64,000 bases of DNA, taken from contig CM075982.1 in the NCBI GenBank assembly GCA_038087875.1, positions 50,592,001-50,656,000 on the forward strand, in the 5' to 3' direction. Below the pieces are notes generated by a model that did not search any database, was not told where the DNA came from, and saw only the letters and a list, made by a program, of their open reading frames with translations. The first letter of the stretch is position 1; every line of letters begins with the position of its first letter. The translations under genes were made by a program, and so were the position numbers. Positions 1-64,000 of this stretch are shown piece by piece. The DNA comes from Malacoraja senta. Its lineage: Eukaryota.

Positions 1-276
1 AAACTGGCCCTTCGGCCCACTGAGTCTGCACTGACCAACGATCACCTCATGCACTAGCACTATCCTAGACACAAGGGACAATTTATAATCTTTACCGAAG
101 CCAATTAACCTACAGACCTGTACATCTTTGGAGTGTGGGAGGAAACCGAAGCACCTGGAGCAAACCCATGCGGTCATGGGGAGAACGTACAAACTCCGTA
201 CAGGTGCAGGAAGTGGAATGGGCAGCACAGTGGCGCAGTTGAAGTTGAGTCATAAATAAGTACAAGAGTGCAACGA

Positions 277-772
277 TCTCCCGGTTGCCAAACAGTTCAA
301 CTCCCCTTCACAATTCCACACGGACCTTTCTGCCCTGGGCCGCCTCCCATTACCAGAGTGAGGACACACGCACATTGGAGGAACAGAACCTCATATTTTG
401 CTTGGATAGCTCTCAACCCAGTGGTATTGAACATTGAATTCTCTAATTTTAAGTAACTTCATCTAACACTCGCCTCCGCACTCCCTCCTTGCCACCCTCC
501 TTCATGGTTGTTTTACCAGTTCAGCTGTTCTCCACATTGTTTCTCTAGAGATCATACCTTCCCTGGCCAACAATGGACCTACCAAGCCAAGCACCGCTCT
601 GACTGAGGTCATCTGTGGCCTACCCAGATTGGTCCTGGTCTCTTCACCTCCCCCCCACACACCTCCCGACTTTCATTCTGAGGAAGGGTTCTGACCCAAA
701 ACATCACCCATCCCTTTTCTCCCCAGAGATGTCTGACCCACTGAGTTACCCCAGCACTTTGTGTCTATCTGT
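277..772 (+). mobile_element. Degraded Penelope-like 3' fragment
   Basis: Frameshifted LPVAKQFNSPS...LNIEFSNFK* followed by the same terminal segment (ctgaggaagggttctgacccaaaacatcacc...). Confidence 0.75.
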
Positions 773-3700
773 ATAATGTAAGAATAGTAGGGGAATCAAG
801 CACCAGAGGACATCGGTGAGAGGGGAACAATGTAATAGGAATCGGAATTTTTCACAGAGAGGGTTGTGGGTATACGGAATGAAAAGGCCATAGGTGGTAG
901 TTGAGGCAGGTTCTATAACAACATTTAAAAAAACATTTGGACAGGTACATGGATAGGAACAATTTAGAGGGATATGGGCCGAACACGGTCAGGTAGGACT
1001 AGCTTAGATGGGACATCTTGCTTAGCATGGATGAGTTGGGCCGAAGGACTTGTTTCCATGTTTTATGGACGGAGCAGAGAACTAGTAAATATGAATGCTT
1101 TAGGTGCTAATGCTTTGGTGAAAGGGACAGTTTTGTCAAGTGGTCAAATTTATCGTCATTTGCACAAGTGCGGTGAGGTACAGGTACAATGAAAATCTTG
1201 CTTGCAGCAGCATCACAGACACAGTGTCGTTTATTGTCATGTGTCCCCAGGTACAATGAAAACCTTTTGTTGTGTGCTATCCAGTTTAGTGCAAGATAAA
1301 GTTCGATTAAAGATAGTCTGAGGGTCTCCAATGAGGTAGATGGGAGCTCAGGACCGCACTCTGGTTGTTGATGGGACGGTTCAGTTGTCTGATAACAGCT
1401 GGGAGGAAACTATCCCTGAATCTGGCGGTGTGTGTTTTCACACTTCTGTACCTCTTGTCTCATGGGAGAGGGAATGACCATAGTGAGACTCGTCCTCGAT
1501 TATGCTGGTGGCCTTGCCGAGGCAGCATGAAGTGTAGATGGAGACAATGAAAGGGAGGTTGGATTGTGTGATGTGCTGGGCTGCGTCCACAACTCTGCAT
1601 TTTCTTGTAGTCTTGGATGGAGCTGTTCCCAAACCATGCTGTGATGGATCCTGATAAAATGCTTTCTAGGGCGCATCTGTAGACATTGGTGAGGACTTGC
1701 TGAACTTCCTAATCCTTCCGAGGAAGACGCAGACAATAGTTAACGATTTTTCACTCTGATATCCACCCCAGTGCAGGGTCTACAGCACAAGGGAAGATTG
1801 CTGTGGAATGATGCAGGCCGATTGTAATTCCAGGCATGGCAATAGGAAGCTTCAGGTGTAAATTGGAATATTCCTGGCATTGGAGATCGGGACCAGCTCA
1901 CAAACCCAATCCCACCGCTGCAAGGAACAGCAGAAGAAGCTGTGTGGCCGGAAACAAGAACAAGAGTTCACTAAACACGACATAAATTATCTCCTTAAGT
2001 ACTAATTAACCCAGACTCATCATTTGTCGTGGTCACTTAACTGCCATTGGGTATCGGTAACCTTTCAAGAAACACTGCAGCTGTCTAAAACCTTGGTCAG
2101 GCTGCATTTGGAGTGATGCGTGCAATTCCAGTCGCCCCTTTACAGAGGATGTGGAGGCTTTGGAGAGGATGCAGAGGAGGTTTCCCAGAATGATGGCTGG
2201 ATTAGATAGTTAGCTACCAGGAGAGGTTGGACAAACTTGGATCGTTTTCTCTGGAATGCCAGAGGCTGAGCGGAGACCTGATAGAAGTATGTACAATTAT
2301 GAGAGGCTTAGAGAGGGGAGTGCAAAAGAGGTTTATCAGGATGTCCAACACAAGAGACTACAATTGCTGGAATCTTGAGTACATTATTTTACTGTCAGGA
2401 TTAGATGTCTGGATTAGAGGGCATTAGCTATAAAGACAATCTTGGTTTGCATTCCCTGCACTGTCAGAGATTGAGGGGAGACCTGATAGAAATACAGACA
2501 TATTATTGTAATTTGTAGGCATAGATAGGGTATGCAGTCAGAATTCCTTTCCTTCAAGATGGAGATGTCATAGACTAAGGTTTATGGGTGAGAGGGAAAC
2601 AGTGTATACAAACATATTTTAGCTTGGTTTAGTTTGGAGATACTGCATGGAAACAGGCCCTTCGGCCCACCGAGTCCACGTCCGACCACCGATCACCCAT
2701 TCACACGAGTTCTATGTTATCCCGCTTTCTCAACCACTCCCCACACACTGGGGGCAATTTACAGGGGAACAATTGACCCACATGGCTTTGGGATGTGGGA
2801 GGAAACCGGAGCACCTGGAGGAAGCCCATAAGCTTCCAGCAAGAAACCTGCATAGTTTAGAGTTTTAGTCTAGAGATACTGCATGGAAAAACAGGCCTTT
2901 TAACCCATCAAGTCCACGCATGTCATTGTTCACCCCGTTCACACTAGTTCTATGTTATCCCACTTTTTCATCCACTTCCCAAACCAGGAAAGGTTGGCCT
3001 GGGTGGCGTATCTTGGAGCAAAGTCACGGTTTCATTGTGTGCGGGTGACATTACCATTGAGTAAGTCGAGGTGATACAGACCGATTTAGACTTTCTCTGG
3101 CACCAAAAATAATCTAAATTTGATCCTAGTTTGGACTCAGTGAAGCTTAAAGATGTCCTTGTAACTGTAGGACATTGTGGGGTTGCCTGAGCAGTGTTAT
3201 TTAATTTGTGTTTCTCTGCTGCTGGTAGTGGGAATAACAGCTACAGGGGTCCATTTCTAAAGCTATAGGAATCAAAAGCAGTTGCATAATTTGGTAACAA
3301 ATCTCCTCACATGGAGCACCAAGCACAGAACTGATTACGCGGCCCACAAGGAAACAGGCCCTTCACCCCATCAAGTCCACACCGACTATCAGGAACCCAT
3401 GAACACTAATATAACACCAATCCCATTTTATGTTACCCACATTAACTGAAAGTGGTGACACAAGTAGATGGTAGAGTGGTCAATAAGGCGTTTGGTAGAA
3501 TCTGAGGCAGGGTCTCGACCCAAAACATCACCTATTCCTTTTCTTCAGAGATGCTGCCTGACCCGCTGAATTACTCCAGCACTTTGTGTCTGTCTTAGGC
3601 ATATGGTATGCTTGCCTTCATTCATTGGGGCATTGAATATAAGTCAGGAAGTCACGATGCAGCTCTATAAGACTTTGGTCAGGCCGCATCTGGAGTATTG

Positions 3701-5784
3701 AGTGCGGTTCTGCTCGCCCCATCACACAAAGAATGTGGAGGCTTTGGAGAGGGTGCAAAGAGTTATCAAAATGATGACTGGATTAGAGGTTATTAGCTAC
3801 AGTGAGATGTTGGACAGACTTGGTTTGTTTTCTCTGGAATGCCAGAGGTTCACGGGAGACCTAATAAAATAATGAGAGGCAGAGATAGGGTAGACAGTCA
3901 GAACCTTTTTCACAGGGTGGAAATACGATAGCTTTAAGGTGAGGGAGAGATACGCAGAGCATGTGTTTCTGCACGGAGGGTGATGGGGGCCTGGAATGCG
4001 CTGCCAGGGATGGTGGTGGAGGCAGGTACAATAATGGTGTTTAAGATGCATTTAGATAGACACATGGATATGCAGGGAATGGAGGGATATGGATCATGTG
4101 CAGGCAGAGGAGATTAGTTTATAACTTGGCATCATGTTCGACACGGGCATTGTGGGCCGAAGGGCCTGTTTCTGCGCTGTACTGTTCTATGTTCTATGTA
4201 TCTGAAGGAAAAGCTGGTCAGGGGACTAAAACTGGTCGTGAATGTGTTAAATTGCCAGGATGAAACCGGCCTGCCTTCTCTCCTGGGTAAGCGATTAACC
4301 AGTGACCTAATTGAGTTGCTTAAGATGATTAACATGGCTTGATACAGGAGACGGAGAGGAATGAGATCTGCTGGTGGGGGAGCACAGAACGAGGGCATGG
4401 ACTGTCATAGTGTCATCAACAAAGAATGGAAAGAGTCGCCCTCCCCCCAGAGGCCCCTCTCCCCCCAAAATAATCTGGTGCTGGGTGAAAATGTTAATAA
4501 CATTCAAACATTGAAATTGCTGTTTAATAGTCACACAGCACAGAAACAGGCCCTTCAGCCCAACTCATCCATGCATACCAAGATGCCCATTTAAGCTAGT
4601 CCCACCTGCCCATGTTTGGCCCATATCCTTCCAAACCTTTCCTATCCATGTCCCTGTCCAAATGTGTTTTAAATGCTGTTATAGTACCCGGGTGGCATAG
4701 TGGCGCGGCAGTAGAGTTGCTGCCTTGCAACGTCAGAGACCTGGGTTCGATCCTGACTATGGGTGCTGCCTGTACAGTTTGCACGTTCTCCCTGTGACAG
4801 CATTGGTTTTGTCTAGGTTGCATTCTCACCCCAGTCACTCCCTCTTTCCCCCTCTCCCATCAGACAAGAGGTACAGAAGTGTGAAAACGCACACCTCCAG
4901 ATTCAGGGTGTGGGCTCCACCTTTCATGAGTCATCGATGCAGGCTCTGCTTTGTTCTGTACCTTCCCATACCTCTAGTTTCACCCTCCCTGAGTCTGATG
5001 AAGGATCTCGACCCGAAACATCACCGGAGCTGCTGCCCGACCCAATGAGTTACACCAGCAATTTGTATCTATCTACAGTTTCTTCCCAGCTGTTGTCAGG
5101 CAACTGAACCGTCTTCTCATCGGGCAGAGTGCTATCCTAACCTCCCATCTAACCTCATTGGAGACCTTCGGACTATCTGTAATCGGACTTTACAGGAGCG
5201 CTCTCGAGTTGTTGATAGGACGGTTCAGTTGCCTGATAACAGTTGGGAACAAACTGTCCCTGAATCTGGAGATGTGCCCACGTGAATCTGTGGAATAATT
5301 CTGTGTTCTGTCACTTCCTGAATATTGCCCCACCCTGAGGTCAGTTGCTAGGTAACCGAGCCATTGAAAAAATGAATGGATATTAAAAAATGGAAGCAAA
5401 GTACATTGAAAATCTTCCTTCAATCAGAGTGATTTTTAATGGAATGCCGTTTAATAAAGCTTAATTGGATTTGTGATTAAGATTTCATCCTTAATCACTT
5501 TAAATTGTAAATTATGTGGTTTGTACAAAGAGTGGGAGTGTGTTCCTAATGAGACGCTCTGTGATAAAAATTGCTGGATCAAGTTGGCTTCCCATGGATC
5601 GAGAGACGGCGGCTCCTGCTTAACTCAGCATTCATTCTATCTGTGATCTATTGCTGGCATTAAGTTCTAAATTAACACATGGTTAAAGGCTCCACTATTA
5701 GTCCGAAAAAAGAAGGCTCCAATATAATTTATTATCGACCATAGTCATTGTAAAATAGCTGCTGCAATCCAGGACTTGGGTACT

Positions 5785-5907
5785 CTGTCTGTCTGTCATT
5801 GTTTCCGTCTCTTTCTCTCTCACTCTCACTGTCTGTTTCTGTCTCTGTCTCTCTCTGTCTCTCTTTGTCCCGCTCTCTGTCTCTCTGATTCTCACTGTCT
5901 GCTTCTG

Positions 5908-5943
<36 letters not shown>

Positions 5944-6003
5944 TCTCTGTTAGTTTCTGTCTCTCTGTCTGTCTGTCTGTCTGTCTGTCTCTCCCGATCT
6001 CTG
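5785..6003. repeat. (TC)/(TCTG)n microsatellite
   Basis: Direct reading. Confidence 0.95.
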
Positions 6004-7571
6004 CATTGAGCCTCAGTGTTGTTCAAATGTGCAGTGCATTTGGCAGTGTGCCGGGATGGTTTACAGGTTACAGAGTGGGCCCGAGTTTTACCTGGCCATG
6101 AACCTCTGCTTTCTTTGCCCGTGTAACAGCCGTGATTTCATGTCAGTGTAAACTCTTTGTATCCATTCCGATAATATTGCATACGTTATGTATTTTGATT
6201 GATTGATTGAAAGATATAGCATAGAAACCGAAGACTGACACAAACTGTTGGAGTAACTCAGCGTGTCAGGCAGCATCTCTGGAGAGAAGGAATAGGTGAT
6301 GTTTCGGGTCAAGACCCTTCAGACAATATTTCAAGTGCAGTCTCACCGACATCATGTACAACTGTAACATAACGTCCCAACGTCTCCACTCAATGCCCTG
6401 ACTAATGAAGGCCAGCGTATCAAACGCATTCTTCACAACCTGTGTCACCACTTTCATTTGAACAGAGTTTGCATAGGAAGGCATTGGGACAGGTACATGG
6501 ATAGAAAAGGTTTAGAGAGATATGGGCCAAACACAGGCTGGTGTGACTAGCATACATGGGGCATCTTGGTTGGGCTGAAGGGCCTGTTTCTGTGTTGTAT
6601 TACTCTTTGTAGGGTTCAGATGCCTAAATGAGACTAGGCCAATATGGACGAGGTGTGCTGGAGGGCCTGTTTCTGTGTTGCTCTATAACTTTAAAGCATT
6701 AATTGCCACTGCAAGGAGGATAGTTAATAGTAGGTCATGCTCAGCTAACTTGGCAGAATGCATCAATAAAGTTTCAGAGAATTTAGTAGATGCCATCTAC
6801 ATAGATTCTCAGGTGATGTTTTATAAAGCCCCAGAAGAAATCTACGAGTTAGTAGCAAAGTGGATGGATGTTAGTTCAAACGGAGAAGGAAGAGAAAGAT
6901 AGAAAATGAAATGCATCTTATAGGGGGGATTTTATAGAGGGGTACAAATAATGAGGGATATAGATAAGGTGAATACACAGAATCTTTTACCCAGCGTAAT
7001 GGAATCAAGAACCAATGGACATAGGTTCAAGGTGAGGGGAAAGATTTAACAGGAACCCGAGGGGCAATTCTTTTATACAAAGGGTGGTGGGCATACGGAA
7101 CAAGCTACCAGAGGAGGTAGTTGAGTCAGATACCATAACAGCATTTAAAAGACCCATGGATAGGAAGGGTTTGGAGGGATATGGCCCAATCGCGGGCAGG
7201 TGGGACGTGTATATGGGGCGTCTTGGTTGGCATGGGCGAGTTTTGCCAAAGGACCTGTTTCCATGCTGTATGAATGTATGACTGTCTCACAGTAGGGGGC
7301 AATTTACAGAGGGTCAATTAACCTACAAACCTGCACGCCTTTGGCATGTGGGAGGAAACCAGAGCACCAGGAGGAAACCCACACCCACATGGTCACAGGG
7401 AGAATGTGTGAACTATGCACAGACAGCACTCAAAGTCAGGATTGAACCTGGATCTCTGGCGCTGTAAGGCAACAGGTCTAACCACTGCACAGCCCTTTTT
7501 TTAAGACAGATCTTAAACATCCTGCCAAATTTGTAAAGGTGTGAATCAATGAGTAATGCTGGAGCAATGCT

Positions 7572-7710
7572 TCTTCTTCTTGCATATGGCGTGCACAGCC
7601 TAACGTTGTAGGACAACTTGTTCTATTTGATCTTATTTGATTGTGCACGCCGGGTTGATTGCATTCGTCGAAACAGGGCGGACCACGTGAAGGTTGCAAT
7701 CTTCCACCCC
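7572..7710 (-). mobile_element. 139-nt SINE-like retroposon: ribozyme head + 3' stem-loop + (GAA)n tail
   Basis: Flanked by TSD ggagcaat(g/a)ct at 7561-7571 and 7711-7721; 10-bp stem GGCGTGCACA/TGTGCACGCC; AAGAAGAAGAA tail; no tRNA-like head. Confidence 0.85.
7657..7710 (-). ncRNA. HDV/CPEB3-like self-cleaving ribozyme, minimal P4 (54 nt)
   Basis: Minus strand GGGGTGG-AA-GATTGCA-ACC-TTCACGT-GGT-CCGCCCT-GTTTCGA-CGAA-TGCAATC = P1, J1/2, P2, P3, L3, P3', P1', short P1.1/P4 linker, J4/2 with catalytic C (7667), P2'. All helices pair, with a G1-U wobble at the cleavage site. Confidence 0.85.
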
Positions 7711-10700
7711 GGAGCAATACTGGGTCTCATGTTATCCCGGCAGACATTTTGACCCATACACCATGTGTGGTCAGTCATTCAGTTTAGTTTAGAGATACAG
7801 CACGGAAACAAGCCCATCGGCCCACCGAGTCCATGCTGCCCAGCGATCACCCCATACACTCGTGCCATCCTACATACTGAGGACAATTTACAACTTTACC
7901 GAAGCCAATTAACCAACAAACCTGCACGTCTTTGGAGTGTGGGAGGAAACTGGAGTACCTGGAGAAAACCCACGCTGTCACAGGGAGAAGGTACAGACTC
8001 CATACAGACAGCAGCCGTAGTCAGGGTCGAAGCGGGTCACTGGCGCTGTAAGGCAGCAGCTGTACTGTTGTGCCGTCATTTGTTAGTGTGCCATTTTATG
8101 TGTACACCCACATATTGTTCGGTAAAATATCTGTTTTAAAGAGTGATCTCTGCAGGATTTTGTTTTCTTGAGTTTAATTGACCCCGTCAATGGTTGATTT
8201 GTCTGCAGTGTGGTGATTTGTAAATAACCTCTCTTATCTTGTGGGTGGGGTCAAGGAAAATGCATTCACGTCACGGCCCTGTTTCCACCAATCTTCCCAC
8301 CACCACGCACAAGAAGCACAAGAAGCACAAGACGACATTGTATGCAGATGCTGCGACGTGTGTTCAGCTCTGGCTGAACAATTTCTAATCTTGTGATGTG
8401 GACTCGACAAGAAGATCTCGTGGGTTGAGGCTGTCTGTTTGAGCTAACATTCGGACTCAACCATAAATGCTCCCATTAGTCAACATCATTTGTTGTCAGG
8501 GTTTGGCGAACTGTGGCTTCTACATTTTTCGACAATGCTTTTGCTTGTTTGACTGAAGATCTGTGAAACCAAGTCCTCATTAAATGGTGGGATCAAGGCG
8601 CAGAGAAATAGTGCAGGGCTGTTTTATGCTGTTTCTTGTCTCGGGCGACGTAGCGGTAGAGTTACTGCCTCACAACGCCAGAAATCTGGGTTTGATCCTG
8701 ACTACGGGTGCTGCCTGTACGGAGTTTTTATGTTCTCCCTGTGACTGTGTGGGTTTCCTCCGGGTGCTCCAGTTTCCTCCCACAATCCAAAGATGTACAC
8801 ATTTGTAGGCTAATTGGCTTTTGTACAATTGTAATTGGCCCAAGAGTGTGTAGGATAGGGCCTGTCTCCACATTGTATCTCTAAAGTCTCCATGGCCTCC
8901 TTCTCCAGCCCTAGTCCTACATTTCCATCCTCATCTTCCTGCCTCCCCTTGTGACAAGTTCACAAGTTATAGGAGTGGAATTAGGCCATTCGGCCCATCG
9001 AGTCCACTCCGCCATTTCAGTCATGGCTGATCTCTGCCCCCTAATCCCCTTTTCCTGCCTTCTCACCATAACCTGTGACACCCGTTCTTATCGAGAATTT
9101 GTCTATCTCTGCCTTCAAACTATCCACTGACGGCCTCCATAGCCCTCTGTGGCAATGTTCCACTGATTAACTACCCTCTGACTAATCCTAATCCTCTCAC
9201 CCCCACCCCCCCTTCATCCGACCGCATTGACTTCACACCAACCTCTATTTCCTCAGGAGTTTGAGCTCTGCCCAAGACCGCAAGAAATGACAGACTTGTA
9301 GATGTAGCCCAGTCCATCACACAGGCCAGACTCCATCCCCACCGTCGACCCTGTCTACACTTCACGCTGCCTCGGTAAAGCAGCCGACAAAAATCGAAGA
9401 CTTGTCCCACCCTGGTCATTCCTCCTCCCCACTTCTATTGGGCAGAAGATACAGAAGCTTGAAAGCGCGCACCACCAGACTCAGGAACAGCTTCTCCCCT
9501 CTGTTATCAGGCTTCTGAATGGTCCTTCCATAAGTGAGGGTACTGTTCGATTCACCTCTATCCCATTGTGGACATTGGGGTTTTTTCATCCTGTAAAGGG
9601 GCGACCAGAACTGTATGCAATAGTTTAGTTTATTTGAGAGATACAGCTTGGAAACAGGCCCACTGGCCCACCGTCCTCACTGACAAGTAATCACCTGTAC
9701 ACTAGCACTATCCTAGACACTACGGACAATTTACAGAAGCCAATTAACCCTCAAACTTGCACGTCTTTGGAATGTGGAAGGAAACTGGAGCACTTGGAGA
9801 AAACCCACGCAGTCACAGAGAGAAGGTACAACTGTGTACAGACAGCAGCCGTCGTCAGGATCGAACCCGGGTTTGTGGCACGGTAAGGCAGCAACTGCTC
9901 CACTGTGCAACTGTGCTGCCAAATGCGACCTGACGGAAGTCCTAGAAAGCTGCATCATGACTTGAATCCAGGTTTGTCCAACATGTCCTTGTAGCTGATG
10001 CCCCCTAATGCAGACTGAAGTATCTGAACCGCACCAGGGGTGTCCCCACTCCACTCGCATGGACCATGGAATAAATGTAAAGTCTCTGGGTCGTCTCTCC
10101 GCCCCTGACACAAACTATGGGACAGTCACAGCCCGTAGATGTATGGCTGGAGCAGTAGATTGTAAATCACTGATAGCCTGGGAACGCTGGATATCAAGTG
10201 TGCCAGGATCAAAGCTGATTCCGTTTGGAAGGTGAAGCATTTTAATTTGGCTTTATGCTGAGAAGAGGCATTGCAATGTGTGGTGATGGTTTTGGAAACG
10301 TATTAAGTTCTCTTTAGAACATAAAACAGCACAGCACAGGAACAGGCCCTTCAGCCCACAATGTCCGTGCTGAACTTAACACCAAGTTAAACTGGAAAGG
10401 TACTGTAAAGGAACTGTAAAGGAACTGCAGATGTTGGCTTACCAAAAAAGGACACACAGTCCTGGAGGAACTCAGCGAGTCAGGCAGCATCTATGGAGAA
10501 CATGGATACGTGATGATGAGTGATGTTTCAGGTTGGGATCCTTCTTCAAACTAATTCACTATGTGCGCTTCTGCTATCCTTATCTCACACCCTTCATCTT
10601 TTAATCTCTGGCCTTTGTCCAACCATCTGCCAATCACCCACCCCTCCTCATCTGTATCCTACCATTCGCCAGGCTTTGTCCCTCCCCTACCTCTTCTCCA

Positions 10701-13085
10701 GCTTTCACCCCCTCCCTCTCCCCCTCCCCCCCCCACATTCAAAATGAAGAAGGGTCCCGACCCAAAACATCATCTATCCATGTTCTCCAGAGATGTTTCT
10801 TGGCCCGCTGAGTTACTCCAGCACTGTCTTTTTTTTTCAAAGTTAAACTGATCTCCAGTGATCCATATCACCGTGGTGTGGTAAAGAATGGGTCAGGATT
10901 CTCCATGGTAAGTCACGGGGAGAGTAGGGGCTGGATGGTGTCTGGATATCCGTGAGACAGCAAAGTGTTGGAAGTAGAGAACTCACTGAGTCCCATGTAC
11001 CCAGCAAGATGGTCACAAACTCCATTGACCAATGTCCTCGTGAGGTCTTGCCAAGCCATGGTGGACAACAAGGAGAGTTCAGAAGGAGCAGCACAGTGGC
11101 CGACCGGTAAAGTTGCTGCCTTACAATGCCATAGATCCGGGATCGATCCTGACTACAGGTGCTGGCTCTACGGACTTTGTATGTTCTCCCCCGTGACCAC
11201 GTGGGTTTTCTTCGGGTGCTCCAGTTTCCTCCCATACTCCAAAGACGTGTAGGTTTGTAGGTTAATTGGCTTCTGGAAATTGTCCCTAGTGCGTAGGGTA
11301 ATGTTAGTGTAGGGTGATTGTTGGTCGGCACAGACATGGTGGGCCGAAGGGCCTGTTTCCATGCTGTTTCGCTAAAGTCTAAAGGCAGGCACTTCCATCC
11401 ATCACTCGATACGAGTGATAAAGAAGGCACAGTGTGCTTGCCTTCATCAGTCGGGCATTGAGTATAAGAGTCAGGAAGTCATGATGCAACTTTATAAGAC
11501 TTTGGTTAGGCTGCATTTGGAGCATTTCATGCAGTTCTGGTCGCCCCATTACAGAAAGGATGTGGAGGCTTTGGAGAGGAGATTTATCATGATTCTGCCT
11601 GGATTGGAGAGGAGAGGTGGGACAAACCTGGATTGTTTTCTCTGAAATGTCTCTAAGGGGAGATCTGGTAGAAATATATAAAATTATGAGAGGCAGAGAC
11701 AGAGTAGACACGTTTTCCCAAGGTGGAGATGTCAAAGATTAGAGGGCATATATTTAAGGTGAGAGGGAGAACATTTAAAGCAGATGTGTGGGGCAAGTTG
11801 TTTTTTAACACATGTTCTGAGTGGAGTCTGAGAGTTTCCAGTGTTTTCTGTTTTTGTCTCAGATTTCCAGCATCTAAAATCAACTTTAGTTTAGTTTAGA
11901 GATACAGCATGGAAACAGGCCCTTTGGCCCACCGAGTCCACGCTGACCAGCAACCCCACACACTAGTTCAATCCTGCACACTAGAGATAATTTTCAGAAG
12001 CCAATTAGCCTCCAAACATGTACTTCTTTGGAGTATGGGAGGAAACTGGAGCACTCGGAGAAAGCCTACACAGTCACAGGGAGAACGTACAAACTCCATA
12101 CAGACAGCACCCGTAGTTAGGATCAAATCTGGGCCCCTGGTTTGCGCTACTGTACCGCCCTTGCCAGGTCATCTCAAATAGTCTTTCAGACCCGTCAAGC
12201 CTGCCCTAACCACCCTCAAAGAATCTGACCTCACAAGCAGTCTGTGGAGTTTGCACATTCTCCCTGTGACCACGTGGGTTTTCTCCGGGTGCTCCGGTTT
12301 CCTCCCACATTTCAAAAATGTGCGGGTTTGTAGGTTAATTGGCTTCTGTAAATTGTGTAGGTGAGCGTTAGAATCTGCGAGTTGATGGGAATGTGTGGAG
12401 AATAAGATAAATGGGTTTAACGTAGGATTTGGGTAAATGGATGGTTGCTGGTTAGCCTGGACTTGGTGGGCCGAAGCATTTCCTGCAGCATTTCACAATG
12501 GCACAACGAGAACTTAATGATGACAGAGAGACACAAGGAACTGCAGATGCTGGTTGAGAAATAAAGACAGAAAGTTCCGGAGTAACTCAACATGTCTGGC
12601 AGCATCTCTGGAGAGCATGAATAAGTGACATTTCAGGTCAGGATTCTTCTTCAGGACCTAATGAGAGGTCTGGATCATCCAGTCAAATAAAACGTCTGTC
12701 TGCTTTAGAAGGTAGAATGGTACAGCACAAGAACAGGCCAGCCCACAATGTCAGTGCCATTGTGTCCACAATGATGCTGAACAAGACTAACATATCTGCC
12801 TGCACGTGATCCATTCCCTACATATCCATGTGCCTATCCAAAAGTCTCTTAAACACCACTATCGTATCTGCCTCCACCACCACCCCTGACAGCATGTTCC
12901 AGGCACCTGCCATCCTCTGTACAATAAAGAGAAAACGTGCCCCATCATCTCCTTTAAACTTTCACCTTAAAGTTACGCCCTCTCACCTTAAAGATACGCC
13001 CTCTAGTATTCCAGTCTATTTCCTGACTGGCTAAATTGGACCTTGAGATGATAGACATCATCCAGTCAATGACAGGAGGTTTGGG

Positions 13086-13385
13086 GCGGGTAACAGTGAC
13101 ACAGCGGTAGAGTTGCTGCCTCACAACACCAGAGTCCCGGGTTCAATCCTGGCCTCGGGTGTTGTCTGTATGGAGTTTGTATGTTCTCCTTGTGACCGGG
13201 TGGGTTTTCTCCAGGTGCTCCAGTTTCCTCCCACACTCCAAAGACTTGCAGATTTGAAGGTTAATTGGCTTCAGTAAAGACTCTAAATTGTCCCTAGTAT
13301 GTAGGATAGTGCTAGTGTACACGGTGATCGTTGGTTGGCGCGGACTCGGTGGGCCGAAGGGCCTGTTTCTGTGCTGTATCTTTTA
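13086..13385 (+). mobile_element. tRNA-derived V-SINE (HE1-like); other copies near 1-200, 7781-8073, 8645-8885, 9625-9920, 11092-11383, 11886-12160, 15087-15409, 37015-37320, 45903-46181, 62125-62390
   Basis: tRNA-like head with B box ggttcaatcc, V-type core ggagtttgtatgttctcc...tttcctcccaca, CR1-like tail gggccgaagggcctgtt. Confidence 0.85.
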
Positions 13386-14542
13386 AAAAAGATGTCAGGT
13401 GATCACTTCATGTGGTCTCCGGGAGAGGGTCCATGTGGAGATTGCTGATCCCTTGGGCAGTGTCCCCGCTTGTGATGGACATCAGTGCAGTCTCGGTGAC
13501 CACCCAGTGCTGGGAAACATAGTCATACAACATGGATACAGGCCCTTTGACCCAACACGTCCATGGTGCCCCATCTACATTAGTCACATTTGCCCGTGTT
13601 TGGCCCATAACTGTGCATGATATCTCTTTTACATTACATGCCAACCAATCAAATGTGGATTTCTCATTTAATATAAATCCACACTCAAATACAGTAAATT
13701 CTCCGGAACGCTGGAGGTTGAGGTGATAGAAGTGTGTAAAATTATGAGAAGCATGGATAGGGTGGACAGTCTTGGGATGGAAATGTCAAATCCTAGAGTC
13801 ATGGAGTCATACAATGTTAAAACAGGCCCTTAGGCCCAACTAGTCCATGCCAACCAAAATGCCCCATCTAAGCTAGTCCCATTTGCCGGCATTCGGTCGA
13901 TACCTCTCTAAACCTTTCCTATTCATGTACCTGTCCAAGTGTCTTTTCAATGCAGTTATTGTACCTGCCTCAACTAACTCCTCTGACAGTGTGTGAATCA
14001 ATGCTGAAACAGAATTTGAACCAAACGGTGCAAAACAAAATTCAGACTGGGTCATTTTGGGGGCAAGAGCCAAGCAGACACGTTCTGAGCCCAGACACTC
14101 GGTTTGGGAGTGATGGACCATGGATAGACACCACCATCTGCTGGTGCTATCCAGTACTGCAACTGGCTGAGATTAATTGCATTCCCTATATAAGAAAGTA
14201 GCTGAAGATAGACACAAAATGCTGGAGTAACTCAGCGGGTCAGGCAGCATCTCTGGAGAAAAAGGAAAAGGTGACGTTTTGGGTTGGAAATCTTCTTTAG
14301 ACAGAGTCAGGGGGGAGGGAAACTATAGGTAGGCAAATGTTCAGAACAAATCAGAGCCGGCACCGATGACCAACGAAAGGTGGAGCCCACAATGATCCAT
14401 TGTTGGCTGTGGAAGAGGTGATAATGAAGGGATATATGGATGCGAACAGTGGAACTGGCAGGACGACTGGGGTGGAGAGAGAAGGAATGCAGGGGTTGCA
14501 TGTAATTAGAACAATTACAGAAAGTAGTTGCCTCAGTACTAA

Positions 14543-15076
<534 letters not shown>

Positions 15077-15725
15077 TAGTTGAGTCGGGTGGTGCAGCGG
15101 TAAGAGTTGCTGCCTCCCAGCTCCAGAGGGCCGGGTTTGAGTCTGATCATGGGTGCTGTCTGTACTGAGTTTGTATGTTATCCCCGTGACCGCGTGGGCT
15201 TCCCTCGGGTGCTCCGGTTCCCACTCACATTCCAAAGACGTGCGAGTTTGTAGATTAATTGGCTTCTGTAAATTGCCCTCTGGTGTGTAGGGAGTGGATG
15301 AGAAAGTGGTATAACATAGAACTAGTAAATAGGGGGACTTGGTGTCAGCGCAAACTTGGTGGGGCGAAGGGCCTGTTTCGACGCTGTATTTCTAAACTAA
15401 ACTAAACTACTATAATCATCAATGACATTTAAACAGGTACATGGATAGGAAAGGTTTAGAGGGATATGGGCAAAATGGGCAGGTGGGGCTGGCATAGATA
15501 GACATCTTTATCGGCATGAACATTTTGGGCCGAAGGGCCTGTTTCCGTACTGTATGATCTATGACTCTCTGTTTTAGTTTAGAGATACAGCAAGGCAACA
15601 GGCCCTTCGGCCAAGCAAGTCCATGCCGCCCATTGATCACCCGTTCAGAAACAAGGAGCGAAGAGTCCGGCGGGGAATTAGATGGTTTATACTTTTCTTC
15701 ACCTGGTTTGGTTTGTCTCTTGCAG

Positions 15726-15798
15726 ATATTAACATGGCCGGGGAGCCCAGGCCCAACAGACCCAAGGGGCTGAAGCGACCCAGTTCCACTTTGTACAG
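15726..15798 (+). CDS. RALY: RALY coding exon 2, 73 nt
   Basis: Acceptor ttgcag|, encodes (D)INMAGEPRPNRPKGLKRPSSTLY, donor AG|GTACCG; phase-compatible with its neighbours. Confidence 0.93.
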
Positions 15799-16002
15799 GT
15801 ACCGTCCTCACCACGTCTGGTAGCTCGGTCAGGCAGAACACCGGGGCTATGATGTAGGAGACAGAGTTTACGGCCATTCGGCCCAACTTGTCCCTACTGG
15901 GGGTTCCAGAAAACCAGATCTCCCCGTGCACTCTTCAGTCGCTGCTCCTTTGTGTGTTGATCCAGCTTCTCCCTAAATTCCATCACTCCGACACTCTGAG
16001 CC

Positions 16003-16478
16003 ATGGGCATTGGGCGTTGAATGTTGGACATTGGGCATTGGGTGTTGAGCATTTGGCATTGTATATTGGGTGTTGGACATTGGGTTTTGAACTTTGGCCA
16101 TTGGGCATTGATGTTGAATGTTAGTCGTTGGGTGTTGGACATTGGGCTTTGAATATTGAGCATTGTGTGTTGGGTATTGTGAGTTGGGCGTTGAGTGTTG
16201 GGCATTGTGTGTTTGGTATTGTGTGTTGGGTGTTGGACATTGGGTTTTGAACTTTGGGCATTGGGCATTGATGTTGAATGTTGGTCGTTGGGTGTTGGAC
16301 ATTGGGCATTGTGAGTTGGATATTGTGTGTTGGGTATTGTGTGTTGGGTATTGTGAGTTGGGCATTGTAAGTTGGGTGTGTGTTGGGTGTTGGACATTGG
16401 GTGTTAGGTATTTGGTGTTGAATGTTGGGCATTGGAAATGGGGCATTGGCCGTTGGACCATGGACATTGGACATTGAC
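16003..16478. repeat. Degenerate 7-mer minisatellite (TTGGGYR)n
   Basis: ttgggca/ttgggtg/ttggaca units with higher-order duplication; explains the repetitive ORFs in all frames. Confidence 0.95.
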
Positions 16479-16864
16479 GTTAAACGTTAACACTGGACAT
16501 GGAACAGTACAGCACAGGAACAGGCACAATGCCCGTGCTTAATATGACACCAAGTTAAACTAATCTCCACTGCTTGCACGTGATCCATATCCCTCCAGTC
16601 CCTGCATATCCATGTGCCAATCTAAACACCTCTTAAAACAGAGATGGTTGAATCAGATACAGTCGCCATGTTTAAGAAATATTTAAATAGTCAAGGTGTA
16701 GAATGAGACAGATCTAATGAGGGCAGATGGGATCAGTGTGAAGGAGCAAAAGAGTCAGCATGGACAATGTGGGCTGAAGGGCCTGTTTCTGTGCTGTAAC
16801 ACTCTAGTAAGTACTTTATTCACAGTTTTACCACCAGTGATTATTTTTTTCTCTCTCCTTAAAG

Positions 16865-16915
16865 CACCAGCTACGACTTTGCTTACGATTACTTCAGGGA
16901 TGATTTCTACGAAAG
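16865..16915 (+). CDS. RALY: RALY short Tyr/Asp-rich exon (51 nt, or 45 nt from acceptor 16871)
   Basis: Polypyrimidine tract then aaag|caccag|; encodes (S)TSYDFAYDYFRDDFYE(R), homologous to human GYIFDYDYYRDDFYDR; donor AG|GTAAC. Length is a multiple of 3. Confidence 0.88.
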
Positions 16916-17617
16916 GTAACGTCCGTGATTTGTATTGATTCCGCCGCTATTTGGGTCAGTAATTAGATCGTAAGATAAGTCCAATGCACCAATTGCAAGC
17001 TGTACGGTCAGCTGTGGCTCAGGAGCTGGGTCCCAATCTCCCCCCCCCCACCCCCCCGACACTGGAGCCAGGGACAGGGGCGAGCTCCACACTGGTGGGG
17101 AGGTTCCTTATTGGGGCAGGATGTTGGTCTGGGTCCTGCCTCTCCCTCTCAGGCACATATCCCGACCAATTTGTCTCCATCCACTAACGTCACCAAAGCA
17201 GGTGATTTACTGGGTTACGGGGAGAAGTCAGGGCAATGGGCTCCAGTGGGAAAACATAGATCAGCCATGATGGTGCAGACTTGATGGGCCGAATGGCCTA
17301 ATTCTGCTCCTGTGTCCTATGGTATCATGTTATTCCTGGTAGAAACGCTGATAGTATACATTGCTGCATATTTGTTGGCTGCAAAGTGCTTTGGCGTGTC
17401 TGACCTCCAAACCTCTGAGCACAAGCCTTCCATGGCTTCTGAAATATCTGTTGATCAATTAGCACAGTAAGAAGCCATGGACAAGGTGGGCCGAAGGGTC
17501 CGTTGCCAAGCTGTATGACCCCAGAAGCCATTCAGCTCTTCAGATTGTTCTGCCATACAGATTGTAGATGATCCGTATCTTAACTTTGTCAACCAGATTT
17601 CCTTCAGGTAGCCTTTT

Positions 17618-17872
17618 ATCTCTATCTCTATCTCTCACACACTCTCTCCATCACACACACACACTCCCACTCTCACGCACACTCTCACTCTCTCTCACAC
17701 ACACTCTCTCTCCCTCTCATTCTCTCTCATGTTCTCTTGCACACACACACACTCTCTCCTCACACACTCTCTCACTCTCACGCTCTCTCTTGCACTCTCG
17801 CACACTCACGATCACTCACGCTCACTCTCTCTCTCTCTCTCTCACTCCCCCCTCTCTCACACTCCCTCTCTC
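17618..17872. repeat. (CT)/(CA)n compound microsatellite forming the polypyrimidine tract of the RALY exon at 17881
   Basis: Direct reading. Confidence 0.95.
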
Positions 17873-17880
17873 CACCGCAG

Positions 17881-18041
17881 GATGCACGAATATTCGAGTC
17901 GACCCTCGCTGGTCCCCAGGGCCGTCCCGGTGAAGCGGCCTCGAGTGATTGTCCCCGTGCTCCGTCGACGGAAGTCCAACCTCCCGCTGAAGCTGATGAC
18001 CCGCTCCAGCACAATGGCAAAGAACGCCAACAAGTTAAAAC
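17881..18041 (+). CDS. RALY: RALY coding exon with NLS (PVKRPRV), 161 nt
   Basis: ccgcag| acceptor; MHEYSSRPSLVPRAVPVKRPRVIVPVLRRRKSNLPLKL...; donor C|GTGAGT at 18042. Confidence 0.93.
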
Positions 18042-19501
18042 GTGAGTCGTGTCTGACTTCAGCGCGGAATAAAACCAGTTAGCCTAACCGCTGGGCTAGA
18101 AATATATGTCTCCACGTGTTTATATGTAGACACAGGGAACAGCAGATGCTGGAATCTTGTGTAGGACACAAGTGCTGGAGGAATTTGGGACACAAGGAAC
18201 CGTAGGTGCTGGTTTGCAAAAAGGACACAAAGTGCTGGAGTAACTCAGCCGGTCAGGCAGCCTCTCTGGAGAACATGGAAGGTGAAAGGTTTCGGGTCAG
18301 GACCCTTCTTCAGACTGATTATGGTGGTGGGGGGAGAAAGTTGGAAGGGAGGAGAGGCAGGACAAAGCCTGGCCAGTGATACAGGTGGGTGGGGGCAGTT
18401 GGATTGGCAGACAGTTAGGCAAAGGCCAGGGATGAAAAGACAAAAGGTGTGAAGTAAGGATGCGAATTATGAATCAGTCTGAAGAAGGGTCCTGACCTAT
18501 CCACGCCCTCCAGAGATGCTGCCTGACCTGCTGAGTTACCCCAGCACTTTGTGTTTCCATGCCATACAACCACCTTCCCAATCATAGAATCTTCTCCTTT
18601 AAGTGCTTGGCTTGAGTATATGTTGATGCTATAGAACAGAGAACAGTACAGCGCAGTGAACAGGCCCTTCGGCCCGCAATGTCCGTGCCGAACATGGTGC
18701 CAAGTTAAACTAATCTCCTCTGCCTGAACCTGATCCATATTCCTCCATTCCCTGCATATCCATATGCCTATCCAAAAGCCTCTTAAATGCCACTATTGTA
18801 CCTGCCTCCACCACCGCCCCTGGCAGCACCACTCCAGACACCCTCCACACTTGTTCCGCACATCCCCTTTAATCTCAGGATAACCAGAATAGTGCAAAAG
18901 CGAAGTCCGTAGTCAACCAAAGACACATTCCACTGAAGATTCTAGTTACTGAGGTTAGTGTTGTGCAGTGTTCAACAGCCTGATGGTTGTTGGGAAGAAG
19001 CTGTTCTTGAAGGTGGTGGTCATGGTTTTCAGGCTCCTTGATCTTCTTCCTGATGGGCGACAGCACCTCCTGTAGATCCCTTTGATGGTGAGGAGGTCCG
19101 CACCCGTGATGGACCGGGCAGTGTTCACCACTCTCTGTAGCTTCCATGGTTCCTGGGCGTTCGAGGTGTTGAACTAGGCCGTGATGCACCTAATTGATAT
19201 GGTTGTGTGCAGTGCATGTGTGTGCTTGTGCGAGTTCACCACCAGGTCCCGGGTCAGTTATCAACTTCACTGCAAGATTCAGGCCCCTGCCTGAGATCTA
19301 AAACATCGACGTTTAAAAACCGTTTGGGAAAATAGATAGTTTTGGCAGAAGCGCGAGCTCTCTGTCGGTTAATGCCTCATCATGTGATGTTAAACTTCTT
19401 CCTCTCTGTCCCTCTCCCTCTCTGTCTCCTTCCCTCTCTCTACCCCCACCATCTCTATCCCCCTCCCTCTCTCTCCCCCTCCCTCTCTCTGCCCTTCCCA
19501 G

Positions 19502-19615
19502 TGAAATCCAATGAGCTACAGCGGATTAAAGTCGAGCTGACACAGATCAAGTCCAACATTGACTCGTTACTGGTTAGACTGGAGGAGATCGCGAAGGAGA
19601 AAGTCAGTCACACAG
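19502..19615 (+). CDS. RALY: RALY coiled-coil/leucine-zipper exon, 114 nt
   Basis: (L)KSNELQRIKVELTQIKSNIDSLLVRLEEIAKEKVSHT, the hnRNP C-family oligomerisation helix; cccag| acceptor, CAG|GTGGGT donor. Confidence 0.93.
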
Positions 19616-20263
19616 GTGGGTGGGTGAGTCCCTCTGTCGCTGCTGCCCCCTCCCCCCTGACCCCCCTCTCCAGACCTGACCTCCTCTTCCCCGGAGAAAA
19701 CTCATGCAGTCACAGGGAGAACATACAAACTCAGGCAGTGAGGCAGCAACTCTACCCATTGTTAATTACTAGCCAACTGTTCATCTTAAGAACATAGCTA
19801 GTCCCACCTCATTATCATAGAAAGATAGTTCTTTTAATCTCCAACTTTCTGAGATCTGATGAAAAATTGTTGACCAGCCTCATGTTACAGCTACACTGAA
19901 AGTACAGATTGGAAACAAGTGCAGGGACCACAAGAAGGTAGATTGGAAGATTAGGAAATCATCCCTTCTCTCCCCACAAACAATACCTGATCTCCTGCAT
20001 ATTCATATTATTCCCTGTTTATATAATAGATTACATTGACTTAAAAAGACATTTGGACTGATATATGGACAGGAAGGGTTAGAGGAAATGGGCCAAATGC
20101 AGGCAAATGGAACTGGCCCAGAATGGCAACTTGGTCAGCATGGATTAGGTGGGCTGAAGGGCCTGTTTCCATGCCGTACAGTTATGTGCGTGCTTGGGTG
20201 GGGGGGGGGGGGGGGTGGTCGTTGCGTGAAATACACCCGCTCTGAATTTGGATCTTTCTCCAG

Positions 20264-20430
20264 CGTCGAGGAAGAAGGCAGACGAAGGACAGACTGAGGC
20301 GTCTCACGGAGATTCCACTTCAGAAACTGCAGAGACGGTCACGGAGGAGGCATTTGAGGTGGAGGAGGTGGACACTGTCGATCTGGAGCAGGAAGAGGCA
20401 GCGGGAGAGGATGATTGCGAGGAGGAAATG
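20264..20430 (+). CDS. RALY: RALY acidic-tail exon, 167 nt
   Basis: tttctccag| acceptor; (A)SRKKADEGQTEASHGDS...EEAAGEDDCEEEM; ATG|GTTAGT donor; phases fit. Confidence 0.85.
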
Positions 20431-20489
20431 GTTAGTGTGGCTCTGCAGCAGTGATCGCTGCACCCTCAACCCTCAGTAGTTGAGTTAAG

Positions 20490-20795
20490 GAGTTTGGATT
20501 AGTTTAGTTTAATTTTGTTTTGTTTAGTTTAGATTAGATTAGTTTAGATTTGGTTTAGTTCAGATTAGTTTAATTTAGATTAGTTTAGTTAAGATTGGAT
20601 TAGTTTAGTTAAGATTAGATTTGTTTAGTTAAGATTGGATTAGTTTAGTTAAGATTGGATTCGTTTAGTTTAATTCAGTTATGGTTTAGTTTTAGTTTTT
20701 AATTTTAATTTAGTTTTGTATTAGTTTTAAAATTACATTATTTGATTGGTTTAGATTAGATTGGTTCAGTTAGTTTCATTTGGATTAGTTTAGTT
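20490..20795. repeat. (TTTAG/TTAGA)n array, expanded 3' tail of a minus-strand retroelement
   Basis: Runs directly into tgtcacgtgtac..., the reverse complement of the LINE end that usually carries (CTAAA)n. Confidence 0.85.
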
Positions 20796-21971
20796 TGTCA
20801 CGTGTACTGAGGTATTGAAAAGCTTTTATTTGCCTGCTATCTAATCAAAGAAAAGACTAAATATGATTAAAATCGAGCCATCCACTGTGCGCAGATAAAG
20901 GATAAAGTGTACAACTTTAGTGCAAATATATAACATTGAAGTCCAATAAAGTCTATCAGTGTGGCAATTACTCTTTGCATGTTTCCTTAAGACATGTTGC
21001 AGTTGTACAAGACGTTGGTGAGGCCACACTTGGAGTATTGTGTTCAGTTATGGTCACCCTGCTATAGGAGGAATGTCATTAAACTGGAAAGAGTGCAGAG
21101 AAGATTTACGAGGATGTTGCCAGGAGTCGAGGGCCTGAGCATGGGGCTGCATGATTTAAAGATTCTATACCTCTGACAATTAACTCTTCCCTTTAATATC
21201 GCAATAACCAACCAGAGTGCAGTGGAACCATTGCCCAGCGATGGGCCAAGTTTGACCCTGCACTGCGTCCCCACATAAATCTTCAATGAAACACCCTTCA
21301 TAGCAAACTGTCTTCACTATTTAGACTTTAGACACTTTGCGAAATAAATTGGGGTTGTATTTAAATTAAAAGCTAATAATTAAGATTATGCAACTCTTGA
21401 CTCCTTATGGAGGTCACATTTTTAAAATGTGCTTTTATAACCCAGCAGGTTTGTTAGTTCATGATCCAATTTGAAAAGTAGAAGGGTTGGTTCAATATGC
21501 TTTACTGGCACGGAATGCAGCCCAGTGGGCTTTAGAGAACAGAATCCACTGTCAGGGTTATCTGAGGAGCTGGCTGCACGTCTGACTTGCACCAGCACAC
21601 TCTTGGCAGTGGAGAGTCGTGCTGCAGCTTGGATGATTTAACCCATGAAATCTGCCCTGTAACACCTTGCTCTCCATTGTAAAGAGAAATGCAAGGACTT
21701 GTTCTTCTGCAACACCTCTCTTTGGTCAGCAGGGAACACGGCACTGACCCAGCGATCAGCAACTCTGTCACCAAGCTGGTAAAGCTGCTGCCTCACATCG
21801 CCAGAGACACGGGTTCAAATCCGACCTCGGGTTTAGTTTAGTTTATTGTCACGTGTACAGTGAAAAGCTTTTGTTTCGTGCTAACCAGTCAGCGGAAAGA
21901 CAATACATGATTACAATTGAGCCAATTGTAGAAGACAATTGGACAGCTTCAGGGATAGGAAAGGTTTAGAT

Positions 21972-22869
21972 CAGTGCTTCTTAAACAATTTCAGTGTCAT
22001 TCATCCTTTATCACAAAATTTCATTCACCCTCGACTAAGTTTTCTTATGTTTTTTGGTAATTTTCGTCTTATTCTCCCTCGTGTATAATTTTATATATAA
22101 TTTATTCTGTCACATGAGCAAAAAACTTAAATTAACTCATTTCTTAAGTGTTTATTGTTTTCAACATTTTGAACATCATAAAAATATGTAAAGAAAACTA
22201 GGAGTGAAAAAGAAAAAAAAAGGTTTAATTACCACTGGAGTGGGAAAATCATTTTATTAGAATGATAAAAAAAAACATTCCTATGTCTAAACTCTGGGCT
22301 TCAGCCCCATCCTACTCTTTCGGGCTTGGATTACTGCAGGGTTTTTTTCTTGGAAAACTAGCTAAAAAACCCCATGGAGTATGCGATTTAATATATTAGT
22401 ATCCAACTAATATAACTTCCTATAACTCTCCCCGACGACAGGTCACAATACCACCAAATATCAACTTTGGTAGCTAAATTGCTACACAAAGTAAAGTTAC
22501 AGTTCAACAGTTGCTTGCGGTGATCCTCCAGCTCCAGTGTTGTAATTTATATATTTATGATCCCACTAGCTCGTCTGGTCTTCCCCAAAAGGTTATATTA
22601 CAGTAAATTTGGGAAATATCCTGCTACTTTGAAATTAGGAAACCATAGGTAGAGAGAAAAAACATATCAAATTTCCAGCTTCACTGCCATTAAAATCAAT
22701 AAGAGCTTACTAACCACTTTAATGGCAATACCTTTTTTTAAGTATAGAAACAAATATATAAACTGAATAAATCAAGTCATTCACCCTTCATTCACCCCTC
22801 TAGTTTAATTCACCCCAAAATAATTTAATTTGCCCTTGGGTGAACCATTCACCAGTTTAAGGAGCACTC
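21972..22869. mobile_element. hAT (Charlie-like) non-autonomous element
   Basis: TIR CAGTGCTTCTTAAAC / GTTTAAGGAGCACTC; imperfect 8-bp TSD gtttagat/atttagag; interrupts a CR1 3' fragment. Confidence 0.8.
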
Positions 22870-24686
22870 ATTTAGAGGGATATGGGCCAAATGCATAGTG
22901 GGACTAGTATAGATGGAGCATATTGGTTTAAGCTATCTCCCAGCAACTTATCTCTCTCAAATGCCCATCAAATCCTCTTGTACTCTTTTGCCACCGGCCC
23001 AGACCGGAGCACTAGTTCAAACCAACCTATGTATTGCTGGAGATACAAGGAACTGCATATGCTGGTTTACAAAATAAGCCACAAAGTGCTTGCGGACACT
23101 CAGAGGGTCAGGCAGCATCTGTGGAGAACATGGAAAGGTGACATTTTGGGTTGGGACCCTTCTTCAGACTCAGAAGAAATCTGAAACATCTCCAGAGATG
23201 CTGCCTGCTGACCTGCTGAGTTCCTCCAGCACTTTGTGTCTTTTATTGTATGTATTTGCGAGATGGTGACGGGGAAAGCATGAAATGCACCCAAGGTCAG
23301 GATCAAATTCAGGTCCTGGGAATTGTGGTGGGGCATCGGACCAGGGAGTTTGTCCATCTCCTCGCCCCCTCCACCACCCGGGTGTGGTCTGTAGACCCAG
23401 CAAGATCTAAGGAGCCATTATTCCGCTCCATTCCCGACAGACATTGTTTCATGTCAGATACTTTGTGGCCACGTGTCATATTTTGCCTCAAGAAATCATT
23501 TTGTCTGATGTGGAAATCTTTTACCTAATCCCTTTGCCTTCAAACGGTATTGATCGAGAATTTGATAAAATGTGTAAAAGGAGCAGAGTTTTTTGAGTAC
23601 ATTAATAGGAAACAGGCAACTAGGAGCAAGTCTGGGATGGGGGAGGGGAAGGGAGGGGTCGGTGGTTAGGGGTGATTTAACTCAGGCTATCAATCACTTG
23701 TTCTAACAGCCATCCTAAATAACTTTCCTCAAACCAAGTAACCCTTTGCATTCCCCCTCTCTCTGCCCCTCCCCCACCCCAGTCATTGTACTAGTTTCAT
23801 TGTCTGTATAACTCGTTATCACCTACTCCACAGCCAACAATGGGCCATTGTTGGCTCCACCTTTCCTTGATCATGGTTACATTTTTGTATGTCTTCCATT
23901 CATTTCTTCTATATCTCTCGTTCCCTGACTCTCAGTCTGAAGAAGGATCTCGACCCGAAACGTCACCTATTCCTTTCCTCCAGAGATGCTGCCTGACCCA
24001 CCGAGTTACTCCAGCTTTTTGTGTCTATCTTGTGGCCTCCTAACTCTGGGTTAAAAACAATGTGTTTATTAAGTTCAGCCCACAATGTACATAGAATGTC
24101 GCCATTGGTCCACTCTGGGCTGCCCTCAATGACGCGGCAAGCTTGGAAATGTTGCCCAAAGGCGTAGACAGGCAAAATAAGTTGAGATCTTTGAGCATCT
24201 CTTGCTTATGTGTTGTGGTAGGAGAGGTGTGGGAACCAGTGGTCTGGCCTACGTCGGCTGTGGGAGGCGCCCCTGGGGCACAAAGGTGTACGGGCGAGGA
24301 GAGGGACGTGGTGTCCAAGGAAGGTGATGAGCTGGAGGCCTGCAGCAGCCTAGGGCTCGCCTGGATCGGGCACCGATCATAAGAACTAGAGTGCCGACTG
24401 GACTTCGAACATGGTGCCAAAACCTGCCGCCTCTTGTATGTGTGGATGCTGTAGGTTGAAGGGCCTGTTACCATGCTGAATCTCTTAACTAACCTAAAGA
24501 GCTGATCTCTATCAGACGGCGACATCACAGCCATGCCTCGGTTTGCAGTGTAAAGTTCCATTGTTCTAAACTCTTGTTCCATCACCTTTTCTGGGATTGT
24601 GTTCCGGCTTGATCACCTCTACCCCTGTCCTCACTCTGACTGTCCCGAAAAAAACGTTGATTTATCTCCATTCTCTCTCCCTGCAG

Positions 24687-24728
24687 GAGGCTCGTCACAG
24701 AGCAATGGCAGAGGCAACGTTAGAATAG
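24687..24728 (+). CDS. RALY: RALY last coding exon (EARHRAMAEATLE*)
   Basis: Strong acceptor ctctccctgcag|; TAG at 24726-24728; donor AAG|GTTTGT 3 nt after the stop. This resembles human RALY, whose stop is in the penultimate exon. Spliced CDS 864 nt = 287 aa. Confidence 0.75.
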   Translation, partial: EARHRAMAEATLE

Positions 24729-25127
24729 AAGGTTTGTAATTTTATCACCCAATTTGTTTCTTGCACCATGAGAGGAATAGATTGGGTAGATGCACAAAGT
24801 CTCTTGCCCAGAGTAGGTGAATCAAGGACCAGAGGACATCGGTTTAAGGTGAAGGGGAAAATATTTAATAGGAATTTGAGGGGTAACCTTTCCACACAAA
24901 GGGTGGTGGGTGTATGGAACAAGCTGCCAGAGCAGGTAGCTGAGCTGGGACTATCCCAATGTTTAAGAAGCAGTTAGACATGGATAGGACAAGTTTGGAG
25001 GGATATGGGCCAAACGCAGGCAGGTAGGACTAGTGTAGCTGGGACATGTTGGCCTGTGAGGGTAAGTTGGGCCGAAGCATTTTCGTTCGGACATATTTGG
25101 AGTATTGCGTACAAGTCTAGTAGAGTA

Positions 25128-25268
25128 AGCTCATTGGACGAGGAATTCTGGGGGAGTGTGTTCATTGGGCAAGGAACTTGATGGAGTACGCTCATTGGAC
25201 GAAGAACTCAAAGAGTGTGTTCATTGGACGCAAAGCTCTGGGAGAGGAAGCTCGTTGGATGAGGAATC
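25128..25268. repeat. ~30-bp tandem repeat x5
   Basis: Units built on (c/t)tcattggacgaggaa. Confidence 0.85.
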
Positions 25269-25418
25269 AGAGCAGTGGGCCATTATTAACGTTGATGGTT
25301 CTCTAGTTAATGAAGTGTAGCCTTCCCATCGAGTCCACCTGTCACACTGTGTTGGGTGAATGTTTCGACAGTTGCGACAGATTGCTTCCTGCATAAATTG
25401 GCTTTTTTATTTTTACAG

Positions 25419-25850
25419 ACTGAAAGCCAGCGGTTCCCAGCAGGCAACAAGTAATGGGGGGAGCGATCGAAATGGACTGAGCCTCGTGTCGCTTAATTAA
25501 CCGAGAAGCCACCAAAGGACATCAGTGTTTCACCTCAGCTAGACCAGGAGGATGGGGACATCTGAAAACATTTGGGCATTCCCACATCACTGAGCAGATG
25601 ATTAAAACAAAACCTGTTTGTGCCTCAGGATTGGCTGCAAGAAACACCGCGCACAAAGATCAAACTGATGGCCAATCAATGGCCTGTAACTCTCTGGGAT
25701 AATCAGTAGATGTCAGATTACTCATTCATTAGTTGTGTTCTCTTGGCATGTACAATACTGTTGTCAATCTGCATCATTCTCGAGAATATTACCAATCTGG
25801 ATTACTTTTTCGATGAGGGAGAATAAACCACCTCTTTCAAATTTTTAGAC
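25419..25850 (+). other. RALY: Putative RALY terminal 3'UTR exon with polyA signal
   Basis: Acceptor ttttttatttttacag| at 25418, non-repetitive sequence, AATAAA at 25822-25827 (another at 26552-26557). The 3' end is approximate. Confidence 0.6.
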
Positions 25851-26912
25851 TTGAGGAACTGCAGATGCTGGTTTACAAAAAAAACACAATGTGTTGGATT
25901 TACCAGCAGGTTAGGCAGTATCCCTGGAGAACATGGACACGTGACCTTTCAGTTCAGGACCCTTTGTGTCTTTTCAGCACTTTGTGTCCTTTCAAATAAT
26001 TATTTCTTTCATCATAGTCCGCTTGGCGTAACAGTGCCAGCCCTTGCCTGTGGGTTCCCATTGGCATGTTATGGAAGAGAGCTGCCCACACTAGTTCCAT
26101 GTTGTCCCAGTTTCTCATCCACTCCCTGAACATTAAGGTCAATTTACAGAGGGCCAACTAACCTACAAACCCACACGTCTTCGGGATGTGGGATGAAACA
26201 CCCGGAGCACATCTACACGGTCGTAGGGAAGAACGTGCAAACTCCACACAGACAGTGCCCGAGGTCAGAATCGAATCCTGGGCCTCTGGCGCTGTGAGGC
26301 AGCGGCTCTACCCGCTGTACTACTGTGTTCTTACTGACCTGTCATTTAAGCCATTTACCAACACAGAACTAGTGTGAATGGGTGATCAAAGGTCGGCATG
26401 GAATCGACAGGCGAAAGGCCTGTTTCCATGCAGTATCTCCCTAAACGCTCTCCTGTAATTTTATCATCTCCTCCAGTTGGACATTTGTTGAACATAGAAC
26501 CTCCCACCTCCTTCCCTCAATGGCAAATCCATATTAGCCGAATGGAAAGTCAATAAAGACCGCATTATCTGATTGGCTGATTTTCAGTCAAATAATTTTC
26601 CATATTTATTTGAAATTGTTTAATAATTGATAAACAGAATTGTTCAAATAAATGGTGAGCTGCAGGTTATGTGCCAGGCCTAACTACAGCTTGCTGGGAC
26701 TAAACAGTAAGCAGAGTTGGGGCCAGTTGAGCAAGTCTTATCTTTCTGTAATCTTGCAGTGGAGAGGCTGAGGGAATAGTCACAGATTACACTGACCAGG
26801 GCAAAAAAACAGCAGATTCAATTCTCCGCCCCTTGTCTGCTTGTTTAGGTGAATTACTTTCCCATCCTCTGCCGATGATCCTAATGAGTCTATCGTCAAT
26901 CTAAGTGATTTG

Positions 26913-27105
26913 TGTAGGAGGGAGCTGCAGATGCTGGTTTACACCGAAGATAAACACAAAGTGCTGGAGTAGCTCAGCGGGTCAAGTAGCATTTCTGGAG
27001 AAAAAGAGTAGGTGGCGTTTTGGTTCTGACCCGAAATGTCACCTATTCTTTTTCTGCAGATATGCTGCCTGACTTGCTGAGTTACTCCAGCATTTTGTGT
27101 CTATT
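26913..27105. mobile_element. Short palindromic Penelope-terminus-derived element (representative; similar copies near 10420-10830, 18190-18555, 23040-23240, 40040-40212)
   Basis: Two inverted copies of acacaaagtgctggagtaactcagcgggtcaggcagcatctctggag..., homologous to the terminus of the Penelope remnant at 63690-63815. Confidence 0.75.
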
Positions 27106-27616
27106 TAAATGATTTCTGAATTGTATCATACGTCATTTTTTCTAATGCTAATAATATTTCCTTTCAATTCGAAGTATTCTTCAGTGTCTAAAAAAGACCT
27201 ACTGAAGAATAAAATTGTAATTGCAAAATCAGGGCTTGCTTTGATTGATAGGTTAGGACACGCTTCAGAGAATGCCAACTAAACACACAGTGCTGGAGGA
27301 ACTCAGCGGATCAGGCAGCATCTGTGCAAGGAATGGGTAGGTGACGTTTTGGGGTGGGGACCTTCTGTGCTGGATATGGACTGGCCTTATATGGGATCTG
27401 GAAATGGAGGGCATGCACTGTCAATCTTAAAACCCTCATGGGGTCCGAGTCATTATTTATTGCCTATTTCTCGTGAAGTGTTAGTTCACCGTCTTGTTGA
27501 ACATAGAACAGTACAGCACAAGAAACATAGAAACATAGAAAATAGGTGCAGGAGTAGGCCATTCGGCCCTTCGAGCCTGCACCGCCATTCAATATGATCA
27601 TGGCTGATCATCCAAC

Positions 27617-30600
27617 TCAGTATCCTGTACCTGCTTTCTCTCCATACCCCCTGATCCCTTTAGCCACAAGGGCCACATCTAACTCCCTCTTAAATGTAGC
27701 CAATGAACTGGCCTCAACTACCTTCTGTGGCAGAGAATTCCAGAGATTCACCACTCTCTGTGTGAAAAATGTTTTCCTCATCTCGGTCCTAAAAGAATTC
27801 CCCCTTATCCTAAAACTGTGACCCCTTGTTCTGGACTTCCCCAACATCGGGAACAATCTTCCTGCATCTAGCCTGTCCAACCCCTTAAGAATTTTGTACG
27901 TTTCTATAAGATCCCCCCTCAATCTTCTAAATTCTAGCGAGTACAAACCGAGTCTATCCAGTCTTTCTTCATATGAAAGTCCTGACATCCCAGGAATCAG
28001 TCTGGTGAACCTTCTCTGTACTCCCTCTATGGCAAGAATGTCTTTCCTCAGATTAGGAGACCAAAACTGTACGCAATACTCCAGGTGTGGTCTCACCAAG
28101 ACCCTGTACAACTGCAGTAGAACCTCCCTGCTCCTATACTCAAATCCTTTTGCTATGAATGCTAACATACCATTCGCCTTCTTCACTGCCTGCTGCACCT
28201 GCATGCCTACTTTTAATGACTGGTGTACCATGACACCCAGGTCTCGTTGCATCTCCCCTTTTCCTAATCGGCCACCATTCAGATTATAGTCTACTTTCCT
28301 ATTTTTGCCACCAAAGTGGATAACCTCACATTTATCCACATTATACTGCATCTGCCATGCATTTGCCCAATCACCCAGCCTATCCAAGTCACCTTGCAGC
28401 CTCCGAGCATCCTCCTCACAGCTAACACTGCCCCCCAGCTTTGTGTCATCCGCAAACTTGGAGATGTTGCATTCAATTCCCTCGTCCAAATCATTAATAT
28501 ATATTGTAAATAGCTGGGCTCCCAGCACTGAGCCTTGCGGTACCCCACTAGTCACTGCCTGCCATTGTGAAAAGGACCCGTTTACTCATACACTTTGCTT
28601 CCTGTCTGCCAGCCAGTTCTCTATCCACATCAATACTGAACCCCCAATACCGTGTGCTTTAAGTTTGTATACTAATTTCTTATGTGGGACCTTGTCGAAA
28701 GCCTTCTGAAAGTCCAGATATAACACATCCACTGGTTCTCCCTTATCCACTCTACTAGTTACATCCTCGAAAAATTCTATAAGATTCATCAGACATGATT
28801 TACCTTTCATAAATCCATGCTGACTTTGTCCAATGATTTCACCACTTTCCAAATGTGCTGCTATCCCATCTTTAATAACTGATTCTAGCAGTTTCCCCAC
28901 TACCGACGTTAGACTAACTGGTCTGTAATTCCCCGTTTTCTCTCTCCCTTTTTAAAAAGTGGGGCTACATTAGCTACCCTCCAATCCTCAGGAACTACTC
29001 CAGAATCTAAAGAGTTTTGAAAAATTATCACTAATGCATCCACTATTTCTGGGGCTACTTCCTTAAGTACTCTGGGATGCAGCCTATCTGGCCCTGGGGA
29101 TTTATCGGCCTTTAATCCATTCAATTTACCTAACACCACTTCCCGGCTAACCTGGATTTCATTCAGTTCCTCCATCTCATTTGACCCCCGGTCCCCTGCT
29201 ATTTCCGGCAGATTATTTATGTCTTCCTCAGTGAAGATAGAACCAAAGTAGTTATTCAATTGGTCTGCCATGTCCTTGTTCCCCATGATCAATTCACCTG
29301 TTTCTGACTGCAAGGGACCTACATTTGTTTTAACTAATCTTTTTCTCTTCACATATCTATAAAAGCTTTTGCAGTCAGTTTTTATATTCCCTGCCAGTTT
29401 TCTTTCATAATCTATTTTCCCTTTCCTAATTACGTCCTTTGTCCTCCTCTGCTGGACTGAATTTCTCCCAGTCCTCTGGTAGGCTGCTTTTTCTGGCTAA
29501 TTTGTATGCTTCATCTTTTGTTTTGATACTATCCCTGATTTCCATTGTTATCCATGGATGCACTACCTTCCCCGATTTATTTTTTGCCAAACTGGGATGA
29601 TCAATTGTTGTAGTTCATCCATGCAGTCTTTAAATGCCTTCCATTGCATATCTACCGTCAACCCATTAAGAATCAATTGCCAGTCTATCTTGGCCAATTC
29701 ACTTCTCATACCCTCAAAGTTACCTTTCTTTAAGTTCAGGACCCTTGTTTCTGAATTAACAATGTCACTCTCCATCCTAATGAAGAACTCAACCATATTA
29801 TGGTCACTCTTGCCCAAGGGGCCACGCACAACAAGACTGCTAACTAACCCTTCCTCATTACTCAATACCCAATCTAGAATAGCCTGCTCTCTCGTTGGTT
29901 CCTCTACATGTTGGTTTAGAAAACTATCCCGCATACATTCCAAGAAATCCTCTTCCTCAGCACCCTTGCCAATTTGATTCACCCAATCTATATGTAGATT
30001 GAAGTCACCCATTATAACTGTTTTACCTTTGTTGCACGCATTTCTAATTTTCTGTTTGATGCCATCCCCAACTCCACTACTACTGTTAGGTGGCCTGTAC
30101 ACAACTCCCACTTGTGTTTTCTGCCCCTTAGTGTTTCGCAGCTCTACCCATATCGATTCCACATTCTCCAAGCTAATGTCCTTCCTTTCTATTGCGTTAA
30201 TCTGCTCTCTAACCAGCAACGCTACCCCACCTCCTTTCCCTTTCTGTCTATCCCTCCTGAATATTGAATATCCCTGGATGTTCAGCTCCCATCCTTGGTT
30301 ACCCTGGAGCCATGTCTCCGTGATCCCAACTATATCATAGTCATTAATAGCTATCTGCACATTCAACTCATCCACCTTATCACGGATGCTGCTTGCATTG
30401 AGACACAAAGCCTTCAGGCTTGTTTTTACAACACTCTTACCCCTTATACAATTATGTTGAAAAGTGGCCCTTTTTGATTTTTGCCCTGGATTTGTCTGCC
30501 TGCCACTTTTACTTTTCACCTTGCTACCTATTGCTTCTACCCTCATTTTACACCCCTCTGTCTCTACGCTCACACATTTAAGAAACCCTTTCCCTTTAAC

Positions 30601-30702
30601 TCCATCCTCAACTATCCCATTCAACACCCCACCCCCCTTAGTCAGTTTAAAACCACCCGTGTAGCAGTGGCAAACCTGCCTGCCAGAATGCTGGTCCCCC
30701 AC
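27617..30702 (-). pseudogene. CR1 ORF2 endonuclease/reverse transcriptase, broken into 4 ORF pieces
   Basis: ORFs 29563-30702 (GITETWL, MGDFN, SDH), 28909-29352, 28586-28900 (YLDFQKAFDKV) and 27617-28555 (FADD). Confidence 0.93.
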
Positions 30703-31552
30703 CTGTTAAGATGCAATCCGTCTCTTTTGTACAGTTCCCCTTTACTCCAAAACAGATCCCAGTGATCTAAGAATCTAAATCGTGCACCTGTTCCTCAGCC
30801 ACACATTCAGGTCCCATATCTCCCTGTTCCTGCTCTCGCCAGCACGAGGAACTGGAAGCAAACCGGAGATAACAACCCTGGAGGTCCTGCTTTTCAGCAT
30901 TTTTCCGAGCTCTCTAAAGTCATGCTGCAGAATATTCATCCCCTTCTTTTCGACATCGTTTGTGCCGACATGCACTACCACTTCCGGCTGTTCACCTTCG
31001 CCCTTGAGGATTTTCTGTACTCTGTCTGTGACATCCTGGATCCTGGCACCAGGAAGGCAGCACACCATCCTCGAATCCCGTCTGTTGCCGCAGAAACCCC
31101 TGTCCGTACCTCTCACAATGGAGTCTCCCACTTCAATGGCGTTGCCTGACTTTGGCCTTTTTGGTTTTGGCTCAACAGCCCTATTCGCATCGCAAGCCAG
31201 TCTGCCGCTCAGTGTTAAAACGTCTTCTGTCCTGACAGCTTCTAAGTGGGTGAACCTGTTCACAAGAGGTACAACACCCGGGGACATTTGCATTCCATGC
31301 TTCCCTTCCTTTCTCACACCTTCTCTCTTCCAGTACCTTAGGTGTAACAATCTTACAGTAGGACTTGTCGAGGAACGACTCCATTTCTCGGACAAACCTG
31401 AGGTCATCCACTTGCTTCTCCAGTTCCCCAACACGGTCCTTCAGGAGCTGTACCTGGATGCACTTGTCACATTTGTAGCAGCCAGAGGCACCAGCAGTAT
31501 CCTTGACCTCCCACATATTGCAAGCATCACACTGAATCAGCTTGCCTGACAT
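30642..31552 (-). pseudogene. CR1 ORF1: Cys-rich zinc-finger-like N-terminus, coiled coil, SGNH esterase (2 frameshifts)
   Basis: MSGKLIQCDAC...CDKC; esterase blocks GDS, PGA, GTND; DGLH read in a shifted frame (FRFLDHWDLFW...DGLHLN...VVLN*). Confidence 0.88.
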
Positions 31553-32849
31553 CTCCTTCTTTCGTCTCTCCCTCTGCAGTGTTTTGCGTAGCCTCCTCGC
31601 CGAAGACTTACACTTTTCTCACAGGGCACTTCCCTCACTGCCGCTCCCTAAGAGCAGTCTTGCTTATATTGACTGATAAATTGCCTAATTTACCAATTCA
31701 CAATCCAAATTCCTCAGTTTTCAACTGTTTTCCCCCCTCTGACTCACTTCTCTCCCCCCTCTTGGGCTAGAGCCAATCAGTGTTTTCTCTTGCTAATCTT
31801 CTCCTGCTGTTGCTTCCAAATCTACAGCAGCTCTGAGTAAAGTCTGCCTTCGGTCCACAATGCCTATGCCGAACATGATGTCAAGACCCACTCTTACCTG
31901 CCTGCACATGATCCATATCCCTCCATTCTCAGCATATCCATGTGCCTATCCCAAAGCATTTTAAACACCACTACCGTATCTGTCTCCACCATCACCCCCA
32001 GCAGTGCATTCCAGGCACTACCACCCTCTGTGCAAAAAAAAGTTTGCCCCCGCACATCTCCTTTAAACTTTGCCCCTCTCATATGCTACAATTTGTTGTA
32101 GTGGAACAATAGTGGCGCAATTTGGCACAATAGTGGCATTTAAGACGCTTTTAGATTGGCACCAGGGGAAAAAACAGTTCTGCTGCCGTTCTGTTCTTTG
32201 TTCTATAGAAAAGAACGAGGCACTTTGGAGAAGACGTCGGGATAATATATGTTTATATATTCTCAGTAAAACACAAAGTGCTGAGGAAGTCAGCGGGTCA
32301 GGCAGCATCTGTTGAGGGAATGGGCAGATGACGTTTTGGGTCGGGTCCCTTCAGACTGATTGTAGTGCGTAGGGAGAAAGCTGGAAGAGAGGTGGGGGTG
32401 GGATTTCTCTCAGCGTGACCTGGTGCCTGCAGGGTGCCAAAGGTTATTTGTGGTTCACTACTTTAAAAAATGGTTTATTTATTCATGATCTACAAAGTAT
32501 TCATGAGCAACATATGGGAGATCATTATGAGTTGTACAGTACTCCAATAAAAAAAATTGCTATTAAGAGTGATTACAAATAAGTTTTTATTTCCATCTAC
32601 CTGACCTTTCGTAAGCCCAAGGAAAGATTTACATTTCTATAATGCTTTCAGACTTTGTAAAGCATGCCACACTGAATGGTAGAAAGATTTGATTTTAGTT
32701 TAAAGACACAGCATGGACAACATTTGGTCTGTGAAGTGCCCCATAAAAGGTTACCACATTAGATAAGCACCTGTGAACTTGGGCGTAATAGGTTAAGTCC
32801 AGAGGGTCAGATATGAGGCTTTATGTGTGGGCCAGATATATTGTCAGTG

Positions 32850-33092
32850 CAGAGGGGCTAGGAGCAAGGCCAAGTATGCATCCAGAGTCAAGGTCTGGAA
32901 TAGTACTAGGTGTGCAGTCAAAGCTGGGACAATGGGAGTGTTCAGCACTGTGAACCTAAGCAGGTAAGCAGCTATGATCAGGGTAGAATAGGGGGCCAGG
33001 TGTAAGGCTGGACTCAGGGTCAGGAATGAGAGAAGGTATGCAACTGGAGTCAGGGTCAGGAGTAGTACCAGGTGTGCAGTGAGACCCAGGTT
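32850..33092. repeat. Old degenerate ~36-bp minisatellite
   Basis: Recurrent agggtcagga...aggtgtgca units. Confidence 0.6.
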
Positions 33093-34649
33093 GGTCAACA
33101 TGGGCCAAGTGTTTGATTATAATCTGATTTCCATACATGAATCAGGGGGTATGGAGAGAAGGCAGGTACGGGATACTGAGTTGGATGATCAGCCATGATC
33201 ATATTGAATGGCGGTGCAGGCTCAAAGGGCCGAATGGCCTACTCCTGCACCTATTTTCTATGTATCTATGTATCTATGAATATACGAAGGTCATTCATGT
33301 GCTGCACCTGTTGATCAGAGCCTGGCTCTACTGTGGAATGTAATTAGGAATGTAATTTAGCCTAACCTTATTCATAGCTAATCCAATTTAAAGCATAAAT
33401 ATTGCATTCAAGTGTAGGTTAAAAGACTTGCACCAGATTGCACAAATTCAAGCTGAAAAATGCAAAAGCTCTGTACCAATGGGAGGGGGGACACTACACT
33501 CCCTCGGGCTTGGTCTCTTGCAATTTCTCATTCCCAACTCTCACCCAATGTTGGCAGCCCTGCTGTAAGGCAGCAACTCTACCACTGTGATAAAGTCCCA
33601 CATGGTAGGCCTGAGCCAAAATATCGTGTGTGTCTCCACGGATATTGCCTGCTTGCCAGGTTCCTCCAACACTTATGTCTTTTACAGTTGTTTAAAACTT
33701 TGGTTTGGCCAATTTGGAGTATTGCATGTGGTTATGGTCAGATTACAACAAGATTGTGCATGTTTTGGAGAGAGTGCAGAGCAGACTCACCAGGTTGCTG
33801 CCTTGATTATAGGCTATTATCTATAATTAGTGGTCAGACAAACTTGGATTGTTTCCTCTGGCGCATCAGAGACTGAGGAGACGCCAGAAACAAGGGTATA
33901 AAAGTATGACAGGCATGGAAAGGGTAGTCAGAACCTTTTCCCCCTCAGCGTAGAAAACAAATACTAGAGGGTGTAGGTTCAAGGTAAGAGGGGTACAGTT
34001 TAAGGATCTGTGCAAGATTTTAAAATACATATACACTATAGGTGCCTGGAACATACCATCAGGGGAGGTGACAAAAGCAGATATGATGACAATGTTTAAA
34101 AGATATTTGGACAGACAGGAACAGAAAAGGATGTGGGGTAAATACCATGTGCAGGCAGATGGGATTAGTTTGGCAACATGATCAGCACCAATATAATGGG
34201 CCTAATCGCCTGTTCCTGTGCTGTACAATTCTGTATTCTATGACAGGAATAGAAGCTAACTTGATAGGCAAATTAATTCATCCATGGGTCTCTAAGCTTT
34301 CATTGCACGATACATTCCAGATGTCTCATTGAAGTCATGTAAACATAGTAATAGAGTGGAAACGGGCCCTTTGGTTAAATTTGCCTACGCTGACCAAATT
34401 GTCCCATTGACACTAGTCCCACCTACCTGCATTTGGCACATATCCCTCTAAACCTGTCCTATCCATGTACCTGTCTAAATGTTTTTTAATCATTGTGATA
34501 GGACTTGCCTCAACTACCCCTCCGGCAGCTCATTTTATACACCAACCACTGTGTGAAAAAGTTATCCCTCAGGTTCCTATCAAATCTTCCCCCCCCTCAC
34601 CATAAACCTATGTCCTCTGGTGCTCAATTCCCCCACTCTGGGCAAGAGA

Positions 34650-35852
34650 CATAGAAAATAGGTGCAGGAGTAGGCCATTCGGCCCTTCGAGCCTGCACCA
34701 CCATTCAATATGTACATGGCTGATCATCCAACTCAGTATCCTGTACCTGCTTTCTCTCCATACCCCCTGATCCCTTTAGCCACAAGGGCCACATCTAACT
34801 CCCTCTTAAATATAGCCAATGAACTGGTCTCAACTACATTCTGTGGCACAAAATTCCAGAGATTCACCACTCTCTGTGTAAAAAATGTTTTTCTCATCTC
34901 AGTCCTAAAAGATTTCCCCTTTATCCTTAAACTGTGACCCCTTGTTCTGGACTTCCCCAACATAGGGAACAATCTTCCTGCATTTAGCCTGTCCAACCCC
35001 TTAAGAATTTTGTAAGTTTCTATAAGATCCCCCCTCAATCTTCTAAATTCTAGCGAGTACAAGCCGAGTCTATCCAGTCTTTCTTCATATGAAAGTCCTG
35101 ACATCCCAGGAATCAGTCTGGTGAACCTTCTCTGTACTCCCTCTATGGCAAGCATGTCCTTCCTCAGATTAGGAGACCAAAACTGTACGCAATACTCCAG
35201 GTGTGGTCTCACCAAGACCCTGTACAACTGCAGTAGAACCTCCCTGTTCCTATACTCAAATCCTTTTGCTATGAATGCTAACATACCATTCGCTTTCTTC
35301 ACTGCCTGCTGCACCTGCATGCGTACTTTCAATGACTGGTGTACCATGACACCCAGGTCTCGTTGCATCTCCCCTTTTCCTAATCGGCCACCATTCAGGT
35401 AATAGTCTACTTTCCTGTTTTTGCCACCAAAGTGGATAACCTCACATTTATCCACATTATACTGCATCTGCCATGCATTTGCCCACTCACCCAGCCTATC
35501 CAAGTCATCTTGCAGCCTCCTAGCATCCTCCTCACAGCTAACACTGCCCCCCAGCTTCGTGTCATCCGCAAACTTGGAGATGTTGCATTCAATTCCCTCG
35601 TCCAAATCATTAATATATATTGTAAATAGCTGGGGTCCCAGCACTGAGCCTTGCGGAACCCCACTAGTCACTGCCTGACATTCTGAAAAGGACCCATTTA
35701 CTCCTACTCTTTGCTTCCTGTCTGCCAGCCAGTTCTCTATCCACATCAATACTGAACCCCCAATACCGTGTGCTTTAAGTTTGTATATTAATCTCGTATG
35801 TGGGACCTTGTCGAAAGCCTTCTGAAAGTCCAGATATAACACATCCACTGGT
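34650..35852 (-). mobile_element. 5'-truncated young CR1 LINE, same subfamily as 27520-31846
   Basis: Uninterrupted RT C-terminal frame (34733-35850) nearly identical to the long copy; same 3'UTR and tail. Confidence 0.95.
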
Positions 35853-36459
35853 GCCTGGGGACACTGTGCATCTACCCGATCTATTCCTCTCATGACTTTG
35901 TACATATATACCATATAGTTTGAGGGGTCCCAATCCAAGTTGCATCCACAGGTATAGGGTGAAAGGATAGAGATCGAAGGAGGAGGCTAGTACTATCAGT
36001 TTCATTCAATACATGTTCCCCAGCACTTCTGGATAACACAACTCAAAAGAAAGCATGGCACACCATGGCACACCAGAAGTCCACTCAATTTATTTTCAAA
36101 TGCCTTGCACCGTTCTCCAAGGAAGTTCCTCTTAACTTGCATTACATAACCTTTGGGAATAAGGCAGCAGCTCTTTTATAACAATTGCACTTGCAGTTTG
36201 TCGTCCGAACAAAGAAAAATAGTTGCACAGCACCCAAAGTCATTTGGTGTTACTTCCAAGAGCTCAATATAAAAGAACTTAAAATGCATCCCTTCTATGT
36301 GTTTACATTAAAGTGGATGGTGACATATCTACAATGTCAACTCTCAAGGTCTTGACTTTCTCAATTCCAGAGGCACTTTGGGAGTTATCCGATGGTTTAC
36401 TGTAAGGTGCCTTGTACATCACCAACACATAGCTCAGTCTACTCAGACATGCATCAGGT

Positions 36460-36515
36460 AAATAGACACAAATATAGTAAATAGACACAAATATAGTAAA
36501 TAGACATAAATATAG
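36460..36515. repeat. 19-bp tandem repeat x3 (AAATAGACACAAATATAGT)
   Basis: Direct reading. Confidence 0.9.
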
Positions 36516-38719
36516 AAAACATAAGTTGTGCATATTCTTAATGAAGGTTGCCTAGTTATCATTATCTTTATTGCCTTAGATATTAAGAGGAAGAATGCCC
36601 AAATGAAGAAAATGGTGGCAATAGCCAGAATTATTTTATTTCCCCCCAGAACTAGCTTATTTCTCCATCTCTCAACTTCCAAGAGAGATGTTCATTTACA
36701 CTACATAAGAAAACATTTCAAAGAACTTGTGTTTATGGTTTTTTCACGGGTTTGGATTCAAATATTGGTTTAATTGGGGAGGTGACATATCAAATAGGCA
36801 TTGTGCCAATGATATTGCCCATGGGAAATGCAATTCACATTCAAGGAACATGAATGGATCTTTCATTCTCCTCGTCCTCCTTTCCACCACAACTGGAGAC
36901 GCAAGGAACTTCAGAGGCTGTAATCTTGAAAAAAAAAAAGTGTTGGAGGAACTCAGCGGGTCTGGCAGCATCTGGGGGGGGAATGGACAGGTGGCATTTC
37001 GGGCCGGGATCTTTCTTTAGATATACAGCACGGAAACGGGCCCTACGGCCCACCAAGTCCATGTCAACCATCGATCGCCCGCTCACATGAGTTTGATGTT
37101 ATCCCACTTTCTCATCCACTCTTTATACACATTAAGGGCAATTTACACAGGACCAATGAACCTACAAACCACACGTCTTTGGGAGGAACTCAGAGCAACC
37201 CATGAAGTCACAAGGAGAACTTGCAAACTCCACGCAGGCAGCACCCCAGGTCAGGATCGAACACAGGTCTCTGGCGTTGTGAGGCAATATCTCTATCAGC
37301 TGCACCACTGTGCCACTGCCCTTTTTCAGACTGAAGTATCCCGATCCAAAACATCTCTTGTCCATTCCCTTGCCAGATGCTGACTGACTTGCTGAGTTCC
37401 TTCAGCATTTTGACATTCAAGAATCTGTTGGTAAGCTGCAATGTTTCAGTATATTGTGACAGCAATTATAGAGCATTGAAGCCAATCCCCACTTCACTTT
37501 GCAAATCTGAAAATTGTCATTACTCAGCTCTGCTCCAGATAAACCACCTTCTGAAAAAATGATTTCAGGTTTGGTCAGTGAGTCTGTGGTGTCTGAATTT
37601 GCAAGGTATTTAACAAAAGTGGCAAATGTTTTCTGTGCACTTCATTTACACACGATCCTTCATAAACCGCAACCGCATTCATCATCCTCTGCAAAATAAA
37701 GCCAAACTCCATCCTCCAAATGGGAACGTTGTAGGGTGAAAATGCAGTAAGCAAGGACAAATTTATTAGGACATGAAAATAATCCACAAAGGCAGAATCA
37801 TTGTTGAGATCATGTTGCACAAATCCCAATTTTGTTTAAATGAAGATTTTTACTAAGCCATCCCACCAATATTTACGTAACATTCTCTCCAAACATTATT
37901 AAAAACCTTCCTTCCAACAGTTAGAAATCCACTGGATTTAATAAAGGGGAAGAAAATGTGTTCACATTTTCACAGACCTGTACAGCCACATTGAGAAGGA
38001 AGATGCAAGCAGTTATGTATGGCAAGGGTTTTATAATGTAACACTGGTTTTTAACCCTTCGTCAGGGTCTCAAGAAGGGATTAGACCTGAAATGTCACCT
38101 ATTCCTTTTCTCCAGAGATGCTGCCTGTCCCGTTGAGTTACTCCAACTTTGTGTCTATTACTGGTTTCGGAGACCTGTTTACCTATACTTAGTGAAATGT
38201 GAAAAAAAATTAAAAATGCAGGAAACACTTAGCAGCTCATACATCAAATCTGCAGAGTAAAAATGCTGATGTTTCTACTCAAAGAATGTGAGTAAAAGCC
38301 TAGACCACTGTCTTTCCCTCCACAGATGCTACCTGACCCACTGAGTACTTCAGCACGGTTTTCATTTTAAATTTCTAGCAATCTGCAATCTTTTTTCCTT
38401 TTTACTGGACGGAACATATTGAAGAGCGGTGAGACATCAGGAAGTGCAGATGCTGGTCTACAAAGTAGACAAAGTGATGGAGTAACTCAATGGGTCAGGT
38501 AGCATCTCTAGAGGATAGGGATAGGCAACATTCCAGGACAGAACCCTTCTTCAGACTGATTGTAGCAAGGGGGAAGACAGCTGGAAGAGAATTTGGCTTC
38601 ACTTGACCATGTTCTCCAGAGATGCTGCTAAACTCACAGCGTTGAAGAGCATAGAGGCATGAACACAACACTGTTAAAGAGTTTTTAAGTGGAGGGCAAA
38701 CAGCACCAGAAGCCAAGGA

Positions 38720-39514
38720 GCATGGCTGTGGGAATGACTACTTTTATTACATCTTACTTGCACGTTTTCACCCATTGGTGCAGAACCATGAGGTAAATTC
38801 AGCTCGCATGCCCTGTAGTACTTTTTTGTTAAATACCCTTCCCCAACCCGATCATTGGCTGAATATGGATAAACCTTCAGAACTGCTGTTAAATCAGCAT
38901 CAATTAGGTTCCACAACGCAGACCTCACCCTGGTATTTGAAAGGTTTGATTTCAATAAGATGCCGTAGTAAAACAAAAGTCAACAGTTTTAAATAATTTG
39001 CAGGGAATTTGTTTAATAAATTTCCAAAACTCATTGAGCACAATTTGGTCAACACCCCTTCCTCACACAAGCCCACCCCATCCCACCCACCACTCCTCTG
39101 TTTAAAAAAGTACAGCAGCCAGATACTGTGATAACTACCAGGGTGAGGTATATTCAACAATGAGGAACTATATACTCTTAAAATATTCGACAGTGGATCA
39201 TTTCCGGACTTCAAGAAATGACGCTGAACTCCCCAGCAGCCTGGTGATCTCTCATGTAAACAGCAACCACATCTGTCGATGACACTGGTGACTGGACAGC
39301 TTATAAACAGAGCAGTGCAACAGGGAATGTCACAATGAACTCTGGGGCTTGGGACATCTCCATAGACTATTGCTCGCCATTCTCGCTTTCCTCCGCAGAG
39401 CTGTCGGCAACTCTTAAATTTTTTTGATGCACTTAAAACCCACCCCTTGTTTGGTTGAACAGTTCTATCACATCGATCCTCAGTTCCAATTCTCTCCAGT
39501 GGCCATGGTTTAGG
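38720..39514 (-). other. EIF2S2: Putative EIF2S2 3'UTR
   Basis: Repeat-free sequence after the stop; minus-strand ATTAAA at 39012-39017 and AATAAA at 38743-38748. The true end is uncertain and could lie further downstream. Confidence 0.5.
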
Positions 39515-39690
39515 CTAATGCGCTTTGGCACGGAGCTGAGCACGTTTCCCAGTGACGGCCTGGAAACCGGTCTTGATGCTGGCCACGGAACAGCGTGAGT
39601 GACAGGTCTCGCACTGCAAGAAATACAGACGTGTGTCCTTCTGCAGGATGGTATCTGGCGACCGGCAGGTGTGACAGGTAACGTACTCCT
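39515..39690 (-). CDS. EIF2S2: EIF2S2 last coding exon (C2-C2 zinc ribbon), ends TAG
   Basis: (K)[57 protein letters not shown]. Confidence 0.97.
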
Positions 39691-40625
39691 CTGTGAATCA
39701 GGGAAAAGGAATCAACAAAAAAAACACATCAGTCTTGCCAAAAGGTTTTGCAGAAACACACCCAATTAAATTTTAATCCTTTACAAATTGATTGAAAGAT
39801 ACAGAATGGAAACAGGCCCTTCTGCCCACTGGACCAGCGCCACCCTTTCACACTAGAGAGCTGCACGGCAGTGGAGCCGGTAACGCCACTGCCTCATAGC
39901 GCCAGAGATCCTGTTCGATCCCGTCCACTGCTCATATTTGAGTGGAGTTTGCACGTTCACCCTGCGTGGGTTGCCTCTCACATTCCAAAGACGTACAGGT
40001 TTGTAGCTTAATTGGCTGGTGAGTCTAGGACTGAGGTGTGCAGGAAGGAACTGCAATGCTGGTTTATACCAGCGGGTCAGGCAGCATCTCTGGTTAGAAG
40101 GAATGGGTGATGCTTTGGGTCGATACCAGTCTGAAGAAGGGACTGGACCCGAAACGTCACCCATTCCTTCTATCCAAAGATGCTACCTGTCCCATTGAGT
40201 TACTCCAGCATTCTAGGACTGAGGTTACAGTTTCAGATTAAGAAATATGCAATTTAGGACTGAGGAGGAGAAAGTTCTTCACTCAGACAGCAGTGATTCT
40301 TCAGGGTCAGTTATTGCGTTTGAAATAAGGTCAATAGATTACTGTCTTGCATGGGTATCAAGGGAGATAGGAAGGCAGAAGGGGCTGCAGACACAGTGAT
40401 CCGAAGCAAAATAAAATTGCTGGAGGAACTCAGTGGGTCAAAGAGCGTCTTTGGAACAAAAGGGATGGTCAATGTTTTGGCTAAGAACACTGAAGAACGA
40501 GGTACAAGATGGCCATGATTTTGACAGAGCAGACTTTCCCCTGCCCGTCACTTATGTTCTATATCAGCGCAAGGTAACACCGATACCAGCAATCACTTAA
40601 AATAGTTATTATTCGCTATACTCAC

Positions 40626-40711
40626 TGATGTATCTCCGTAACACATTTTCTATTTGTTTTTGCTGAAACCTTCCTTTGATTACGAGCTGGTTATTGCCAT
40701 CAATGGATCCA
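40626..40711 (-). CDS. EIF2S2: EIF2S2 exon 8, 86 nt
   Basis: (S)[28 protein letters not shown]; acag| acceptor, A|GTGAGT donor. Confidence 0.96.
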
Positions 40712-40935
40712 CTGTTAGAAGAAAAACAATCCACAGGTTACAATCAATATAGTTCAAAATCATCACATTTAAAGTCTCCAGATGAGCTGGGAGCACAATG
40801 CCTGTTACGTGGGATCAAACAGCAGCTGCAGTAAGTTAGCAAGGAGGTGAAGTCGCAGCCCATTGGTTTCTGGTGCCCCTGGATGGCAGTATGTGGAGAG
40901 AAACATTGATGGGACGCATCAACCGTTGATTATAA

Positions 40936-41633
40936 CATGGGCCGCGGAACCGGGGGTGGGGGGTGCACAGCCCCTCCACCTTTTTGGCGAGACATGCTTC
41001 ATAACACAAAATTATCCGGCCCGCAGGCGTATTTTTCTCTTCTTCTGAGGACCTCCGACATCCAGAATCTCCGAACAAGCGCACAGCGAGCTCGGCAAAA
41101 CCAAAGATCATAGAGTGCAGCTCCGTCCGCTCTATGATCTTTGGGCAAAACCACGACCAGCCATGGCGGAAACCAACTCCAACAGCCCCCCCAAAACCCT
41201 CCCTTCAACGGCCAATCACAGCACGGTTCACAGTTGAGATATGGGGCAGTGAACGAAGCGCTGTGATTAGTCGCCAAGTGGAAGAGAGGGAGGGTGGGCC
41301 TGTGGGCCCCAAAAGAGAGAGAGTCAGCCCAGAGAGGGAGGGAGAATGAGGGAGAGAGACAGCCCCGAGAAGGAGAGAGAGAGAGAGTCGGCCCTGAGAG
41401 GAAGGGAGAGAGAGTGGGGGAGAGGGGAGTTGGGGGATATACCCCCCCACCTTTTGAGTAGGGGGATGGCCTGTATTATCCACCAATTTTTGGAGGTCAG
41501 CAACAACAAATAATAATTGTGCCACCCTACCCCCGCTCGGTCGCTTCGCTCCCTTACCGGGTACCCCCGAGGCTGGTGATCAGTGATCATTCAGCCCCTC
41601 CCCCCCATTTTCAAACACTTTCCGTGGCCCCTG
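40936..41633. mobile_element. GC-rich TIR element, probably hAT-type non-autonomous
   Basis: CATGGGCCGCGGAAC ... TTTCCGTGGCCCCTG inverted ends; TSD not resolved. Confidence 0.6.
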
Positions 41634-44600
41634 TATAGCCACTGTACTTCACGCTGCATCGGCAAGGCCACCAGCATTATCAAGGACAAGTCTCACACCG
41701 GACATTCCCTCTTCTCCCCTCTCACATCAGGCAAGAAGTATTAAAACGCATACCACCTGATATAAGGATAGTTTCTTCCCAGATGTTATCAGGTGACTGA
41801 ACCATCCTATTACCAACTAGAGAGCGGACCTGAGCTACCATCTACCTCATTGGAGACCCTTGTACTACCTTTAATCGGACTTTATCTTGCAATAAATGTT
41901 ATTTCCTTTATCCTGTATCTGTACACTGTGGACAGCTTGATGTAATCATGTATAGTCTTTCCGCGGACAGGACAGCATGCTACAAAAAGCTTCTCACTGT
42001 GCCTTGGTACACGTGACAATAAACTAAACGGGTCAAAAGGAATTGGCAAGGGTTTCCAGGTGATTTTTCTCCAATACAAACATAAGAGTTTGTACGTTCT
42101 CCCCGTGACCGCATGGGTTTCCTCCCACATTCAAAGACATACAGGTTTGTAGGTTAATTGGCTTTAATAAATTATCCCTAGTGTGGTGGATAGTGTCAGT
42201 GTATGGGGTGATCGCTGGTCGGCACGGGCTTGGTGGGCCGAAGGGCCTGTTTCCGCGCTGTGGATCTACAATCTACAACAAAGTCTGCAATGTTACACAC
42301 TATATTCTGCACTCTGGTATATTTCCTCTTTGCACTACCTGCATGGCTTGATTGTACTCGTGATTTGACTAGAGAGCACGCAAACAAAGCTTTTCTCTAT
42401 ATCTCAGTACACATGACAATAAGCTAATCCCAATACTTTCAAGGACCTTGCATTTATCAGACTTTGAATAGGAGTTCATGCCAATGTGCAGCATTGGGTT
42501 ATAAACTGGACTATCTAATATTTTTGATCATAGCCCTTCAATAGTTTTGGGGTTTTCCAGAGTGCTAATCTTTAAAGGCCTGGAATCATATCATTTAATG
42601 TAAAAAACAAACGCCAAAACTCCCATTCCCTTGACTTGCAACTAAACGCTTCTTGTTAAATTTTGAACTTAGCTAAAAGCAACTGTCCCTCCAGCCAGGC
42701 GAAGGAAGCTGTTACCAGCCCGCTTAATCCCTCCTCACTAAATCAAGTGCCTTAATCACGCAGAGAAAACATCAGCACTTGGAGTGAAACAAGATCCACA
42801 ATGAAAATGGATTACTATTTTTTTTAAACTGAAGCAAATGCAGTCACTGCTTAACCCTGAAGTCGGGTCGAGCCGAAACGTCACCCATTCCTTCTCTCCA
42901 GATGCAGCCTGTCCCGCTGAGTTACTCCAGCATTTTGTGTCTACCTTCGATTTTAACCAGAATCTGCAGTTCTTTCCTACTGCTTAACACTTGCTGCCCT
43001 GGGGCCATCTATTTGAAAGATCTGCTTATTGTCTTGCATAATTCTCCCCAGCAAGTTTCAGCTGTACCGGCTTCCTCAATAATTTCAGACAACTCATTAG
43101 AATCCACTGCACAAAATAAATACAGCTCATATTTGTTGCATCTTGTGCCAGGAGGAACAAAGGAGGACCCAGAGTGGGGGGACCGCCGCGAGGGAGGGGG
43201 GAGAATAATGGAGGGCACGGCGTGGGGGGGAGAACAAAAGTGGACCTGGCGCAGGATTCTTTGTAACTTTGTAAACACCCTTTATGTGGCGACTGTTGCA
43301 TACTTTGGGTATACAAGCAAAGAATTTCACCGTGACTTGTCACATGTGACAATAAAGTATTCATTCATTCATTTAACTACTGGAAGTGTACACTTAAGTC
43401 ATAATTTCACAAAAGCATCAACATTAAGTACTGTTAGTTTAATCTTTGATTAATGGAAGTTATTTTGGTTATTATTGGGCATGATTATTTCATTAATGAC
43501 ACCCAAGGGAATGAGGGGCCGCAGCTGACACATGGCCCTTTCTCAGGACAATTACTGATGAACTATGACCGTGTCACATCAGCTGCACCCAAAATAATAT
43601 ATATGTTTAAAAACAGTTTTCTGCTGTGGCAAACTACAATCATCGCTGCCTGCATCTGGCCAGGTACTACAGTGTCTGATCATTTTTTTGTTGTTAAAAT
43701 CAGTCACCCAATTCTACTGCTTTTAGGATTCTGTCTAGCTGCTACCATCTGTATACATTTTAGAGAATTACAAAATTCACCAAGTTCTCATAGGTAATGG
43801 TCAAAAAATGTCTGGACAATTTATTGCTCCATCAAATGAATTCCTTTCATGCACCCCAGGCTGGCAAAGAGGCATTCCACCTGTTTTCTGATCACCGCAA
43901 TGAAGTTTAAAACCAGCTTTTTGGCAAGATTTGCACGCCTTTTTTGTCTTGTTTATGGTGCTGTCATAATGAAACGTAATGGATTGTATCAAGGTGCTAG
44001 AATGGACAGTGAGATGTTTACTCATAGTCGGCAGGCTCGAGGCAGCGTGAAGGTTCAGCAGAACCTGGATGGTAGTAAGGAACACACTTGACTGTTCCGT
44101 GAAGTTAGATCACATGGGATCCAGGGATCCAACGGAACACAACACTGCCATGGTGGAAGGAGGAAGAGAGTAGTGGTAGAGGATAGACACAAAGTGCTGG
44201 AGTAACTCAGCAGCTCGGGTAGCATCTCTGGAGAAAAAGGATGGGTGAAGTTTCGGGTCAGGACCCTTCTTCAGAGTCGACGAGAACTTCTTCAAAGAAG
44301 GCATACCTTAAGGAGATTTTGCAGAGGAGCAGACAACGAACGGATGATGGTTTACACCGAAGATAGACACAAAGTACTGGAGTAACTCAGTGAGTCAGGC
44401 AACATCTCCGGAGAAAAAAAGATGGGTGACGTTTAGAGTCGGGCCCCTTCTTCAGACTGCTTCAGTGATAGTAGAGGGTTGTTTTTCAGTCTCGAGGACT
44501 ATGACCCGTGGAGTGCAGCAGGGAGCAATGCTGGGATTCCCCCCACCCTCCCTGTGGTTTGGTGTGTATATTAAGGATTTGGATGAGAACATAGATAGCG

Positions 44601-46699
44601 TGATCAGCCAGTCTGATTTCCACAGAATATCAAATTAATACAAATACACTCTCGTTTTGGATCCAACATCAACATTACACTTGCAAACACAAACATGCAG
44701 TTGAATTAGAAAACAATTGAACTGTGGAAGTTGATACAGCTTTGGGAAGGGCATTCACACAGCAAGTCTACCCCATGTTCCACACGAATGGCCTGTACTT
44801 TATTTATATTTCACCTGAAGAAAAATTACATCCAGCATTTGGAAATTATTGCCAGCAGAGACAAATTTAAGTGCCAGAGTAACTCAGCGGATCAGGCAAC
44901 ATCTCTGGAGAACATGCTGACCCGTCGGGTTACGCCAGCACTTTGGTCCTTTTTTATTAACTAGCATCTGCAGATCCCTGTGTCTCCACTGACCCACCAC
45001 ATTGTCTGATTGGGACACTGCGTTCTCCAGACACCCAGATTTGATCTCAGTTTCTGGTCACATGCTGTCCATTACGGTCTTCGGTGATCTTTTAGCGGCT
45101 TTTGGTTTATTGATGACTGAAACTTGGGACATAATTTCACATTCCTACATTGATGCTGGATCTAAATCCTGGAACATTTCACTCCACAGCATCAATATGG
45201 ACTGCATTTCAAGGCAGGCCATCATCACCAATGCAAGAGCAGGTGAAAATGAGCAATAAATGCTGCCCTTTCCTAAATGCCACAAGTGAATGAATAAATT
45301 ACCAAGCTTAACAGAGCTGCCTTTATATAATTAGTGGATTTCTACTTTCAAGAATGGAATGGAATGACTATAAAATTGAAGTTAAGCTTTGCTTTTAATC
45401 AAAGTTACGGCCTCATAATATTTAAACCTTTTTACAAGGACCAATTATTACATGTGTTCAAAAAGGAAGTCACGTCAATTTTTCCAGTTAGTTGAAGGGA
45501 ACAATATCGCAAGTTATATTTGTATTTTTTCTGATAAGGTGACTGATTATCTTTCTCCCAGGCCAATATGCTTTTCCTAGCTATTAATCTGAAATCATGG
45601 ACATCATAAAAAGAATCAACTGCAGAAGCCACTAATGACAGAAGGAAAACAGCCATTTTGTATCAAAATTCATTTTTTTTAATTGCAGCTCAAACCACCT
45701 CATAATAATTATCGTAAAATGTGGCAAAAAGAAAACGTGTCAAGTTAAATGCGAGATCCTAAAATGGCCGCAGATGACTTGCCTGTTTTCTTTTAAAAAG
45801 TAAGTTGACAGTTCTGTTATCTCTGCAGATTGAGCCCAGTGTGTTGTGTTTGAGCCTCTTTAAACAAAGATGAGATACAAAACACCTTATCCATTCAAAC
45901 AGCTGCACAGTGGCACAGCAGTAGAGTTGCTGCTTCACCGTGCCACAGACCAGGGCTCGATCCCATCTGTACGGAATTCGTACATTCTCACTGTGACCGC
46001 GTTGGTTTTCTCCAGGTGCTCCGGATTCCCCCCCACATTCCAAAGACGTGCAGGTTTGCAGATTAATTGGTTTCTGTAAATTGTCCCAAGTTTGTAGGAT
46101 AGAACTAGTGTATGGGATGATTGCTGGTCAGTGCGGACACGGTGGGCCAAAGGGCCTTTATCCAAACTGTACCTCTAAACTAAGCTCGATTCCATTGGCA
46201 ACTCATTTAATTTACAAAAGTTGTGGCAAAGTTGAAAGATGTCTGTCTTCTCATTGAAAATTGGCTGATAAGACTTTAGAATCAGATCGATCCTAATGTA
46301 TGCTTCAACACAGTATTTCAAATTCTCTCTCAAAACATTAAATAAATCTGGATTATGGATTATGCCGTTAGCAGTTTAAGTAATGGAACATAATTTGTAG
46401 TTTTTCCACTGGATAACTTGTCAAAAAGTTAGCAACTGTGGTTAAGAGTTATCATTGTTACAAGTGGGCGGCTTCACCAAGTGACCCATGTTAAGCAGAG
46501 CAACAGCCACACATACAATCCCCAACTGTTCTGGCAGCGCAGCTTGTTTTATTTTCATTAGAGAAGGTATAGAGGTGATAAGCCTTGGATACACTGATAG
46601 TCAGTAACTAATCAGTCTGTAACTGTGGGAATCATTCATTATAACCCCATTCATTCCTTCTAGCTGATAAGATCTCTATATGTAGCCACATTTTCAGTA

Positions 46700-47110
46700 C
46701 AGGTCCACCACCAATTTTCCAGTAACCGCTGGCCCGGCACCTCCTACAATCAAAATTATGAGAGCGCACTTGAAACCCCCCCCACCAGAAGTTCCCCCTA
46801 AAATATGGCTCCTAGGCTGGGTGAGACGGCCGATCTCTACATCATCAGGATTTCCGCACCGATTGGCGAGTCGAATTTGCCCCTTGCGACCAGAACTCCG
46901 TCCTAGCGGAGCCGGCAGATCCATTCCCATTGTTGACTTCCGAGGCTGACTTTGCGGGCCGGTATCTAGGCCCCCCCCCCCCGGCAGCCCAGGCGACCGT
47001 TCCGGTGCCGTTGGACTCCTCTCGGAAGTCGTGACCTCCGTTGGTCTGGCAAAACGGGTAATCCAGAAAGGCTCTGGAACCAAGGATGCCATAAAATCGG
47101 TGGTGGACCG
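46700..47110. mobile_element. Tigger-like MITE
   Basis: TA|CAGGTCCACCACCAATTTT ... AAAATCGGTGGTGGACC; right terminus eroded. Confidence 0.7.
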
Positions 47111-47254
47111 AGGAGCGCACTAACATAGAGCAAACCATAAGAGCTAGAGTTTAAATATGGTTCTTCATTTTGTTTTTAAAATTTCAATTAGTGAAGGGCT
47201 TCCTTATAGTTTTCCTATGGTTAATTAATTATATTTCTTAAGATTGCATCTTAC

Positions 47255-47311
47255 CTTGTACCCAACTCAGCCAATAAAAATGCCAGAAGATGTTTAGGTT
47301 GACGATGCAAC
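47255..47311 (-). CDS. EIF2S2: EIF2S2 exon 7, 57 nt
   Basis: (L)LHRQPKHLLAFLLAELGT(S); ccag| acceptor, AG|GTAAGA donor. Confidence 0.96.
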
Positions 47312-47846
47312 CTGGAGGTAAGAGAAACAAAGTGCCACGTTAGTTGTCAATTTATTTATACCTTAAAACAAGTTAATTTTACACACCCAAACGCTGTCAA
47401 GATAACAATGTTTTATTAAGAGGGTATCAAATTCTTCTTACCTTACCAATAAATCTGCAAGATCTATCGCAAGGATAATTCACAAAATTTCTATTGAAAC
47501 CAAGTGACAAACTGCCAAGGAACAATTGTGCTCTCCCCACAATAAATACCATACACATTTAAAAACAGGTCTTCATGGCAGAGAAGCATTTAAAACTTAG
47601 GTAAGAGAAAATTGTGCGCAACATCAGAATCACTCAATGTTTTTTTTTTAAATGAATTTTCAAAATTAGCATTATGAAGTAAATCAGGACAATACAATAA
47701 TGGTGAGAATAGATTTGCAGGATTGGAGACTTTGACACTCACCATAACATCAATAGAAATACTCCCAAGAAAATAATAAGAGGAAACTTGCACTATATGA
47801 AAAGATAGTTCCACCATTATTTTTTTCAGCATTCACCATTTAAATA

Positions 47847-48002
47847 CAGTGCCTGCCATAATGTTTAGGACAAAGACCCATCATTTATTTATTTGCCTCT
47901 GTACTCCACAATTTGAGATTTGTAATAGAAAAATTCACATGTGGTTAAAGAGCATTGTCAGATTTTAATAAAGGCCATTTTTATACATTATGGCGGGCAC
48001 TG
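47847..48002. mobile_element. Tc1/mariner-type MITE, 156 bp
   Basis: TA|CAGTGCCTGCCATAATGT ... ACATTATGGCGGGCACTG|TA. Confidence 0.85.
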
Positions 48003-49042
48003 TAGTTCAATTACAAGTGCCATGTTCAAACAAGAGCAGCTGATGGTATATTGGAGACAGAAGCTCAAGACTCTGAACAGTTCTGGCTGAATGATTACAG
48101 GTGTCTTTTTATTAATAATATCTCCCAAAAGATTCACCTATGGTCTAACATCCAGTCACATTAGGTGAATAATTGTTTCATTTCTTTTTCAAAAGAGTCC
48201 TGAAAATAAGATATGTTTTTGATATAAAAACCAGCCAAGTGTTGTAGAAAGGATTACAATTTCTGTTATAACCGCAGGGTGCCCAAAGAGCTTTACAACA
48301 AATTAAATGCATTTTGAGATGTGGTCATTACTGTAATGCAGCAGCCAATTCCAAATAGCAAGCTCCTATGTTCGGCAATAAGATAATGACCCAGATTTTG
48401 TTTTTGACAAGAGAGATCTGTTGGAGGATTAATGCATATTCCAGTCAGGCAGATTATACTGCCTTTATTCATTCTGCCAAAAGAAATTCTGCACACAATC
48501 ACCATTCCTGGTAGATGTCCAAATCTCAATTCTTTTAGGCAAGTTTTAGATTGTAAACATGGACAAAGATTAGAAAGTCTTGTTTTTAGGACACAGAAAC
48601 ATGCGACTCAGCCCAATCACATGGGCCAGTCTCACCATCATAGACTCCATCTGCCACGGGATAGTAGTCAACATAATCAATGTCCTTTCTCACCCCAGTC
48701 ACCCTTTCCTCTCCCCACTTCCGTTGGGCAGAAGTACCCACGAATTTCAGAAACGGCTTTTTCACTTTTATTATCAGACTACTAAACAGTCCTCTCACCC
48801 TCCAACCCATCTTCTGCAATTGCAAAGTTATAATGCTGTAACACCATATTGCTTTTTGGATTTGTGCTCTGTTGTGTATGTGATTGTACTCGTGTATAGT
48901 ACGATTTTATTTGACTGGATAGCACACACAAAGCTTTTCATCATATCTCAGTACATGTGACAATAATAAACCAATACCAATAAGCCAATACTGGTGCACA
49001 TGGCCCATGTACTTTCACAAGTGCATACCTAACATCTGTGAT

Positions 49043-50093
49043 ATCTGATAAGGTCCCACATAGGAGATTAGTGGGCAAAATTAGAGCACGTGGTATTGGG
49101 GGTAGGGTACTGACATGGATAGAAAATTGGTTGCCAGACAGGAAACAAAGAGTAGGGATTAACGGGTCCCTTTCAGAATGGCAGGCAGTGACTAGCGGGG
49201 TGCTGGGACCACAGCTATTTACAATATACATTAATGATTTAGAGGAACGGATTCAAAGTAACATTAGCAAATTTGCAGATGACACAAAACTGGGTGGCAG
49301 TGTGAACTGTGAGGAGGATGCTGTGAGGATGCAGGGCGACTTGTACAGGTTGGGTGAGTGGACAGATGCAGTTTAATGTGGATAAATGTGAGGTTATCCA
49401 CTTTGGTAGGAAAAACAGGAAGGCAGATTATTATCTGAATGGTGTCAAGTTGGGAAAAGCGTATTACAACGAGATCTGGGGGTCCTTGTTCATCAGTCAC
49501 TAAAGTAAGCATGCAGATACAGCAGGCAGCGAAGAAAGCAAATGGCATGTTGGCCTTCATAACAAGAGGAATTGAGTAAAGGAGCAAAGAGGTCCTTCTG
49601 CAGTTGTACAGTGCCCTAGTGAGACCACACCTGGAATATTGTGGGCAGTTTTGGTCTCCAAATTTGAGGAAGGACATTCTTGCCATTGAGGGAGTGCAGC
49701 GTAGGTTCACAAGGTCAATTCCCGGGATGGCAGGACTGTCATATGTTGATAGAATGGAGCGGCTGGGCTTGTATACTCTGGAAGTTTGAAGGATGATAGG
49801 GGATCTTATCGAAACCTAAGATTATGGACTCACTAGAGGCAGGAAACATGTTCCCGATGTTGGGGGAGTCTAGAACCAGGGGCCACAGTTTAAGAATAAG
49901 GGGTAAGCCATTTAGAACGGAGATGAGGAAAAACTTTTTCACACAGAGTGTTGTGAATCTGTGGAATTCTGTCTTAGAAGGCTGCAGAGGCCAATTCTCT
50001 GGATGCTTTCAAGAGAGTTAGATAGAGCTCTTAAAGAACGCGGAGTCAGGGGATATGGGGAGAAGGCAGGAACGGGGTACTGATTGTGGATGA
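49043..50093 (+). mobile_element. Degraded, truncated CR1 LINE (RT to 3'UTR)
   Basis: DKVPHRRL...FADDTKLGG...RPHLEYC fragments with frameshifts and stops. Confidence 0.92.
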
Positions 50094-51558
50094 TCTATTG
50101 TCTAATGGTGATAAACTAACAAGAGTCTTAGGAATTGTAATAAGACTGAGTACTTAATTCACGTGTTAGTTCCAGCTACTTCTTTGAAGTCTGAGGCAGC
50201 AATCCAATGCAGATATTCCAGTTGTGCGAACCGCAGCTCCAGCCACATGGTAGCAGTTTATGAGACACACTTTGTTGAATTACTACCATATAAATTGCTG
50301 CAAGTTTTAACTTTCCATATAGGCATCCTATAGAACATTTCTGCACAGTTGTTTCAATCATCTTTTATTAGCTTTAAAATCAAAATAATGTCAGCTGAAA
50401 AAATCCCTACTTAAAGCATCAAAGAATAAAAAGCAGAGGTGACTGGAGGCTACTCTGCACCACAGTTGGGAGGAAGGCACAAATGCGAGAATAGCCTTAC
50501 TAAGTGTGTCCATTGAAATCGATAGTTGGAGCCATTGACCCGATATGGCACCTTTGATATCCCAGGTTCATTTTTTCCTCATCTGTATCAGCCAGGGCAA
50601 TAACAAAGGTGACAGAACAAGCCTCCAAACTGTGACGGCAAACAAGAGAGGGCAATGACATTTCTTAAAACAATGATGCATTTTGTACAATATCATCAGC
50701 TTTAAGTATCACACCATTCTGACTGGCTTGTTTTATGGCCACATGGTGTGAATGTTCACAATTTCCCCATTGAGCAACACTAAAGGACCACAATTTCAAG
50801 CCATAAGCATTAGATGTTCACGAGGAAGGCTCATCAACTTTCTGAAGGGCCACTTAGACTTGGCACTGATGTCCAAACTCCACATTTTCAAAGAAAAGTA
50901 TGACCTTGGGAACACTAGGAACAAAATGCCCTTTGATGTTTCATGCAAACATCATAAAACTATGATTAGTGCTGCTATGTTAATTTGACCTTCAGGCTGT
51001 AACATAGGGTAAGGAGTTATGTCCGATAACAGTAAGTCAGCACACGTTGTGAATCAGGATTTTGTGGAAATGATACTAAATGTTTAGTCAGTTTTACGTC
51101 AATTGATCCTCACTTTACCAGATTCTCCTGGATCTAACCAGAACCTCAGAAATGGAGGGATAAAGATCAATGCAGACAGCTGAGATTAGTTTAATTTGGC
51201 ACCATGTTCCAACACAGACACCGTGAGCCAAAAACCCTTTTCCTGTGCTGTACTTTTCTATGTTCTAAGCAATAATTACACAACTCTGAATCAAATTATT
51301 CCCCAGCCCTTCAACTTTTAAGACAATATCAACGTCAGATACAAACCTTATCCCAGAAAGGCTGGGTACAAAAATGTCATGCAGAAACAAGGAACTGGAG
51401 ATGCTGGTTTACCAAAAAAGACAAAGTTCTGGAGTAACTCAATGGGTCAGGCAGCATTTCTGGTGAACATGGCTAGGTGACGTTTCAGGTCAGTACACTT
51501 CTTCAGACTTGATATATCACCTATCCATGTTCACCAGAGATGCTACCCTGCTGAGTTA

Positions 51559-52071
51559 AGGGCCTGTCCTACGAGCATGCGACTGCATGCGGCTAGCGCG
51601 ACCTAACGTGGTCGCGCTAGCCGTGCGGCCTCGCGGGGCCGGTCCCAGTTTGATCGCCGGAGCCGCATGGAGCTGGTCCCGACATCTCGCGGGGCTCCGA
51701 AAAACTGAGTGTTCATAAATTCCGCGCTGCAAAGGCCTGCCGGCCCGCTGCCGCATGGAGGCCGCACGCACCGCCTCGGCGCCGTACGCAGCGTCTTGTG
51801 GCCGTACGCCTAGCGCGTGGCGTTGTGCGATGACGTCACCACCCGGCGTGCCGTTGCGTGATGACGTAACCGCCCGCGCCGTGCGACGTCCAAATTCAGT
51901 CGGCCGCCTCCTGCACAGCTGATTGGTGAGTATGATGTCGGGACCAGCCCCGCACAACTCCAGACGGCTCCGCGGTTGGAAGTGGGACCGGCCCCGCGAG
52001 GCCGTACGCCTCAAGCCACCACGTTTGGTCGCGCTAGACGCATGCAATCGCATGCTGGTGGGACAGGCCCT
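51559..52071. mobile_element. PIF/Harbinger-type MITE, 513 bp, CpG-rich
   Basis: Long TIR starting AGGGCCTGTCC and ending GGACAGGCCCT; TTA TSD (51556-58, 52072-74); removing it restores the host ctgagttactcca. Confidence 0.9.
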
Positions 52072-52970
52072 TTACTCCAACACTTATCTTCTTTTTACAA
52101 GACAGAAGGTGATACTTTCCAGAGTACAAAGTCCGATCCATCTATCTAAATTGTCAGCGTAATCTCCTTCCTTCTGTATACACAGCCAGCCTCCCCTTGA
52201 ATGCATCCTTATGATGCATCAATTACCAAGGTAACCAATTTCACATTTTCACTCCTCTCCACATAAAGCATATGGTTCTGAATTCCCCACTTGAATGCTT
52301 CGTAACAGATTTATACCAGAAGAGGGTTTGAATGTGAAATAGTAAACTTGTTCATTGAAAACATTTGTCTATATGTTTTCATTGCAGCAGCGTGAAGGTG
52401 GTGAAAAATATTTGAAGGGAAAGGACAATTTGAATTTAATTGAAAAAAGTCATGGAGAAGATCACAGGATAAATCTGCTCATTCCACCCTATGGACATCA
52501 AAACAAGAGGAAGCTTGTATCTGAATTAGGCACAACAACGAATAGGCACACAAAGTCCAGGTTCAGGAGCAGCTTCTTCCCTACAGCCATCAGGCTATTA
52601 AACACAACAACTAATAAGCTCTGAGCTGCAAAAGACTATATTATTATTGCACTATATTTTCTCTTCCCCCATTATATACTATATTTACATATTCACATAT
52701 TCTGTTGTGCTGCAGCTAGTAAGAATTTCATTGTCCCATCCGGGACATATGACAATAAAACACTCTTGACTCTGTCTAAAGCCGAGGTTCTTATCAAACA
52801 GAGGTCATCGTCATTTCCATTAAATTAAAACTGAACTCAGGAAGCATGGTGGAGCACATGCTCAAATCCGCATCAATGATGCCGAAGTGGAAATGGTTGT
52901 TTCAGGTTTCTTGGTTTAATATTATTCATGACCTATTGTGGACCACCCACATTGATGCGACAGCCACTAA

Positions 52971-53889
52971 TTGGCCCGTCCCACTTACGCAGCGTCTTGT
53001 GGCCTACGTGACTGTTTAGGCGACTACAGGAGACTACGAGGTCGCCACATGCTCACCGGGGAGTTGCCTGCATGGTGGTGAGTAGTTCCCGCATTCTCGT
53101 AACTAGTCGCGGCTTCATTCCTGCTAATTTTTAAAAAACGTTGAAAAATTTGCGGTGTCCAGAATTTTTACGCCATGGAGAGTAGCGAGAATTCTCGTGA
53201 CGTAGGTGCAGTGGTCGTGGGTTGCCAGGAGGTCTTAGGTTGTCGCCGGTGCTGACCAGTGAATTTCATTGGCTAATTGGGAAAACAAAACGTAAACAGT
53301 AGTTTTCAGAACCAAGGATAACCGACCAGTAATGTTAATGCCCGCCGAGCTTCACAGCCGTGTATCTCTGGCTTCTTAAAAGTTGTCTCCACTCCTTCTC
53401 CTCCCCCCCCCCCTCTTTTATTGTCTATTCTCTTGAAGATAGCGAGCGGAGTCAGGGGATATGGGGAGAAGGCAGGAACGGGGTACTAATTGTGGATGAT
53501 CAGCCATGACCATTGAATGGCAGTGCTGGCTTGCAGGGCCGAATGGCCTACTCCTGCACCTATTGTCTATTGACTTACGTGACCCTTCCCGTACACTGTG
53601 CTTTCACCGTCTTAATCACAGCGCCAACCTTCCTGTTCATCATGGTGTGTGTCTGTATCACATTGGCTTTGCACCGTGAATTTCACTCAGACAGCTCTTC
53701 CCCCCTCCCCCCCCCCCGCTTGCCCTGTCCTACACCTGCAAAACTGGCTGGTGAAGGAAGCAATGTGTGTATGTGCGTGTGTGTTCCACTCTGACAGTCG
53801 CCGTTCCAGTTGCCGGATTTTCAGTGACCTGCTACGACTTGACAGTCGCCAGCAGTCGCCTGAAATATCGCCTAAGTGGGACAGGTCCA
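52971..53889. mobile_element. PIF/Harbinger-type MITE with a nested CR1 3' fragment (~53432-53572)
   Basis: TIR ...GTCCCACTTA / TAAGTGGGAC...; TAA TSD at 52968-70 and 53890-92. Confidence 0.82.
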
Positions 53890-53894
53890 TAACA

Positions 53895-54485
53895 CTTCTA
53901 CTTCCCCAAGAGGCTGAGGAAATTCAGCATGCCTCCGATGATTCTCACAAACTTCTACAGATGCGCCATAGAAAACACGTTGCCACATTGCATCACAGCT
54001 GGGTTTGGAAACAGCTCGGCTCAAGACCGAAAATACCATAGGTTGCAGATGTAGCCTAGTGCATCACACAGACCCAGACTTCCCACCATTGACTCCATCT
54101 GCACTTCACATTGCCTCAGAAAAGCAGCCAACGTTATCAAAGACCACCCCAGTCATTTGTCCTCTGCTCCCGTCCTGCAGAAGGCACAGAAGCTTGAAAT
54201 TGTGCACCATCAGACTCAGATACACCTCTACCCCTCTTTTAGCAGACCTCGGAATGGTTCTTCCAAAAGCTAGGGTACTGTCATATTCATCTCTATGTGG
54301 ACATTGAACTTTGTCTATAAAACTGAAGCACTATAATGCTGGGAACTATACATCTTCCCCTCATATCTATTGCACTCGAGTTTGAGTTCTTGTATTTACA
54401 TACGGTCTCTCTGCTCAGTTTCGATTTCATACAAAGCAAAGCTTTTCACTTTACCTCAGTACATGTGACAATAATAAACCTAAAT
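53895..54485 (+). mobile_element. Rex1/Babar-like LINE 3' fragment (similar near 9290-9570, 18930-19190(-), 41640-42028, 48620-48970)
   Basis: Encodes the decayed ...PLLPSCRRHRSLK...TIRLR C-terminus, followed by the 3' end ...gtacatgtgacaataa. Confidence 0.6.
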
Positions 54486-54548
54486 CTAATTTTAAAGCAA
54501 TCTTTCAGATGAAAAGAGGACTGGAAGGAGGTAGCTCTGAGAACTTAC

Positions 54549-54622
54549 AGTTTGCAGATATCTGTGAAATTCACAAACGATGTCTTCTTGGTTCCCACTC
54601 TGACCACTTGAGGTGGTTTCAT
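54549..54622 (-). CDS. EIF2S2: EIF2S2 exon 6, visible 3' part (5' part lost in the N gap)
   Basis: MKPPQVVRVGTKKTSFVNFTDICK(L), donor CT|GTAAGT; runs directly into Ns at 54623. Confidence 0.95.
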
Positions 54623-54822
54623 NNNNNNNNNNNNNNNNNNNNNNNNNNNNNNNNNNNNNNNNNNNNNNNNNNNNNNNNNNNNNNNNNNNNNNNNNNNNNN
54701 NNNNNNNNNNNNNNNNNNNNNNNNNNNNNNNNNNNNNNNNNNNNNNNNNNNNNNNNNNNNNNNNNNNNNNNNNNNNNNNNNNNNNNNNNNNNNNNNNNNN
54801 NNNNNNNNNNNNNNNNNNNNNN
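54623..54822. other. Assembly gap (exactly 200 N)
   Basis: Run of 200 N, a round placeholder length. Confidence 0.99.
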
Positions 54823-55549
54823 GGCCCTTTGGCCCACCAAATCCATGCTAAGCATCGAGCAACCATTCACACTAGTTTTATGTTATTCCACTTTCACATC
54901 CGCTCCCTGCACACTAAGGGCAATTTTCAAGTTTGCGGATGACACAAAGCTCTGTGGTAGTGTGAGCTGCGAGGAGGATGCTATGAGGCTGCAGGGTGAC
55001 TTGGATAGGTTGGGTGAGTGAGCAGATGCAGTATAATGTGGATAAATGTGAGGTTATCCACTTTGGTGGCAAGAACATGGCAGATTGGCATGCATTGTGC
55101 TGTATTGGCAACAAGCATTTCACTACACCTATGGTGTATGTGACCAATAAATAACCTTTGAACCTTTGAGATTATTATCTGAATAGTGTCAGATTAGGAA
55201 ACGGGGAGGTGCAACGAGATCTGGGTATCCTTGTACATCAGTCACTGAAAGTAAGCATGCAGGTTCAGCAGGCAGTGAAAAAAGCTAATGGAATGTTGGC
55301 CTTCATGGCGAGACGATTTGAGTACAGGAGCAAGGAGGTCCTACTGCAGTTTCCACAGGGCCCCGGTGAGACCACACCTGAAGTATTGTGTGCAGTTTCG
55401 GTCTCCTAATTTGAGGAAGGACATTCTTGCTATTGAGGGAGTGCAACGTAGGTTCACCAGGATGATGTAACTGACATATGATGAAAGAATGGATCGACTG
55501 GGCTTATATTCACTGGAATTTAGAAGGATCACAGGGGATCATAGAAATA

Positions 55550-57721
55550 CTAGACTAAGTGGGACCCGTTGGGTCACACGAGAGGCCTGGTCCCCCAACG
55601 CAACCCGTTCCAATGCAATATTCCACCACTCACCCGTTCCCCCAAAGCAATATTTCACCACTCACCCATAGTCCCCAACTCTGCAGGCGCAGCTCATTTC
55701 CTCACCCCCCAGCACTCCCTCCCCATCTCTTCTTTCCCCTCACCTCCTCCCCTCCCTCTCCTTCCCCCTACCCCCCTCCGATTCCTCTATCCCCCACTCA
55801 CCTCCCCCTATACCTCACCTCCCCCACTGTCCTCCTTTCCCTCTATTCCCCACTCCCTACCTCCCCCACTCTATTCCGCCTCCTCACCCACTCCCTCCTC
55901 ACCTCCCCCCCCTCCCTCCCTACACCCCCCTTTTCCTCCCTACCCCCCCCCCCCTCCCCCCCTACCCCCTCCTCTCCCTCAATCCCCCGGAGCAGCAGCA
56001 GCCATCAGCCTCAGCGCCCAGGCCTCGGATCCTCGGCATGGCCTCAGCCGGCCGCCGCCACCACCCTCAGCGCCCAGGCCCAGGATTGTCGCGTGGCCTC
56101 GCCCCGTCCCCGGAGCCGGCTGCCAGCCTCAGCACCCAGGCTGGATCGTCGGCGTGGCCTCTCGCCTCTCCTCCTCGCCGCTGCGATCTCAATTCTGGAA
56201 AGGCCCCAACTGCGCAGGCGCGGCTGAGGACCCGTTGGGTGCCCTTTGCGACACTAGTAAAGACGCGCACGGGAACTCTCCCCCAACTGCGCGTGCACGT
56301 TTTTTAAGGTTTTTAAACCTTAATAACTTTGAAAATATACCATTGATCTGAACAAAGCTTGTTGCATTTACAGCACAGGACAATGGTGAGTAAGGTGGGG
56401 GGAGGGAAATTTTAGCGCTGTTGTGTACCGTTTTTGTGCAAATAGAAAAACAACTCAAACCTGCAGATAACGAGATGAGAGTTTTATTTATATATATATA
56501 TTTATTATACTAAAACTATTCCCTTTGTTCTTAACATTCTAAATGTCTGTGTGAGCCAGGGTTACGTTGGCTTTCTTTTAATCTCCTTAATTTGGATCTT
56601 CTTTCAAAGGCTTGGCCACAGCTTTCCCATTTTCACACATGCTACTCACATTTTCTCCGCCGACAGGATACATATCTTCCCGTCGCATTTCAACCTATAT
56701 TTCTCGTTACTAAACTTTTAAAAACAGCTTCAAAATATTAAAGTTTTTTAAGTTCTAATTTTGAAGAATTTACGACTGACGTCACAATCAACTCCCAAGG
56801 CATGATGGGACACTCCGCGCAGGAGGGGCACTCAAGCGCTCAAAACATTCAAAATCCGACTGACGTCAGAACGGAACACTCCGTGCAGGAGGGGCACTCA
56901 AGCTCTCCAACGACATTTCCAACATTTAAGTTCTAAAATTCAACTTCCCCATTGCAAATGTTGCTTTTTTTAAACACTTCGCTATTGCATTGAATGACAT
57001 TTATTTTAAAACAGTTGTGATTTAAAAAAGACCACAATTTGATCACGTTTTATTTTACAAGAGTTGAATTTGTAAAATACTTCGCTATTGCATCGAATCA
57101 CATGTATTTAAAAACTGTTGGACTATTGCATTGAATCACATTTATTTAAAAACACCTGGATTTAATACGTTGCATTTTAATTATTACTTCACGTTTTTAC
57201 ACATAATTTAGACTGCCCGGACATGTTCGCCCCCCCTCCACGGCTCCTCTTGGACCCGTTCGGCCCTGCATGGCTCCTCTTGCACTCACATGCTTGACTC
57301 CGCTCGGATCTGTTCTGCCCCACTCGCTCGGCTCCACTACCCCCCCCCCCCCCCCCCCTCAGACCAGCTCCATCGGCTCCGCTTGAAGAGGCGAGGGAGG
57401 GATTGGGGGAGTGGAGAGGAAAAAATCCTGGGGAGTCGAGCAGGGGGTAGGGAGAGTTGTTCAAATGTCTACACTCCCTCTCTGCTCCCCCCCCCCCCCC
57501 CTCTCTAGGGAGTGGTGAGTATTGGGACCTTTGGGTGAGTGGTGGAGTATTGCGTTTGGGGACCAGCCCTCCCCTGTGACGCCGCATTATAATATTAATA
57601 TAATATCAAGGGGGGAGGGGGAGTTAGTGCCTGTGTAAGGGGGGTGGTTAGTGTGTGTGTGTGTGACGCCCCCCCCCCCCCCCCTCACGTTGAGGGGACG
57701 TCTCACTTGGTCTAGTATAGA
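55550..57721 (-). mobile_element. Non-autonomous Helitron-like element (outer; 55550-56500 plus 57716-57721)
   Basis: Minus strand begins A|TCTATA and ends CTAG|T; hairpin GTGGGACCC-GTT-GGGTCACAC (55559-55579) next to the CTAG; no TSD; A|T target. Confidence 0.75.
56501..57715 (+). mobile_element. Non-autonomous Helitron-like element (inner, opposite orientation)
   Basis: Starts A|TTTATTATACTAAAACT (expected TC is TT); ends with perfect hairpin CCCCTCA-CGT-TGAGGGG (57681-57697) then CACTTGGTCTAG|T; internal tandem repeats. Confidence 0.72.
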
Positions 57722-59138
57722 TATAAAATTCTTAAGGGATTGGACAAGCTAGATGCAGGAAAAATGTTCCCGATGTTGGGGGAGTCCAGAACCAGGGATC
57801 ACAGTTTAAGAATAAGGAAAAACGTTTCCACCCGGAGAGTTGTGAATCTGAGGAATTCTCTGCCACAGAAGGCAGTGGGGGCCAATTCACTGAATGTATT
57901 CAAGAGAGAGCTAGATATAGCTCTTAAGGCTAACGGAATCAAGGGATAAGAAGAGAAAGCAGGAACGGGGTACTGATTTTGGTTCATCAGCCATGATCAT
58001 ATTGAATGGCGGTGCTGAGTCAAAGGGCCGAATGGCCTGCTCCTGCGCCTATTTTTCTATGTTTACAGAAGGCCAATTAACCTACAACCCCGCACATCTT
58101 CAGATGTGGGAGGAACCCAGAGAAAGCCCAAGCGGTCACAGGGAAAACATGTAAACTCCACACAGAGAGCGCCCGAGATCATGATCAAACCCAAGTTTTC
58201 TGTGCTGGGAGGTAGCAGCTCTACCAGCTGCGTCATTGTAAAAATAAGGGGTCGCCCTTTAAGACAGAAGAGGTGAAATGTTCTCTGAAGATGGCGAGTC
58301 TTTGGAACTTGCTTCCTCAAAGGCAGTTTAGGTAGGGTCACTAAATACCCACGGCAAAAGGGGACATTCTTCATAACAAGAGTGTGAAAGGGTTACTATG
58401 GGCAAATGGGTTTGCAAAGCTGAGGTTACAATCTTGTTAGTTTATTAAAATGACAGAGCAAACTTAAGGGGCTGAGTGGCGTACTCCTAAGATACATGGG
58501 GAAATTGTGCTCTATGTCAGAGTTGTTCCGACAAGGTCAGCAGGAGTAATAAGTTGATGCAATGGGATGTAATTCAATGACTCAGTGACAGGCAGAGGCA
58601 GCACTTGGTGGGAAAACCATCATGAAAATCAACAGCAGGGGAGGACACAGGGTCAGTGGTGAAGGATACAAAACCAGTCTCAGTCTCAGTGATGTATGAT
58701 ATGCAAAAGCTGAGAGGTGGGGGCCGATAGTTGCTGTTTTGATGAACTAAATAGTTATTTGTAAATACATCAGTGAAGGGTTTATGCAAAACACAAGGTA
58801 CTGGAGGAACACAGCAGGTCAGGCAACATCTGTGGAGGGAATGGACAGGTGACGTTTTGGGTCAGGACCCTTCTTCAGACTCCAACACTTTTGTGTTTTG
58901 ATTGAAAGATACAGCATGGAAACAGGCCATTTGGCCCATCGAGTTCATGCCGACCATCGATCACCCGTTCACAAAAGTTCTGTTATGTCACTTTCTCATT
59001 CACTTCCTACATACTAGGGGCAGTGTAGGGGCTTCCCCTGAAGAAATATTCCTTCCTAACCTTCATTCCATCAGACGTGAAGACAGAAAAGATAATAAAA
59101 AACACGTCCTCACATAGTTAACCAGTATGTATTTTTAC

Positions 59139-59239
59139 CTCGTCGTAAGTATAGTCTCGTTCTGATCCAGCCCACGCTGGCCCAGTCGTGGAGAAGAAAG
59201 TGATACCATCATCTCTTTTGCTTTCATCTTCATCGATTA
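59139..59239 (-). CDS. EIF2S2: EIF2S2 exon 5, 101 nt
   Basis: (I)[33 protein letters not shown] with canonical AG/GT boundaries. Confidence 0.95.
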
Positions 59240-60751
59240 CTGAGGAAATAAATCATAACTTTGTGAGAGAAGGTGGGAGAATGGGTTTAAGAGGGAAAGA
59301 TAGATCAGCTGTGATTTAATGGCGGAGTAGACTCGATAGCCCGAATGGCTTAATTCTGCTCTTATGACCTATGAACTTATCTCCCTGCAACCTTTAACAT
59401 CATTACTAATCGAGAACCTGTCACTCTCCGCTTTATGTTGTCTCCGGATCATGTGCATGCAGAGAACGGTCACAATCTGAAACATAACTTATCCATGTTC
59501 TCCAGGAATGCTGCCTGACATGCTGAGTTACTCCTGCACTTTGTGCCTTTACTTCGTAAACCCGCATCTGCAGTTCTGTGTTTCTACAGAGGTGATTAGT
59601 TTATCTTGGGATGTTTAGCACAGATATTGTGGGCCGAGGGGCCTGTTCCTGTACTGTACTTTCTATGTTGTAAACTTAAGGGGAAAATGCATTAAAAGCC
59701 AGTCTTCATTCTGATCTTGATTCAATCACAGGGCTGCTCTAGGTAAGCAGGGTTCAGGCAATTGCTTCTTAGCCTCAATATCTCCAGCTTAAAAGAGAAT
59801 AAAACGCTGAGGATCTTTACTGGCACCTGTTTGCCAGATGATGCTGGAGGAGTTTTGTGTGGGTATTTACATGGCATGGACCAGTTGGCTTGATACTGCT
59901 ATGATACTGTCATTTCACGTACATGTACAAATGCAGGAAATCAGTTACACATGCTGTGATTACAGTAATCTGCTGGTGGCCACAATCAGACAAAGAAAAT
60001 CCAAACTAACAATACCTCTCCCGGCAAACTAATGCTTTTGGGAAGAAAGTTGAAGGAAACCAAAGCCAATGGAATGGTTTATTTGATTCTAAATAGTTAA
60101 ATGTAATAAATTCCATTTGGCTCATCAGAAGTGGCTGTGTGCTTCAAATTACATATGGAGCCTCGGGTTCAAACAAAACCCAGTATTTATATGAACAATA
60201 TATTGAGAAATCCAGTTTATTAAATTGCCAGGCAACAATTTTAAATCTGCATTACTCTTCAATATCCAAAGTTTAAAGGTTTTGGCTCAGTACTTTTATA
60301 TTTTATATTTTACAACATCAGGCACTTTAAATACATAATACCTACATTATTCTAGTGCAGACGTTGCCAACAATTATGTAGCACTTAAAATATTTTGATG
60401 ACTGTTTCTTGCAGCTGTTTACGAGCATCAAGTATGCAGATTTCCAGGAACACTTGTCACTAGGAGTCAGAGTCTGCAGCACAGAAACAGGCCCTTCGGC
60501 CTAACTGTACCGATGCCCCATCCACATTTATCCCACCTGCCTGCCTTTGGCCCATATCCCTCCAAACCCATCCTATCCATGTACCTGTCCAAACGTATTT
60601 TAAATGTTATAGTACCTGCCTCAACTACCTCCTCTGGCAGCTTCTTCCATATACCTGTTGGGACAAAGTTGCCTCTCAGGCTCCTATTAAATCTTTCTCC
60701 TCCTCCTTAAATCTGTCCTCTTGTTCTTGATTCTTGTTCTTGTTCCAAATA

Positions 60752-61016
60752 CAGGTTGAAACTCTTGGGCTCAGTATTCTGAGGTCTGGCAAGATTAGAA
60801 TGTAGTACAGATCTGTCCCATTTAACTAATTCAATCCAAGATCTAACTGAGATCGAACATTAACTTTTAAAAGAGAGACAAGGAATTACAAATGTTGGAA
60901 TCTTGAGCAAAACACAGTGGTAGTGGAACTCAGCAGATCGGGCAGCATCACTGGAGGGAATGGACAGGTGGCAATGTGGGCCTGGACCCTTCTTCCGACT
61001 GGAAAGGCTCAACCTG
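60752..61016. mobile_element. Tigger-like MITE interrupted by a Penelope-terminus fragment
   Basis: TA|CAGGTTGA ... TCAACCTG|TA. Confidence 0.65.
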
Positions 61017-61038
61017 TATTACATTCCACATCTTTATC

Positions 61039-62077
61039 TAGCAATGTTACAAAATTTTGAGATTTTAAAAATAAAGTCTGCAATCTATCCCATCAGATAA
61101 CGCATAAAAAGAAGTTTAATTTGACACCTAATTCACTTTCATATCTTCAGTATTAAAGAAGTTATGGCCATTTTCATACTCGGAAATTAGCATCTTGTTC
61201 CCTATTGCTTTTCCATTGACTTAACACAAAAGCTGTGATCGAGGACAGTTAAAAGCCCATAACTTTCTTAAAAATTAAGATAACTGAAAGAAATTTTCAG
61301 TTATTATAGATTGAAGCATTCTGAAACAAATATGAAACAATCTTACTTAGAAGACATGAAAGTAAAGCATATAATTAGTTAGTTACCTAATTGTAGCTAA
61401 TTACAAAATTCAATTACTAGATCTAAACATCTATCAATTTCTTAAGAATAGATTAACATTTTTAAATAGCCTAAGTGTCCAAATAACATTCACACAATAA
61501 TTCACAATATAACATAATTTGTAAATCTCATTTTCATGAATTTACAGGCCAAATGGAAGGAATTGAATGTTTAATACCTGTAAATTAATGGGCATTTAAA
61601 TCATCTTGTGTGAGGATTTCTGGAACGCGATCTTTTGCAACGTTCATTTACGGTGAATTTAACCCCGTATTGGCATGAAAAATACTGCCGTTAGTTCGGG
61701 GAATAAAATTACCGTGTCGCATGAAAAAATGTGAATTAAAGGCTTCTTAAGAAGCACTTTTATACATTTAAAGAAACCACTTTCGTTTACCTGTCCCGTG
61801 TGTGAAATCCGTCCCCGTTATTGGCGTTGACGCTTCAGGAGCTGCTTTTAAAATTACTCCAGCGCTGACATTGACGATTTAATAAAAATAAAAAATTCAC
61901 AAAACGGCGCTAGGAACTATTTGTCAGCAAACGCTTGTACTCGAACTAAATATAATTCAGGACAAGGGAGGAGAAACAGCGTTTTAACCCCGACCCCCCC
62001 TTAAAGGCGCCAAAATCGCGCACACGGCCAGTGGCAGAATTACAGCGCGACTGAAGGTAAGTTTTGTAACATACCTA
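61039..62077. mobile_element. TIR DNA transposon derivative (TAG...CTA ends, hAT-like)
   Basis: TIR TAGCAATGTTACAAAA / TTTTGTAACATACCTA; direct repeat ctttatc on both sides. Confidence 0.8.
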
Positions 62078-62464
62078 CTTTATCAATGGGGCTCTGTATA
62101 CCCACTGCAAACCAAGGTTTTTACAGTTTAGTTTACACATACAGCATGGAAACAGGATCTTCAGCCCACAGAGTCCACGCCAACCATCGATAACCCATTC
62201 ACACTAGTTCTACTTTATCCCATTTTCACATCCACTCCTTATATGGATGTGTGAGGAAACCAGAGAAAACCATATGGTCACGGGGGGAAAGTGCAAACTC
62301 CACTCGGGACAGCACCCAAGGTCAGGATCAAACCCTGTGCTGTGCTTTAGTGCTGTGAGGCAGCGGCTTTACCAGCTGCAACACTGTTTTACCCAATGCA
62401 TTTGTCAGCTGGGGGATGGAGAGGAAGACCATCGATCGACAACTTCTCAAGGTGAAATACTCAC

Positions 62465-62600
62465 TGCCTTCTGTCCACTCATTTATTTCCTCATCCTCGA
62501 AGGTGACAGGTTTTGGTTTCTTCTTTCTCATCATGCTCATGTCAAATGCATCGTCATCAGCTTCTCCCTGCTCAGGCATCTCATTTTCAATCTTCAGATC
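62465..62600 (-). CDS. EIF2S2: EIF2S2 exon 4 (third lysine box), 136 nt
   Basis: Minus strand ttag|GAT: DLKIENEMPEQGEADDDAFDMSMMRKKKPKPVTFEDEEINEWTEG; donor A|GTGAGT. Homologous to human DLKIESD...KKKKKKNVKFPDEDE. Confidence 0.9.
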
Positions 62601-62825
62601 CTAAGAGTGTCAAAATTTCCATAAATTAAACACCTCCATTGCAAAGGAAACACTGATCAAAAGAGCTTTGGTTTGGTAGCAACTACTTTTAAATATATTC
62701 TCTCAAACGAGGATAGAGAATCTTAGGAAAAACTGCGAGCGATGACATTACTGCTTATCAGCAGCCTGCATGTAACCAGAATGCAACTTTAAAAGAACAG
62801 ATTACAATAGATAACAATAATGGAT

Positions 62826-63815
62826 GGTACACAAAAATGCTGGAGAAACTCAGCGGGTGCAGCAGCATCTATGGAGCGAAGGAAATAGGTAACGTTTCGG
62901 GCCGAAACCCTTCTTCAGACTGATAGGGGATGGGGAGAAGAAAGGAAAAAAGGAAAAGGCGGAGGAGGAGCCCGAGGGCTGGGGGAGGGGAGGAGACAAC
63001 CAGATGGCTGATGAAGGGGAGGGGACAGCCAGGGCTAGCAGAATTGGGAGAATTCAATGTTCAGGCCACCAGGATGTAGACTGCCCAAGCGGAATATGAG
63101 GTGCATTTCCTCCAATTTACGGTGTTGCTCGCTGTGGCCATGGAGGAGACCCAGGACAGAGAGGTCAGATACGGAATGGGAGGGGGAGTTGAAGTGCTGA
63201 GCCACCGGGAGTTCAGGTTTTCATTTGACTCCTCCCATTTCCTCCAAATACAAGGCGTAGCTATGGGCACACGCATGGGCCCCAGCTACGCCTGCCTCTT
63301 TGTCGGGTACGTAGAACAATCCTTGTTCAATGCGTACCAGGGCCCCATCCCCGACCTCTACCTCCGCTACATCGATGATTGTTTTGGCAACCTGAACTCC
63401 CGGTGGCTCAGCAATTCAACTCCCCCTCCCATTCCGTATCTGACCTCCCTGTCCTGGGTCTCCTCCATGACCACAGCGAGCAACACCGTAAATTGGAGGA
63501 AATGCACCTCATATTCCGCTTGGGCAGTCTACATCTTGGTGGCCTGAACATTGAATTCTCCCAATTCTGCTAGCCCTGGCTGTCCCCTCCCCTTCATCAG
63601 CCATCTGGTTGTCTCCTCCCCTCCCCCAGCCCTCGGGCTCCTCCTCCTCCGCCTTTTCCTTTTTTCCTTTCTTCTCCCCACCCCCTATCAGTCTGAAGAA
63701 GGGTTTCGGCCCGAAACGTTACCTATTTCCTTCGCTCCATAGATGCTGCTGCACCCGCTGAGTTTCTCCAGCATTTTTGTGTACCTTCGATTTTCCAGCA
63801 TCTGCAGTTCCTTCT
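62826..63815 (+). mobile_element. Penelope-like element remnant: inverted terminal segment + RT fragment + GIY-YIG C-terminus + 3' terminus
   Basis: RT motifs LQIQGVAMGTRMGPSYACLF and YLRYIDD (63220-63388); PVAQQFNSPSHS...RKLEEMHLIFRLGSL...GLNIEFS; arms 62826-63219 and 63389-63785 are inverted copies. Confidence 0.9.
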
Positions 63816-64000
63816 TTAACAATAATGGCTGTTGCTTTTTCCATGATCCAAATGCCTTTAAAGATGTGGTGTTCGCCCAAAAACGTCATAGAAACGTCAT
63901 AGAGCCAGAGAATTACAGCTCAGATCCATTTTGAAACCGTGTCGGAAGGAACTGCAGATGCTAGTTTATACCAAAGATAGACACAAAGTGCTGGAGTTAC

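What the first reader, a model, noticed from the sequence alone, without database searches (positions are those of the whole stretch)
7561..7721. Ribozyme-headed SINE: a complete minimal HDV/CPEB3-like ribozyme forms the 5' end of a 139-nt retroposon
Seen in sequence (minus strand): GGGGTGG AA GATTGCA ACC TTCACGT GGT CCGCCCT GTTTCGA CGAA TGCAATC. P1 (GGGGTGG/CCGCCCT) has the G1-U wobble, P2 is a perfect 7 bp, and P3 is ACC/GGT. L3 UUCACGU, the GU after P1 and the J4/2 CGAA (catalytic C at 7667) match the mammalian CPEB3 ribozyme core as I recall it, and P4 is reduced to about 5 nt. G1 (7710) is the first base after an 11-nt TSD, so the insertion starts exactly at the predicted cleavage site. 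The element ends in a (GAA)n tail and has no tRNA/7SL/5S Pol III head. Established: HDV-like ribozymes process the 5' ends of R2 and RTE-type non-LTR retrotransposons, and internally deleted R2 derivatives keep the ribozyme. Inference: this is a promoterless non-autonomous family released from host read-through transcripts by self-cleavage and copied by a partner LINE (the GAA tail suggests the RTE clade). I do not know of such a family described in chondrichthyans. It is antisense to RALY, so it would not cut RALY pre-mRNA.
Basis: partly seen in the sequence, partly recalled or inferred. Interest (0 to 1): 0.92.

Follow-up and report, generated by a model that had tools for sequence, protein, structure and literature searches.

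The report
Ribozyme-headed mini retroposon in skates
A 139-base jumping element that inserted recently upstream of a skate's RALY coding exons starts exactly where a very small hepatitis-delta-type self-cutting RNA fold should cut, and tens of thousands of sequence pieces from several related species carry the same element, so it probably frees its own RNA from host transcripts instead of carrying a promoter (cutting itself was not tested).

Summary
Minus strand 7710-7657 fits a complete nested double-pseudoknot HDV-like fold: P1 7 bp with G1.U, P2 7 bp, P3 3 bp, L3 UUCACGU, G37-U38 and J4/2 CGAA. It is collinear with CPEB3 numbering up to nt 38, and P4 is replaced by a 5-nt linker. A strict descriptor hits once in the window and never in 300 shuffles. 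No Rfam model reaches its gathering score.

New here: three other skate genomes (Leucoraja, Amblyraja, Rhinoraja) have an empty orthologous site. This shows a lineage-specific 139-bp insertion with an 11-nt target duplication that abuts G1 directly.

In three DNA runs, 12,000-21,000 contigs per run lie exactly on 7570-7710. Their ends pile up at 7710 and at an (AAG)n tail.

A second, ancient CPEB3-like head at 8247 (+) is shared by all four skates. Its helices differ from the first by compensatory changes, and its core is conserved.

No Pol III head was found, so this is best called a ribozyme-headed non-autonomous LINE derivative, not a true SINE. Both LINEs in the window are CR1-like.

This scan had already noted the same family on other pieces of this genome.

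The parts
7572..7710 (-). Whole 139-nt retroposon (G1 = 7710; 3' end is the (AAG)n tail)
   Evidence: It is absent from the orthologous site in L001, L003 and L004. Contig depth rises more than 10^4-fold exactly over 7568-7710 in four runs.
7657..7710 (-). 54-nt minimal (P4-less) HDV/CPEB3-like ribozyme fold. P1 7710-7704/7681-7675; P2 7701-7695/7663-7657; P3 7694-7692/7684-7682; L3 7691-7685; G37U38 7674-7673; linker 7672-7668; J4/2 7667-7664.
   Evidence: Pair table. Descriptor: 1 hit against 0 in 300 shuffles. Rfam HDV_ribozyme 20 bits and HDV-F-prausnitzii 14.4 bits, both end to end but below gathering.
7667..7667 (-). Predicted catalytic cytosine C44 (equivalent to CPEB3 C57 and HDV C75)
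   Evidence: It is the first base of the 4-nt J4/2. No alternative letter reaches 10% at 7667 in any of four runs, while the neighbouring 7666 varies at 28-47% (CGAA, CUAA, CAAA).
7588..7651 (-). Body: a 10-bp long-range stem (7651-7642 with 7597-7588) enclosing a small hairpin (7617-7605). Presumed 3' recognition module.
   Evidence: The stem appears in the MFE and centroid folds. The last 32 nt (7572-7603) show no variant at 10% or more.
7572..7582 (-). (AAG)n microsatellite tail
   Evidence: Read directly. The loose-end consensus just outside 7570 ends in TTCTTCTT on the + strand in several hundred contigs per run.
7561..7571 (.). Target-site duplication, 3'-side copy (GGAGCAATGCT on +)
   Evidence: The sequence is single-copy in the empty sites of three skates (alignment A2).
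7711..7721 (.). Target-site duplication, 5'-side copy (GGAGCAATACT on +), abutting G1
   Evidence: One mismatch to the other copy.
8247..8335 (+). Second, ancient CPEB3-like head (about 8247-8297) followed by a (GCACAAGAA)n tail-like repeat (8307-8332). In the window copy P3 is broken by two CpG-to-CpA changes.
   Evidence: Rfam CPEB3 model: 14.6 bits here and 22 bits, E = 3.8e-4, on the Rhinoraja orthologue, which keeps P3 GCG/CGC. It is present at the orthologous site in all four skates (A3). Tandem repeat.

Best explanation
This is a young, lineage-specific copy of a very abundant non-autonomous non-LTR retroposon of skates. The element has no promoter of its own. It is transcribed as part of longer host or read-through transcripts. 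Its first 54 nt fold into a minimal HDV-like ribozyme with a CPEB3-type core and a 5-nt linker in place of P4. The ribozyme cuts immediately 5' of G1, which gives the RNA a defined 5' end. A LINE-encoded endonuclease/reverse transcriptase then recognises the conserved 3' stem and (AAG)n tail and copies the RNA by target-primed reverse transcription, producing an 11-nt target duplication. Shown: the insertion, the TSD, the family size, the copy ends at G1 and at the tail, the fold, and helix covariation with a second family. Inferred: catalysis, dependence on co-transcription, and the identity of the partner LINE.
For: Empty orthologous sites exist in Leucoraja erinacea, Amblyraja radiata and Rhinoraja longicauda. 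The two flanks overlap by 11 nt in the first two and by 6 nt in the blastn of the third. Contigs laid per run were 13,128, 12,125, 21,229 and 1,087, and they lie only on 7570-7710. Depth falls from about 2-6 million to under 60 within two bins on both sides. At 7710, 226, 224 and 517 contigs run on into unrelated, AT-rich sequence (agreement 0.35). At 7570-7573 they run on through TTCTTCTT. Many contigs are at least 95% identical, and the window copy differs from the majority at 7604 only, plus a roughly 50% site at 7652, so the copy is young. The element's 31-mers occur in runs of at least 12 coded organisms. All HDV-type features are present, with 0 descriptor hits in 300 shuffles. The HDV_ribozyme and F. 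prausnitzii models align end to end, skipping only P4. Variants of 10% or more inside the ribozyme sit at three CpGs. The two in P1 keep pairing (U5.G32 to U-A; G6-C31 to G.U), and the J4/2 variant sits at the position that differs between HDV (U) and CPEB3 (G). The second head at 8247 has a different P2, a P1 pair 6 switched from G-C to C-G, a P1 shortened on both strands, and P3 ACC/GGU against GCG/CGC. Its L3, GU, UUC.A and C.AA are kept. P4-less minimal HDV-like ribozymes of the same layout (drz-Mtgn, theta) cleave in vitro (PMC10879173). Ribozyme-defined 5' ends and bipartite non-autonomous derivatives are established for R2, RTE and Ingi-clade elements (PMC5786205; PMC3414825 and PMC3185411). 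No tRNA, no A or B box and no Rfam family at gathering were found.
Against: No cleavage assay was done and no RNA 5'-end data exist, because the runs are held only as contigs and the RNA-labelled run looked like DNA. No Rfam HDV-type model reaches its gathering score (20 vs 50 bits; 14.4 vs 44; the CPEB3 model does not hit this copy). P1.1 is weak (one G-C plus U.U). The nested MFE fold pairs the 5' G-run with C56-C59 instead, a possible competing structure. Covariation rests on only two independent heads. Within-family variants are CpG changes that do not by themselves prove selection. The sense-strand excess of G-to-A over C-to-U is seen at all variable CpGs, so the invariance of C44 is not specific evidence. 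The partner LINE was not found in the window or in 146 kb of other batoid loci.
Confidence: 0.7

Rival explanations
1. The head is a true HDV-like fold inherited from a LINE 5' end, but the element's 5' end is set by transcription initiation from an internal promoter, as with Pr77 of L1Tc/NARTc, which is both promoter and ribozyme. The fold would then serve mainly to protect the 5' end or bind the LINE protein, with cleavage weak or dispensable.
For: In trypanosomatid L1Tc/NARTc the same first 77 nt are both an internal promoter and an HDV-like ribozyme (PMC3383444). The stable double pseudoknot is reported to protect 5' ends (PMC13708176). P1.1 is weak and P4 is absent. A sharp 5' end fits a fixed start site equally well.
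Against: No Pol III boxes and no known promoter motif were found. A start site that coincides to the base with the predicted scissile bond in two different head families (7710 and 8247) is most simply explained by cleavage. P4-less ribozymes of this layout are active in vitro.
Confidence: 0.2
2. The ribozyme-like fold is an inactive relic or a chance resemblance, and the element is an ordinary internally deleted LINE fragment family.
For: All Rfam scores are below gathering. There is no experimental evidence.
Against: The descriptor gave 0 hits in 300 shuffles. The fold is the family consensus across about 10^4 contigs in several species, with no helix-breaking variant at 10% or more. Helices covary with the 8247 head while the core is kept. 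The copy ends fall exactly at G1.
Confidence: 0.07
3. It is a conventional Pol III SINE whose head is a diverged small-RNA gene.
For: The size (139 nt), the copy number and the microsatellite tail resemble SINEs.
Against: ARAGORN finds no tRNA. The best A-box and B-box matches have at least 3 mismatches. No Rfam family, including tRNA, 5S, 7SL and snRNA models, is found at gathering or at E up to 10 on the slice.
Confidence: 0.03

Closest known systems
Mammalian CPEB3 ribozyme (Rfam RF00622)
   Same: The layout is collinear through nt 38. L3 (UUCACGU), G37-U38, P1.1 (one C-G plus U.U) and the 4-nt J4/2 CGAA are identical. The neighbouring 8247 head (Rhinoraja copy) also shares P3, giving a 13-nt run GCGUUCACGUCGC identical to the Rfam consensus.
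   Different: There is no P4 hairpin; a 5-nt linker replaces 18 nt. P2 and most of P1 have different sequences. It is multicopy and mobile rather than a single conserved intronic locus. The CPEB3 model does not hit this copy and scores 22 bits (GA 35) on the other head. The phage ribozyme drz-Mtgn-1 shares 12 of those 13 core bases, so the core match is not proof of common descent.
Minimal HDV-like ribozymes (drz-Mtgn, theta ribozymes of gut Caudoviricetes phages)
   Same: They have the same P4-less architecture of about 50-55 nt: a short linker between P1.1 and the catalytic C, J4/2 C-N-A-A, and L3 UUC.CGU. They are shown to self-cleave in vitro (PMC10879173).
   Different: Those are reported almost only in phages (about 99%), mostly directly downstream of tRNAs, where they act as 3'-trailer processors. 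This one heads a vertebrate retroposon and defines a 5' end.
Ribozyme-terminated non-LTR elements and their non-autonomous derivatives (R2 and R2 SIDEs; L1Tc/NARTc, ingi/RIME; RTE)
   Same: An HDV-like ribozyme sits at the exact 5' end and releases the element from a co-transcript. Short bipartite derivatives keep the 5' ribozyme and the 3' recognition end (PMC3414825, PMC3185411, PMC4035085, PMC5786205).
   Different: Those ribozymes have a P4 and are larger. R2 is rDNA-specific. NARTc and RIME are protozoan elements with poly(A) tails. This element is dispersed, has an (AAG)n tail, numbers of the order of 10^4 copies in a vertebrate, and has a P4-less head.
Bipartite non-autonomous Vingi derivatives (hedgehog, anole, alligator)
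   Same: They are short ORF-less elements made of a LINE 5' end plus a LINE 3' end. Vingi is sister to Ingi, which carries an HDV-like ribozyme (PMC5786205). Earlier scan notes propose a Vingi-like partner.
   Different: That paper does not list Vingi among the clades known to carry a 5' ribozyme. I could not test whether this element shares its ends with a Vingi LINE.

Membership tests
HDV-like (delta-like) self-cleaving ribozymes | Nested double pseudoknot: P1 and P2 form the outer knot, P3 and P1.1 the inner knot | tested here: met
   P1 7 bp, P2 7 bp, P3 3 bp, P1.1 C22-G37 (+U.U). 0 descriptor hits in 300 shuffles.
HDV-like (delta-like) self-cleaving ribozymes | Cleavage site 5' of G1, with a G.U wobble closing P1 | tested here: met
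   G1.U36. G1 is the first inserted base next to the TSD and the point where contig ends pile up.
HDV-like (delta-like) self-cleaving ribozymes | Catalytic cytosine as the first base of J4/2, followed by N-A-A | tested here: met
   C44-G45-A46-A47. C44 shows no variant at 10% or more, and position 45 varies G/U/A.
HDV-like (delta-like) self-cleaving ribozymes | P4 helix | tested here: not met
   Only a 5-nt linker, UUCGA. P4 is dispensable in the described minimal subclass.
HDV-like (delta-like) self-cleaving ribozymes | Mg2+-dependent self-scission abolished by C-to-U at the catalytic position | not testable with these tools
   Needs an in vitro assay.
Rfam HDV_ribozyme / CPEB3_ribozyme / HDV-F-prausnitzii | Score at or above the curated gathering threshold | tested here: not met
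   20 vs 50 bits and 14.4 vs 44 bits. The CPEB3 model gives no hit on this copy.
Minimal HDV-like ribozymes (drz-Mtgn / theta type) | HDV core with P4 replaced by a short linker, about 50-55 nt in total | tested here: met
   54 nt. The layout matches the drz-Mtgn-1 sequence printed in PMC10879173.
Minimal HDV-like ribozymes (drz-Mtgn / theta type) | Theta subgroup: lies within a few nt downstream of a tRNA in a phage genome | tested here: not met
   No tRNA nearby. The context is a vertebrate retroposon.
Non-LTR retroposon (TPRT product) | Insertion flanked by a target-site duplication, with an empty site in relatives | tested here: met
   11-nt TSD and three empty orthologous sites.
Non-LTR retroposon (TPRT product) | Multicopy, with a common 3' tail | tested here: met
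   12,000-21,000 contigs per DNA run, with the (AAG)n tail in the loose-end consensus.
SINE in the strict sense | Pol III internal promoter head derived from tRNA, 7SL, 5S or snRNA | tested here: not met
Bipartite non-autonomous LINE (SIDE/NARTc-like) | 5' and 3' parts shared with an autonomous LINE | not tested
   No partner was found in the window or in 146 kb of fetched loci. The only hints are the two-peaked depth profile and the module-like loose ends at 7629-7634 in organism B. The window LINEs have CR1-type 8-nt tails.

The most novel reading that the evidence does not exclude
The mammalian CPEB3 ribozyme may be an exapted head of an ancient retroposon or LINE of this kind. The skate elements would then be living mobile relatives of it, rather than convergent HDV-like folds. 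This would also make P4-less 'minimal' delta ribozymes a normal, functional part of vertebrate genomes, not a phage speciality.
Probability: 0.15. Interest if true: 0.85.

Novelty: new variant of a known kind. Interest (0 to 1): 0.7.

Why it matters
Ribozyme-defined 5' ends are known for R2, RTE and Ingi-clade elements. Here a 54-nt, P4-less version heads a 139-nt element that has reached the order of 10^4 copies in skates. The literature describes this ribozyme class as almost confined to gut phages. If it is active, three things follow. A promoterless element can amplify massively using only a tiny ribozyme and a LINE-recognition tail. Minimal delta ribozymes are present in vertebrates. And thousands of potential self-cleavage sites are scattered through skate transcripts, with sense-oriented intronic or UTR copies able to cut host RNAs. 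The close core match to CPEB3 also makes the unexplained origin of that mammalian ribozyme testable. The empty sites show recent activity, so the family should also be usable as a phylogenetic marker in skates.

Tried and rejected
- My first loose descriptor matched everywhere and was discarded in favour of a strict one.
- blastn of the element against the window found no other copy. blastn against 146 kb of RALY loci from Leucoraja, Amblyraja, Rhinoraja and Mobula also found none. Copy-by-copy covariation could therefore not be done.
- A metagenome scan for the ribozyme core found nothing.
- Rhinoraja RALY isoform X2 was not on record. The longest isoforms obtained through the listing of cluster members worked.
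- Mapping the RALY mRNA 5' UTR onto the window hit only (CT)n low-complexity DNA, so intron membership is unresolved.
- The Vingi paper (Kojima 2011) and the supplements of Kojima 2018 are not held, so Vingi tails and 5' ends could not be compared.
- I considered reading the invariance of C44 as evidence of selection. I rejected this because the same sense-strand G-to-A over C-to-U asymmetry occurs at the other CpGs.
- I considered treating the 13-nt identity with CPEB3 as evidence of homology. I weakened this because the phage drz-Mtgn-1 shares 12 of the 13 bases.
Full report
**Observation.** Written as pairs:
- P1 is G1.U36, G2-C35, G3-C34, G4-C33, U5.G32, G6-C31, G7-C30.
- P2 is 10-16 with 48-54, seven Watson-Crick pairs.
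- P3 is A17-U29, C18-G28, C19-G27.
- L3 is UUCACGU.
- G37-U38 follow P1, giving a P1.1 of C22-G37 plus U21.U38.
- A 5-nt unpaired linker (UUCGA) stands where P4 would be.
- J4/2 is C44-G45-A46-A47, with C44 at 7667.

The numbering is collinear with CPEB3 up to nt 38. The features named for CPEB3 in PMC4836649 are all matched: U20.G25, C22, A23, a P1.1 of one G-C and one U-U, and a 4-nt J4/2 beginning with the catalytic C followed by G-A-A. A strict descriptor asked for G1, a 7-bp P1, a 3-bp P3, L3 U-Y-C-N-C-G-Y, G after P1, C-[UGA]-A-A and a 6-8 bp P2. It finds this one locus in the window and nothing in 300 dinucleotide-preserving shuffles.

Rfam does not file the motif anywhere. On an 86-nt slice, HDV_ribozyme scores 20 bits (gathering 50) and the F. 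prausnitzii HDV model 14.4 bits (gathering 44). Both align end to end and skip P4. The CPEB3 model does not hit this copy at all. No family reaches gathering anywhere in the window.

**It is an insertion.** I fetched the RALY loci of three other skates through their RALY proteins: L001 from Leucoraja erinacea, L003 from Amblyraja radiata and L004 from Rhinoraja longicauda.
- Window 7284-7571 aligns to L001 1-287, and window 7711-8998 aligns to L001 277-1543.
- The same pattern holds in L003 (1-361 and 351-1610) and in L004 (to 3115 and from 3110).
- The multiple alignment shows one copy of GGAGCAATGCT in the three relatives. In the window there are two copies, one with a single mismatch, flanking 7572-7710.

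The 139-bp element was therefore inserted in the window's lineage after it split from these genera. It has an 11-nt target duplication, and G1 directly abuts the duplication. The 3' junction is an (AAG)3-4 tail with 2 nt of microhomology to the target.

- 13,128, 12,125, 21,229 and 1,087 contigs lie only between about 7570 and 7710.
- Summed depth is 2-6 million within the element, about 20,000 in 7711-7721 and under 60 beyond. The drop on the other side is equally sharp.
- At 7710, 226, 224 and 517 contigs continue into unrelated AT-rich sequence (agreement 0.35).
- At 7570-7573, several hundred contigs per run continue through TTCTTCTT, which is a longer AAG tail.
- Most contigs are at least 90-95% identical.
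- The window copy differs from the majority only at 7604, and at a roughly 50% site, 7652. This fits a recent insertion.
- The element's 31-mers occur in runs of at least 12 coded organisms, including RNA-labelled assemblies. One such run looked like DNA, so I do not count this as expression.

**Variation inside the ribozyme.** Variants at 10% or more occur only at three CpGs.
- C31/G32 in P1: both changes keep a pair (G6.U31 and U5-A32).
- G42 in the linker.
- G45 in J4/2, giving CGAA, CUAA or CAAA. This is the position that differs between CPEB3 and HDV.

P2, P3, L3 (including its CpG) and C44 show no variant at that threshold. I do not treat this as proof of selection. The same excess of sense-strand G-to-A over C-to-U is seen at all variable CpGs, and contig depth is a poor estimator.

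The depth profile has two peaks (head and 3' part) with a dip at 7623-7655. In organism B, about 110 contigs break off at 7629-7634 in each direction. This suggests that the head and the 3' part are separate modules that occur with other middles, as expected for derivatives of a longer element.

**A second head gives covariation.** The Rfam CPEB3 model gave a partial hit at 8247-8280 on the plus strand. This motif lies at the orthologous site in all four skates, so it is old.
- In Rhinoraja it keeps P3 GCG/CGC and scores 22 bits (E = 3.8e-4 on the slice; gathering 35). It has a 13-nt run identical to the CPEB3 consensus.
- Leucoraja and Amblyraja have lost one P3 CpG, and the window copy has lost both. 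This is neutral decay, not exaptation.
- Compared with the 7710 head, P1 pair 6 is C-G instead of G-C, and P1 is one pair shorter through a loss on both strands.
- P3 differs at two of three pairs by double changes.
- P2 is an unrelated sequence that still largely pairs.
- L3, G-U, UUC.A and C.AA are conserved.

This is the pattern expected of a functional RNA fold, but it rests on two independent heads only. A (GCACAAGAA)n repeat follows the second head. Its TSD is no longer recognisable, and I could not measure its copy number.

**What it is not.** ARAGORN finds no tRNA. The best A-box and B-box matches have three or more mismatches. It is therefore not a Pol III SINE in the strict sense.

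The two LINEs in the window (27.6-31.5 kb, with esterase-type ORF1, APE and RT; and RT at 34.7-35.9 kb) end in 8-nt repeats at 27521-27545 and 33257-33278. They share nothing with the element. They are CR1-like and are not the partner. Earlier notes of this scan name a Vingi-like LINE with a CPEB3-type head. I could not reach that sequence and treat it only as a lead.

**Context.** RALY's first coding exon is at 14689-14954 on the plus strand, with further exons up to 26188. The element is about 7 kb upstream on the opposite strand. The 5'-UTR exon could not be placed because the mRNA's 5' end is (CT)n.

**Mechanism.** The best reading is a promoterless, ribozyme-headed, non-autonomous LINE derivative.
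1. Co-transcription with host RNA.
2. Self-cleavage 5' of G1 by the minimal delta-type ribozyme.
3. Recognition of the conserved 3' stem (7651-7642 with 7597-7588) and the AAG tail by a LINE reverse transcriptase.
4. Target-primed reverse transcription to the very 5' end.

P4-less ribozymes of the same layout cleave in vitro (PMC10879173). Ribozyme-defined 5' ends and bipartite derivatives are established for R2, RTE and Ingi-clade elements. Catalysis here is inferred, and I give the full mechanism 0.7. The main rival (0.2) is a Pr77-like situation, in which the same head also acts as a promoter or mainly as a protective or binding structure.

[quoted passage not shown] Kienbeck 2024 reports minimal, P4-less delta ribozymes as about 99% confined to Caudoviricetes phages, after a limited eukaryote search. 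Full-text searches found no HDV-like ribozyme report for skates or sharks. This is therefore a new variant of a known kind.

The similarity to CPEB3 is striking. However, the phage ribozyme drz-Mtgn-1 shares 12 of the 13 core bases, so common descent with CPEB3 remains speculative. The same family was already noted many times by this scan on other pieces of this genome. The empty sites and the orthologous decay series of the second head appear to be new.

Noticed in passing
window 8247-8335 (+); L001 about 792-867, L003 about 869-945, L004 3653-3736: A second CPEB3-like ribozyme head with a (GCACAAGAA)n tail-like repeat is shared at the orthologous site by four skate genera. P3 decays stepwise by CpG loss: Rhinoraja intact, Leucoraja and Amblyraja half lost, window fully lost.
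   Followed up: partly
window 7623-7655 and loose ends at 7629-7634: Contig depth dips in the middle of the element. In organism B about 110 contigs break off there in each direction, as if the 5' head and the 3' part were separate modules also found with other middles. This is a hint of a longer parent element.
   Followed up: no
window 7648-7680 (CpG sites of the element): Among family variants, sense-strand G-to-A is consistently more frequent than C-to-U at the same CpGs (G32 vs C31, G42 vs C41, G45 vs C44). The cause is unknown; it could be subfamily structure or a strand-biased mutation process.
   Followed up: no
window 27521-31549 (-) and 33257-35938 (-): Two CR1-like LINE remnants. 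One has esterase-type ORF1, APE and RT ORFs and an (ATGTTTCT)n-type 8-nt tail. The other has an RT ORF and a (TACATAGA)n tail. Neither is related to the ribozyme element.
   Followed up: partly
window 7296-7490, 7778-8072, 8652-8861: Copies of a common short repeat family, with many 70-85% matches in all fetched skate loci, flank the insertion site. The ribozyme element landed between two of them.
   Followed up: no
window 14689-26188 (+): RALY coding exons map at 14689-14954, 15725-15798, 16860-16916, 17879-18041, 19502-19615, 20261-20431, 24686-24731 and 25417-26188, using a 96-100% identical skate mRNA contig (L002).
   Followed up: yes
window 7541-7571 and the empty sites in L001, L003, L004: The target itself carries a local imperfect direct repeat (AATGCTGG twice) that predates the insertion. 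It is not part of the TSD.
   Followed up: yes
window 5783-5993 and 16004-16476: Long low-complexity arrays: (CT)/(CTGT)n upstream of RALY, and a 7/14/160-nt TTGGGYR-type minisatellite in a RALY intron.
   Followed up: no
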